The position numbers were made by a program, and so were the translations under genes. Positions 1-64,000 of a DNA stretch of 64,000 bases are shown piece by piece. Every line of letters begins with the position of its first letter. Within the stretch, counting starts at the first letter, position 1. Source of the DNA: Phallusia mammillata (taxonomy: Eukaryota); NCBI GenBank assembly GCA_965637545.1, contig OZ281497.1, forward strand, positions 27,094,001 through 27,158,000, given 5' to 3'. Under the pieces are notes generated by a model that worked only from the letters and a program-made list of their open reading frames with translations, was not told the DNA's origin and did not search any database.

Positions 1-88
1 ATGTCACGGCCGCCCGTACTGATGCATTTAAGTTGACATGTCCGCGCCGCATAAATTCGTCTCCTCGGCCGCAGGTTGTGCACCCCTG
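1..88. mobile_element. Right end of a hAT-like MITE (truncated by the window edge)
   Basis: Ends in ggttgtgcacccctg (reverse complement CAGGGGTGCACAACC), resembling CAG-starting hAT MITE termini; the left end is not in the window. Confidence 0.45.
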
Positions 89-475
89 CACTAAAGCAAC
101 GTGATTTTGCAGCCAAAACGATTGGGTTGATTAGGATTACCACACTCAGATGTTTGTTTCATATCGTTTTTCATGATATGTAGTTTCTACATTTATTTTC
201 GTCGCCATGTCAATCACATTCATCCGATGCAAGTGATTGTAATGTCCAGTCCTCAGTTCGAAATCTCCACAACTTCAAAGTGTTTCAGATTTTCACATAA
301 AATCACTCAAAGAGGAAGGAGTGGAACTTTGGAAGTATACTTAAAGAGGCAAGCATCGTTATGAAAATATATTTCCTTTAGCAGGCCGTTTCCCAGTAAA
401 AGCAAAACTCTTAGCATACATATTATTTTAGTTCAACTTTAAGACAAAACTATCATTATGAAAGCATAGAGCCAA

Positions 476-544
476 TAAGCTGCAGACAGTGCACACTGTT
501 TCGACCTATAAAAGGTCTCATCACTGGTGACGAGAGATCGGCCG
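476..544 (-). ncRNA. Degenerate type I hammerhead ribozyme motif (family A repeat)
   Basis: Minus strand reads ccag-TGATGA-GACC ttttata GGTC-GAAA-C agt gtgc act G-TC-tgcagc. The 5' strand of stem I and C3 are lost through a 6-nt deletion relative to the other copies. Confidence 0.75.
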
Positions 545-592
545 CAGACTATAGGTTAGACTTGGGTTTTTACCCTGTTACTCCCAACAAAC

Positions 593-734
593 TGGAGTGC
601 GTTAGATTGCTACACTAGCAAATACGGCCGATCTCTCGTCACCAGCTGCACTGATGAGACCTTATAGGTTCGTTCCCGGGAGAGTCCTGGGTTCGAACCC
701 CGTGAAAAAAAAAGTGTGCACTGTCTGCAGCTTA
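593..734 (+). mobile_element. Family A hammerhead-bearing repeat, interrupted by a tRNA-like fragment with an A-tail
   Basis: gctgca-CTGATGA-GACC ttata GGT at 645-669, then an insert of about 670-713 (GGTTCGAACCC B-box/T-loop plus A9), then agtgtgcactGTC-tgcagc to 731. The upstream flank is homologous to 51915-51970. Inverted relative to the copy at 476-544. Confidence 0.7.
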
Positions 735-862
735 AAACTATTATTGGTTTAACAAAAAAACGTTGACAATTTATTACTGTTTTTAGTTGCTGTTCTTGAT
801 AATAGTTGCAGTAAAGTAAAGATAAGTTGTACATTTAATATATTCTCCACTTTTTATTGCAG

Positions 863-3800
863 GAACGCCTTGCCTATTGTTGGGAGTTCAATATATGCAG
901 GTCTGGATTTTGAAACCCTGCAACCAAAATCGTCTGATTTTCCAATTCTAACACTCAATGGAAATGAGGAAAGTTTATGGAACACATCAAGGTAACTCAA
1001 ATACCAACTGCTTCTTTCTTTCAGGTTTTGAACATACTTCAGTGTGTCAAATTAGACGTTGCTTTTACAACTGAATCATCTGCTCCATGCAAACTTGTAG
1101 GCAGTGTGATTGCTCTTTGGTGAATATAGTTGGTGTTAGAAAAAAGTAAACTTACTCTTATAAGAAAGTTTTCTTAGTTTAAAGGCATTTGATATTTAAT
1201 TGAAAAAAATGTTAAAAATTGTATTTTTTTCCATATTTCCCTTTGTTTTTACCTAGAGGTCAGTGTCAATTATGCTCTAGCACAGTTCGGAAACATGCTT
1301 GATTTAACGATTTAACTCAGCATGCGTAAAAATATAATTACTGACAATGTTGCAACTTTTGTAGTGTGCCAATCAAAGATGTTGGCGTATACAACATAGA
1401 AATCAAAATAACCGCAAAAATCGGTTACCATGGCGAAATCGCAGTCGATGACGTCATGCTGGTGGACGGCGACTGTTTTGACCATCAAAGCAACAAGGAC
1501 GGTAAGTGACGTCATCATACCCATGATGTCACATACTTTTCCTCAATATTTAAATTCTATTACAGAAAACAATGAGGAACGTGGTGAGATCAAATGCAAC
1601 TTCGACTTGCAGTCTTTCTGTGGGTGGAAGCAAGATCAGGTGACCGACGATTTTGACTGGCAACTTAACAGCGCCACCACGCGACAACGTCAAGTAGCGT
1701 TTCTCCTCACCGGACCAGAAGGCGACCACACCACCAACAGTTGAGTTTGGTGTCTGTTTGTTTTAATTTTAAAACACATTATCATCTCAAATGAATCCTG
1801 CCAAAACTTACATTCGGCGTTTGTGCCTTTTTGCCTACAGTGCGTAAGCTTTTGTGATCTTTCTCGAGGCACACGTGTTGATTGAGATACGCTCCGTTTC
1901 GCAAGTTGATTGCTTTTAGGGCTGCACTGTGGTGTTAGTCGTGTCAATATGTTCTGGAAGTGCTATTGAATGCACGTTTGGTGCAGTTTGTGTTTACCAC
2001 GAAAAGTTTTGTATAAGCTTCACCAGGCAGTTTATACGCAGCCGAGACTATCTCTAATACACATGTTTGAAGTATATGCATTTAAGTTCAAATACTCTCA
2101 TATGCACTTAAGACTGTGCTTTTACAGAAATCGTCCTGAACCAACGTGCGCTCAATACAGATGATTCAAGTTGCGGATAATCATAACTTAGTAAACTGAA
2201 GCTTTCAGTACACCTAAATCAATCCGTGTTTTTCGTATTGTAAATAAATAATATCGATTTCGCCGATTTAATGGCATCCTCAGTTCTAAGCAAGAAAAAT
2301 TAAGTTATTTAGGCAATAAAAGATGTAATAATAATAATAATAAAAGACTGTGGCAACGACAACACACTTCTCGACAACTAAATCAAACGTTAAAACGGAT
2401 ACAACATAACGACATTTCTTGCTTAGAACTGAGGATGCCATTATATCGGCGAAATCGATATTATTTATTTACAATACATTGCAACACGAAAAACACGGAT
2501 TGATTTAGGTGTACTGAAAGCTTCAGTTTACTAAGTTATATGCACTTAAGGTTATACAAAAACGGGCTTGAAAGCTGTTTGCTTCTATTTGTTTTGATTT
2601 TAAGTGTTGCATCTTTGTTTTAGACAGTTATTACGCTTACATCCCGTCCAACGAGCAAGTTCAGGGTGATGTAGCACGACTAACAAGCCCTGGCGTCCAT
2701 CTTGCTTTCAACCTCGATTACTGCTTCACATTTTGGCATCATATTCGGGGTTACAACACTGGCAATTTGACGGTGTCGACAGAGGACCAAATATCGGTAT
2801 GCACATTTTTTACATAAGCAGGCATAAATGACACATATAAACGAGAAAGCAATTTTACAGTATGATTTCGCCTATTAAACCATGTTGACGCTAACTTTAC
2901 ATTTCACCACATACAGTATTTAAAACCAGGTTAGGTCACTTTACTTAACTTTTATTTAGTAGCTTTCCGTTCGCTTGTCTAGCAATTTTCTGAACAATTA
3001 AAACCATTACACATTTTTGAAGAGTTGGCTCTTAACGTGTCCATTTTATTGAACGTTTACTTTTTGTAGGGAAAACGGACCAAACTATGGACAAAATCAG
3101 TTTTGACGTATGATGACTTAGCAGATTGGGAGATAACGTATCTCGATGTATCGCCTCCGTCATTCAGCGATAGTTTATCTATGTTTACTACATTGCGTTT
3201 CGTTATTGAAGCAAACGTCATCAGCTATTATGGAGATATTGCCATTGATGACATCATGTTCCACAATGTGTCCTGTCAGTTTGTCAAATCCGGTAAGAAA
3301 AGGGTAAAGTCACATTTACCTTATTTAGCATTTTATGTTATTCATGTATATTGTATGACTTGTTTTGGAGTGCGATTTTTCCAGCTTACTGTGTGACCAG
3401 TTAACGCATGCTAATATGCGTTTTTTGTTTGCTTTGTCCGGACACTTTAAGGAGTTTGCTTGTGTGGGAGCAATGCCCTAAATTGTTACTTAATTGAAAA
3501 TACATCTGGTTTATTTTTAATAATAACAACAAATACAATATAGTATTGTAGCACTTCATAGACCTAATTGACCATTACAGACATTAAAGTTCATTAAAGA
3601 GCAAACATTTGCTATTAAATTTAACAATCACAATCATCAATTTAGGTCTTCCATCAAAAAACGACAGAGTCAAGTATCCAGCTTTGCAACAGAATAACAT
3701 TCCAACAAAGCCACCCTTACTCTACTCCATACCGCCCCCGAGTGGAGATGTGGAAAGTCGGTTTCACACCTCGGTTGCATATAAAGGTACCGAATCCACA

Positions 3801-5711
3801 TAAAGTCTAAAATAATGTGATAAATGCAATATGGATGTCTAAATTTTTGCAAAACGTTTAAAATTTAACTAACTAAGAAGAATATTGTTGTTTGAGGGGC
3901 AAACAAAGTACTATATGACTTAACCTTTCAACAAAGCTATCTTTCAAAAATGATTTGTTAATATCTGTTAACATGCCAATACAATGGCCAATTTGTTCTC
4001 GTTAAAGCATCTTTCATGCATCTTGTGTGCCCAGCATGGTATATTAAAATATTATTTGTTTTGCATTTATGTTAGTCAAGGAGAATCGCGACTCTGTAGC
4101 GCTGCTAGTGGATGCATCAACATCCCGTTGCAATCAAACTGGTGATGACGTCATTGCTCCCAGTTTGGAGGCGAACGTTGAATCAGAAAAAAAATTTTTG
4201 TCGAATTTGATTCAATATTGGAGCGAAGAAAAAAGCGGTTTACCATCTCTCACTCTTGTAAGTTTATCGCAGTAAATATCTAAGCTATTGCTGCCAGACA
4301 TATTCTCAAGTTTGAAGAGCTCTTCTGGCAAATGTATTTTTTATTCCGACGTCCTGTACAGGTCGCATTCATCAGGGTAAATAACACTAAATGCGCGTAG
4401 TACAGTGCACGATAAACAAAGAGGAAAAATAATTATACGCAACGAAAACACAATAATTTTTGAGCAGGTGCCTGTAGCACGCTGGAAACATAACGTCTGT
4501 TTTGATGTTTATCGCAGTAAGTTTGTAGTCGTTTGCTGAGCTGAGTTCTTGCATTATATTTACCTTGCATGAAGCTTAAACGTAAACTCGTTTTTTTGCC
4601 CGCTTCGAACGATGTTATGAACAAAAATATTCCAGGGAAAACAAGCAGTTTTAAGTTGTTACAAACATACTTTTATTTGACATTAAAACGCAGCGACTTT
4701 GTTACAATTTCAATTCCGAAAACACTGATGTTTTTGTTGTTTACAAATTTGCGCATTGGCAATGATTTTGCAAGAAGTTTACACCAAAACGGTTTAAACG
4801 ACCACGTACATTATGATTCCTAATTGTACCAGTTTTAGTGTCACAGTTAGTCAGTATATTATGCGCCTATAACGTTTGTTTTCCACAGTACAACATGTTT
4901 GCAAATTTTTTTCTATTACAACAGACGACTTACGCAGGTTGGCAACGTAATGTGATTGCTGATGAGGAAAATCTTACAGCTCACCAAACTTTTCGACGGA
5001 TAAACGCAATTCGACCCATGTGTGCCGCTGGAAGACCGCTCCGTAGACTTTCAAGAGCGTCGCGCTTTATACGTCATCACATGACGTCACTGGATGACGT
5101 AGTAGCGGTGATCGTTGTTGCGCAATCGCTGAAATTAGGTAGGAGCATTGTGGTTTTGCTTTTCATAGGAAGTTTGGCTATTTTTTTTCTTGAAGGTAAC
5201 TCACGAGATGGTTGGAGGCTTGCTGCTCTTGAGTTGAGTGCAATCCACTCAAGATTAAGTGAAAAAGGACGAAGGGTGATTGTCTTAGGTATTGGGACTC
5301 GCTTAAACAGCAGTTCCTTTTACAAGGTAAACTCTAACGATATATAATATCAAGCATTACTGCAGATGGGACATACATACACCTAATAGTTATGAACGTA
5401 ACTCTTACAGTAATTGTTGTTGTTGTTGTTTTTGTTTTTTTTTGTTATGCGAAAGCATTTTAACTTTATCTTTCTAGACTTTCTTGCCGTTCACTTTTTA
5501 AACCCACTAGATTTTTTTATTTATAACTTATGTGTTTCACCAGAGCGAATTAAGTCTTGTGGCGTGCGGTCACGTGATACACACTCTTTGTGACGACATT
5601 TTCTTTACCGATGACGTCACCGTTGGTAAGGAGGTTGCGTCGTTAGTGAACAGCGAGCGGGAAAGGCGAATGCATTCGAACTCGTTTGAAGCGAGTTCGG
5701 AAGTTTTGTAA
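863..5711 (+). CDS. MAM-MAM-linker-VWA extracellular protein, 3' portion (5' exons outside the window)
   Basis: GT-AG exons with consistent phases: 863-991, 1365-1501 (GEIAVDDVMLVDGDC, MAM end), 1566-1739 (CNFDLQSFCGW..DDFDW..TGPEGDHT, MAM start), 2624-2796 (ARLTSP..CFTFWHH), 3070-3292 (GDIAIDDI), 3646-3786 (Pro-rich linker), 4076-4257 (VALLVDASTS, VWA), 4925-5138, 5196-5326 (VIVLGIG), 5544-5711 (SELSLVA..., stop TAA). The terminal exon also contains a possible alternative donor. Confidence 0.85.
2183..2539. repeat. Foldback/MITE-like element with ~115-125 bp inverted arms in an intron of the MAM gene
   Basis: 2183-2297 is the reverse complement of 2415-2539 (the right arm has a ~10-nt insertion); the spacer contains a (TAA)n tract. 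Confidence 0.85.
4276..4506 (-). mobile_element. Solo Penelope-type terminal repeat (family B) with a broken hammerhead and a 14-bp TSD
   Basis: Homologous to 62281-62540. Flanked by the direct repeat gtttatcgcagtaa at 4262-4275 and 4507-4520. The minus strand has CTGATGA and stem II, but the GAAACGTC unit is deleted (about 4344-4377). Confidence 0.75.
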
Positions 5712-5768
5712 AAAATGCCTGAATAGCGATTACTGGTATAAACGTCATGTTTTGCTATTGAAGAGGGA

Positions 5769-6042
5769 GGTAGAGCTACTAACACCATAACAAGAATCAC
5801 ACCCCAAATTTGATTGGTTATATCTCCAAAAATGCTCACGGTTAGGGCTATTAGGGTCGGGGTAAGGTATTAGCACTTAGAATTCAATAAAACTAACCCA
5901 AAAAATTAGTTACTAATGTAAAAATTTTATGGAAATATTTCCCAACCCAACCCATTTATAGCCGCTAAATAAAAAATCAACTCTTTACGCCCCCTTGTGA
6001 AAGCGAAGTTATGATTCTCGTTATGTTGTTAGTAGCTCTACC
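5769..6042. mobile_element. MITE (TIR GGTAGAGCTACT..., 9-bp TSD)
   Basis: TIRs at 5769-5799 and 6012-6042; TSD gaagaggga at 5760-5768 and 6043-6051; the interior is nearly identical to 17505-17690. Confidence 0.85.
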
Positions 6043-6475
6043 GAAGAGGGAAGGAACTCTTTAAGGAATGAAACAGGATACTTTGCTACTTTTGTGTATA
6101 GCTGCTTGTGGGGCACGGGCCCGAGATGTCATATGTTGCTAGTGTATGCTTTACCTCGATTAAGTGTCATTGTCCATGATCTTAACTGCCTAATAGTATG
6201 TTACTATTATTGTTGTTATTTTCAAAGTTTCAAACTTTATTTGTACACCTATTTCATCAAAAATGTTTGTACACACGAGCAAAGCATAAAATGTAAACGA
6301 AGCGCAAAAGTAGAAAACAAGACAATAGAAGAGCTCACAGCGTTTTTGCCACAGGTAAAATATAGCTTGCAACATGATGATTGAACAATAAATGCGTAGA
6401 ACCAACAGTTGACACCTCAGAATTTTTGACAACAATTCGATTGTTCATTTGCTCTTTCAAGACACACCTTATAGT

Positions 6476-6637
6476 CAGTGGTGGGATTCACATTTTTGTC
6501 ATATGGTTCTATCACAGAAGTCATATTTTTCCGCTGGTTCTGTTACAAAAAGTCCATTGACATTAACCAGTAATGCTAACCGGTTCGTTGACATCCTAAT
6601 ATTAGAACCGGTGCCAACCGACTGAATCACACCACTG
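6476..6637. mobile_element. hAT-type MITE (162 bp)
   Basis: TIR CAGTGGTGGGATTCA / TGAATCACACCACTG; 8-bp TSD cttatagt at 6468-6475 and 6638-6645. Confidence 0.9.
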
Positions 6638-7007
6638 CTTATAGTTAACATTAGTCGGAGAACTAAATCAAGTCAAAGATATCCAGTTTTTAATAGAAGG
6701 CAAAAAACATGATTTTCGCTCTTTTAATATATGCGTTATATTTCAAATACGAAACTTTTAATATCTTAAGCGTACAGTTTTTAAATACAGTTTTGACTGG
6801 AGGCACGTAAGATTACAAATTCGAGTAGAAAACGTTACACGAAATTCGGACAAAGATAAAGGTACAATCAATCCAACAGCAAAATCATAACGAATATTTC
6901 ATGCAAACAAAGACGAGAAAAATCAAAGAAAAATATAAACAGTATTGCCATAATCTAACCAAAAGTGCATGTATACTTTGAAAAAACATACAAGAAAAAA
7001 AGTTGCT

Positions 7008-10000
7008 TCAGTTTTGTCTGACTTGGTTTTGTGATGACTTTCCGATGCCATTCTGTGAAACCTGTGGGCGTGAATTGTTTAGTTGGAAGGAATTTCCTAT
7101 TGAACTGCGATTCCAGGCTTGAATGACTGCATTGCGGACTTCGTGATTAAGTGGAATGTAAACCAGAAACAGGAAAAATCCTTGAAGTCCAACAGTTATC
7201 ACGTACCAGTATAAAAATCCATGGGATGTAACTAAAAACATAACGAGAAAATTTTATCGCTGTTACAGAATAGGAATCTTTAAGTTTTGTGAAAAACGTT
7301 GATGAATTCAATATAATGAATTGAAAAAATTCAATATAACTTCTGAAATTCTACGGTTAGTGGATGAATGTTATTGTGATGTATTTTTTACTACGTAATT
7401 GAAAAAGTAAATTGTTTGTACGGCAGACTGTAAAAAATACCTTTACCCCAAAAAGCCCAATGAAAATTGTTAACTTATAAAACACTACTAGTTCAAGTAA
7501 AAAAGGCATCAAAAATGTAGGTCAAGTTTTAGAAATACCTAAAATGAAACAATGAAACTAGAACAGACCATGACAATACATTACCAGCCAATGTAAACAA
7601 TTGTAACATCCTACTTAAGCTTTTTATCACCTTTTACCATTCAAAACACACACATTAATTTTGCGGAACACTCACAATATTGTAACCAAGAAAAATCGAG
7701 CAAGCCTTACTTTGCATAAGACTAAGACACCATGGAATCCCAAGGGCTGGAAGAAGCATCAGCATTGCTCGAAACGCCGCCTGTGCGTGTGTCAAGTTTG
7801 CCTGCATCAAGTTGTCGTTGCTGACATCTCTGTCGGCCGCTGCCTTAAACTTGTCCCGTTTCTTGCTCATCTTGAACACGAACACACCCGCTCTTATTAG
7901 AATGATGAGGTTGGCCAGGAGGACCAGAGCAACGGGAAGAATCAAGCTGAGAATTTGGACCACCGATCCGGGAGTCATCCAACATTTGGAGAAACGTCCC
8001 AGCTGCGGGTAGGACCCAGCAACGATACCCGGTGTCTTGTCCATGTAGGAGTCCGTTGTAAACCCGACCGAGGTTGCTATGGTAACTACAACTGCAGGGA
8101 CGCCCCACCCGAGGACGAGTTTCGTGATCCGCTCGTTACGTGTGTTTTCAGCTCGCAGTCTGTTGCCGAACGTGTGCTTCGCCAGCGTGATTCCTTCCAG
8201 TAACATCCAAGCGGCTACGAAAAACAGTTGGTTAGTCAGATTTTTTTAGAATCAGATTCTTTACTCGAATGTTAAACAGAATTTTTTTCGTTTGTTGCTT
8301 AAGAAGCGAAAAGGGTGTCTCGATAGTACTGTCAAAGCTGTATGTAAGTAAGGGCGGTTGGGGCTTGGCTGTGGCTTAAACTAGAATGAAATATACCTGT
8401 TTTGGGGCCTAAATTTATACTCCGCCACAGTTCCTTGGCAAATTTAAGTTTTAGAAGAAATTTGGTTCGGTTCGGGTTTCGGGCCCACTTAGAGGAACAA
8501 AACCTTAAACAAGGGACTTAAACTTCTTGTAACATTCACTTCTTTGCAGAGATAGCTAATATCACAATTAATATTCTGATGTTGCAACGCATTTATTTGT
8601 TCTGTTCATTGTGAAAAAATTGTAACGTTTATTCTGTGCGTTGAAAACAAAATAAAATTGAAATTGAATTGATGTTCATCAGCTAGCATTCGTCGCAAGG
8701 GGTCAGCAAAACATCAGGTGCCTTACGGACAAGTCAAAAAAGTCAATTTTGTTTGGTTACGTTGAAACGTTAAGTCTAGTACACGGGTTCCCAAACTTTT
8801 TTGGACTGTGGCCCAAATGTCTAGTAAATTGCGATTCGTGGCCCACCCAGTGCTGTAAATTTCGGCACAAACAAAAACATAACTCAAAAACAGGCGAAAT
8901 GGTTTCTAGCAATTTATTTTCAATGAGATACATGCTCCTGAAATTTGGCTACAAGATTCGGAATTCTTTGCAAAAATTACGTTTTTCAAAACAAAGCGCA
9001 TAATATCTACAGTATAACAAAACAGTAGAATCTATTCAAATGGCTCTGTGGCCCATTGAAAATGTCGTGGTGGCCTAGTACTGGGCCATGGCCCACAGTT
9101 TGGGAACCACTGGTCTAGTATATAGGATTAACTAGCTGACTTGTAAATTTGGTATTTTTAACAGGTCAAAGTAGGCCGTCTCATGGACAAAAACAGACAG
9201 CGTTGCATTCTGTATGCCAGCTAGCGCAATCAAGGTAGTTTAACAGTTAATCTGAAACCTGTAGACGTAAATATCCACGAAATAAACGGACAAGCATTCA
9301 AACGTAGGCATGTCTGATGTTAAAGCTTACCAGATGAAAGAAGAAAATAATGTGTAATGACAGCGACCGCCTGACAAGCTGACGCATTCAGACGCGCCAC
9401 GTCACTCAACAAAATGAAGATATGGAAGAAGATGAGCGATATGGTGAGGTTTATCTGCACAACGGTTCGTTTCGACCTCAGTCTTTTCCGCACTTTCAGT
9501 AATACCAGAAATGTGCCTACGAGTGAAACGAGTGATATTGCTCCGACCACGTACGACAGGATCTGTAAACGAACAGGGTTGCTTCTTGAAGTTAGGCTTC
9601 GTTAGCGACAGAAACAGTAGTGTTATTGAAAGAAGATACGATATATAGTATGACCTATTGTTGGATTGTGTCATTGCCTTAATGCTTAGGCAGTTTTAAC
9701 CTGTTTGATTTTTATTTTACCCCATTTATTGGGCAAATATACACCTCATACATCATTTGTAAAGACAATTAATCAATTCAAAGGGATCCGTAAAGATACA
9801 ATACAAGTCTGTAAACCTAATGTAGGGACGTTTGCAATCGAGTATCAAAATACAATTTATTAGCTTAATGTGGCTTTCAAAAAGAAAAAAAATGCTCAAC
9901 ATTTGTTTCATTTTCATTTTACAGTAAGAAACAGTAGCAGTGAAAGAGATTACTTTTTGGTTGATTTTAGCAGAAAATGGAACTTGTTTAGTTCTGTCGA

Positions 10001-13000
10001 TTTACCTTGACTCGAGGTGGTATTGTGAAAGTCGTGAGTGACATGAGAGATGCAAATATTGTTGTGTGGTTCGACACACAGTAATATTCTGGTGACGAGC
10101 TGTTCACTGATGTCACACCAAATGTCGAGAATCTGTGAAAAACATCATCTTAGTAATAGTTTTAGTCAATATATAGGTGAATGCCATATTTGTCTAAGTT
10201 TAATTGCAACGCCGCAAAAATAAACAACAAATATATATTTGAATCAAGTGGAATATCTAAATTATTTTCTTAGCTTTGGCGCAAATCTGTGTGCGTTGTC
10301 GGTAACAAATTGTGTTGATTATTTTTTGTGGTGCAGCAAGTGACCGCTATATAGGCAGCGGATACAAATTAGATGTGTGTTTTTTCTTTGATGTATTGTA
10401 TTTAAGCTTAATTCAATGTTCATATGTCCAAATCGTCTTTCTTTGTGTCAAGTTATTTAAATCATCTCAAAATCATGCGTCAAAGGTAAATTAAGCAAAA
10501 ATTGGTCATTCTAACTACCAAAGCAAAGGAAAACAAATCAAGTTGATTGACTGTTTAAATTGAGGCGATTTACTGTTTAAATATAGAGATTGATTTTTAT
10601 GATAATTGGTTTTAAATAATTGACTGACAATTTTTAACAAATTTATTTTCACACTACAATAAAATAGGACAATATCGAAACATAATCTTTATTCACAGTA
10701 CGCCAAACCCATTGAAGGCGCCACACCGTATATGCTTGGTGACCGGCTGATTCGGTATTGCGCCTTCAATGGGCCTGGCGTATACTGTGATTTGCAGATG
10801 AGTGTGCCGTGATCGCTGGTCTGCAAAAACGCTTCAAGACTGATCCCAGTTATAAATTTATGTTCATCTTAGAATCTTTATTATTATATTTTTCCAACTT
10901 TAACAACTTACTTCCCGGTTTCGAGATCCAAGTAAACGCATTTCATCGCTGCACCTATGATCCCGACGTCATCAAGTGACGCAGCAGCGGGAAATGACGT
11001 CACATCGGTGAGATTGGCCAAAGAGCAGTTGATTGGAATCGTGTAGTTTACAGGCGTTGATTCTTGTGTAAAAATATTCAGCAATGAAAGCAGTGGAATC
11101 TCTATACTTAGAAGCTGATCGTAATTTTGCGGCCAAACCGGCTGATTAAGATATTTTTTCATCTCGTTTAATGTTGGCTTTGACGATGAAATTTTCGCTG
11201 TAACGTCATCCTCGATTCCCAGCACATTTGCACAGCTTGCGTTGCTCAGTGCTTGAGACGCAAAAAGACCTGAAACAGAGTTCAATTAGTTTCTGTAGCG
11301 TGTGTAAGCTTATATATCCATTTTTGCTTGGATCAATAAAATGTTAAATTTGTACGACATTTGATTTTTCGTTCGATTTTCTGTAAATGTTACAATTAAC
11401 GCCCAATTTTAAAAAAGTAGTCATATTCGGAATATTGCTTATTTTCCAGACCCAAGTGACTTTTTGAGTTTAAACAAAACTGCTAAAGAAAAAATTTGCA
11501 CAAACGGTTTTGTTGAAAATCTGGGTGCACATATCCCTCAGTTACACGATAAATTTAGTTATCCATTCAGAAGGTAAAAAAATGCATCCTTTCAGAAGGT
11601 TAATAAAAAAATGCATTGTTTGCAACGTGGTGAAGACGTAAAAAGGAAACAGTAGTGTTGCGGCAAACGCCCAAACCCATCAGTGATCTGTTCGCAGTTG
11701 TCATCTGTGAGCATAGTAGTATTCCCAGCTTTGACTTACTTTTCTTGCAGCTTTCCAAAATAGTCATTAGAACGGTTTTAACGTCTTCCGTGAGGTTTTC
11801 GTACGTCGACAAAACAACCCTCTCTTTAGAAACACCTCCATTTGCACTCTCACTCAGCTGCTTTTTGTCCACCTTTGCACCAATTCCAATCGCATACACA
11901 GATACATTGTGGGCAGAGGATATTTTATAACTGTAAAATAAATAAATAGATTTCAAATATTGGTACACCATTTCATCGACGTTTAGGACCTATGATAGGA
12001 TTGGTTGTTCCATTACTAGCCCGTCTTATGCTTTGACCCAACAAATTTTAAGTTTAATTTTTGTTGAATGTGAGTGTATCCTGTTCGGTATTGTTGGTTT
12101 GCATAAGTTCCTTCTAAACTTGCCAGAAACGGACAAGTACTCTAAATGCCATTCAGAATTTGCCAGTTGCACTTAAAAGAAATGCGTGTTGTATGTTGAA
12201 TCCTATCTCGTTATTTATTGTACTTCACCTTTCCAGCAAATTGTAATCGTCGGTAGCCAATCCGTCGGTGAAAAGTATAAGATGCTTTAAAGAGACATTC
12301 GCATTTACAGACTCGGCAAAATCAACCTGCATTAAAACACAACTTGTGATGATCGTTATTTGGATTTACAACACAGCTCTCTCGCATCTTCTCTTCTGTG
12401 AGGAATTAACTTTTTGTAACATCAAGCACTAATGAAGGCGACCTGTATAGGACGTCGAAACGTCGGAATTAAAATACATTTGCCAGAAGAGCTCTATAAA
12501 CCTGATCAAGCACTTAAATTCGTTATTTATTTGTTATTTTCAGTCCTACTTTTTACCTACAATGCATTGCGATTTTTAAAACAGATCAACCGAATTATAA
12601 ACTAGCTTCACTGAAATAAAATATCTCAGATAGCTTAGGGTTGCCATACGTCAGGATTTTCCCTGACATGTCCGGGAATTTAGTGTCTGCGTCAGGGAGA
12701 AATGTTAAAATGTATTTAAAAGTCAGGAATTTAAGAAAAAATATAGCTATACTAGCACTTAGCTACAACCGCGTCTATACCATGAAACGTAAAGAGGTAA
12801 ACTTGCGGCGGGCAGGTTAACGCACAAGGTTACTGTTTCGTTTTGCAGTGTGTGTGCGCGCGTAACAATACCTGTTTGTTACTAGTTGTCTAACAATACG
12901 CGTTAAATACAGAAATAAAAATCCGCGTCTCAAGAAAACACAGCGTTCGATGCTACGTGGGAACGTGGGAAGTTTCATTTGCTACAAGGAATTAACTGAC

Positions 13001-14362
13001 AACAAAAAGTCGAATGTCGTGAGATATAAAAACGTTTTTACAGTGGCATTGTATTTCAAATTTAAAAAGGTCTTTAAAAGGGCGGCTCCCAGTGTTAGTT
13101 TTTAGAGTGGCAAAGGTTGGCGACGTGATATATGTGCTTATTGTTTTAAGGATAGTAAGAGTAGTGAGCTTAGCCTAATAAACTTAACTAAACAGAAGCC
13201 TACGCAGAAAGTTAATTAACAAGGATCAGTATCGTATCTAACGTTTTCTCGTGTCGCTGTCCGTGTGAATTCCGAATATTCTAAATTTATTCCGCAATAG
13301 AAGTAATTGGATCGCAAAAAAGATTAACCCAACGGTTCTCAAACTGGGGTCCGCGGTCCTTTAGGGCTCCGTGAGGCAATTTTTCGGGAACCGCGAAAAG
13401 CTGGAAGTAATTCTATATTTTAATTTAGCGTCAGTTTGTGCAACTAAATAAGTTTAAATCAATGTGAAATTGAGAATCATCGACCGTCTCGATTGCCAAA
13501 CAATAGGCTTTATTGCATGCCAACTAACAAAAATGCTATTGTTCGCTCACAATGGTAATGTTTTGCCTTGTCTTTAATGTCAGATTTGGATCATTGTTAT
13601 GCAGAATTTTACATAACTAGCTAAAATCCTGCAATCAGTTTTCCTTTTTCTGAAAAACACATTCAGGCTTGAGGACCACAAGCCCTCGAAATAATGGCAA
13701 AGAGAGTTTGAGAGCCACTGGGTTAACGCAACTGAGATAAATTTTGTCAGGGATTGTGTATCATAAAATATGGCAACCCTAAGATAGCTACAATAACAAG
13801 GTACGTTAAAGTTCATTAGAATCTCTATATAACGGTCAAAATTCGGATACAATTCCGATTTTGATGATTTTACATTGTATAAATGTTTACGTAATGAAAC
13901 ATCTTAAGGTTAGATTAAATACGGCTTATTTAGCCTAATGTTGTAAAATTTACATTTTTCTTACCTGCACCGCTTGTTTGATGGCTGCCGCGGTGTACGT
14001 TCCTCCTCCGTTAAATGTGACGTTTGCGGTTACGTCATTTTTGAAACATTGCGTCGTCGCACAAGAGCCGAGCTTGATCGGTGTACGTATAGAACTTTAA
14101 ATAAACCAAAAGTCAAACAAGATTTAAACATTCTATTTGGGAAGGTATCGTCTACATTAGAAGATTGTCTTTAAAAAATACAAATACCTGCGTCCAGAAT
14201 ACTGCATCACTCCTACATTTAAGTATTTTCGAAGTAAGTCATGGAAGACGTTGCTGTTGTCAATTATGGCGGCTTGAATTAACTGAAAACGTGTATTTCC
14301 AATCGAAGTTGAACTGTCCACCACATAAATGATGTCTTGGTTGCAAAGTTGCTCACACATAC
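7008..14362 (-). CDS. Adhesion GPCR (family B2-like): VWA - GAIN/GPS - 7TM; signal-peptide exon not identified
   Basis: Phase-consistent exons in transcription order: 14362-14188 (IIYVVDSSTSIG), 14094-13965 (GGGTYTAAAI), 12326-12229 (LILFTDG), 11930-11740 (VYAIGIG), 11269-10912 (..CVYLDLETG), 10132-10006 (YCVSNHTTIFASLM, GPS), 9562-9331 (TM1-3), 8214-7711 (AWMLLEG..GWGVPAVVV..CW), 7231-7008 (GLQGFFLFLVY..NHEVR, stop). Confidence 0.9.
8782..9112. mobile_element. hAT-type MITE in a GPCR intron
   Basis: TIR CACGGGTTCCCAAACT / AGTTTGGGAACCACTG; perfect 8-bp TSD gtctagta at 8774-8781 and 9113-9120. Confidence 0.9.
10693..10790. repeat. Imperfect ~98-bp palindrome (hairpin) in a GPCR intron
   Basis: tcacagtacgccaaacccattgaaggcgc..caccg (10693-10727) pairs with cggtattgcgccttcaatgggcctggcgtatactgtga (10753-10790). 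Confidence 0.8.
12431..12504 (+). mobile_element. 74-bp 5'-truncated Penelope-type (family B) tail insertion
   Basis: Contains (A)ATGAAGGCGACCTGTATAGGACGTCGAAACGTC...gccagaagagctc, matching 63245-63320; flanked by the 10-bp direct repeat atcaagcact at 12421-12430 and 12505-12514. Confidence 0.8.
12636..13781. mobile_element. Non-autonomous hAT-type element (TAGGGTTGCCA termini)
   Basis: TIR tagggttgccata / tatggcaacccta; perfect 8-bp TSD agatagct at 12628-12635 and 13782-13789. Confidence 0.9.
13330..13720. mobile_element. hAT-type MITE nested in the 12636-13781 element
   Basis: TIR caacggttctcaaact / agtttgagagccactg; flanks gattaacc / ggttaacg (6 of 8 matching, degenerate TSD). Confidence 0.7.
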
Positions 14363-14525
14363 CTTGTAAAACATAAGAAAGCTCTTTTTACTTTGACGAG
14401 ATTTATCCAAGCTCAAGGCGCGTTCAATGCAGTATCCAATTCAAACTTACGACAAAAGATACAATACAGCTATTTTGAACATTTACAACTTTGGAACAGC
14501 TTGCAAACAATGCTGTATGTGATAA

Positions 14526-14575
14526 GCTGCGGACAGTGCACACTATTTCCACCTATAAGGTCTCATTAGTGCAGC
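14526..14575 (-). ncRNA. Degenerate type I hammerhead motif (family A)
   Basis: Minus strand: gctgca-CTAATGA-GACC ttata GGTG-GAAA-T agt gtgc act G-TC-cgcagc, with G5A and stem mismatches. Confidence 0.75.
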
Positions 14576-14594
14576 TGTTGACAAGAAATCGGCC

Positions 14595-15205
14595 TAGGGC
14601 TGTTATCAAACAAATGATTATTTGATTATTTGAAATTTTTAATGATTTGAAAATTTATCAAATAATTTTTTACTCAATTTCAAATAATCAAATATTTTTT
14701 TCTTGTGCAGTAACCCTTGGTGACATTTTTATGACATAGAGTGTAAACAAAAGCACTGCAACATGTGTTTTCAGCATTATATAACCCTTTTCCCAAAATA
14801 ATTTTGAGCTTATATTTTGGTATTAATTGCACCTAGTGACATTTAAGGTTATTCAAGCAAGTGATTGAAATGTTAACGACCAAAGTTTAATTAACCAAGT
14901 GTCTACAAAAAAAACTGTTAAAATGATGAGAAAAAAGTAACTGTGGAGAATACATGGCTGTGCCAAATTATGGAGAATAAAGCATGTCTGTACCATTTTT
15001 TATTAAAGAAAAGATTTAGCATAGATTTAATGACAAGGAGCACAACCGAATTGCCATTCTTGTTTAATAAGTTTGAAGTATCCTTATTCTTTAATGGTTC
15101 TGGGTCTTACATCGATTTTAAAATTATTTGAATTATTTGATTTGAAAGGAAATAAAAAAAATTATTATTTGAAAAATTCGAAACGTTTGTTTGATAACAG
15201 CCCTA
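14595..15205. mobile_element. hAT-type MITE inserted into the family A hammerhead repeat
   Basis: TIR tagggctgttatcaaacaa / ttgtttgataacagcccta; 8-bp TSD aatcggcc / agtcggcc. The sequence after it (15206-15240) continues the family A flank. Confidence 0.85.
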
Positions 15206-17460
15206 AGTCGGCCGTATTGGCTATGGCCTACCAACGGCACCCCTCACCCATTCTGTGCGATGCCACAACTGGGCATCCATCACAGAGAAAACTGGCTAAG
15301 CAAATAACCAGGCAACTGCTTGGAAACCAAAGTGTCTGCAGCTTATCATTTATTAGCTCGATGCTTTCACAACACCGAATTTATTTACCAAGTTCCATGG
15401 CTCCAAGCAGCAGAAACGTGATGGAAGTTACATTGTAGATTTTTATCATAATTCCTACTGGTAACATAAACTTTATTCAATGAATATATTGTTTTACATT
15501 TTTTCTTTTTTAATTTGGAAAACCTGTCAAAAGAATTATTTTGTCAAGTTAAAACAAGGAAAACAGAACATTGTATAATATATAGGCTACAAGGTTTCAA
15601 TGTATTTTCGTTTTAATTATAAGGTTTTTAAAAGATAACGGAAATAAAGTTACACTTTGCTCAAATCGGATTAAAAACAAAATTTTCTAACGCCTTTCAT
15701 CATTTCGTGTTCTTTAAATCTATTATTCTGCTTCATTTACTCGTCATCATTCCAAAAAAATTAACAAAAAAGCAATATAATTAGAGTTAAAAACGACTAT
15801 TAACCTAATTAAAATAGCAATTTATAATTGCAGCATCTTTTGGATTGACCTGTTTGTCTCTTGATGTAATTTTTCCGTTCAACTTTGCAAGTAAGTGAAA
15901 TTAATCTCTAATTTGCAAATCCACCTCATCACCAGTAATGCTCTGAACGATTAATTTTGTATTTTGTGGCTGATGCAACGCATGCAGGCTTACAGACGAT
16001 ATATCTTCTATATTTGTTTCGAAATATCTCACATCGTGACGTAAACCGTGTAGCAGCGTACTACGTCATTTAATTTAAAGGAACATTGCAAAGCCCGAAA
16101 TGTCTTTCCTAGCTTAATCGAAAAAAATCAAACATTTGCAGCTTGTCCACCTAATCTAAGCACTGCCGTGAAAACACAATAGTTTGTCTGTTGATTTTAT
16201 TATGAAAAGAACAATTCTTGGTCGCGTGTGCCGCTTAGTTGTGGTAAACAAAATTCGCTTGTAACATTTCTGGGTGATTGTGGTTTATGAAAATTTCCAC
16301 TGACGTAACGCAGTGTCGGGTTCGCTCTCAGTAACCTCAACTTCCTGATTAGCGCATGTCAAAATTGGTTGTCCCAGCATGCAGAAAGTGAAAATAATAG
16401 GAAATGCCCTCCCAAGTGGGTTTAACCTGCTCTTGTGCAAAAATATGTCCTTAGAATTTTACAAACAGTTCATCTACATAGGTGGTCTAAAACAAATATT
16501 GTAATATTTGTCTGCCTTTGATCTGACTAATCGTTGGATTCTGTTTAATCTCCACCAGGATCAGTAACATTTTCTGATAAATAAGAATCGTACCCAGCTG
16601 AGCTATCAATTACACGAAAACGCACGGATTTTTTTCTGATTTAAATTTAATTCGTGTTTCCGAAGGCCTACTATGTCAGACATTGTAATAATTCTTATGT
16701 GAATCAAGGGTTAGAGCATATTTGCTTACTGTTTATAGTTTGCAAATCGGCTACACCAACTATACAACACTACACTTAAGTAGTCGCTTTCACAAAAACC
16801 TATCAATCCTTTTTTTGAAAATTTTCGGGACAAGAATGCAAAACCTAACACATCAAAGCGGAAAGTTTGACTCAGAGACACAGCTTAACCGAATTGAAAA
16901 TCATACCGGGAACATAATTACATAAGTAAATAAACTTAGATGAAAACGGCTAGATCTTTTTCTGCTATAGCTTATTAGGTCTGATATCATTTTAGATAAA
17001 ACACAATTCTGACCGCTCTTGAGTGACCCAAGTTTACAACATTTGTGCTGTCAAGTAATCGTAACAAAATAAGCTCGATAACTTTCTATGGTCAACTTTA
17101 TATAACACCATGTCCATAGTGGTAACCGGCTAGTAGTAACAAGCAGCTTAGTCTGAAAATGCAACTTGTTCTGTATTTTATGACAATGATTGTTACTCAG
17201 TTGCTTCAAGAAACATAAATATTGCTTAAGATTTTGTGTATGTAGCAATAAATCACACCGTAAAGTCTGACAAACTTGCACAAGAAACTGAGTTTTGACA
17301 CTAAACAGTTGTTACTTTTTATTCACGCCTGTCCTACAAATTCTAAACCACAGCCACGATTTATTTCAATGCGGCACGAGCTCAACGCGCTGCTTCTATA
17401 GGGCAGGATGCGATGACGTTATCACGCGTAATATGTCAGCAGTTAATAGACGCACGGCGT

Positions 17461-17733
17461 GGTAGAGCTACTTATACCATAACGCAAATGACAACCAAAG
17501 TCGTTTGGGTTATATCTCCAAAAATGCTCACGGTTAGGGCTATTAGGGTCGGGGTAAGGTATTAGCACTTAAAATTCAATAAAACTAACCCAAAAATTAG
17601 TTACTAATGTAAAAATTTTAAAAACTTATTTCCCAACCCAGCCCATTTATAGCCGCTAAATAAAAAATTCAGATCTTTACGCCCCCTAATCGACTTTGGT
17701 TGTCATTTGCGGCATGGTGTTAGTAGCTCTACC
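17461..17733. mobile_element. Second copy of the GGTAGAGCTACT MITE
   Basis: TIRs at 17461-17503 and 17691-17733; interior matches 5810-5995; flanks cacggcgt / cacgacgt. Confidence 0.85.
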
Positions 17734-20700
17734 CACGACGTGGGGCGCGAAAGGTCATAATAGTGCCACGATTTTCAGGCATATAAAACGAAAACCGTGA
17801 CTTATATTTTCGTAATTTGTTGTTTGTTTGTGTTTTGGTAGTTTTTATTACTATAACTGTTATTGCCTTTTCACTCCTGTTTCGAACGCAAGTACTTCGT
17901 GACGTTCCAATACGTTGCTGATTAATCTTTAAATATATGACACGTTGTCTTTATTCTTGGCTAACAAGAGAGGGTCTTTTTTTGTTGAACGGTGCTTGGA
18001 TCGGTTATCTCTTTAGCGACGTTTGGTGTGAGATCAGGTTGACATTTAAATGCAACTTACGCACGATTTAGTAACGCGCATAATACTGTTTTACTTTTTT
18101 AATTAAAGTAACATGAGCTTGCAATTGTAGGTGTTCGCCAGTGTATTTGTTATCATAGGAAGGGTAGAGTACAAGCTACAAGTACGCTGTACCGGCTTGT
18201 CGGTAAAGCAGTGTCCAAATTTTCCGTTCAAAAATGTACCTGGAGCGCCAGTCAGAATTAATGTACATCCGACAACTTTTGATGACATACATACATTGTG
18301 ACGTATCCGAGCTTGCCGTGTGACGCAAAATCACCCACGGTAGAAAATATTTGAGTTGGCCGTGATCTCCGTTTTGTTTGTTCCTCTTTATTTCGCTAAA
18401 ACAAATAAGGAGAAAAACTTCAGTGACTGTATTACAAAAAGCACCGTTCAACATAAGCCAGATTATTGTCATTAGATAAAGGATTGTGGCCAGGACAGAA
18501 CCAAACATCATTGTGTAGTGTTTTAAGCTAAAATTATCGCGATAAGATTGTTTCTTTTCCAAAGGGCGTTTACAGAAACCTGAAACAGCCTTGTCACTAG
18601 AAATCAGGTAACGAACAAAGGGTAAATAAACACTTGATGTCGCGATTGAGCAGGTTGTGTAAAATCACAACCGACTCACGAATCACGGGCCATCCGGGAC
18701 ACTGAATGTAATATTACGTTACATCCGGAACATTTTTACTTGTTACTCCTTTAAACGCGACGGTTTGCTATTACAAGTCGCTTGCACTTTTTGTATTAGT
18801 TGCTGAAGACATTTATAAGCGCCACTGTGTGATGACGTATCGGCGCCTGTTTTTGCGTCACAAACTAACTGGAGGTGTTAGTTTTATCAGCGCCCAGATG
18901 TGTCTCGTGGCTGCAGTCGTTTGATCAATGCGTTTTCAGAAAAACAAGTTTTGTTCTTTTTGGTAGAAATTCGGCGCAAAACTTGATGTTTATTTTTTTG
19001 TGTTTACTGTAATAAGAACGTCTTTGCGAAGATTTGAATTTTATTATTCTTAACTTTTTAGGTTTTGAAGCAAATGTCGATCAAATTCGATGGACACATT
19101 AGCCGAGACTCTCGGCATTTAGCAAGCTAAATCAGGTGAAACTCTAATGTGAATGGTTTTGTACCTCAGTGTCTCAGCGGGTCGCATGTTATTCAGCTGT
19201 CTTTTCATGTTTGTTGCCTGACTTAGGGTATGACCTGCCAAATAGAGTGTAACATTCTTTCACTGCGTTGTGGACCGCAATCAGTAAGATTCTGTTAATT
19301 GCTTTCTTTAGTAAAACAAGGATAGTTTTCCAAATGTGATTAAAGTTGTAATCTAGACAGTAGGGTTAAAACATTTAACGTTTATTTCAGGTTTGGTCAT
19401 TACAAACGACCACGGTTAACGCGATGCGTTACTTACTCATGTAGCAGTGTTTACATGAATCACCAAACACTAATTGTAATTGCTGCTTGGGAAAATGTCG
19501 TACTTATGTTGTAAATGTGAAGTTTGTAAACTTTGAGCTTGCTTCTATGTTGTTAAGTTAATTAATACCGTCACAGTTGCCATCAATATTTGTTATGTGT
19601 GCTAGACCCAAACTGTAATATCGCGTTTTACATGGTAAGTTTGTGGGTTGTGAAAATGTTTTGTTAATGTATATAATTGACTCAAATACTATGACAGATT
19701 TTAACGTTTGTGTCATTGCTCACTGATGTTGTTTTGCACAATTCGACTCAAACATATTCTTTAAAACTGTTTCCACTGGACTTGGAGGATAAACTCTTTT
19801 CGGGCATTCAGAGGATTTTCCAAACTGAGAACTTTAATTACATTACATTTTGGAGGTATAACGTTTTCTTTACAAGCTCTACAAGCTCTACCAAGTTATT
19901 TTCGATTTTGCGTAAGGGCAAAGATGACTGTTTAAATGTCATCATCGTATCTAAACATGCAATGTGTAAATTTGTATAATTATGTGAAATTGTTCTGCGT
20001 TGTTTTGTGTACCTGTGTTAAGTTTTTTTTAAAAAAAATAAGGTGTTTTTATTAGTCACAAATCATTTACTAACCAGGTTGGAAACGTGAGCGAAGAGGG
20101 TCAATATATAAGTAAACTTTAAATCAAAAAATGACGTTGAGTAAAAGGGCGATACAATAGCATGACTTGTTAATAACAGAGTCCTGTTACGAAATGTTCC
20201 GACTGGTTTTACTGTCAGACTGTAACATTGGCTGGTGGGAGCATACAATATTCTATATGTCGTTGCCAAATTAGTTTATAGCTTTGGAAATTTGCGCCGT
20301 TGGGCGACAAACAGTCTCGATGTTTGTCAAATCGATCCTGTCGTCGTAAAACAGGACTTACGACACTACTAAAAAGCTGAAGTAAAACGCTAAAAAAGGC
20401 TTTTAAATGTCTTTGTGGCACTAGGCCTCGACCTGTGGCAAAAATGACATGCAACAATCAATCGATGTTTTTTACGACCTCGCTTGTGTTTTAAAACACT
20501 GTTGCTTTGTAACTGTTTGTTTTGTTAAGTGATGAGAGGGGCGATATTTAGAAAACAGTTGTGGCGACATCGTAAACCGATGTCAAAAACCCTTTTGTAG
20601 AAGCTACAATCAGTGTACGCCATACATATAATGCCGGTTTAAAACTTACGTTTTGTTGCTTATCATGTTCTACCAGCGTTCAGGACCAGACATACACTAC

Positions 20701-22170
20701 CTTGCAATCAAAATATTGCTTTGGCTATTTCAAACCTAATTTTACTGACAAAGTATTCCTTTTTCGACAACTGATAAAACTGTTACAAACAGCTCAAATG
20801 CGTTTTTTCGTTGCGTAGGTTGACATTTTCTTTTTGTCCAGGTCAGTACAACGTAATACTATGGATCTGTTCACGAACTGCAAATTTACGAAGCTCATTG
20901 CTTTGACATTGTTTATTACGCAGCTAAATCAGGTTTTTATTCATATCGTTTTGAAAGAATTTTTTTCTAGTTGCGTAACAGTCGGTTCCTTTTTAAAACT
21001 TAACGATTGTGTTAAAACCTAAGCAATAAAGTTTCAGTAAAGATTCGGACAGGGTGATTATTCCAGTACCGATAAAACGACATGAAACACAAAATCGACG
21101 TTATTTTTGACGATGGCTTGTTTTGTTAATGCTGAAATATCAAACTGCTGTACAATTTTCCCGTTAAGCGGTTGTGACTTTGCAAAACAGAGCAGTGGCA
21201 TCAAATAATTGTCAGAAGAAAACCTCTTGACTCAAAATGTGTAAGTATCGATTTAGAATTTGCGTTGCAAGTCTTCAAAATATCCCCACTTGGTATAAAA
21301 CGTCATGTGATCGTTAATCAACGTTGATTTACGACGGAATACACCTAAGATTGTGTGTTCAAACGCACCGTTGCTTTGTAACTGTTTGCGTTGTTAGCGG
21401 ACGAGCGATAGCGATATTTGAGAAACGGTTGTGGTGACATCGTAAACCGGAGGTCGGTAACCTATTTAGTAGAATCTAAAATCCAACATGTTCACAATAA
21501 ATGTCAGTAAAAACCTTTTCACCCGTTGCTTATCTCGTGCCAGCAGCATTTAGGACCACACAAGTTTACGCTAAAAACAATAATAATTGTCACAAATGTA
21601 ACCTAGTTTTGATTCTGTTATAAGGAGGTTGAATCTTGTTAAACGTGTTCAGTTATATGTCACCAATTTTGGCTTTCCCTCCCTCGTCCTTACACGATAT
21701 CCCTTTTTTGTACTTTTCTGTCCAACACTGTTCTGTTCGACCCATTTGGAAATAAAAAAGTGCTTCAAACCTTTTTAAATTTACGCACATGTTAGTTATT
21801 TCTCCAAAGTTGATCCTTCCAAAGTTTGATTTTCTCACATGCACCCAACCGGTTCAGCCACATGTTTTTGTATTTGTGTTGCGGCTATTTTTCAACCTTT
21901 GCGTTTTATGTACTTCCCAGCGGGTCCGATACGTTGATTAGCTACGATAAGAGTTTTAGTCAAGAATCATAATGACTAACAAAATTTTATCAACCGTATA
22001 ATACAGATATGGAGCAATTGAACGTACAGTTTAATATATGTATGTACGTCATGTTTATGATGAGTCATTGCAGTTTAACAAAAATTGTCTTAAAAAATCA
22101 GTAACGATCTTTTCAACTACATGTTGTACAACTTGTCACCAACAGATTATTTCACATAAAACAAAATCCT

Positions 22171-25100
22171 ATGCGTGCAACCATGGCCGAAAACCAACCT
22201 GAAAACGAATGTTCTAATTCGACTGTTTCGCTAAATCTACAAGACCGACCCCAGCCCAACTTGACACAAGAATTGGCTGTTGTTGGAACCCCAACCAGAC
22301 TGCCCCAGGAATCTGAAGAAATCAAGGCACAACACTCCGGTGACGACGTTGTCCCCTTACCCCCACAATATGGTGAAGTTATACCACAACAATCAAGAGA
22401 TGTTTTGCCACAACCACATTCTGCTCAAATGTATCCAGTCAATAACGAAACTGCAGTGATAAACATGGTAAGAAATTCGGACCAAATTCAGTTGTTGGTT
22501 TAAAAATGTTTCGTGCTTTGCAGGAGAGCGTAGAAGCGCCACAGTTTGGAGACACAATCACCCACATAGCTGGATCAATGTACAACGCACCAGTAGAACT
22601 TCATCAACACAACTATTATACCCTTGTTCAGCAACGGCAAACAGTTCACTTAACAAAAGAACAACCCCACACGTCAACACAACCACCTGCACCAGTTGCT
22701 TGGAAGGAAGAAACTTCGCCAAACATCTTTGATGAAACCCCGCCCACATCATATCAACCACAAACTTGCCACAACCAGCCGACTTCATCACTCAACACGG
22801 AACCAGAAAACCTCCGTGCTAGTGCAACACATCCTAGGAAAGCAATAAACCAATCTACATCCGCCCAGTCTTCTGCAAGTCAACATCAAAAAGCAACACA
22901 AGCCACGGGAAATAAAATATGTAAGAGCATTTTTTGTTTGTTTATTTAAAAAAAATCTACTTAAAATTGCCACTCAATATTATTGCCTGGTGTATACCGG
23001 CGTGATGCGATTTGTGTTTCACATAGGTTTTCTTGTTTAGGTGAACAACTGAAGTCTCGACTAAAGAGAGAAGTCAAAGCCACTGCCAGTGAAGAATCGA
23101 CACTAGCTGAGTTTTTGGACCGAGCTATAGAACCCGTCCCCGTTGCCATAATCAACAAACCCAAAAAAATTAGCGACGAGTTTCAAGCAGAAGGACATTA
23201 TCACTACAAAAAGGAACTTTACAAAACACCAAAAAGTGACATAACCGGTAATGAAATTTTCGTTTGCGCAAAACAAACTGCACAACAAGAGGCGGAGAAG
23301 AAGTTCAAAGCGCATAAAATGGAAGCAAAACAAAACTACATCGAAAAACATGGGAATATAGTTGGTGTGGTTGGTCAAGCTGGAATAGGAAAAACTACAT
23401 CAGCAAAAATGTGGGCCCTGCAAGCATTAGAAGGACAGTTGGGTGGAAGAGTATCGTTTATCTTTTACATTGTGATCAGGTTTCTTCAGTTCAACGGTGA
23501 GATGACACTTCTTCAGTTTCTCATTTCCACCCTGTTGTCGGATTGGATCTGCACACCTGATGAGGCAACCATTATTCTCGCTGCCATTTGCAATGATCCT
23601 CATGTTTTGATCATTTTCGATGGTTTTGATGAGGCAGCATTTAAATCATTTTCCAGCTTGGTATCGAAACCACTATTACACGGAAAAAATTCTGCAGAAA
23701 GTTACCTAAAGCATTTAGCAGGAGGAAACTTGCTTCCACGAGCTCGAAAGATTTTCACATCACGACCAGCTCAGCTATACAAGCTCCATCCGTCATACCG
23801 ACCCAAGTTTATAGTTCAGATACTTGGTTTAACTCCAACATCACAGAATGAACTCGGACGTCAGATATGTGGAATCAAATATGATGCTATACACCAAAAA
23901 CTTGTCCGAAACCCTAATGTATTTGCATACTGTTATGTTCCTGTCAATTTCATATTGACACTGAATTACCTGATGAATTACGATGGAGATATTCAGTTTG
24001 TTTCGCTTACACGTGTTCTTGCTTTCACTTGTAGCCAATACGTCACAACAGATCATCTGCAGGGCCAAGAATGCGAGTTAGACAAACTGGCCAAAATGGC
24101 TTGGGATGCATTTCTTGAGGGCAGGTTGGTATTTAAAGACAAGAACTTTAAAAATGCTGGAATAAGACCTTCCACAGCCGAAGCATTCCTTACCACATCA
24201 GTAACGAAGCAAGTAAGTCTCAAGCTGACGATATTAGATGGACACAAAGTAAGATACTTTTCTCACCTCACCTGGCAGGAGTTTTTTGCCGCCTTCTATC
24301 TGATGATGATCATGCCTTTAAAGGAATTTAAAAAGCAGCTTAAACAACTTAGCAAAGACAGATGGGAAGTAGTTTCCAAATTTGTTTTCGGAATCTGCGA
24401 TTCTTGGGTTTTCAATAGTCTTGAAAACCTTGTCGGTGCAAGTTCCAGCAAAGAATGGTCACTCAAGAAGGTCTTGCTAACCGAATTATTGACTGAAATG
24501 AGCACAGCAAACATAATGCGAGTGTGTAGCTGGGCTCATGAGTCAAATGACATTACCTCATCTGTTGCTTCACTACTTCCTGATGAGCTCGACCTCAGTC
24601 GTTTATCTCTCCTTCCAGATGACATCGAAAACCTTTCCTACGTGCTTCAACACAGAGCCTGCCCGGTAGGCCTATTACTGCGTTTAGGATTTGCTGCGAT
24701 TTTGCTTCCAGGACCATGTTATGCTAAGGAAAATGTAAAATCTTTGCGACATAACTAAATTTAGTGAAATATGTATGACAAAGTGGTTGATTCAAATAGC
24801 AAAACTAGTTTAGTAGTTTTCCATCGTGCTTCAACTCAGAGCTAACCCGATATTGATGTGGTTTAATTTGCGTTTAAAAAGGCATTTGCCAATGGTGGCA
24901 GTATATATAATTATTCGTTACATTGTTACGTAACACAATCACATATGACGTCACCAGCACCTGTGTTACGCTTTCAAACCTTGTGATGCTCTAGTTCAGT
25001 AATCAACGGGGGCGTTTGCTCTCACTAAGGGGGCGCTGAAGAATAATTGGGCGATTGGGGGGCGTTGGGAAAAGTTTGCGATTGGGGGTCGACCTATGAG

Positions 25101-28100
25101 CATAAAAGATGCGCATGTAAATTTTGACTTATGATACTGCGTTTTATTTAAATAATGCGTGTTGCCTAAGAGAATGTCAGCTATGGTTTGTTTACCACGT
25201 TGCAAATAATTTGAAAGATAAATGGAAGAACCGATTGCAAAGGTCAGGATTGGCCACTCTGATATTGTGTGGTGTTTTTATGTCTGCTGTGTTATGTGTT
25301 AACATGTTCTTGTTTTTAATTTAATCATCAGCTGGAGACACTCGACCTCTCCTACAACAAGATCGGTGATCTGGGTGCAACTTCGTTGGCTCGTTGTCTT
25401 CACAAAATCGAAATGCTTGTGCTGCGACGATGCGACGTCGGAAGTGAAGGAGTCAGACAACTCTGCGATTCTGTACTGCAACTGAAAATGCCTGTAAGTA
25501 AATTACGGTATCCTTTTTACTTAAACAATATCAAAAAGATTTTGGTAACCATGTTGCGTGATTACGTGTATCAAAATATCTTTATTACATGCTGGATACG
25601 CATTTAGTGTTTTATTTTTTTTACCGGAGTGCTATTTGTATGTTTAGGATTGATACAAACAAATGTTTTATTACTTCGGATTTGTTTGTTAAGTTAATGT
25701 TTTCCGACATTTCACTCTAAATTCTTAAATGAAAAAAACAATATCATCTATTTAGTCCTTGTCTGGATGCAGCGTTTGCTGGGATCGATTGTGTATTAAC
25801 CACTGGGGAGGCGCATACTTTTTGGTCTTGACATCTATAAGCCAAGAAAGGTTGGGTAACAGTACTGTAACCCAGCAATCAGATTATTTAAAACCTTTGC
25901 TTTTTGAGTTGTAGTGCAATAACGCGACACAAATGTTTATTATGGGTCCCCTGCCCTGAAGGGGACACATATTGTTTTTGTCCGTATTTTTTTTTCTTTT
26001 TTTATGTTTTTTTTTCTTTTTTCCGTCTAACGCGGATTTGTTCCCACGTTTTGGTCAAGAAAGAATGGTTCAAACTTTTTCAAATTTACACACATTACTG
26101 ATATTGGTCTAAAGATGGTCCATGTGAATTTTAACCCCGTTTGATCCCTCGGTTCACCCACAGCCCCCCAAAACGTAAATGTGTATAACGCTCGTTTGGT
26201 CAAGAAAGACACTGTAGGCAGAAGTACCAAGGGAGTAACTCACTGGTTTACGATAGCGGGAGGGCTCAGCTTGACGTCGGACAGACGTTTTACGAGACGT
26301 CGTTTCGGTGATTAGAAATCAGCTGTTTTGCACAGCAATGCCATGTCGTTTTATTAAGTTATCACTCACATTTTTGGTTTTGGCGAAGGTTTCACACCTA
26401 TGACGTGATTTAAACGTAATAACCGTGCTTCGGTTTTGTATATGTCAAGCAAAACTTTGTTAATCAAAGTAAACATGAAAAAATGAATTTGACTTTTTTG
26501 CAAAACAAATGTTTTTTTAAATGCTCGTTGTCAGGTTGGCCGCCGCATGATTACGGGTTACTTAAGGTCAACTAGTAGGTATTACAAACACTGTTCAGAA
26601 CTTTCTTTCGTCATAAGGTAGCGGTTTTTTTTTGACAATCAATTTAGGAGTCAATGCTCAAGGCATGTAAAAATTAGGCTTAACGGTATTGTTGAACACT
26701 CAGGACGGCGTGCTATTGAAAACGGTGTCAAAAGGTCGAACAGTCGTTTGGCGTGTGCACCCTGAGAGGTTACTACAAGTCAATGGTACTCGTTTTGCGA
26801 AACAAAGTTAAATGAAAAACAATTTGTTATGTATAAACTTGTAGCAAATTGCTTTTTAATTTAAAGTGTCTGTAACACAACTGTTACAGCTTTCTAAAAA
26901 AATTGTGTTCAAAACCCGACCTTGGACTACAATATCTGGGTCAAAGCAAGAGATTAAATTAAAGTCTTTGTTAATTCAGTGCTTCGCAATCTTATACGGA
27001 CTGCATACCACTTGACAACTTTCTCTTTCGCTGTGTACCACCTATCATAAACCCTGTTTGAATTGATAGACCAAAAATAGGCCGATTTTCTCTCCCTAGA
27101 AAAGAGCGGTCAATCAGCGAATGACCACAAGGCTGCCAACGCATTTCGTGCAATACGAGAGTGTCGTTCTTTGCCAAATGTTTACTTTTTTTTGTAATCA
27201 CGATCTGCTGTGCAACCCCCAGGTGTGAAAACACAGTAATATACAAAAAACTTAATCGGGGATGTATTTTGTGTACTTGTTTTCAGTATTTAACATGTTT
27301 GTTGCATGGTTTTCAACTTAAATTATTTGTATGTAACACACAATATCTCAAACGAGTTTAACACCAACAGTACAATACACAAAATAGAACCGGTAAACAA
27401 AGTCTTCACTAGATGGGGTGGTTTAAATCAAAGTGTCATGCGGTTTGGAAATAAAAATCTTTGCAGAAAAAGTCCCCAAAACAGCTATAAAAAAGAACAA
27501 TTTGAACTGTTGTTTTTTGTCTCTTTTATTCCGTTTCTATGGCCGTAAGTCTCACAGGACTTGTTCCAAATTGTGGCCCATTCGGACCAGCAGCAACTAC
27601 GTTACTTTTGGCGAAAACAATAATTACATGCAACAACTTTATACTAGTATTCGTTAAGGCATCGATTATAACTACACATTTACAAAACTGCTTAAAACCA
27701 GACACCGGCAACACCTAACCAAATAAACCAAAAGTTCCTTCTTGCGTGGAGGTCCGCTTAAACGCTTTTGTGCCTTCGATCGAAGGAACAAAGCGGAAAC
27801 GTCGAGTCGGACCAACGGCCATGGAAATGGAATATGTTTTAGCTGTGTCGCTATAAAAAGTAAAAATGTAAACAATGCACGCTGGTTGCATTGGGTGTGC
27901 GAAAAGGTACGGTCCTTCCTTATCTACTTATGCATTCAAGCGCTTGCTTTAGGTGTGTTGTGACATGAATATTTTTTTGCGCATAGTGCTCCCTAGCGTC
28001 CGTCGAGACATTAAAATTAACCTAACAAACTTCACGTTGATGATTTTTCAAGGTTGCTTTGTTGCTAATTATTATTTTGCTTTAACATCAGCTGAAGAGA

Positions 28101-29179
28101 CTTGATCTTTCCGGCAACAAGATCAGTAATGCAGGTGCATCTTCTTCAGTGGCTCGTTGCCTTCACAACGTCGAACGGATGGTGCTGATAGACTGTAAGA
28201 TCGGAAGTGAAGGACTAAGACTACTCTGCGATTCTGTACTGCAACTTAATAAACCTGTAAGAATCTTTGATTCCTGCACGTTAAAAATTCCAAGGAAAAT
28301 TTGGTTTGCTATTTTACGGGATTACCTGGGTCAGAATACTTTTGTTTGATATGGGAAACGCATAAAGCGTTTTAGTTTTTGTCCTTATTAAATTTTTTTA
28401 GGAAATTTGTTTCTTTGATAACAACAGCACAAAACTCTTTTGCAATTTTGGTTTACTAAATGACATTCAGTGTCGTAGTTGGTTTTGTCTTTATTCGCTG
28501 TCTTGGTCACAATTTCGCCACTTACAAATTATAATCAGCTACAATGATACCAGCATAATGCATTTCACATCCACACGAATAAGCCCGGGGTCGCATTTCG
28601 CGAAGTGCGGAAGTGCAGCCCACCTATAACTACATTCATATAGCTCAGGCTGTAATGAAGTTTAAACGCAATATTGTACACATCAAATCAATTAAACATA
28701 AATAATACTACACTCAAAACAGACGAGGTCAACAAAATATCCAACAACAAACATGGAGGATTAAATCATGCTGACACGTGGGCACGCAAACATAACAATA
28801 ACTAAACGATAACTCCCTGTCCCTTGTTTTGTTCTGTCATGTCACGACAAAAATAATACCTATCTTAGTTGTAATACTGAATAAAATGCGTTTTTGTGTG
28901 TGTTGATGACACGTCGCTGTTAGCAATTACTTGATTAAATGACATCATATATTTTGAGTCTGTTCCTGTAACAATGCATCAATTGATTGAATTCACTTAG
29001 CAGTTTTTTTTTAGATGGAAGTTCTTGATCTGTCTTACAACAACCTGACAGATAAAAGTGCTGAGTCATTGGCTCAATGTGTTCACAACATCAACGTTTT
29101 GTGTGTATGGGATAGCAACTTCACAACAGCAGGAAAAAATCTCATCAGATCAAGGTCGCAAGGAAAAGTTGTGTTCTAG
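22171..29179 (+). CDS. NLR-1: RHIM-like N-terminus - NACHT - LRR, ~936 aa
   Basis: Exons 22171-22467, 22524-22920, 23041-24665 (Walker A GQAGIGKTT, Walker B LIIFDGFDE, TSRP sensor, FSHLTWQEFFAA winged helix), LRR cassettes 25332-25493 and 28092-28256, terminal LRR exon 29015-29179 (TAG). Phases are consistent, total 2811 nt. Confidence 0.9.
25936..26245 (+). mobile_element. DINE-1/HINE (non-autonomous Helentron)-like repeat
   Basis: Begins tttattatgg, has a short hairpin GTCCCC-n9-GGGGAC, a T/TC-rich microsatellite-like tract, then ccgtctaacgc. Related copies at about 36130-36400, 63355-63500 and (diverged) 21660-21890. Family assignment rests on architecture only. Confidence 0.5.
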
Positions 29180-30779
29180 ATATGAAATAAACACTTCATT
29201 ACTTGACACGAAGCCAAACAAAAATGTTAAATGGGTACCGAAGATGGTTGTGCAGGAAACGACGCTTAAAAAAAAATTAACTTGGTTAATATGTCGGACC
29301 AAACTCACTTGCGCTGCACTTGTTACCACAACCCTGTTTATTACTGGTTACATACTGTTTCTTACGTCATCTCATTTTCCGATTACTATTTCTGTTCCTA
29401 ATTAGTCCAACTTGTCTCAAATGTAACTTAAGATTTTCCTGAACTTGTAGCGTTATCAAAAATTTAGTGCATTATGTTTGCTATCACAAACATTCGTACG
29501 TTATTTATTTTGTTGTGACGCATTAACTTATTGTGACCAAAAATGAAATGCTGTAAATCTATTTTGTTTCAAAGTTTGACTAGATACGTTTGCAGTGATT
29601 TGGTTTAACACTTGAGCTTGGTGATGAAATGATTTATTTGCCTTTTAAAACTATACTTGGATTTTTGTACGTTTTGACAATTTCTTTTTGATGTTAGACT
29701 AAATAATAATACAGAATCATACTCTTCTTAGATGCGTATTTCACTCGCGTATACAGACCTTTAACGTTACGCATATTAACTCAAAATCGTATATGATTAC
29801 GAGATTTAAACAATAAACTTTCGATTTTTTCGTAGGAGTTTTTAGTTTGCCAAAGCGCGACCGTTTGAACCGACACTGTGCTTTCCGAACCGATGTTTGT
29901 TTAAAACACGAACGGCTATCGTTTTACTCTCGACCGCCACCACCCGACTTTTTTCGTTTTTGATTTTGTCCGAACACGTTCCGACCGCATTATTGCAGTA
30001 ATCTGTTTTTCATTCAAGCGAAAAGCAAAGATGTTCAAAAACGTCCTTTTTAAGTGGTGTACTGACCCGTAGGGTAGACAATGCCCAACACACTGTATAT
30101 CTGACTTCTTTCTGTATATCTGAATTAACAAACTAAACCTATATGACACCTCGACATAACATAGCAACAGTGCTACTTGCGGTTAAACACACAACACAAA
30201 TACTGTGATCTGATATTCTATGTCTATTGTACTTTTAACTGATTTATTTAAAAAAATGTTTGACTAATATAGCGTCCAGGTCACCATGTTAATATGGGTG
30301 AATAGTTGTAAATACGTCTACACGACAAGGTTAACGATGTTCTTAGCCGTCATTATCCTTCAGTTGATTTTAGAAACGTCAAAATATAACCTGAGCCGTT
30401 TAAGACGTTGCTTCTCGGTAACATGTAAAGGAATGGCGTAATAATAACCTTAAGCCTGTTTATAACCAGTGTAGTAATTAGTAAAACTGGTTTTGTTCGA
30501 TTAGAAACTTTTGTACAGAAAAAAATGCGAGATAATTTGACTGGGTCAAATAAAAAACGTCATTATTATTGCATGCGAATAGAAATGTTTGAATTTGAAG
30601 TCCAAAGTCCGATACAGTGGTACTTTTATGTTTGTGAAGGAATGTGGTGCAGTTTGTAAACATATACGTGATACGTCAAACAATTAGTATAAAATTTAAA
30701 TGCACCAAAACAATTATTAATACTACCGACCCAATTTGATCTGTCGGGTCGTTGTGAAGATAATTTTGGACTTTCAATT

Positions 30780-31072
30780 GGGGACTTTCCCATCGGCGAT
30801 TTTATAAAGTTGCAGAACTAGTTTTACTTTCCAACACCACAATAAGGTTTTTGTTATTTGGTCAAGACGTGTTTTTGGTGATTGATTAAGTGATGTCACA
30901 AAACGAAGCGAAAGCAGAATAACAAAAACTAGGTAAACGTATGACATGATTTCTTTGTCATCTTCTCACAAGAGGAAGCATTCATGCATCTTCGCGAACT
31001 CTAGTCTATTGCACTGAAGACCTTGAAAAATTACAAGAATCTTGCTTATTAATGATGCATCAGTCAACGAGG
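30780..31072 (+). promoter_or_regulatory. Conserved block with a canonical kappaB site and a putative non-coding first exon
   Basis: GGGGACTTTCC at 30780-30790; the block ends in caacgag|gtaa (donor-like). The paralogous block at about 51850-52250 has GAGGACTTTCC and caacgag|gtaag. Confidence 0.4.
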
Positions 31073-32799
31073 TAACTGTTGTTTATATTATAAAATACAA
31101 GTGGCTTTGATTGTTATCAACAGACCAAACCGTTTTTAACCAAAGCAAAAATAAATACTTTTTGTGCTCAAATGTTTATTTCAAGACACTTTTATTATTT
31201 GAAAATTGACTGTATGTTTTTAAACTGTTTAAAGCAAGACACGGCCTTTGGCTGTTTAGACTGGACACAAACACAACTGCCATGATTTTTTTTATCCGTC
31301 ATGTACATACTTTTATTGCCAGTTGTGAATCAAAAGAGCCGTGTATTTGGTTTCACAAGTTGTTTTTTGTGTGTGTCTGGAAAGACACAGGATTTTTATA
31401 TTGTGGGTAAAGTATAATTATATATTCCACTGGTAATCTTTTTCGGCTCATTACACACACTGGGGCTGTTGTAAAAACATTGGCTTAGATGCAGTTGGCT
31501 ATAAAAAATGAGTTGTTGATTAAATGGTAAGATTTTATAGAATATACCGTTATTGCTGCAACAGGGTTTTACTGTATTTTGCAGCTTGATCTGCACAATG
31601 GACATAGAAGGTGGCTTGATTATGTAGCACCACTTGATGAGTCTGAAAAACATAACATTGACTGTTCAGTTACAGCATTGACAATTTTGTTGAATTTCTA
31701 TCCTTACTTCTTGATTTTTGTCCTATTTGAATTTCATTGTCAAATGGATCTGTTTAGTGTAATGAATTGATCATGATAAGTAGTTGTCAAAGTATATTAG
31801 ATAGCAGGTTCACCTCTTTTCAAATCAAATCCATACTGTCTTTATATTGATGACAAGTTTATTTTACAGTTTGTTTAAAAACACAAAACACAAAACTTTA
31901 TTGACACTGAGATTGATTTTTATAGTGGTTTATGAGATAATTCGTTTTAATTGCAGTTAAAATAGTGAAATGACACAATATATATATTAGAAAGAATTTA
32001 TCATGTGTGCAGTGTACAGTCTTTCTCTGAGGACAAATGGAGAAAGATTAATTATCAATGAGAAGGGTATTGGATAAACACTTGGTGAATTGTTTTTGCA
32101 GTTTGTTTACCCCCTGTTTAAATAATTGGATTATTACAAAACAATTTAGTGAATACAATACTCTTGCAAATCTGGGGTTGTGCTTTTTTCATAGATACCT
32201 TTCGGTTTATGTAACCAAACAATATGTTCCAGACAGTGCATGTCACTGTTTTGCATAGTTTCTGAATTATTTTGCATTGGGTTTATACTTGGCGTATACA
32301 TTATATTTTAATGCAAATTGTTTTTGAGTGTTTATCGTGGAAACATTCCCCTTAAATAAAATGGATTAAACAGTGATTGGTCAACAAACTTTGCTTGTAA
32401 CTATAAACTAAATTTGTGACAGACGACACAGATAATGATTGATTTGTGGCACTTTGCATGAGAATTACAATCCGGTGTGTTTATACTGTTTTATTTACCA
32501 CAACTAACTTGTGTTTGCCAAGAAACAACAGATTTGCCCAAAGCCAAAGCATGTACCTTACTTATGACTGCTCAAAACAATTTGATAGCAAACAAAAGTG
32601 TTGTTTATGCAAGATCATACTATTTTGTAACTGCAGGGCTATTTCAAATAGCAACATATGCTTTATATTGCAGGTTAAAACCCAATATCATATCAGATTT
32701 TTCTATTTACCCTCTAATTATACTTGGGCACAAATTTTACAAATGATTTCGATACAACTGCAGTTTGTTTCACTTAAAACCTAGAGCAAATAGATTTAT

Positions 32800-32960
32800 T
32801 TACTGTTTGCTAAATACTGGAACATTAGAACCATTGGACTTTATATAAATTGTACCGTCGTAAATTGCAAATGATTCAATAGTTCCAAAATGAAAACGTT
32901 TTGCTTTAACAGCATGAAACGTCTCTTGTACGGAAGCAAAATCTGGACCTTCACTACTGC
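32800..32960 (-). mobile_element. Possible LINE (CR1/L2-type) ORF1 C-terminal fragment
   Basis: The translation ...FHFGTIESFAIYDGTIYIKSNGSNVPVFSKQ* resembles the G.I..FW..NG.I.IK...P tail of invertebrate LINE ORF1 proteins (from recall, not searched). Confidence 0.35.
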
Positions 32961-35900
32961 AGGGTGACGCTCGTGAGCAAATAATGTAGTACACTAATCG
33001 TATGTTATAAAATCGTGAACTTATATAGTGTGTGTAAAGCATGGAAGAAAATTACATGTCACCATAGCCTGAAAAATGCGAGTACACATGACGATCCGGC
33101 CTTTTACGCTTAATATTGAAATATATATTCCGGTTTCACGCTAGTTTCTGCTCATTACTTAACATTATTTTTGATTTTGAGATAGTAGTCTTTTAAGTGT
33201 TGTCGTGCAGTTATGCAAAGAAAAAGAAAAATTAAAATCGCTATTGAATTCGCAACCGCACTTATGTATGATTCTTCTAGCCTCGTCTATTTTAACACTT
33301 CAAACACAATGTCACATAATGTGTCACATAACGCGTTTCTTTCCTGCCAGTAAAGAATAGTAGTAAAGTGACTGTCTTTTGTGCATTTTTCCCACGCCAT
33401 TTCATGTGATTTAAATTTTTGAGAAAGTAGTCAATGTCCCGCGATCTATTAGAATGTAACTTTGATTTGTTTTTTGTTTACCAATTTTTACCAAAATTTT
33501 ATTTGTTTACCCAAGCGAGCATAACAATTAAGTAGAAGTTAGCAATGATGTTACAGCTTGCAGTTTGGAATGTTGTGACAAAACCAACCCAAATTATTCG
33601 CGCTGACATGCTTGAATGCGTTTTACTTCCGCATACTTCGTGATGCGCGACGATCCCTCGTTGCCCATCACGAATTGTGATGTCGTTGGCATTCAAGTTT
33701 TACCGCTTGGTGGAAATAAAGCGCAATTTACTTTGATAAATGAAGCGTTAAACGTTGGAAATGGACTGAATTGCGTGATGTGTGCCCTTCTTTACGCGTT
33801 TTTGTTGTTTCAATTAGCGGTAAGAACCCATCTTTATCACCATGGTGTGGTTGATAAAATAAAATTTGCGCGACAAGATGTTAAAAAGTTTTGTTTTCTA
33901 CAAAAGCGTTTACTGTAAGCTTAGACATCATACACTTGATGTCGCGATTGTACGATTTCTGTGAAATCATGAACGACTCACGAATCACGGCGAATCCGGG
34001 ACTCAGTCTAATATTACGCTACTTCCGGGTAATATTAGGTCATTACTTCCTTAAACGCAAAGGTTCCGTAGATTAAATAATAAAATATGTAGAAAGTTGC
34101 TAAAACAGTTTGCATAATTTGTTTGCTTGCTGACAATTGTTTTGCGTCACAAACTAACTCGAGGTGTAAGTTTTATCAGCATCCAGCGCCTTGTCTCGTG
34201 ACTACAGCCGATTTTGCCAAATCGTTTTCAGAATAACAAGCTTTGTTCTTCGAGTAGAAAATTGGCACAAAAGCTGGTGTGTTTATTATTATTATTTTAC
34301 GCAAATAAAAGTATTTAAAAGAGTTGGATTATTATTACTTTTTGCTTTTGTTATTTTAAAGCAAATGTCGATCAAATGTGATGAATATGATAACTAAGGC
34401 TTTTAGCAAGTTAAATCAGGTGAAACTGTACTGTGATTGCTTCTGTACCTTAGTGTCTCAGCAGGTCATACGTCGTTGAGATGTGTTTTCATGTTTGTTG
34501 CCTGATTTAGGATCTGACATGTCAAGTAGAAAGTAACATCCTTTCACAGCGTTGTCTACCGCGATCAGTAAATTTCTGCGAATTGCTTTATTTGGTAAAA
34601 CAAGGAGAGTGTTGCAGGTGTGATTAAAGTTGTTATGTGTAACAGAAGGGTTAAAATCTTTAACGTTTATTTCAGGTTTGGTCAATTCAAACGACCTCAG
34701 GTAGCAGTGTTTACATGTGAATTGGCAAACACTAATTGTTGCTTAGGAAATTGTCGTTCTTGTGTTGTATATGATAAGTCTGAGCTATGTTGTTCAGTTA
34801 AAACCTTCTCAGTTACCAATATTTGTTATGTGTGCTATAGACCCAAGTGATGTTGTTCTTTAGTTTTACCTGTGAATAACGTAAACCAATTGTTTCTGTG
34901 GTGGTTGAAATATTGCGTTTTACATGATAAGTTTGCACGTTGTGAAAATGTTTTGTTAATGTATATAATTGACATAATTACTTTGACAGCTTTTCACGTT
35001 TGTGTCATTGCTCACTGATGTTGTTTTGCATATTTCGACCAAAATTTGTTTATGAAACTGATCCACTGGAGGATAAAACTCTTTTGGGACATTTTTTTGA
35101 GTTTTTCCGAGCTGAAAACTTTAATTATATTACGTTTAGGAGGTATAACGTTTTCCTTGCAAGCTCCGCATACCAAGTTATTGTTGACTTTGCGTAAAGG
35201 CAAAGTTTACTGTTCAAATGCCATTACCGTAGTCTAAACATGCAACATGTAAACCTGTAAAATTTTGTTAAACTGTTGTTTTGTGTAGCTATGTTGAGTT
35301 TTTATTTGTCACAAACCATTCAAAAAAATTAGAGGTTTTTTTGTCACAAACCATTTTTTATTTGTCGCAAAGAGGGTCAATGTATCAGTAAATTTTCAAC
35401 CAAAAAAATGACCCTGACAATAAAACGGCGTTGTTTTACAATAATATGACTTGTTTGGTAACAGATTCAAATTGCTCATTGCATTTGTGCGAAAGAAAAT
35501 AGTGGTATTTCGGAAACAGTTGGGAAATGGTAAACCAGGGTTCAGAAACCTTGTGAGCGCAGGCTAAAGTGAAACTTGTGGGCAATAAAAACGAAATGGT
35601 TCGGCTGGTTTTATTGCGAGATTCTACAATCGCCAACTTTATCTGTAAAACGGCTTATGGAAGTATACGATGTTTATACCGTCGTTACCCAGGTAGTTTA
35701 CAGCTTTGCAAATTTGCGCATATGGGCGACAAACAGTCTCAATGTTTGAAAATGGATCGTGTCGTCGTAAACCAGGAGCCAGAAACCTTTTTAGCTTGTA
35801 GCCATAAAACGCGAACAAAGATTTTTTACTGTCTTTGCGAAGCCAAATTTGTTCTTTTGTACTGAAACACTGCATTCAACAATCAATCGACGTTTTTTTA

Positions 35901-36129
35901 CAAAGGTTTACCTCCCTTATGCTTAAAAACTCGATTGCTGCGTAATTATTTGCATTGTTGGGCGACCTGTGGTAATATTTGGAAAACGCTCGCGGTGACA
36001 TCGTCAACCGGGGCCGGGAACCTTTTTGATAGTAGCTAAATCCAACATGGGCTCATTAAAATGTCAGTAAAAATCTTGCTTTGTGGTTCTTCGTGCGTTA
36101 GTAATGAAAAGACCAAGACATACATTACT

Positions 36130-36400
36130 TTGGACACATATTCTTTTTGTCCGTATTTTTCTTTTTTTTTTCGTTACCTTTTTATATTTTCTTTTTTCTT
36201 TTCTTTTTCTATTTCTCTTTTCTCTGTCTAACGCTGGTTTGTAAGAGTGCTTTAAATTTGGACACAAGTTTGTTATTAATCGGAATTCGATACTCCTGAA
36301 GTTTGACTCCAAATGACCCAGCGGTTCACCCACAGGCCCGAAAATCATTCACCCACAGGAAAACTTTTTTAAACGCTGGTTTGTAACCCCCGTTTGTTCA
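36130..36400 (+). mobile_element. DINE-1/HINE-like repeat copy upstream of NLR-2
   Basis: ggacacatatt...tttttgtccgtatttt, a TC-rich tract and ctgtctaacgc, homologous to 25960-26200. Confidence 0.5.
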
Positions 36401-37105
36401 ACAAATTTGTCGTTCAACTGGTGCAATGCTAAACAAAATACTAGTTGTTGTTTCAAAAACTTGTATTTGCTAACGTTTCGCCCACCAGAACGACAGGGCT
36501 TTATCAGAGCAATGAATGATGTATTGCGAGCAACAAGCGAGAAAGCGCAAGAACAGCGGGATACGATGAAAATTAATTACACAATAACAAACGACATCCG
36601 AAATGATCCAAAAAAACGGGCTAAGGTTTTGCCGTCGTTGCGATTAAGAGCATTCGAATTGGAATTTATAAAGCAATTTATAAGGCAACGGTTCGTTATG
36701 CCTGTTTGTACTGCCTCAGCGTCGGGTGGTTGCTATGTTTACGAAATAGGCGCGGTCACATCGTGAACCACTTAAACCGATTTTTATCTGTTTCAAAGGT
36801 AGCCGGGTAAATAGATTTAGTGCTTGAGTAGCGACTTCTCCCTTACACTTTGGGATTTTATTTGGCCCACAGCACACCACTGTACAATTTAATTAGTTTT
36901 TGTACCTCCAACTCTACACTTGCTACAAGCTGTTGGTGTTGTCCAATATTGGTTTGCAATAAAACAACGCGACTGAGCTTTCGATATAGCACACTGTCCT
37001 ATAATTAAATACAACTCATGCCACCTAAATGTTTAATTTCATTTGTTAATGTAAATAATTGAATCTTGTTTACAACATACAGGTTTTATCAAGTTTGATA
37101 ATTTT

Positions 37106-40100
37106 ATGCCAGTAAGCATGTCAGAAAACATGGAAAACCAACCTCGAAATGAAAGTTCTTATCCCACTGTTGCCCAAACTGTCCGTCACCGACCAAACAC
37201 GACACAAGAATCGGGTGACCGTGAACTTCACACAAGACTGCCTCAAGGTTTCCAACAATCTGGTGAAGTTGTCCCACGAACCGAACAATCAAGAGATGTT
37301 GTACCCCAAACTCATCCAGCTCGATTAATTCCAGTCGATTATGAGAACAAAGTTATAAATATTGTAGGTAATAAGAGCGACAGAGTTTGTGTAGTTGTTA
37401 ATCATTTGTATGTTTTTCAGGATAAAGCAGATGCTCCACGGTTTGGTGACACAATCACCCACATCCACACCACCGGACCAGTGCACAACGCACCAGTTGA
37501 ACTTCATCAACACAACTATTATACCCTGATTCAGCAACAACAAACGGTTCAGCATATACATGAACAACCTCACACTTCAACACAATCATCTGCACCAGTT
37601 GCTTTGGAGGAAGAAACCTCGCCAAAATCATTTAATGAAACCCCGCCCACATCCCATCAACCACATACATGTCGCAGCCATTCGAATTTATCTCTGAATG
37701 CAGAACCAGAAACCCTAGGTCATACGGCATCACAACCTAGGACAGCGACAGGCCAATCTACAGCATCTCACGCTTTGCCAAATGAAAACCAGCAAACAAC
37801 ACAAGTAACCGAAAATAAAAAATGTGAGGACAGGTTTTGTTTGGTAGTAGTTGTTTGGTAATACAAAATTTGTAAATATACCACTAATTAAAATACCGTA
37901 ATTAAACTGGTGCGTTTTACAGAATTAGTGTTTTACAGAATGTATCTTGTTTAGGTGAACAACTGAAATCTCTACTAAAGAGAGAAGTCCAAGCCATCGC
38001 CAGTAAAGAATCGACACTAGCTGAGATTTTAGACCAAGCTATAGAACCCGTCCCCGTTGCCATGGTTAACAAACCACAACAAATTGGCGACGAGTTTCTA
38101 GCAGAAGGACATTACCATCGCAGAGATGAACTTTACAAAAGACCAGAAAGTGACATCACCAGTGAGGAATTGTTCCCTCGTGCAAAACAGAATGCGCAAC
38201 AAGAGGCGGAGAAGAAGTTCAAAGCACATAAAATGGAAGCAAAAGAAAACTACATCGAACAACATGGTAATATAGTTGGTGTGGTTGGACAAGCTGGAAT
38301 AGGAAAAACCACATCAGCAAAAAAGTGGGCCCTACAAGCATTAGATGGACAATTGTGTGGAAGAGTATCATTCTTCTTTTACATTGCCATCAGGCTTCTT
38401 AAATTTAAAGGTGAAATGACACTACTTCAGTTTCTGATTTCCACCATGTTATGGGATTGGGACTGCACACCTGATGAGGCAACCAGTATACTTGCGGCTA
38501 TTTGCATTGACCCTCATGTTTTGATCATTTTCGATGGTTTAGATGAGGCTGCTTTCAAATCATTTTCTAATTCGGTTTCAAAACCCATATTAAATGGAGT
38601 AAATTCTGCAGAATGTTACTTGAAGAATTTGGCGGGAGGAAACTTACTTCCACGTGCTCGAAAAATTTTTACATCACGACCAGCTCTACTATACAAGCTC
38701 CATCCATCATACCGACCGAAGTTTATCGTCCAGATACTTGGTTTAACTCCAACGTCACAGAATAAACTCGGACGTCAGCTATGTGGCGAAAAATATAATG
38801 ACATACATCATAAACTGACCCAAAATCCTAATGTCTTTGGATACTGTTATGTTCCTGTCAATTTCATATTGACACTGAATTACCTGGTGAATTACGATGG
38901 AGATATTCAGTTTGTTTCGCTCACACGAGTTTTTGCTTTTACTTGCAGCCAATACGTAACAACAGATCATCTGAAGGGCCAAGAATGCGAATTGGACAAG
39001 CTAGCCAAAATGGCTTGGGATGCATTTCTGAAAGGCAAATTGGTATTTAAAGAAAAGAACTTTAAAAAAGCAGGAATAAAACCTTCCACAGCCGACGCCT
39101 TTCTCGCCACATCAGTAACAAAGCAAGTCAATCTCAAGCTGACGATATTAGACGGACACAAACTGAGATACTTTTCTCATCTCACCTGGCAGGAGTTTTT
39201 TGCCGCCTTCTACATGATGGTGATCATGCCCTTTAAGGAATTTCAGATGCAACAGAAACAACTAACCGAGGACAAATGGGAAGTTGTTTCAAAGTTTGTT
39301 TTTGGAATCTGCGATTCTTGGGTTTTTAATAGTCTTGAAATCCTGGTCGATGCAAGTTCTACTGAAGATTGGTCACGCAAGAAGTCCTGGCTGACCGAAC
39401 TCTTGAATAAAATGAGCACAACAAACATGAAGCGAGTGTGGAGCTGGGCTCATGAGATGAATGATCGAGAAATTGTGTCGTCTATTGCTTCTCTACTACC
39501 TGATGTGCTCGACCTCAGTGGTTCATCTCTATTTCCTGACGACGTTGAAAACCTTTCCTTCGTGCTTCAACACAGAGCCAACCCGGTATCACTGTGGTTT
39601 AAATTCCGATTTTTTCCAAAAAGCATGTGCTACTTTTAACCAAAATGTCAACAACTGCCATCGTCAGTAAATGGCATTAAAAAAATAAAACTACTTAGTA
39701 CTTTGGCATGTGGTTAATATGATTCTCATGCTTTATTTTAAAGAGAAGGTCAAGTTATTTTGTGTGTAATGCAAGACCTTATGGACAGATTATGTTGGCA
39801 TTAAGACACAAAATATATTGCCATTAGTAATAAAATAAGTCTGCTTCGAGACATCAAAACAGACAAAAGATTCACTACATTCGAATGGTTTTATTGACTT
39901 TAAGATATGAGTTCCATAAAGTAACCTGTTTAACAAATATTGGTCTTCCAGCAGATTTTTATTTAAGAATAAATTTCGACGTCGCATGCAAGTTTACTGA
40001 TGATAACTCTTCACTGCTCACATAATTATAAAACAACATATGCGACATAACTTTGTATATAACATTACAAAACTCTTGTTCGAAGTTTGCGTAAAATAGC

Positions 40101-43100
40101 TATTTAAAACATTGTCCAGAAAATAAGCACATTCCTTTTCAGAGATATTAAAACAAAGGCCACCAAAAAACGTAATTTTGCAACCAAAATGTAACGACCC
40201 ACCTATCCACCATTATGATATTATATCATCATTTATAATGCTTGCCTTACAAGTAGGGTAAGCTTTAAAGCGCCAGACAAATGCAAAAGCATCAACCTGT
40301 ACGAATCTAAAAAATCAACATCAGACCGCGGGCCACTTCTGGTCCGTTGATGGTACCTGTTTCGCCCGCGTGAGGTCAAATAAATTAAATTAATATATAT
40401 ATATATAATGGCGTATTTGTGATGTGCATGAAATATGGTAGTGTTGGTTAGTTTCGAAAAACTGCCATTGTTTTCTCTTTCTTGTATGTTTACGTATTGA
40501 CTCACATGCGTAAGCGAACTGCTACATGTGATGCTGGTCAAGTCTATATAAAACAAGTTGTCCAACCCAATGTTACGCGATAAAGGCTATGCAGCCATTT
40601 GTGTCCAAAACAATACAGCGGGTATAGGAGGAAAAACAAATTTATAGTCGGATTTTTGCAAGTTGAAGATCTTACAATTTGATTGACCATATTGAATAAA
40701 AATTTCGGGTTTTGACATTTCGTCTTAATATTGCAAGCAATGCGGAAAATCATCCTGAGCAGAATTGAGTTATTATACCCAAAATAACTGACTTATGTTG
40801 GTTCGGCACTCCAACATAAGTCAGTTATTTTGGGTGGCCCTATTTCTAATATTGATTGCCCACCCCTGCTTTACAGAAATATTTAGTAACTTAACCTGCA
40901 TTAATCTAACAAATGTCACATTGTTGATATTTACGTTTCCTATGTTACTAGATGACATTTGTTATTTTGCTTTAACATCAGCTGAAGAGACTGAACCTCA
41001 ACAATATCGGTGATCTGGGTTTATCTTTATTGGCTCGTTGCCTTCACAATATCGAAAACCTGAATCTGGAGTGGTGTGACATCGGAAGCAAAGGAGTTAG
41101 ACAACTCTGCGATTCTGTACTGAAACTGGAAAAACCTGTAAGAAATTTTTATTCATGCAAGTAAACAATTATAAAGAATATTTAGTTTGCCATTTTCAGT
41201 GAATACTTGGGTCAGAGTACTTTGATACCATATAGGATACGCTTCAAATGTTAAATTTGAAATAAAAATCAATTCTTTTCGCTTATAACAGCATTATAAT
41301 CATCTTCTGCAATGCTTACATTCAAAATGACGTTTTCAAAAATGATGCACATCATAAATACGCCATTTTTTTACCTTTTAATTTACTTGACCTCACGCGG
41401 GCGAAGCTGGTACAGTCAACGGGCGGGATGTTGCCCGCGGGCCGTAAAATGACCAGGTCTTCTGTAAACACTGATGTCGATTTTTCAGACTCGTACAGGT
41501 TCACGCTTTTGCATTTGTGTAGCGCTTGAAAGCTTACCAGAATTGTAAGGCAAGCATTAGAAATGATGATATAACATCACAATGGTGGATACTTGGGTCG
41601 TTACATTTTTGTTGCGGAATTACGTTTGTTTGGGACTTTTGTTTTTGTTTGTGATATTTCTGACAAGGAAGGTGCTAATTTTACGTACCATATTTTAAGG
41701 AGCTATTTTACGTAAACTTTGAACATGAGTTTTGTAATGTTACATGCAACGTTATTTCGCATATGTTTTAACATTTCAGCGTAATATTGCAAGCAACGGC
41801 AAAAATTAATACTGAGCAGAAAAACAGAAAGTTCAAGTTGTTGGTTGGGCCCTAAACACAAGTCAGTCTTTTGGGTGGTTCCTTTCCAAAATTAATTCTC
41901 CACCCCTGGTTTATAGAAGTATATAGAAACTTTTCCTGCATTAATCTAACAAACGTCACATTGTTGATTTTCAACGTTTGCTATGTTACGAATTGACATG
42001 TGATATTTTGCTTTAACATCAGCTGAAGAGACTCGATCTCTCCCACAACAAGATCTGTGATCTGGGTGCATCTTTATTGGCTCGTTGTCTTTACAATATC
42101 GACGAGCTTGTGCTGCGGGGATGTGACATCGGAAGTGAAGGGGTGGGACTGCTTAGCGATTCTGTACTGCAACTGGAAAAACCTGTAAGAAATTTTTATT
42201 CGTGCACGTGAACAATTATGAAGAATATTTAGTTCGCCATTTTCAGTGAATACTTGGGTCAGAGTACTTTGATATAAAGTAGGATACGCCTCAAATGTTA
42301 AATTTGAAATAAAAATCAATTTTTTCCGCTGATAACAGCATTATAATCATCTTCTACAATGCTTTTATTTGAAATGACCTTTAATCGTTATCTGCGGTAC
42401 ATTTTGTCTCTTTCCAATTTGTTTGTCGAGACTGCAAAAAAAAAAACACTTCACACCATAAAGATCGCGTTTGCCTTTCCCGATGACGGATAAGCATAAC
42501 ATTACAAATCAAGTAGTCACTTCACCTTTTGTTTCACGTTTTAAGCGCGCTGTACGTTCAGCCATCGGCTCTAATCAGAATGCTAATGTGTTAAAATGCT
42601 GGAGTCAACACATGCCAATTAAAGTTTTTACCACACATTGTCAGCTTGGTCAACTCGCATCAAAAGAGCAAAAAACATCAAGCGACTTAAAATGACAAAA
42701 ACTGCATTAACACCTTCACAGTTGACCCCAGGTCGTGTGTTTTTCGCGTTCGCCAATACGCCAGTGTCGTTTATGACATCTTATTTCAGGCTCTATTAAA
42801 TTTCAAGCGGGATGCAATACAGTACATTTAATAAATGTACATCTTGTTTACACTTTGCTCTAGTAGTTAGAACATTTATTACTCTAATGCATTAGGACAA
42901 ACACAAAGCAACGAACTAAATCAGCATTCACTTACCCACTTGTTTTCTATCAACACCAACAATAATTACACAAACAGAACCGGAGAACAGACGGGGTGGT
43001 TTGTTTCATGCTGTAAGGCGGTTGGGAAAGAAAAATGATGGCAAATAAATATCATCTTAAACAGTGTTTGCTAAAGAAAAAACAATTTGAACTGTCATTT

Positions 43101-46100
43101 TCTGCTCCTTTGTTACACTGTGTCACGATAGAAAGTAAAAATGTAAAACACTGAACGCGGGTTACATTTGCTATGTATAATGGTACACTCCGTTCTTATC
43201 TATCTGTGCATTCAAGTGTTTGCTTTGGGCTTGTTATGACATGAACATTTTTTTCGCGCATGCTGCCCCTGTTTGCCGTACCCCTCTTGTTGTGTATTAT
43301 AAACAACCTGTGTATTATAGAGACTTTGACCAGCATCACATGCAGCTTTTCACTTACGTATATGAGTCTATAAGGAAATATATATGAAATAAGGAAACAA
43401 TGGCAGTCTTTTCAAAATAAAACCAACGCTACCGTATTTCATGCACATCATAAATACGCCATTTTTTTACCTTTTAATTTACTTGACCTCACGCGGGCGA
43501 AACTGGTACAGTCAACGGGCGGGATGTGGCCCGCGGGCCGTAAAATGACCAGGTCTTCTGTAAATACTGATGTCGATTTTTCAGACTCGTACAGGTTCAT
43601 GCTTTTGCATTTGTGTAGCGCTTGAAAGCTTACCAGAATTGTAAGGCAAGCATTAGAAATGACGACCTAACATCAAAATGGTGGACACTTGGGCTGTTAC
43701 ATTTTTGTTGCGGAATTACGTTTGTTTGGGACTTTTGTTTTTGTTTGTGATATTTCTGACAAGGAAGGTGCTAATGTTATGTACCATATTTTGAGGAGCT
43801 ATTTTACGTAAACTTTGAACATGAGTTTTGTAATGTTACATGCAACGTTATTTCGCATATGTTTTAACATTTCAGCGTAATATTGCAAGCAACGGCAAAA
43901 AATAATACTGAGCAGAAAAACAGAAAGTTCAAGTTGTTGGTTGGGCCCTAAACACAAGTCAGTTAATTTGGGTGGCTCTCTTTAAAAATTAATTCTCCAC
44001 CCCTGGTTTATAGAAGTATATAGAAACTTTTCCTGCATTAATCTAACAAACGTCACATTGTTGATTTTCAACGTTTGCTATGTTACGAATTGACATGTGA
44101 TATTTTGCTTTAACATCAGCTGAAGAGGCTCGTCCTCTCCTACAACACAATCGATGATCTGGGTGCATCTCCATTGGCTCGTTGCCTTCACAATATCGAC
44201 GAGCTTGTGCTGCGGGGATGTGACATCGGAAGTGAAGGGGTGGGACTGCTTAGCGATTCTGTACTGCAACTGGAAAAACCTGTAAGAAATTTTTATTCGT
44301 GCACGTGAACAATTATGAAGAATATTTAGTTCGCCATTTTCAGTGAATACTTGGGTCAGAGTACTTTGATATAATATAGGATATGCCTCAAATGTTGAAT
44401 TTGAAATAAACAATGATTCTTTCCGCTGATAACAGCATTATAATCATCTTCTACAATGCTTTTATTTGAAATGACCTTTAATCGTTATCAGCCGTACATT
44501 TTGTCTCTTTCCAATTAATTTGACTGCAAAAAAGCACTTCACACCAGAAAGATCTCGTTTGTCTTTCCCGATGACGGATAAACATAACATTACAAATCAA
44601 TTAGTCACTTCACATTTCGTTTCACGTTTAAAGCGCGCTATACGTTCAGCCATCGGCTCTGATCAGAATGCTTACGTGTTATAATGCCTGGAGTCAACAC
44701 AACTTCACAGTTGACCCCAGATCGTCGAGTGTTCTTCGCGTTCGCCAATACGCAAGTGTCGTTTATGACATCTTATTTCAGGCTCCATCAAATTCGAAGC
44801 GGGTTGCAATACAGTACATTTAATAAATGTACATCTTGTTTACACTTTGCTTTAGTAGTTAGAACATTTATTACTGTCATGAAGGCACACACCTTTAAGC
44901 GGTTACCTGTATTGACTGCCACGTTTAAGACGCGGTACACGGTTATATACGAAACGTGACGTCATAATTCGGGGACGACATCTAGCGGTAAATACATACA
45001 TCACAACTTCCCTTCGTTTAAATTGAACTTAACTGACGTCTCGAAGGGTAAGGATTCACAATAACATTCAATGGACGTAAATGTACACGATTACGCCGAT
45101 ACAATACACCATCACTAGTTTTTACAAGATAAGAGCGATGAGATAACTGTTTTTCTATAGTTCCTTGTTGATCCCATAGTTTGTTTTGAGTATTGTATAG
45201 TTTCTGGTCTCCGAATGGAGGCGTGGGTTCGAATCCCACTTCTGACACCATGTCATAAACGCACACACCTTTAAGCGGTTACCTGTATTGACTGCCACGT
45301 TTAAGACGCGGTACACGGTTATATACGAAACGTGACGTCATAACTCAGGGACGACATCTAGCGGTAAATACATACATCACAATTACTCTAATGCATTAGG
45401 ACAAACACAAAGCAACGAACTAAATCAGCATTCACTTACCCACTTTTTTTCTATCAACACCAACAATAAATACACCAAACAGAACCGGAGAACAGACGGG
45501 GTGGTTTGTTTCATGCTGTAAGGCGGTTGGGAAATAAAAATGATGGCAGAAAAATATCATCCTAAACAGTATTTACTAAAGAAAAAACAATTTGAAATGT
45601 CATTTTCTGCTCCTTTGTTAAGCCGTGTCACGATAGAAAGTAAAAATGTAAAACACTGAACGCGGGTTACATTTGCTATGTATAATGCTATGCGTACGTT
45701 CCTTTCTTATCTACTTGTGCATTCAAGTGCTTGCTTTGGGCTTGATATGACATGAATATTTTTTCACGCATGCTGCCTCTGCTGTCCGTCGAGACATTAA
45801 AATTGAAAACAGTTTTTCCACATACGAGTGATTTTAATTTGATTACATGATATGTGTTCCATCAATTAAGCTGTTTAACAAATATTGGTCTTCCAGCAGA
45901 TTTTTTTTGTGGAATAAATTCCGAAGTCCATACGAGTTTTCCGATGTTAACTCTTCACTGATCACATGATTATAAAACAACATATGCGAAATGACGTTGC
46001 ATGTAACATTACAAAACTTTCTGTTCAAATTTTACGTAAAATAGCTACTCGAAACATGGTTCAGAAAATTTGCACATTCCTTATTAGAAATATTGCAAAC

Positions 46101-49100
46101 AAAAGTCGCAAACAAACGTAATTTTGCAACAAACATGTAACAACCCAAGTGTCCACCATTTTGATGTTATATAATTATTTCTAATACTTGCCTTACAAGT
46201 AGGGCAAGCTTTCAAGCGCTACATAAATGCAAAAGCGTGAACCTGTACGAGTCTGAAAAATCGACATCAGTGTTTACAGAAGACCTGGTCATTTTACGGC
46301 CCGCGGGCAACATCCCGCCCGTTGACTGTACCAGCTTCGCCCGCGTGAGGTCAAGTAATTTAAATAAAAAATATAAAAATGACGTATTTATGATGTGCAT
46401 GAAATACAGTAGTGTTGCTTTTATTTTGGAAAGACTGCCATTGTTTTCTTATTTTTATGTATATTTACGTAGTGACTCACATGCGTAAGCGAAATCTGCA
46501 TGTGATGATGGTCAAAGTCTATGTGAACACAAGTTGTCCAACCCATTGTTACGCGATAAAGCCTATGAAGCCATTTTGTGTCCAAAATAATACAGCGGGT
46601 ATTGGAGGGCAAGACATATGTATAGTTTGATTTTTACAAACTGCAGAGCTTAAACTCGAATATTATTCGCCATATTGACTAAAAATTTCGTGTTTTGACA
46701 TTTCAGCGTAATACTGCGAGTAATGGAGAAAATTAATCCTGTCCAGATTTGAGTTATTGTTGGTTCGGCCCTTCAACATAAGTCAGATTTTTGGATGGCT
46801 CCTTTCAAATATTAATTGCCCACCCCTGGTTTACAGAAGTATTTAATAACTTAACCTGCATTAACCTTACAAACGTCACATTGTTCATTTCTCACATTTG
46901 CTTTGTTACGAATTGACGTGTGACATTTTTCTTTAACATCAGCTGAAGAGCCTCGTCCTCTCCTACAACAAGATCGGTGATCTCGGTTTATCTTCATTGG
47001 CTCGTTGTCTTCACAATATCGACGTACTTGAGCTGTCGGGATGTGAGATCGGAAGCGAAGGAGTGAGACTGCTCAGCGATTCTGTACTGGAAAAACCTGT
47101 AAGAAATTTTGACTCATGCTCGTAAACAATTATAATAAAAACTTTGTTTATCATTTTTATTCCAAGCGGGATGCAATTCAGTACATTCAACAATTGCACA
47201 TCTTGTTTACACTTTGTTCTAGTGTTTAGTACATTTGTTACACTAATCAATGACAAAAAATACCAATATCACAGCGTCCTCATCTTGTAAAAAAAACCTA
47301 TGCACACTGCATGCGCAACTTAGTTTCCTCATTTAAGGAGTGTACTTTAAATTGCACTGTGACAAATGCTGTACAATGTCATGTTTCGCTAAAATCTTAT
47401 AATAACTTTTTCTGTGTCCGAAAATAGGAACTAGTTACATTTTTTTGGATTAATTTTTTATATTATTGTTAGGAAGTAAGTTTTAAATTGAATTAAACCA
47501 GGAGTTGGGAATTACATTGGTTCCAGTTTCCCTGTAAACAGGGCCCGTTTAGCGGAGAGCCCTATCGTGTAAGTTATTGACCAAAACTGGATTTGCCTTT
47601 TAACTGCTTAGTGTGATTAACGGACTATCCCAATTTCCCCGATTTAAAAGCCGAGCAATGCTTCTCTATATAACAAACGAAAAGCGGTTGTTCGCGCACA
47701 ATCTAACAATTCCTCACTCTTGTTTGTGTTGTAGCATACTGCCCTAGGATAACTGTATGTGAGGCAATCCAGCAAAAGTAAATATAATATAAATGTAAAA
47801 AAAGAAACAATGAACTGGTGTGCCTAAAATGGAAATAAATGTGAAGAAACGATTAATGAATAAACAATACGTAACATCTCAAATCAAGCAGTCACTTACC
47901 AACTAGTACTTTTTTACATTATACACGCTTAACACTTATAACATAGCTCAGAATCTAATAACTTTTTTGCAAAGGTTAGTTGTGGGCTGGCCTCGTGCGT
48001 TGGTAAATGAACTAATTTCCCTCACATCGTCGCATTACATAAACACGAAATACATCAAGTAAACAAATCACACATGACTTCATTTTAACCCGGGTGTAAT
48101 GCGTTCGCCTGTAACAAGATGGTCATGTTTGACAAACTCAAAACGGGGATATCTTGTGTTCTCCTCCTATTCTGTGTTCAAAAAACCTAATCATTTGTTT
48201 CCCAAAAATACTGTGTAAAACAATTCTTAAACCAGTAGATTGGAAGCGATAAATATTTTGTAAGCCAATGATTGTCTGATAATTCACGCAAACCTATTAA
48301 GCGTAAATCAAATGCGAGACTTCTAAACAAAATAAACATTCACATAAAAAGCACCGGTTTTCAATACTGCCACTAAACAAACATTTCCACATTGCTCAGC
48401 ATACTTTAAAGTATGGTATAAAAATACGAAACCTAATTTCGACTACGAATGTCCTCAAACGCATTGCGCGCACTACAGGATAGGCCTTAATGACTAACTA
48501 TTCATATTCATTTAACTCATTCACTACTAAACTTCATTTTGCAAAGATACATTGTGTGTACTTCTCTCCTGAGTCCAGCAAATTGATTAAATTAATAACT
48601 TCGCACAGTAAAATACAATATGACAAAAATAAAATGCTAAAACACGCAGGGAAAGAATAACCGGCCACATTGCTTAACGAGTCCATGTTACGGATTTTGT
48701 TTGATCCCAGAAACTTGTGACGCAGTTTAAAACTTGTCACGTGGACAGTGAAACGAAACGTTTTGTGAGTAAAGTCGAATTAGGGTAAAAATGTAAAATT
48801 TTAATTTCCAGTCAATTGTTTTTCGACTTTGTTCGGCACATTGTGTTAGAACAAAACAATTGCAGTTCAGTTCAATGGAAGAAGTAAAACCTGAAGCTTA
48901 AACCAAACCTACGTGACAAATGCAGTGCACCAACATATGCAGGGCGCCACCGAGTGTCAGGCACGACATAAGCGAAAAAACAGCAAAAAAGTTTGAAAAG
49001 AATGGAAGGCAAAGCAAAAAAGTTATAAGAAAATGCGCAGCTGAATTTGCTGGTGTCAACAATAAACAACTGGAAAATATTTCGTTAACTGAAACGACGT

Positions 49101-49457
49101 ACCATTGTGTTCTGCGAAATATTACCTGGCTTAGTTTAAATGTCAAATGAAATACATTTTGTGATTCTTTGTTTTCATGTCCTGTCATCATGCTGTTAGC
49201 GTACGATTACGTGACGTCATATATTTTTAATTGGTTTCGTAAAAATGCATAAATCAAACTGATTGAACTCACTTATCAGTTGTTTTATTTAGATGGAATA
49301 TCTTGATCTGTCTAGGAACAACCTGACAGATGAAAGTGCTAAGTCATTGGCTCGATGTGTTCACAACATCAGCGTTTTGTGTGTTTGGGATAGCAACTTC
49401 ACAGAAGCAGGGAAGAATCTCATCAGATCAAAGTCGCGAGGGAGAGTTGGAATCTAA
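37106..49457 (+). CDS. NLR-2: RHIM-like N-terminus - NACHT - LRR, ~1030 aa with four internal LRR cassettes
   Basis: Exons 37106-37363, 37421-37823, 37955-39585 (GQAGIGKTT, LIIFDGLDE), cassettes A 40982-41137, B 42023-42184, C 44120-44281, D 46943-47098, terminal 49293-49457 (TAA). Phases are consistent, total 3093 nt. Confidence 0.9.
44875..45381 (-). mobile_element. 507-bp miniature (TRIM-like) Gypsy-derived LTR element
   Basis: 131-bp LTRs TG...CA at 44875-45005 and 45251-45381 (4 differences); 5-bp TSD attac at 44870-44874 and 45382-45386; empty site at 42878-42882. PBS tggtgtcagaagtgggat next to the 5' LTR; purine tract gaagggaag next to the 3' LTR; integrase-tail peptide RSYLVKTSDGVLYRRNRVHLR. 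Confidence 0.92.
45202..45250 (+). pseudogene. 3' half of tRNA-Leu (CAA-type) with CCA, embedded as an extended PBS; not a tRNA gene
   Basis: TTCTGG-TCTCCGAATGGAGGCG-TGGGTTCGAATCCCAC-TTCTGACA-CCA: 3' anticodon stem, long variable arm, T-arm, acceptor strand and CCA. No 5' half is present. Confidence 0.85.
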
Positions 49458-51971
49458 ATGTGAAGCAAATAAATGATGTAAACATAAATCCAAACATCAA
49501 CAACTTAAATATCTCGCTTATTACCAATCCTGATTAAAGATCAAATCTGATTCTTGTGCGTAAACAGATTTGGGCGCCGAACATGTCTATGCAGGACATG
49601 ACGCTTCAACACAAAAAAATATTACTTTACTCAATAAGTCACACGAAATTCATGATACGGGTAATGCAGGTTTTACAACGTTTTTTGGCATCAAAGTTCT
49701 TTTAAAAGCATTAAATCATACTTGTTACTAAATAGTTTTTACTTTAGTGTTACAGTATATCTGTTCATATTGTTTTATTTTTACACGCACGGCCCTATTC
49801 CTATAACGTACACGGCTTTTTTAAGGTTAGGTTTGGGTGAACGCTAAGTAGTTTTAAGAGACCGCAAGTGTTTCATTCAAATACCGAAAAATAGCCAAAT
49901 TTGCTCAAACGAATTATTTATTAGGCTACTGGCAGTGCACAATCACAGAACAACTTTTCAGTTCAGAAATACAGAAATAAACATTGACGAGTATCGAAGG
50001 TGCACTTCTTTTGTGAATAACTCTTTGATTCAGCTGTTAGCTGTACCTGCACTTATTCTTTTTTCCGGACGTAAACTATTGATCGTAGGCTATATTCGTA
50101 TTATCGACAAGACATAGCGAGAAACAACCATTACGTTTCTACTGTAGTCGCAAGTCCAAATTTTGGAAAACCGCTTGAGAAATTTGACACCTTAAAACAC
50201 CTTAAAAAAACACTGACGTACACATTGCGAATAACTTAATGGCACCCCAACTGTGTTCATATAGCGCCACCACTGGTGCCATTGTTGGTTAGTATGTTAG
50301 CTTTGGAGTCATCCCGCTTTTAGATTTTTATTTGATATATTCATCAAAATGCCGATTATCAACCGACTTCTTTCTTCGTCCCAGCGATTTTAGATTTAAA
50401 TTCTGACCTTTTAGTGTTATTAAAACGTAACGTTGTTATTATTCTGATGATTCATTTTGTTGCGACCTATTCATTTTTGTTGTAATTTATTGTAAATGAA
50501 CCTTTTCAGTGGAATATTTTCCTTTGGTGATTATTTGCTTTCTGTGCTTGTTTGCATTTGATGTTTTCACCTGTTAAAACTTTCAGTGCTGTAAGAATAT
50601 CAAGTTCTGCTAAATACCTTGCTGTATATTTAATTGCTGTCATTTGGTTCTAAGCTTAAACTTAGTAATAAATGATTTCGATACCATAACTGCATTTAAT
50701 TCTTGTACTTTTGAAGATATCGTTGTGATGTTAGACTTTTCATTCTTAGAAAGTCCAACTCTTCTCTCAGATGCGTCTTTGTCTCAAGTATAGAAAACTG
50801 TAACGTTACGTATATGAGCCTGTTTTCTGTTCATTTTTTACTTTACTTTATTGTCAGCGCTTAGTATCGTAAAACGCTAATCAGATGGAACGTTACCGTT
50901 TAGTTTGTGGATTCAGATTTATGTTCGGTGACTGCTTAAACACACATGGTATGTGCATCCCGAATCCATGTTTATTTTAAACACAAACCGATCGCCGTTG
51001 TCGCCGCTTTTGCCCTGTCTGTATTTGTGCGGGTTCCATGTTAATCTACTCTCGATCGCCACCAGCCAATCTTATCTTTTCTGACTTTACGCAACATGTG
51101 CTGGCCGTATTACTGTATCATTTAATGGACTTTTCTCTTCAACGTGGTTAAAAGTAATTGTTTGTTTGTCATCTGGCTCGTTGTAATTAAATGTGCTTAC
51201 ATTTGTATGCCCAAACAACAATCTATTTTATTCAATCACTTGCTTCAGTAAATAACTTTCGTAAGTCGTATTTAACCAAATCGACAGTTGCAAATCGTTA
51301 GAAGATCTTAACCACAAGTGGTCTCGAGCGGTTTCGTGATGCCCAGCCGGTTACTGTGGTCAGGTATATAACGCACCGATATGGTATAAGTTATAAGTGC
51401 GTTATATACCTATATTGTATAGCATGGCTACGATTTAAAGAGTTTTGGGTTGCTTCTGTAGAAGCGTTGGTAGTGCAGCGTTTCTTAAAAAAGAGTTGTC
51501 GCTTTGTTTATATCAGCGCTGTACATATAGGTGACCTGTTGTAGAAGCAAGACGAAGAAACCTGAACTAGATTTACGTCTTTGACGAACATGCGAAATTA
51601 AAGAATGAAGAACCCTAGACTACGTTACAGACACTACAGCAATATTTTTCGTTTAAACAAAAAGCCGTGAGGTTGGTAAAACGCCCTGTTGAACTGGCAT
51701 TTCTAATTTTGTCGAGAAATGTGGCACTGGTTGTAAATACGTTGAACAATTATTATAAACCAAAATAAAAACTTGAAACATAGAAATAATAATACTTAGT
51801 GCTTCTGAACCAAGCTGATTTGTTAAGTCCTTGTGAAAATAATTAAGATGAGGACTTTCCCATCGGCGTTTCAAAAAATTCCCAAACCGGTTGAGTAAAA
51901 GTAAACTGTTTACCTGGAGTGCCGTTGGATGGCTACTGCGCTAGTCAACACAGACGGCCTATCTCCCAACG

Positions 51972-52021
51972 GCTGCACTGATGAGACCTTACAGGTCGAA
52001 ACAGTGTGCACTGACTGTAGC
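51972..52021 (+). ncRNA. Near-intact type I hammerhead motif (family A)
   Basis: gctgca-CTGATGA-GACC ttaca GGTC-GAAA-C agt gtgc act G-AC-tgtagc. All three stems can form; the cleavage triplet is GAC instead of GTC. Confidence 0.8.
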
Positions 52022-53424
52022 TGAAACTGTTTTATCAACATTAAGGTCGTTACTTTTCTCATGGTAAGGATTTGATGATGTAACAACACGCAAGCACAAT
52101 TACGCAAACAAGGTCAACTTGCGACATGGCATGATTTCTTCGCTTTTCACAAGAGGAAAGTTGTTCTTCATGAACTCCATTGTCCAGTATACCGTCATAA
52201 ATTACAAGAACCTTGTTGTTTAGTAATGAAGCATCAGTCAACGAGGTAAGTGCTGTTTGTATTTTGAATTAAGCTAAATGACTTTACTGTGATCAATGGA
52301 CCAAATTGTTCTCAACTAAACAAAAAATAAATATTGTGTGTATTTAACAGTATGTTTTGGAAGACACTTTTATGCCTTGTAAATATTATCTGTGGGTTTC
52401 CATTAAAGCTTAGTTCAGTAGTACACATCCTGTGGCTGTATAAACTAGAAACCTCCATTTGCATCATGTCTTTTTGACAATTTGTTTCCAGAGAGGGAAT
52501 TCTGCACCATGCATAATGTTTTTTTTTTAATCAGCCATGTACTTATTTTCTAATGTGTGTTCTGGCAGTCTCTGCTTTAGATGCCAAATATAAGTCTAAA
52601 TTCTGTTACTGCTGTTAGTACAAAATTTCAACTGTTTGATGACAGCAGTGACCATTTTTTTGAAACTTTGTAAATACTGTGATTGATTTGCTGTTATGAA
52701 CGATTTGTTTAAATTATTTTGCATTAAAATAACAGTAAGTTGGTGACAAATTTTCTGTCCACATAACGTAGCAATGATGTGTTATACTTGCGTGTTAACA
52801 TAATATGACTTTATTTTTAGTATTTGAGGTAAAAACTATATATTAATTGGCACTAGGTTTATATTTATTAGAGTAAATGTTATATTACAATGCCAGATTG
52901 TTTATTAGTTTTTGTCATGTAAAATTTTCATAATAAACACAGCTGATTTGCCCAAAGCCAAAGCTTATACCTCACTCCTTCCTGTCCAAAACAATTTTAT
53001 GGCAATCAAATATGTTGTTTACATAGAGATATGCTCTAGTTGTGAATGATGCAGGACCACTTTTAAAACAAACATGCACTTTTATAAAGTAGGTCAAAAC
53101 TTGTTGGCCTGATTGAAAGTTTATGCAGGATAACTAACCCGGCTATTATACATTGCAACCGTCAAATGTTTTTGTTTGTATGTTTAATTCAGATTTTAGG
53201 TTCGGACAAATTTTGTCGTTTATTAAAAAGTATGTAGGCTCGTGTTTGTCGTGTTTGGACTTGAAACAGGGCACCTTGTAATGTTCAGGAAAATATAAGT
53301 TGAGCCTGCCGTAGAATTTGCAATCGCGCTAATGTATGTATTCATCTTGACCAGTCAATTTTAGCAATGTAAACACAATGACACATACCTGTTTATTTTT
53401 TAAGTTAGTCCTATTTTCCCGCCT

Positions 53425-53712
53425 CGAGTAGCCCATTAAGCCAACGCCATAACAGGGACCTTACGAGATTTGCGGGCTATACAGGTAAATAATAGGGGCT
53501 AAGTGAGTCATTAGGCGACTTAACAGGGCCTAACAGAACGCTAAGCGGACTAAGCCGGGCCAAAGGTTTATAAGTGAGTATAAGCGAGCGGGCTATATGC
53601 GGGATAATCGGCCCGAGTGTAAGCGGATAGGCTAAGTGTGGGCTACGCGGGCTCAGTGAGCTACGCGGGTTAAGCGGCCTTGGTGTAAGCTAAGCGGGGT
53701 AATTGGGCTCGC
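53425..53712. repeat. Degenerate G-rich ~9-10 bp minisatellite (TAAGCGGGC-like)
   Basis: Many variants (taagcggac, taagccggg, taagcgagc, tacgcgggc, taagcgggg) in a GC-rich island. Confidence 0.6.
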
Positions 53713-56700
53713 AGTTTTATTTTCCTACAAATATAATTTTGTTTCTAAGGCAATTCATTTTGTTTCACTAAATTTTTCGAAACGACCAATCATTTGCAGC
53801 AGTTCGTTCGCAATATTATGTCGCTTGATGTCGGAAGAACGTCATATTGGATTATAATTCCGATTATATCGGTGCCAATGGTTGATGAAATAAGCCCCAT
53901 TTTTGTCCAGGTAAGCACGGTGGGTGTAGTGTTACTGTTTCGTGTACATTTACCCCTCGTTCATCTTTATCAATTACATGTCATTTAGAATTTTGAAAAG
54001 TCAACAAAGTTCGGCGTGGCAAATTTATTTGTGAACGATGATGAAAAAGTAAAAGTAATAACGATTTGTAACATTGTGACAAAGACTACCCGTGTTATTT
54101 GTGCATGTTGAGTGCATTTTCAAACCCACATACTTCATCATGCGTAACGACGGCACAACGTATCACGAGCTGTGATCTCATTTGCATTTAAGTTTTACCG
54201 CTTGATGGAACTAAAACGCAGTTTATTTTTAATCAATGCACTGTCAAACCAAAAGCCGCGCTAAACATCTCAAGTAAAATGCGCAGACACGTGTCAGAAC
54301 ACGCTCATATTGTTGTTCGAATAAGAGGTGTGACGAGGATGATATAGTATTGTCCTAAATGTTGAAATTGTACGACAAAATTAAAAAAAAAAAAAACTTT
54401 TCCTTTACAAACGACGTTTACAGGAAGCTGTCGTGCCACGTAAATCACTCGAGGTCGCGATTGTGCAGGTTTGGTGATATCATGAACTATTCACGAATCA
54501 CGGCGCATTCAGGACCTTTAGTGTAATGGTAGGCTACATCAGGGACACTGATGTTGTGGCTAATTATGACGCAAAGTTTTTAGAGATTGTGTTTGAAAAT
54601 ATGTGGTAAGCTGTTTCACATTGCTTTTTTGCTTGCTGACAACATTTGCGTGATGACATAGCGACACAAACTGTCTGGTTTTAGTTTTATCAGCAACAGC
54701 CCCGTTTCTTGTGGCTACAGTCGTTTTTATCAAATCGTTGTTAGAACAACAAGTTTTGTTCGTTCAAGTAGAAAATGTACCCAACAAGCGTGTCGCTGTT
54801 TGTTTCACGGCAGCAAGGGAGATGTCGCACACATTTGTTACCTGTGTTTATTCAAGCAAAAGCCCTTTGTATGTTTTTATTAGATAAATGAGCAGAAAGT
54901 TTGTCTATCAGCAAATTAAATAAAAATCAAACAAACATATACTCAAAGAAAAGGTTGTTATTTTTATTAGGCCTGATTTTCCAGCATTGGGGGCGACTTA
55001 AAGTCACTTAATGATAATTATCATTATGTATTATATAATTATGTGTTTGCGCTTGTGTTGTACGTGTTAGGGCATGTTGTTGGGGTGTGGTCTTAAGTGA
55101 CTGAGTGTATCTGACATTTTATTTAGGTTTTTTGGTACATTTTCAAAAAAATCGTAGCCCAAACGAAAAGTACTTTATGTTTTTGCATTCTCTTCCGATA
55201 CAAACTTCAAATCCTTGCAAAGTGCACTTTTTCCGTTCTTATTGGTTGTTGTGAAAAGCGATTTCACAACATTTAAAGAAACAACGTTGTAACGTTGTGT
55301 ATCGCCCCGATGTTGCTCTGTTGGGATTCTGCTTGACTTTGTTTGTGAGTTTGGTTGTGTGCGGTATTTCTTACACAGTTAAGGCGATATCGCGAAACAA
55401 GTAGCAGTAACCATTCCAGTAAATTTGATCACGTACGCATAACAATACAAAGTCCACAGTCAAGTTGCTTTCGATATTTCAACATCTTTATTACCTGAAG
55501 GATTTTCCAATAGGTTTAGTGCTGATATGCCAAAATTGTTCATGATTAAAGAATGGGCCACTGCTGTGTATACAATGTTTCCTAATGCCAAGTTTGTATC
55601 TTTGTTAGTAAACACCCCGTGATATCACATATTACTGATATTTGTTGTTTTTATTCGGTAGAATAATTGCACAACCGCCGGTTGTTTCATCATTGCGTGT
55701 ATACTAACGATATAACAGAAACCCACCTTAACGTTGGACGATTAGCAAGTTTGTGAAGAAGTTGTGCAACTTCGTTGCTGTTGTGTATGTCACTTATATA
55801 CTTCTTACTTTTACTTTCCTTTTTCTAAAGATGGTAGACTAGCGGAATAGACACTTCAGTTTTAAATTGCAAGGGTATTTTAAAACTCGCAAACGTTTTC
55901 TTACATCGACAATGTCTATTTTCAACCAATATTTTTCAAAAGTGGGCCTAGATTGAGGGCCTGTGAGGTATTCGCTATATCAAATTAAAAATTTAATTCT
56001 TATAGGTTGTTGTTTCATCAAAGGGATGCACAGTACATTTTTTGTCGAACTAGATTTCCCCATTTTGTCATCTATCTTTTAATTTTTTGAAATGTATGAT
56101 TAAGTGGGTCACTTAATCGTGTGACACGTGACAATAAATCAGATCGTTTTGCGATGTCCCGTTCAAACAAAAGTCCCATAGTTTAGTAAATATTCAATGA
56201 GCACGTTTAAAAACATGCCACCCTCACAAACAGCTCATATCGGTCATGTGTGAAGTGGTTTAGTATAACACCGTAACATTTAACGTAGCGCGACATATGA
56301 CAGTAAATCAGAGTTGTTTTATAATGTCGTGCCGGATCAAAAGTCCAGTTGTTTCGTAAATATTTGCGTCGTGAGGCGACAAACTGTTCTGAAATTTAAA
56401 ATCCAATTAAGGCGTCGTAAATTAGAGGGTTTGGAATTATTTGTAACAAGCTGACAAACATGAAAGTATATCAGTGTCGGGCGTAAACCTACAGCGATTT
56501 GAACAAGTTGAACAACGGTACATTAAAGACGTTTGGACGATGAACCTCAATAAAAGTTGTTATTGGAGAGTTGTACAACTTAAAAGTTCGTTCACTTCCA
56601 TTTTGTGTTGACACTTGCTGACACAACAAGTTTTAAAATGTAATTTGCTCATACTTGAAAGGTACTTGAGAATAAATCTGCCCTTTTTCTACATAATCTC

Positions 56701-58782
56701 ATTGACGAATTTAAACATTAAGTTGGTAAATTGGAGTCAACAATCACAGATTGTTCCATAAACTAAAAATGTATATGACGTTTCGTGCTTCACTTACAAG
56801 TCTTGCTAAAATCATAAATGTAATTGCCTCTTGTTTATTGCGTTTTTCATGGACAGTCAATATTAACATTTTAAATGATTTGATTCTTTTAGTTCTGTAC
56901 AACGCAAAACTAAATGGAACTTAGCGTGTGACGTGGAAATAAATGACTAAATGTGATCGCATGTTGAACTCTTCTGGTTTGTTTGTGAAGCGATGAGGGC
57001 TTTTTATCATAAAATACAACAGATCGCTGTTTTATGTGTTACAAAACTTATACCTGCCCGGTTGAAACCGTGTGCGAAACGGCTCAATGTCCGTGTTACA
57101 GCGACTTGGCTTGTGCGTAAAGATGTAAGGTTGCCTCGTAAATTTCCGCTATGTGCGGACAAGTACGATTTGAGCAAACATGTGGGCTTGGGTTCCTTTC
57201 AAGTGCAATTGTGTTCAATTTGAAAATCTAAACTTGTCATCTCACGTTTACTGTTGGACCCGCTCACATTGTAAATTTCCGTCGTTTGGCGACGAGCCGT
57301 CTCGACCCTTTGAAAACGAATCGTGTGGTTGTAAACCAGGATCTTAAACAGTAATAAAACCGAGATTCTTTTACCGTCTTTGTGGAGTTAAGTCTCGACC
57401 TGTGGCGAACACTTTATTGTCAAAGTAGCTCTTTTAGGTGAAAAACGGCATGTAGCGACAAACCGACGTTGTTTTTACGATGGCTTACCTCGCTAGTGTT
57501 CAAAAGCACCGTTGCTTTGTAACTGTTTGCATTGTTCGGTGACGAACGCTGGCGATATTTGTAAAGTGGTTGCGATGACGTCCTTTACCAGGGTCGTAAT
57601 TCCAACAAAGGGTAAAATCAAACATGTGCGCAATAAAATTGCCGACCAAAATTTAATTTACTTCTAATTGTTATCGTGTGCTACCAGTGTTAAGGACCAG
57701 ATATTCACTCTATTTTGAATATTTTTGCACAGTTTTACACCTGCGAGGTTTGCCCGACAAATTATTCTAATTTTATTTGTAATTTATACAAACTCGAAAA
57801 TTCTGTAAAAACTCGATGTTGTTTTTCCGTATTTGACAACTTTTCTCCATCTCAAGATGATTGTTCCTGTTTAATTGCTTATCGTAAGCTTCCGGAAAGT
57901 ATCTTACGTAGACTTTGTAGCGTATATACAAACTACTATTCTTGGCACTTACAAAAATGCTTTTGCGATGGTTTATGTGGTATTGATAAACAACACTTTC
58001 ACGGCATAAACTTTTTTCAAATTAATCTTATAAACCGTCTAACTTTATTGGAATATTTTTACATAGCAAGAAACAAAACTGTTATGTAGGAAACAAACTT
58101 AAATAAAGCCATTAATATTAGTACAAGTTTCAAAACTAATATGTGAAGGCCAGTTATTTTTTGTGACCTAAGATATGCCGAACATTACATTGTTCGTGAA
58201 ATGCGGAAACGTAAAAACTTGAGACCAATTTCGTTTTTACTGAATGTTGTTTTGTTGAATGTAACGTTATGTCACACCGATCGACGTTGTTTAGTTTTAC
58301 TTGCGGATGCCAAAATAACTTAGTTGGGTTACAAACGCTTGCATGTTTGTAAAACATGCGGGACTTAACTAACGCAATTCATATTATTGTCACTCATGTT
58401 TTCGTTTCATGCGGGTACGCCTTTGCAGCGATCCAGATAGTTTGAGTAGCCCGGATACAGATCTTTGGCCATAAGTTGTATAAAGAAGGTCTAACAATAT
58501 TTTATCAACCCCAAATAACTCGCTGTGGTCTGTCATCTATTTTTAACCCAGTGTACAAAACAGTTATAAGGGCAGCTGAACTTGCAGTTCAGTAACTGTA
58601 TGTACGCCATGCGTGCAATATGGTTTGTAAACAAACGCTATTTGATAAGCATTGCTAGTCATCAAGAATGGTCATATCCTATAAAACAATTGATAACGAA
58701 CAAAACTCTATAAACTACAGGGTTTGCAACTAGCTGGACAACAGGGTATTTCGCAGCAAAACAACGTACTGTGTTTGCAAGC

Positions 58783-61700
58783 ATGGCAGAAAACAAGCTT
58801 GGAATCGAAACATCTAATTCGTCTGTTTTACCAAATTTACAAGATCGACCCCAGCCCAACGCAATAAAATGATTGGGGGATGTTCCAACCCTAACTAGAC
58901 TGACCCAGGGGTCTGGAGAAATCGAATCACAACACTCCGGTGACGTTGTCCCCTTACCCCCACAATATGGGGAAGTTGTAACCCAATGTGGATCACGCCA
59001 ACAATCAAGAGATGTTGTGCCACAACCACAATCTGCTCAAATGTCTCCTGTCAATAACGAAAACGCAGTGATAAACATGGTAAGAAATTAGGGCCGAATA
59101 TTCAGTTGTTACTGTAATTATATTTCGTGTTTTGCAGGAGAGAGTTGAATCGCCGCAGTTCGGAGACACAATCATCAACACAACTGGACCAGTGTACAAC
59201 GCACCGGTAGAACTTCATCACCACAGCTATTATACCCTTGTTCAACAACAGCAAACGGTTCAACAAATGTACGAACGTCAATCACATACTTGCCGCAACC
59301 AGAAGGCTTCATCACTAGATACAGAACCAGGAATCGTTCGTCCTGCTACAACACAACCAGGGACAGAAGCAAGTCAATCTGCAGCAGCCCAGTCTTCAGA
59401 AAGTCAACATCAGCAAACAATTAAAGCCACTGCGAATAAAAAATGTGGGGACAGGTTTGATAGGTTTAATAATGTGGAATTCAAACCAGATTTCGTGTTA
59501 ACATTGTTCAACTGCTAGTAATAAACACAGATTGTTTTCGTTTAGGTGAACAACTGAAGTTATTGCTACAGGAAGAGGTCAAAGCCGCTGCCAGTGAAGA
59601 ATCGTCGCTGGTAGATTTTTCAGACCGACCTATACCAACCGTCCAAGTTGCCTTATCCAGCAAGCCACAGCAAATTGACGACGAGTTTCTAGCAGAAGGG
59701 CATTATCACCGCAAAGACGAACTTTACAAAAGACCAGACAGTGACATTACCGGTGAAGAAATGTTTACTCTTTCAAAACAAACAGCAGAAAACGAAGCCG
59801 AGAAAATGTTTAAATCACATGAAAGGAAAGCTAAAAATAACTACATCGAAAAACATGGAAATGTAGTCGGTGTGGTTGGACAAGCTGGAATAGGAAAAAC
59901 AACCTCAGCAAAAAAGTGGGCCCTGCAAGCGGTAGATGGACAATTGTGTGGAAGAGTATCGTTTGTCTTTTACATTGTGACCAGACTCATTAACTTCACA
60001 GCGAAGATGACACTACTTCAGTTTCTCATTTCCAGCTTGTTATCCGAATGGAACTGCACAGCTGATGAGGCGACCATTATTCTTGCTGCCATATGCGGGG
60101 ATCCAGCCGTTTTAATCATTGTGGATGGTTTAGATGAAGCAGCTTTCAAATCATTTTCCAGTTCAGTTTCCAAACCTCTGATACATGGAAAAAATACTGC
60201 AGAAAGTTACTTGAAACATTTAGCCGGGGGAAACTTACTTCAACATGCTCGGAAGATTTTTACATCACGTCCAGCTCAATTATACAAGCTCCATCCTTCA
60301 TACCGGCCCAAGTTTGTAGTTCAGATACTTGGTTTAACATCAGCATCACAGAATGAACTCGGACGTCAGATATGTGGAAACAAATATGATGTCATACAGC
60401 AAAAACTTGTCCAAAAGTCTAATGTATTTGCATACTGTTATGTACCTGTCAATTTCATATTGACAATTAATTACCTGGTGAATTACGATGGAGATATTCA
60501 GTTTGTTTCACTCACACGAGTTCTAGCGTTTACTTGTAGCCAATACGTAACAACCCCTCACCTGCATGGCCAAGAATGCGATTTGGACAAACTGGCCAAA
60601 ATGGCCTGGGATGCATTTCTTGAGGGCAAATTGGTGTTTAAAGACAAAGAGTTTAGAAAAGCTAAAATCGAATCTGCTACAGCCGACGCCTTTCTCACCA
60701 CGTCAGTTACGAAACAAGTAAGTCTCAAGCTGACGATATTAGACGGACACAAACTAAGATACTTTTCTCATCTCACCTGGCAGGAGTTTTTTGCCGCTTT
60801 TTACATGATGATGGTCATGCCAGTAAAGGAATTTCGAAAGCAACTGAAACAACTAACCGAGGACAAATGGGAAGTTGTTTCCAAGTTTGTTTTTGGAATT
60901 TGTGATTCTTGGGTTTTTAAACAACTTGAAACCCTTGTCTCTGCGCCCTCGAGGGAAGATTGGTCGCTCAAAAAGTTCTGGATGGTCGAATTTCTTACTG
61001 CGAACATGAACCCAAAGAAGTCTTGGCTGAATAAATTCTTCAACTCCGGAAAGAAATTTAGCGAAAAGAATCTTTTGAAAGTTTGTAGCTGGATTCATGA
61101 AATGAATGATCGAGAAATGGCCTCGTCTGTTGCTTTCCTACTTCCTAATAAGCTGGACCTTCGTAATTCATCTCTCTTTCCTGACGACGTCGAAAACCTT
61201 TCCTTCGTGCTTCAGCACATAGCCATCCCGGTATTACTGTGGTTTAAATTTCGCTACCGATGTTGTTATTAGGGCGATGTAAAAGATTTTATTAAAATTA
61301 ATGTCTAGTTGATTAGGCCTATATGTTCTTTTTTTGTTTTGTTTTTTTTGCTGTCATCTCGGCCTGTTATAGTTTTAACTAGTATGCAACACCTGCCTTC
61401 GTCTGGCAATGAAATTGATGGTATTTTATAAAGCGAAATTACGTAGTACTTTGACATGTGGTTAAAACGATCAAGCTCTATACTAATCACCAAACGCAGT
61501 AGTAGGTAAAGTTTTTTGTGTGTAATGCATGACCTTATTAACAGTTTAATCAGGGGTGGGGAACCTGCGCCCGCTTGCTTTTTTAATGTAGCCAGACACA
61601 ATTTTGTTAAAGTAAAGTATACAACAAAGCATATGAACAATAAAATGAAAAATAAATCGACATTACTGGTAATCTCCCCATTCCACATTGTGACGCCAAA

Positions 61701-63969
61701 CTTCTAGAATTTGCTACAAATTCAACCTGCACTTGATATATTTGTGACGCAACAGCCACTCGATTGCCTCTTCTTGACAAGTAACAAATCTTTTGCCATT
61801 TGGTGTTAGTTTAAAATTATGTTTAGAGCTATTAGCGTGCATTCTTATATTGTTATTTAAATTATTTTGTCGCAAAAAAAGATAAATCGGCATAATGGGT
61901 CTCGGGTGTTCTATGAACAATGGACAAACTCCTATTTTTAGTCGAAATAAGTGACAAACCTATATGCCTTATCGTGTAAAAGTCAGAACTGGTCACAGTG
62001 GCATTTGTGGTTCGTTTTATGTCTGCTTAGTTGTATGTTAACGTATGTTTGTTTTACTTTAAACATCAGCTGAAGAGACTCAATCTCTCCTTTAACAATG
62101 TTGGTGATCTGTGTGCAAATTCGTTGACTAGTTGTCTTCACAACATCGAAATGCTTGTCCTGCAAGGATGCGACATGGGAAGCGAAGGAGTAAGACAACT
62201 CTGCGATTCTGTACTGCACTTTAACAAACCTGTAAGTAGTTTAACCTTTGTACGTAAACGTACGTGAGTACATATATATAAGCTATTGCTGCTGGGCATA
62301 ATATCAAGTTTTTAGAGCTTTTCTAGCAAATGTAATTTTATTCCGACGTTTCTACGTCCTATACAGGTCGTCTTCATCAGGGTAAATAACACTGAATGCG
62401 ACTAGTACAGTACACGAAAAACAAAGGAAAAAAAATGGAACGCCAGCACGTCACAGCGCGATAACGAATGATTGGGCCTCTAATCTTTAAGCAAGTGCCG
62501 GTAGCACGCTGAAAGCATCACGTCTGTTTTGATGTTCATTGTGTTGCCCCGTTGGTGAATGTTTCTTTTCTCACGAAATAGTATTTTCTTGTAGTCAGGC
62601 TACCGAGCCAAAACAGACGCCGCATTGAAATCAATACGGCAGCCTTGTGATACCGCGTGATTGGAAAGGGCCGACTTCTTCGCTTTGCTGTTTGCAACAT
62701 CCCGCTGATGTTCTTTTCGGCGGGTAGGCGCAGAGAATATAATATACAACGCCTCGTTGTTCAAAGGTATTGATTGGATCTTTCGGGTGACTAGAAAGAG
62801 CTTGCGGAGACTATTGGCAGATTGGACGCCAACCGCTATGCCGAAGTCACGCAACATACGCTGTAAAATATCCGTCAGTTTCGGTATGTACGGAAGTGTC
62901 ACAAAACCCTCTGTTTTTGGATGGGTCGCCGGATTGGGCAAGTTGCCCGTCGACCGCGGAGAATCCAGTTGCGGTAGCCGTTAAATTTCAAGGCTTTGTG
63001 AACCTTGTCAGTTCCTCCTCGCAGTCGTCGCTATGAGTGCACAAGTGTCGTGCCTGATCTTATAGAGAACGAACCACCCCCCTTTTCTGGTGTGTGGGTT
63101 GGTGAGATCGAAAATTGAGATACATGTCGGTACTCGTTAGCTTGTAGTACACTATTGAGTACAAGACACCGGCGTTGGTTCTTGTGCTTTCTGTTTTTCG
63201 TTTGTTTGTCGTGCACTGCACTCGGCCGCATTCAGTGTTATTTACCCTGATAAAGACGACCTGTATAGGGCGTCGAAACATCGGAACAAAATTACATTTG
63301 CCAGAAGAGCTCTCCAAACTTGGTACGTGAATATGTACGTCATATATAATACTTTTATTATGGGTCCCGTTCCCCTTTTTTCTCAGTTAAAGTTTGTCCA
63401 TGTACTTTTGTCATGAGATCTTAGGTGGATTTGGATGAAACTGGATTGGAGTTTTTAGCTGAATACTTACTTGATTAAAAGGCAGGCTCAGTATGAAGTG
63501 CCTGTGTGAATTACATAATTTGCTTTTGCATCTGCATTGCTTTCAAAAACCTGACTAAGAATCGCAAAAACGCAATTTCGCAACAAAAATGTAAGAACCC
63601 AAGCGTTACTGTGATGCTACTATGTCATCATTTCTAACACTTGCCTTAGAACTTAGGTAAATTTTTAAGCGCTGCACAAATGCAAAAGCAAGAATCTTTA
63701 CGAATCGGGAAAATCAAAGTCCGTATTTACCTTGCAAACGTCACATTGGTGATTTTTCATGATTGCTTCGACACGAATTAACATGTGATATTTTGCTTTA
63801 ACATCAGCTGAAGAGCCTCGACCTCTCATGCAACAAGATCGGTGATCTGGGTGCAGCATCATTGGCTCGTTGCGTTCACAATATTGAAATGCTTGAGCTA
63901 CATGGATGTGCGATCGGAAACCATGGAGTGAGGCAACTCTGTAATTCTGTAGTTCAACTGGAAAAACCT
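58783..63969 (+). CDS. NLR-3 (3' end beyond the window): NACHT-LRR paralog with an in-frame TGA at codon 30; null allele or re-initiated form
   Basis: Exons 58783-59079 (TGA at 58870-58872, in-frame ATG at 59041), 59138-59444, 59546-61230 (GQAGIGKTT, LIIVDGLDE), LRR cassettes 62070-62231 and 63808-63969. No other disabling lesion was seen. Confidence 0.8.
62281..63323 (-). mobile_element. 5'-truncated Penelope-like retroelement with terminal repeats in inverted orientation, each carrying a hammerhead-like motif
   Basis: Minus-strand frameshifted coding remnant at about 63150-62590: YKLTSTDMYLNFRSHQPTHQKRGVVRSL..EEEL..KALKFNGY (RT C-terminal region), FVTLPYIP.., KEHQRDV..SALSNHA..IDF..VLAR (GIY-YIG remnant). 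Terminal repeat with CTGATGA..GAAACGTC on the minus strand at 62343-62382, and an inverted copy on the plus strand at 63245-63284. Confidence 0.85.
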
Positions 63970-64000
63970 GTGAGAAATTTTGATTTATGCTCGTGAAAAA

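Follow-up and report, generated by a model that had tools for sequence, protein, structure and literature searches.

A stretch of 64,000 nucleotides of Phallusia mammillata DNA (hereafter the window) holds three tandem plus-strand NACHT-LRR receptor genes of this species, NLR1, NLR2 and NLR3. They belong to an NLR family of about 90 genes that has no death fold and bears a short, conserved motif of strand type that is assembled by splicing. The motif is under purifying selection and, judged from its sequence, the chances are about even that it is a tandem-duplicated, divergent head of cRHIM type that would signal by amyloid-type stacking.

In their available text, two papers state that tunicates lack RHIMs (PMC4262963; PMC12119088), and the second of them reports finding no tunicate RIPK1 homolog that bears a RHIM; ascidian NLRs have been described, in the accessible part of the source, as having no N-terminal effector domain (PMC11508797). 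Taken together, these statements make NLR signalling in the closest invertebrate relatives of vertebrates a standing question, and the Phallusia heads conflict with both of them as they stand in the text available. No account of the motif in ascidians was found in the literature searched (subscription journals and most supplements lay outside it, and figure alignments could matter).

Gene structure, splicing and the N-terminal head

Coding exon 1 of NLR1 (22183..22467, + strand), which is covered by RNA-like contigs, encodes a low-complexity head ending in the first motif strand, A-V-I-N-M (22453-22467). The motif is split here by a phase 0 intron of 56 nt (22468..22523, +), with a GT..AG join in run X3 and a position that is constant across the family. 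Exon 2 (22524..22920, +) encodes the motif body (22524-22619), with the P-Q-F-G-D core at 22539-22553 and a second pseudo-repeat after it, and then a P/T/S/Q linker. The NACHT-WH-HD2 exon (23041..24665, +) has contig joins at both ends and matches Pfam NACHT with 67 bits against a cut-off of 26.7; the NOD2_WH and NLRC4_HD2 matches are weak and below cut-off. The LRR exons (25332-25493, 28092-28256 and from 29015, spanning at least 25332..29101, +) were placed by contig joins and tblastn, their identity as LRRs coming from sequence reading and tblastn and not from Pfam.

The NLR1 intron is crossed by a single X3 contig, which joins 22466 to 22523 without mismatches at a depth of 3.5, and a paralog contig in run X4 has the same motif splice. 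The join between exon 2 and the NACHT exon is present in three of four RNA-like runs, and contigs also carry the joins from NACHT into the LRRs (24664-25331, 25493-28092 and 28256-29015); the runs behind these contigs were called RNA-like by guess, none being recorded as RNA. The nearest named relative is Phallusia mammillata COS1.5, with 64% identity over the NACHT exon. The protein of the COS1.5 cDNA, P0001, is 100% identical to one paralog in the Phallusia genome, and its comparison with the genome places the motif-splitting splice in that sister paralog as well (a 52-nt gap, at 100% identity). Assembly of the motif by splicing, as proposed in the first-pass annotation, is therefore borne out by the X3 contig, by P0001 and by the X4 contig of the paralog.

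Exons 1 and 2 of NLR2 (37118..37823, +) encode the motif as K-V-I-N-I and a P-R-F-G-D core, split by a phase 0 GT..AG intron of 57 nt (37364-37420, +) that is itself in frame and stop-free. The gene is free of stops from its ATG through the first LRR exon; its NACHT exon (37955..39585, +) is 80% identical to that of NLR1 and its LRR exons lie at ~40982, 42030, 44130, 46945 and 49295 (+). In NLR3 the motif is encoded by exons 1 and 2 (58783..59444, +), with a phase 0 GT..AG intron of 58 nt (59080-59137, +), and is followed by a NACHT exon that is 73% identical to NLR1 (59546..61257, +, 3' end approximate) and by LRR exons at ~62075 and ~63810 (+). An in-frame TGA stands upstream of the motif at 58870-58872, the next in-frame ATG being at 59041, and NLR3 is either a broken gene or one that starts at the later ATG. 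The three motifs first quoted for these genes were all recovered in their frames.

Some further features of the locus may be recorded. An intron through the motif of 57 or 60 nt that is in frame and stop-free occurs at 37364-37420 of the window and at no fewer than nine other family loci, and one contig carries the motif intron of a paralog unspliced; retention of such an intron would add 19-20 residues inside the motif and could serve as an off switch. High-copy repeats, with contig depths of hundreds to thousands, lie within and between the NLR genes (window 25,900-26,950 and 36,200-36,600), and an NLR3 intron contains what we take to be the 3' endonuclease end of a retroelement (62,600-62,980, -). 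The neighbouring genes, labelled from their translations, presumably encode MAM-like exons (1,400-3,400, +) and an adhesion-GPCR-like protein with vWA-like and seven-helix exons (7,650-12,000, -).

No death-fold domain (CARD, PYD or DD) was matched by Pfam in any of four N-terminal pieces, the N-terminus of NLR1 consists of 49% Q/P/T/S/E and 6% Leu, and in the AlphaFold model of P0001, a weak one with a mean pLDDT of 46, residues 1-194 are coil. These observations agree with the earlier claim that no such domain precedes the NACHT exon. The accompanying description of a conserved island inside divergent N-termini holds for the island but not wholly for the divergence, the heads being paralogous and alignable within a subfamily (57% identity). 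In its second half, the motif of NLR1 deviates from the family, with IAGSMYN in place of TTGPVYN. One subfamily (L076-L079, L055, L142) has a head that starts with M-G, is built of 12-residue Q/G/P/D tandem repeats, shares one exon with NACHT and retains only part of the motif.

Conservation of the motif and its relation to RHIMs

Searching the genome with exon 2 gave 72 motif places and two patterns gave five more; all 77 are NLR genes or NLR remnants, and no free carrier of the proline form was found among them. The family was defined as the 88 NACHT matches with at least 55% identity, among 150 NACHT matches listed, and 68 of these 88 exons have a motif place no more than 2.6 kb upstream. 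The remaining 20 comprise five with the first half only, four in the kinase cluster, four with variant or short motifs, one with a displaced and cut motif, five in which no motif was seen and one that was not inspected. At nine motif places no NACHT was listed; these belong to NLR genes that are broken or deleted and to derivatives of such genes. A metagenome scan gave four loci, and one of the three that were read has a motif-like exon.

In 51 distinct spliced copies the consensus reads V-[IF]-N-[ILM], five variable residues and P-[QH]-[FI]-G-D-T for the first half, and [IN]-[IT]-H-T-T-G-P-V-[YF]-N-A-P-V for the second, which is conserved as well as the first; five genes are without the second half and one subfamily is without the first. 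The motif averages 2.8 prolines, conserved at 98%, 80% and 98%, and its mean strand propensity, at 1.05, is scarcely higher than that of the flank (0.98), which weighs against a strand-type stack. Over 47 loci, which were picked by the motif and whose copies are not independent, dN/dS is 0.25, 0.16 and 0.17 in the motif against 0.51, 0.52 and 0.31 in the flank, with NACHT at 0.22-0.28. Between the subfamilies with F and with I, identity is 79% in the motif, 60% in NACHT and 24% in the flank. Synonymous changes are fewer in the motif too, with divergences of 0.14-0.43 against 0.37-0.73, and homogenisation at the DNA level may therefore contribute to its conservation.

The motif had been proposed to follow the layout of a RHIM, and in register with RIPK3 (V450, I452, core V458-D462) much of this layout is present in the 48 copies compared. 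The upstream h-x-h stands five residues from the core in every copy, positions -11, -9 and -1 are hydrophobic and the following G and D are fixed in 48/48, and position -2 is Q or H in 46; in RIPK3 numbering this corresponds to hydrophobic residues at 450, 452 and 460, then G and D, with Q or H at 459. The core opens with proline in all 48, and its third position is F in 35 and I in 13. Set against the VxxG core of cRHIMs, the family has the glycine in 48/48 and the valine in none. The first-pass annotation likened the motif to the cRHIM of Drosophila PGRP-LC, given there as an FGD core with GPV after it. In the available text on cRHIMs, the fourth-position glycine is the sole invariant core residue (PMC10268257), whereas the canonical RHIM is defined by a (V/I)-Q-(V/I/L/C)-G core (PMC13506858); VQFG and LQIG are natural functional RIPK3 cores in vertebrates (PMC12119088).

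Profile searches gave no similarity to Pfam RHIM (PF12721), either in short queries or above cut-off in the genome. None of five short queries matched, HMMER filters being prone to drop weak short matches, and a genome scan, from which the motif intron hides the motif, gave four matches with E-values of 2.9-9.6, all below cut-off. These four were rejected as chance, none lying in a coding motif. A sequence search of the PDB with the motif returned no match, the ESM Atlas gave no usable feature match and structure matches with TM<0.5, and a search of a protein database with the motif region of NLR2, weak enough to miss P0001, gave seven candidates, none with E<=10. The proposed layout thus stands for three of the four aliphatic positions and for Q, G and D but lacks a profile match, and by the tests run on its sequence the motif falls outside the canonical RHIM family. 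The proline at core position 1, first recorded as atypical, is indeed so, but it is more than a small oddity because it is fixed where proline abolishes RIPK1 and RIPK3 nucleation: in the accessible text of a deep mutational scan, prolines in the RHIM all lower nucleation, and RIPK1 I539P and mouse RIPK3 V448P lose both nucleation and killing (bioRxiv 10.64898/2026.02.19.706818).

Kindred short motifs occur in distant NLR clades of the same genome, whose NACHT is ~28-43% identical to that of the window family. Of 26 distant NLR loci that were read, 11 have a short 5' exon of the type h-x-h-G-[DE]-h-H, such as VHI-x5-VIIGDVH or HI-x5-LHIGDVH, and three further short-form motifs were found by other routes. 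Among 20 distant motifs, 17 begin their core with V, L or I. Three of the 20 have a VHIG core, and PHFG and PHIG cores exist within the window family; according to the available parts of the sources, VHIG is the cRHIM core that was tested in shrimp Imd, and both PGRP-LE and Imd of Aedes are reported to carry it (PMC10268257; PMC9531809; PMC9387487). With a matrix built from 13 distant motifs, the window family excluded, both halves of the window motif rank among the best-scoring 0.04% of 1.19 million windows, the G-D register with P of 1-4 x 10^-4 per window and the T-T-G-P-V half with a best P of 3 x 10^-5. The matrix recovers held-out NLR exons, and in leave-one-out runs three of the 13 training motifs were weak or failed. 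A profile comparison of the window family with the distant motifs (hhalign) gave a weak match, with a probability of 17% and an E-value of 0.0014, equalled by one of 100 shuffles. The distant motifs were chosen by eye and anchored on glycine, which together with the weak profile match makes common descent of the two forms likely but unproven; the match of the matrix to both halves suggests that the window motif is a tandem duplicate of an ancestral short unit. In a quick tree of 59 NACHT pieces, the proline cores are confined to the expanded clade (SH-aLRT 93).

In other ascidians, Ciona NLRs find their best matches in the Phallusia genome in the window family, and four of them have ~25 residues before near-identical NACHT domains, in four different strand-like versions. 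One Clavelina NLR begins with a segment that contains CQVG.

Candidate partners in the genome

The first-pass annotation had called for partner proteins with the same motif. No motif was found on free RIPK-like kinases, and outside the NLRs it was met only in a ZU5 protein and in genes derived from NLR-kinase fusions. Over 41 stretches of free RIPK-like kinases, the best window scored 14.0 against a training minimum of 18.2 and lay outside any kinase exon, and the 21 closest of 150 database kinases reached 6.2 at most. A faintly similar stretch in one Clavelina kinase scored 4.9, and a pattern derived from it had no match in the Phallusia genome. The pattern h-H-h-G-D-h-[HYN] gave 21 matches against 10 in the control, four of them known and 17 without coding context. 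RIPK-like kinases have at least 150 matches in the genome, and their large clusters on C2 (0.7-4.3 Mb) overlap an NLR cluster at C2:1.6-2.4 Mb.

No effector gene adjacent to the NLRs was found in the 64-kb window, and 180 kb of one sub-cluster, in a cluster of 7 Mb, held kinase fusions. The sub-cluster at C4:24.68-24.85 Mb (L117-L134) contains a RIPK-like kinase module on the 3' side of five NACHT genes, one of which has four LRR exons. The module also lies 3' of two GTPase genes, which from their sequence we take to be atlastin/GBP-like exons, and in one case of a motif exon alone. Two sister genes that are nested in the subfamily of the window and have a decayed motif are predicted, from their splice phases, to encode NACHT-kinase fusions in frame. 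Such decay is expected if the fused kinase replaces recruitment; it counts as one event, and two kinase-linked genes with a broken NACHT retain the motif. A reading of all four heads of the kinase cluster as decayed was rejected, two of them (LRIG and VHIG cores) being better read as short-form motifs. Likewise, the motif-plus-kinase gene at C4:24,768,385 was discarded as a partner once it was recognised as a derivative of the NLR-kinase fusions from which NACHT has been deleted; its first strand is absent and it reads through only via an alternative acceptor. At C4:24,797,900-24,803,300 (+, L086), a motif exon is followed by a mostly deleted NACHT, one LRR exon and a kinase with weak Ribonuc_2-5A matches below cut-off (IRE1/RNase L-like), this stretch being one gene or two.

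The short-form pattern gave eight matches against two in the control, namely six NLR exons, one non-coding match and one exon of a ZU5-containing gene on C5. This last exon scores 30.7, like the NLR motifs, which is partly so by construction, and shares its phase with a downstream row of ~30-residue micro-exons rich in G/N/S/T/H. The predicted multi-motif ZU5 protein is the best lead to a partner class, and it fits the short, putatively ancestral form better than the proline form.

The surrounding region, C5:21.876-21.976 Mb (L186, L189-L192, L221-L225, L234), consists of tandem units in which symmetric phase-1 micro-exons are lined up in rows, every micro-exon encoding a G/N/S/T/H-rich amyloid-like motif of 27-32 residues, before a final Cys-rich exon. 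One of the units also includes the short-form motif exon and, upstream, ZU5 exons (Pfam 21.1 bits). TRADD-N-like exons were rejected as part of the ZU5 gene, as each runs into a stop and they seem to be single-exon genes in their own right. Such genes occur at 22 places (L193-L214) among the micro-exon units, mainly at C5:21.88-21.96 Mb and C4:2.61-2.65 Mb, and encode a hydrophobic segment and a TRADD-N-like domain (Atlas lead 0.89-0.90; TRADD-like_N on 18-56% of some clusters).

Possible modes of signalling and known systems

If the motif is an amyloid-type head, ligand sensing by the LRRs would drive oligomerisation of NACHT, as in other NLRs, and oligomerisation would crowd the disordered heads. 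The pseudo-repeats V-I-N-I-x5-P-Q-F-G-D and I-H-T-T-G-P-V-Y-N-A-P-V-E-L-H could then stack and the stack might template a partner with a kindred motif; because of the core proline, the fold or register of such a stack must differ from that of RIPK1/3.

The fixed prolines (98%, 80%, 98%) would equally suit a short linear docking site in a disordered head, which forms no polymer but contributes a strand to a folded partner (an adaptor, kinase or ubiquitin ligase), its prolines and glycines shaping turns. A same-motif partner was not found, in keeping with such a site, and the motif decay in the kinase-fused pair fits any recruiting role. However, a single folded partner should constrain the sequence more tightly, and the motifs of distant NLRs vary but keep an alternating hydrophobic/His-Gln pattern round one glycine, as amyloid motifs do; docking seems to us rather unlikely. 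We give less credence still to a reading in which the ancestral head was a cRHIM-type amyloid and the proline form is a brake or a sensor-only head that caps fibrils or cannot seed them, its receptors acting as sensors or inhibitors for helper NLRs with V/L/I cores. Such helpers are present in the same genome, the proline is confined to the expanded clade and blocks RHIM nucleation, and Pirk is a known RHIM-like inhibitor; yet a brake would be costly if repeated in ~70 genes with diversified LRRs, and the second repeat is as conserved as the first.

It is improbable that the motif is kept by nucleic-acid constraint (short-intron splice signals, or gene conversion within a tandem array of recent origin) or persists as a relic in receptors that signal by NACHT alone or as pairs. 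The lower synonymous divergence, the many near-identical recent copies, the broken genes and the five members without a motif would fit, but dN/dS in the motif is as low as in NACHT, its identity across subfamilies (79%) exceeds that of NACHT (60%), and similar peptides recur in NLR clades of ~30% identity and in Ciona. Least probable of all is that the head is a tripwire, in which cleavage or modification of a conserved site by a host or pathogen enzyme switches the receptor on. NLRP1 is a receptor of this type, and a conserved site set in a P/T/S/Q head that is long and disordered has the appropriate shape; sites of this kind tend to diversify when the enzyme is a pathogen's, whereas no part of the head is more conserved than the motif.

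A 40-residue peptide, being open to direct test, offers a way into ascidian NLR signalling. If fibrils form, NLR amyloid signalling, so far shown in fungi and bacteria, would reach a chordate gene family, and the question raised in the available text of a review, whether the RHIM is the sole metazoan signalling amyloid (PMC7889193), would be answered. The rule derived from RIPK1/RIPK3 mutagenesis would also be broken if a proline-led core were functional. A wider extension, that tunicate NLR immunity is a fungus-like network of amyloid heads, with numerous families of motifs on the NLRs, read by adaptors with ZU5 and micro-exon strings, and that the 90-gene family has a new two-repeat amyloid fold containing proline and insulated from the ancestral motif, is in our view doubtful.

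Among known systems, the mammalian RHIM (RIPK1, RIPK3, TRIF, ZBP1; PF12721) shares with the motif the h-x-h-x5-x-Q-h-G-D register and disordered flanks, and differs from it in that the Phallusia motif has proline at core position 1, no pre-core glycine and no Pfam match. The arthropod cRHIMs of PGRP-LC/LE, Imd and shrimp SRB2 likewise have a loose core in which only the glycine is fixed, but their carriers are PGRP receptors and adaptors, their partners are known and their fibrils have been obtained experimentally, and no proline-led core appears in the available parts of the sources (PMC10268257; PMC9531809; PMC9387487). In the fungal NWD2/HET-S and PP and the bacterial BASS systems, as far as the accessible text describes them, a head of 20-30 residues also precedes NACHT, two pseudo-repeats are found, and 'all-in-one' fusions of receptor and effector exist alongside stand-alone receptors; there, however, the two repeats are on the effector, whose gene is adjacent (bioRxiv 2020.01.06.895854; PMC7889193; PMC7885112), whereas in Phallusia the repeats are on the receptor, the sensor is an LRR and no adjacent effector was found. 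Closest in layout are the amphioxus RHIM-NACHT proteins (e.g. BF82280), animal NACHT proteins with a short RHIM-type motif at the place of the death fold, which match the RHIM profile where the Phallusia motif does not (Kajava et al. 2014, PMC4262963, in the text available). As this layout is already in print, the Phallusia family is not categorically new, and by analogy its heads would most likely work like those of NWD2 and BASS and of the amphioxus RHIM-NACHT proteins.

What the first reader, a model, noticed from the sequence alone, without database searches (positions are those of the whole stretch)
39990..47098. Inverted-repeat network around in-frame LRR cassette exons: possible RNA-pairing-driven combinatorial splicing
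Seen in sequence: NLR-2 is arranged NACHT - [rev] - A - [fwd] - B - [fwd] - C - [rev] - D - terminal exon, where [fwd] and [rev] are the same 450-550 bp intronic segment. Every cassette is phase 0-0 (156 or 162 nt), so any subset can be skipped in frame (up to 16 combinations). Possible pairings would loop out A (rev1/fwd1), B+C (fwd1/rev2) or C (fwd2/rev2), and these pairings compete. In the ~150-bp core, fwd1 and rev2 differ at 1 position while fwd1 and fwd2 differ at 4, suggesting recent exchange between the inverted copies. Established: competing intronic RNA duplexes control exon choice (Dscam1) and promote exon skipping and circRNA formation. Inference: this is a receptor-diversification mechanism, at RNA level or through DNA inversion/conversion.
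Basis: partly seen in the sequence, partly recalled or inferred. Interest (0 to 1): 0.76.

Follow-up and report, generated by a model that had tools for sequence, protein, structure and literature searches.

The report
Flipped intron repeats around immune-receptor exons
A sea-squirt immune-sensor (NLR) gene has four interchangeable repeat exons separated by one intron segment that lies twice forwards and twice backwards; this looks like a young by-product of exon duplication, and no RNA data could be obtained to show whether it affects splicing.

Summary
NLR-2 is an intact ascidian NACHT-LRR gene. It has four LRR cassette exons of 156 or 162 nt, all phase 0-0. A 420-550-nt intron segment (S) lies in the order rev-A-fwd-B-fwd-C-rev-D. 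The "1 versus 4 differences" claim is exact.

S is not a mobile element. It is part of the duplicated exon-intron unit, and its core sits in the "rev" orientation in paralogue NLR-3. It was inverted once in the B/C lineage, with microhomology and filler at the junctions. The 2,097-bp B/C duplication then copied it. Outside a roughly 150-nt core, the S lineages are 80-87% identical. Inside the core, rev2 is a near-copy of fwd1. That is one recent gene conversion, fwd1 to rev2, which left 134 nt of perfect complementarity.

S diverges at the same rate as neighbouring intron. Two paralogues in the window and five other tunicate NLR loci show no comparable repeat network. Selection for pairing is therefore not indicated.

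The RNA duplexes would be very stable (-464 to -772 kcal/mol). I did not find this arrangement elsewhere in the scan's notes.

The parts
37106..37861 (+). N-terminal ORF/exon of NLR-2 (251 aa, no Pfam domain)
   Evidence: ORF; no Pfam hit; aligns with residues 30-158 of Phallusia COS1.5.
37957..39585 (+). NACHT exon of NLR-2 (NACHT, winged helix, HD2); donor GT at 39586, phase 0
   Evidence: Pfam hits; tblastn homology from 37957; donor AACCCG|GTATCA.
39846..40034 (+). Flank L, shared only by the two 'rev' introns (matches 45789-45978)
   Evidence: BLAST; 82.4% identical between the A and D units.
40035..40555 (+). Repeat segment S, copy rev1 (ancestral orientation), in the intron NACHT->A
   Evidence: It carries a 29-nt deletion relative to the other copies.
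40709..40981 (+). Flank F, the direct-repeat intron flank upstream of every cassette (also 41765-42022, 43861-44119, 46680-46942)
40982..41137 (+). LRR cassette exon A, 156 nt, phase 0-0
41345..41767 (-). Repeat segment S, copy fwd1 (inverted, truncated at its left end), in the intron A->B
   Evidence: TGTTTT microhomology at the junction with F.
41382..41535 (-). Donor side of the gene-conversion tract (fwd1)
   Evidence: Site patterns; coordinates.
42023..42184 (+). LRR cassette exon B, 162 nt, phase 0-0
43303..43863 (-). Repeat segment S, copy fwd2 (inverted), in the intron B->C. It is preceded by about 23 nt of filler (43280-43302).
44120..44281 (+). LRR cassette exon C, 162 nt, phase 0-0
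45979..46520 (+). Repeat segment S, copy rev2, in the intron C->D (with flank L at 45789-45978 and flank R up to about 46680)
46206..46363 (+). Acceptor side of the gene-conversion tract (rev2). Within it, 46225-46358 is perfectly complementary to fwd1 (134 nt).
46943..47098 (+). LRR cassette exon D, 156 nt, phase 0-0
49293..49457 (+). Terminal LRR exon with stop codon; acceptor ...TTTAG|ATG, phase 0
63566..63717 (+). Core of S in paralogue NLR-3, in 'rev' orientation, 18 nt upstream of the F flank of its second cassette (63808-63969)

Best explanation
The repeat network is a young structural by-product of LRR-cassette amplification in one of three tandem ascidian NLR paralogues.

**Shown by the sequence**
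- The ancestral exon-intron unit was L-S-R-F-exon-G. S pointed the 'rev' way, as it still does in NLR-3.
- Units A, D and the B/C ancestor are all about 14-18% diverged from each other.
- In the B/C ancestor, S sits inverted and directly abuts F. L and R are missing. There is TGTTTT microhomology at one junction and about 23 nt of filler with a duplicated 11-mer at the other.
- A 2,097-bp tandem duplication (94-96% identity) then produced B and C, and so two 'fwd' copies.
- Finally, about 150 nt of fwd1 was copied into rev2 by gene conversion between inverted repeats 4.4 kb apart.

**Inferred**
- The inversion arose by a repair- or replication-type event with microhomology (MMEJ or MMBIR style).
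- In the pre-mRNA, the four copies can form four mutually exclusive duplexes of several hundred base pairs: rev1/fwd1 loops out A, rev1/fwd2 loops out A+B, fwd1/rev2 loops out B+C, and fwd2/rev2 loops out C.
- By analogy with inverted Alu pairs and nematode reverse-complementary matches, these duplexes probably cause some in-frame exon skipping, back-splicing and perhaps A-to-I editing. This would be an unselected side-effect, not an evolved diversification device.
For: - Repeat map and orientations.
- Cassettes and phase.
- 'rev' orientation shared with NLR-3.
- Identity between the A and D units is uniform: L 82.4%, S 83.2-86.9%, R 85.0%, F 84.7%, exon 85.2%. S is under no extra constraint.
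- Outside the core, rev2 versus fwd is 85-87%. This is close to the 86-88% identity of D versus the B/C exon and flank.
- B/C duplication.
- Junction microhomology and filler, with no terminal inverted repeats or target-site duplication.
- Conversion tract and its direction.
- NLR-1 and NLR-3 have two cassettes each and no exon-flanking inverted repeat.
- Five other tunicate NLR loci show cassette arrays, one with 342-bp exon-plus-intron tandem units, but no comparable network.
- Duplex energies are -464 to -772 kcal/mol, against about -145 to -167 for shuffled sequence.
- Precedents: LRR exon modularity and NLRP3 exon skipping (PMC6642158); competing inverted Alu pairs (PMC11263572); reverse-complementary matches promoting both skipping and back-splicing (PMC8330042).
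Against: - There are no RNA data, so even the predicted side-effects are untested.
- A young feature can be functional without being conserved.
- The conversion that created 134 nt of perfect complementarity could be read as maintenance of pairing.
- The genome-wide copy number of S could not be measured. A low-copy mobile element is therefore not strictly excluded.
Confidence: 0.62

Rival explanations
1. This is a selected RNA-level diversification device. Competing intronic duplexes are used to produce a regulated repertoire of in-frame LRR isoforms (up to 16) and/or circular RNAs from one NLR gene.
For: - All cassettes are 3n and phase 0-0.
- There are four mutually exclusive, very stable pairings.
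- Recent conversion made a 134-nt perfect duplex between fwd1 and rev2.
- Short complementary matches are enough to drive skipping and back-splicing in other animals.
- Exons B and C differ only at the ligand-facing first LRR, so isoforms would differ in function.
Against: - S diverges as fast as flanking intron.
- The network is absent from both paralogues in the window and from five other tunicate NLR loci.
- Its origin is explained by two ordinary rearrangements.
- All cassettes have identical, consensus-like splice sites, which favours constitutive inclusion.
- No transcript evidence was found.
Confidence: 0.12
2. This is a DNA-level switch or polymorphism. Recombination between the inverted copies flips exon blocks (A, A+B, B+C or C) onto the antisense strand. 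Because every cassette is 3n, the resulting alleles or somatic variants would encode shorter in-frame receptors.
For: - The conversion tract proves that fwd1 and rev2 have recombined.
- A conversion-like tract can also result from two successive inversions.
- The arms are 268 nt at 92-94% identity and 2.4-4.5 kb apart.
Against: - All four cassettes are on the coding strand in this assembly.
- Only one short tract was exchanged.
- Identity outside the tract is about 85%, which is poor substrate for frequent crossover.
- No population or read data could be examined.
Confidence: 0.08
3. S is a non-autonomous transposable element that inserted independently, in both orientations, into the LRR introns.
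For: - It occurs in both orientations.
- It contains a GC-rich island in an AT-rich intron.
- Other introns of this genome hold many mobile elements (unchecked notes).
Against: - There are no terminal inverted repeats, target-site duplication or poly-A tail.
- All five copies sit at the homologous place upstream of a cassette, and none lies elsewhere in the 64 kb.
- The rev copies are collinear with their flanks L and R at the same divergence.
- There is no Rfam or tRNA-like hit.
- The metagenome scan gave only chance matches.
Confidence: 0.08
4. This is an assembly artefact, for example haplotypes stacked as a false tandem duplication or a mis-oriented repeat.
For: - The B and C units are 94-96% identical, within the range of allelic divergence in some ascidians.
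- The arrangement could not be checked against reads.
Against: - There are no gaps in the window.
- The copies differ by indels and 4-16% substitutions, so they are easy to tell apart.
- B and C differ by a sharp 72-nt exon hot-spot between stretches of 100% identity, which is unlike alleles.
- Five runs of this species from three studies (three guessed to be DNA, two of unknown type) hold 37-68% of the region's 31-mers.
Confidence: 0.04

Closest known systems
Modular LRR cassette exons of vertebrate NLRs (NLRP3 and relatives; Hoss et al. 2019, PMC6642158)
   Same: One exon encodes two RI-type LRRs. Exon borders fall at the same place in the repeat. Exon lengths are equal or nearly so and divisible by 3, so skipping stays in frame.
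   Different: Exons here are 156/162 nt against 171 nt in NLRP3. The gene is from a tunicate and has a non-death-fold N-terminus. Skipping has not been shown here. In NLRP3, skipping of exon 5 is not attributed to intronic inverted repeats.
Inverted-repeat (IRAlu / reverse-complementary-match) exon looping: circular RNA formation, exon skipping and alternative back-splicing by competing pairs (PMC11263572, PMC8330042)
   Same: Complementary sequences lie in introns on both sides of exons. Several alternative partners compete. Predicted products are skipped linear mRNAs and exon circles.
   Different: The arms are not dispersed transposons. They are copies of the gene's own intron, made by local inversion and duplication. 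The arms are unusually long (420-550 nt) and close together (1-4.5 kb). No back-splice or skipped junction has been observed.
Dscam1-type docking-site/selector competing RNA structures
   Same: The idea that mutually exclusive intronic duplexes decide which exons enter the mRNA.
   Different: There is no single docking site with one selector per variable exon. Pairing would remove exons rather than activate one. The elements are long, recently duplicated and not conserved in paralogues. This is not a member of that class.
Gene conversion between inverted repeats (as in palindrome arms and inverted segmental duplications)
   Same: A sharply bounded tract of near-identity lies inside diverged inverted copies. 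Site patterns conflict with the duplication tree.
   Different: The scale is small (about 150 nt), the tract is intronic, and it is a single event.
Tandem exon-plus-intron duplication expanding LRR arrays (e.g. brown-alga LRR exon shuffling, PMC3341825, abstract only; L026 here)
   Same: Whole exon-intron units are duplicated head to tail, followed by divergence at ligand-facing residues.
   Different: Here one unit carries an inverted intron segment. After re-duplication, this gives a rev-fwd-fwd-rev pattern.

Membership tests
Animal NLR (NACHT-LRR) gene | NACHT NTPase domain with winged-helix and helical domains | tested here: met
   Pfam NACHT 1.4e-17, NOD2_WH 2e-5, NLRC4_HD2 6e-5. Homologues are tunicate NLRs.
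Animal NLR (NACHT-LRR) gene | C-terminal RI-type leucine-rich repeats | tested here: met
   LRR_6 hits in the tested cassettes (A and B) and the terminal exon. Four cassettes plus a terminal exon were found by tblastn.
Modular LRR cassette-exon architecture (NLRP3-like) | Each exon is a whole number of LRRs, with symmetric phase and length divisible by 3 | tested here: met
   Exons are 156/162/162/156 nt. Every acceptor is CAG|CTG and every donor CCT|GTAAGA, all phase 0.
Modular LRR cassette-exon architecture (NLRP3-like) | Observed alternative inclusion of LRR exons | not testable with these tools
No transcript-derived proteins of this species were found.
Inverted-repeat-mediated exon looping (circular RNA / exon skipping) | Reverse-complementary sequences in the introns on both sides of the exon(s) | tested here: met
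   Four pairings of 420-550 nt at 76-94% complementarity, with energies of -464 to -772 kcal/mol.
Inverted-repeat-mediated exon looping (circular RNA / exon skipping) | Back-splice junctions or skipped isoforms that depend on the repeats | not testable with these tools
   No RNA reads could be laid.
Dscam1-type docking/selector system | One docking site plus one selector per alternative exon, giving mutually exclusive inclusion | tested here: not met
   The layout is two plus two copies of one long segment. Pairing brackets exons instead of de-repressing one.
Dscam1-type docking/selector system | Conservation of the pairing elements among homologues | tested here: not met
   Absent from NLR-1. 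NLR-3 has one partial copy only. Absent from L023-L026. L027 has only one 2-3-kb pair.
Transposable element (MITE/SINE-like) | Defined termini with terminal inverted repeats or a tail, and target-site duplication | tested here: not met
   Junctions show microhomology and filler, with no terminal inverted repeats or target-site duplication.
Transposable element (MITE/SINE-like) | Dispersed copies at non-homologous sites | tested here: inconclusive
   None in the 64-kb window outside homologous intron positions. The rest of the genome cannot be searched. The metagenome scan gave chance hits only.
Gene conversion between inverted repeats | A bounded tract of near-identity within diverged copies, with incongruent site patterns | tested here: met
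   1 of 150 mismatches in the core against 31 of 227 in the flank, p = 1.6e-6. Four sites show fwd1 = rev2 (derived) while fwd2 = rev1/NLR-3 (ancestral).

The most novel reading that the evidence does not exclude
The rev-fwd-fwd-rev network really steers splicing. Competing duplexes of several hundred base pairs would make a single tunicate NLR gene produce a regulated set of in-frame LRR-cassette combinations, and matching exon circles. Gene conversion between the inverted copies would keep the pairing strong. This would be an innate-receptor diversification mechanism built from the gene's own duplicated intron.
Probability: 0.1. Interest if true: 0.75.

Novelty: new member of a known kind. 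Interest (0 to 1): 0.34.

Why it matters
If the duplexes do drive exon choice, this locus would be a compact natural test case. It has four cassettes and four repeats within 7 kb. It could show how exon duplication with an inverted intron copy creates alternative splicing or circular RNAs in an immune receptor of an animal without antibodies.

As it stands, the locus mainly documents a clean, datable series of events: unit duplication, microhomology-type inversion, re-duplication, then conversion between inverted copies. It shows how LRR arrays grow in tunicate NLR clusters. The architecture alone is not evidence of a mechanism.

Tried and rejected
- **Read laying.** I submitted 41050-47049 with two RNA-guess runs, one DNA-guess run and one run of unknown type. 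The Rfam scans were split at 45150 and 45300. Local scripts used the whole window only as a BLAST subject.\n- **Protein word searches.** Searches with the NACHT exon, exon D alone (blank) and the Phallusia homologue to reach longer proteins found no protein of this species. No isoform models are therefore available.\n- **Exact-product look-ups.** Two small ORFs spanning repeat junctions were looked up to find independent assemblies. Neither is on record.\n- **Rfam.** The introns gave only sub-threshold chance hits.\n- **Metagenome scan.** A scan with the invariant S-core pattern gave 22 loci, all chance matches on BLAST.\n- **Clavelina RefSeq isoforms X1 and X2.** I checked whether these show cassette skipping. 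They do not. X1 joins the LRR exons of two tandem genes.\n- **Earlier notes of the scan.** They hold nothing on this repeat.\n- **Spliced protein.** The joined model was never built or searched.


Full report
**1. What is there**

The window holds three tandem paralogous NLR genes on the + strand. Their NACHT exons lie near 23.0-24.7 kb, 37.9-39.6 kb and 59.5-61.2 kb.

The middle gene, NLR-2, has these parts:
- An N-terminal ORF at 37106-37861.
- A large exon with NACHT, NOD2 winged-helix and NLRC4-HD2 domains.
- Four LRR cassette exons: A 40982-41137, B 42023-42184, C 44120-44281 and D 46943-47098.
- A terminal LRR exon at 49293-49457.

Every cassette follows the same acceptor (...TTTAACATCAG|CTGAAG) and ends at the same donor (AAACCT|GTAAGA). 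The lengths are 156, 162, 162 and 156 nt. The NACHT exon ends on a full codon (AACCCG|GTATCA, 39585) and the terminal exon begins on one. The chain is therefore phase 0 throughout, and any cassette subset can be removed in frame.

The nearest proteins are ascidian NLRs: Phallusia mammillata COS1.5 at 61%, and Ciona and Clavelina at 35-38%. This agrees with earlier notes that the genome is a sea squirt.

NLR-1 and NLR-3 have only two cassettes each within the window.

**2. The repeat**

An intron segment S occurs four times in NLR-2:
- rev1 40035-40555 and rev2 45979-46520 in one orientation.
- fwd1 41345-41767 and fwd2 43311-43863 in the other.

The best arms are 268 nt at 94% (fwd1/rev2) and 92% (fwd2/rev2) complementarity.

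A fifth, partial copy of the core lies in NLR-3 at 63566-63717. It is in the rev orientation, just upstream of that gene's second cassette.

A 19-base core pattern matches these five places and nothing else in the 64 kb, against 0.01 matches expected by chance.

**3. Origin**

The two rev introns are collinear over about 1.15 kb, in the order L-S-R-F-exon. Their identity is even throughout:

| Segment | Identity, A unit vs D unit |
|---|---|
| L | 82.4% |
| S | 83.2-86.9% |
| R | 85.0% |
| F | 84.7% |
| Exon | 85.2% |

S is therefore simply part of the duplicated unit, and it evolves like the rest of the intron.

In the fwd introns, L and R are missing.
- The inverted S abuts F directly at a TGTTTT microhomology.
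- On the other side it joins the preceding intron block X through about 23 nt of filler that contains a duplicated TGTGTATTATA.
- There are no terminal inverted repeats, no target-site duplication and no poly-A tail.
- Rfam finds nothing above threshold.

This is the signature of a repair- or replication-type rearrangement, not of transposon insertion. The exact mechanism is inference.

Units B and C are a 2,097-bp tandem duplication at 94-96% identity, which includes the inverted S. That explains the two fwd copies. The pattern rev-fwd-fwd-rev therefore needs only one inversion and one duplication.

**4. Exchange between inverted copies**

Outside alignment columns 251-400, the three S lineages are about equally distant:
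- rev2 versus fwd: 85-87%.
- rev1 versus the others: 80-87%.

Inside those 150 columns the mismatch counts are:

| Pair | Mismatches |
|---|---|
| rev2 vs fwd1 | 1 of 150 |
| rev2 vs fwd2 | 5 of 150 |
| fwd1 vs fwd2 | 4 of 150 |

rev1 stays at 83-87% to the other copies.

The jump is highly significant: 1/150 against 31/227 mismatches, Fisher p = 1.6e-6.

At the four fwd1/fwd2 differences, fwd2 carries the state of rev1 and NLR-3, while fwd1 and rev2 share the derived state. The simplest reading is one conversion event in which fwd1 was copied into rev2.
- The opposite direction would leave fwd2 about 14% diverged from rev2 in the core. It is not.
- The tract is at most 46206-46363 in rev2 (41382-41535 in fwd1) and includes 134 nt of perfect complementarity.

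But the exchange is intronic and does not alter the receptor.

**5. RNA pairing potential**

| Pairing | Loops out | Duplex energy (kcal/mol) |
|---|---|---|
| rev1/fwd1 | A | -464 |
| rev1/fwd2 | A+B | -600 |
| fwd1/rev2 | B+C | -629 |
| fwd2/rev2 | C | -772 |

Partners with shuffled sequence give about -145 to -167, and same-orientation controls give -159 to -183.

Each copy can pair with only one partner at a time, so the pairings compete. During transcription, the nearest-neighbour pairs (rev1/fwd1, then fwd2/rev2) would have the first chance. This last point is inference.

Published work supports the general mechanism:
- Complementary intron sequences bring distal splice sites together. 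They promote back-splicing and exon skipping, and multiple pairs compete (PMC11263572).
- A 13-nt match suffices in C. elegans zip-2 (PMC8330042).
- Modular LRR exons permit in-frame skipping in human NLRs (PMC6642158).

Some skipping or circularisation at this locus is therefore plausible.

**6. Evidence on function**

None could be obtained at the RNA level.
- The look-up of sequencing runs listed five holders of at least 37% of the words, from three studies (three guessed DNA, two of unknown type). It listed only weak RNA-guess holders, with at most 6% of words.
- Protein searches found no transcript-derived or annotated protein of this species.

Indirect tests speak against a selected device:
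- S shows no extra conservation.
- The network is absent from NLR-1 and NLR-3.
- None of five other tunicate NLR loci has a comparable network. L025 has one 80-nt pair. L026 has tandem exon-intron units without inverted repeats. L027 has a 2-3-kb pair between two tandem genes.
- The cassettes have identical, consensus-like splice sites.

**7. Verdict**

- The DNA-exchange inference is confirmed and refined as to direction and tract.
- The splicing and diversification reading is untested and, on evolutionary evidence, unlikely to be a selected mechanism.
- The architecture belongs with known inverted-repeat-flanked exons and modular LRR exons. It is not a Dscam1-type system.

**Constraints respected**
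- The spliced protein was never joined or searched. Exons were handled one by one by reference.
- No sequence was taken to be human.

Noticed in passing
window 42023-42094 versus 44120-44191: Exons B and C differ at 12 nucleotides, in 6 non-synonymous and 2 synonymous codons, all within the first 72 nt. The 100 nt upstream and the last 90 nt of the exon are 100% identical. The changed residues lie in the LxxLxLxxN stretch, the face of an LRR that usually contacts ligand (textbook assignment, not checked here). This suggests diversifying selection or micro-conversion from other cassettes; C shares LVLSYN with D.
   Followed up: partly
window 44882-45381: Intron C->D has about 500 nt that are absent from the otherwise collinear intron B->C. 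The block is bounded by a 139-nt direct repeat (44875-45013 / 45251-45389, 95%).
   Followed up: no
window 62302-62400 and 63227-63325: NLR-3 has a 99-nt, 90% complementary inverted repeat with both arms inside the single intron between its two cassettes. It brackets no exon.
   Followed up: no
window 40777-40835: A 59-nt near-palindrome (88%) lies in the flank just upstream of exon A. It gives only a sub-threshold, chance-level mir-590 match in Rfam.
   Followed up: no
window 37106-37861 (and 22440-22625): The N-terminal ORF of NLR-2 has no Pfam domain. It shares the motif IHTTGPV(H/Y)NAPV with Phallusia mammillata COS1.5. This is the RHIM-like motif flagged by another first-stage note on this window.
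   Followed up: no
L026 12418-13298: A tunicate-like NLR locus from a JGI metagenome has three LRR cassettes in 342-bp exon-plus-intron tandem units (78-94% identity). There are no inverted repeats between them. This is an independent example of unit duplication in LRR arrays.
   Followed up: partly
L027 (Clavelina lepadiformis, OX392440.1) 3001-47741: RefSeq 'isoform X1' (1228 aa) joins the LRR exons of two tandem NLR genes and skips the second gene's NACHT exon (36386-38176). 'Isoform X2' ends at the first gene's own terminal exon. A 2-3-kb inverted repeat (9145-11174 / 24185-27312) brackets the first gene's cassettes.
   Followed up: partly
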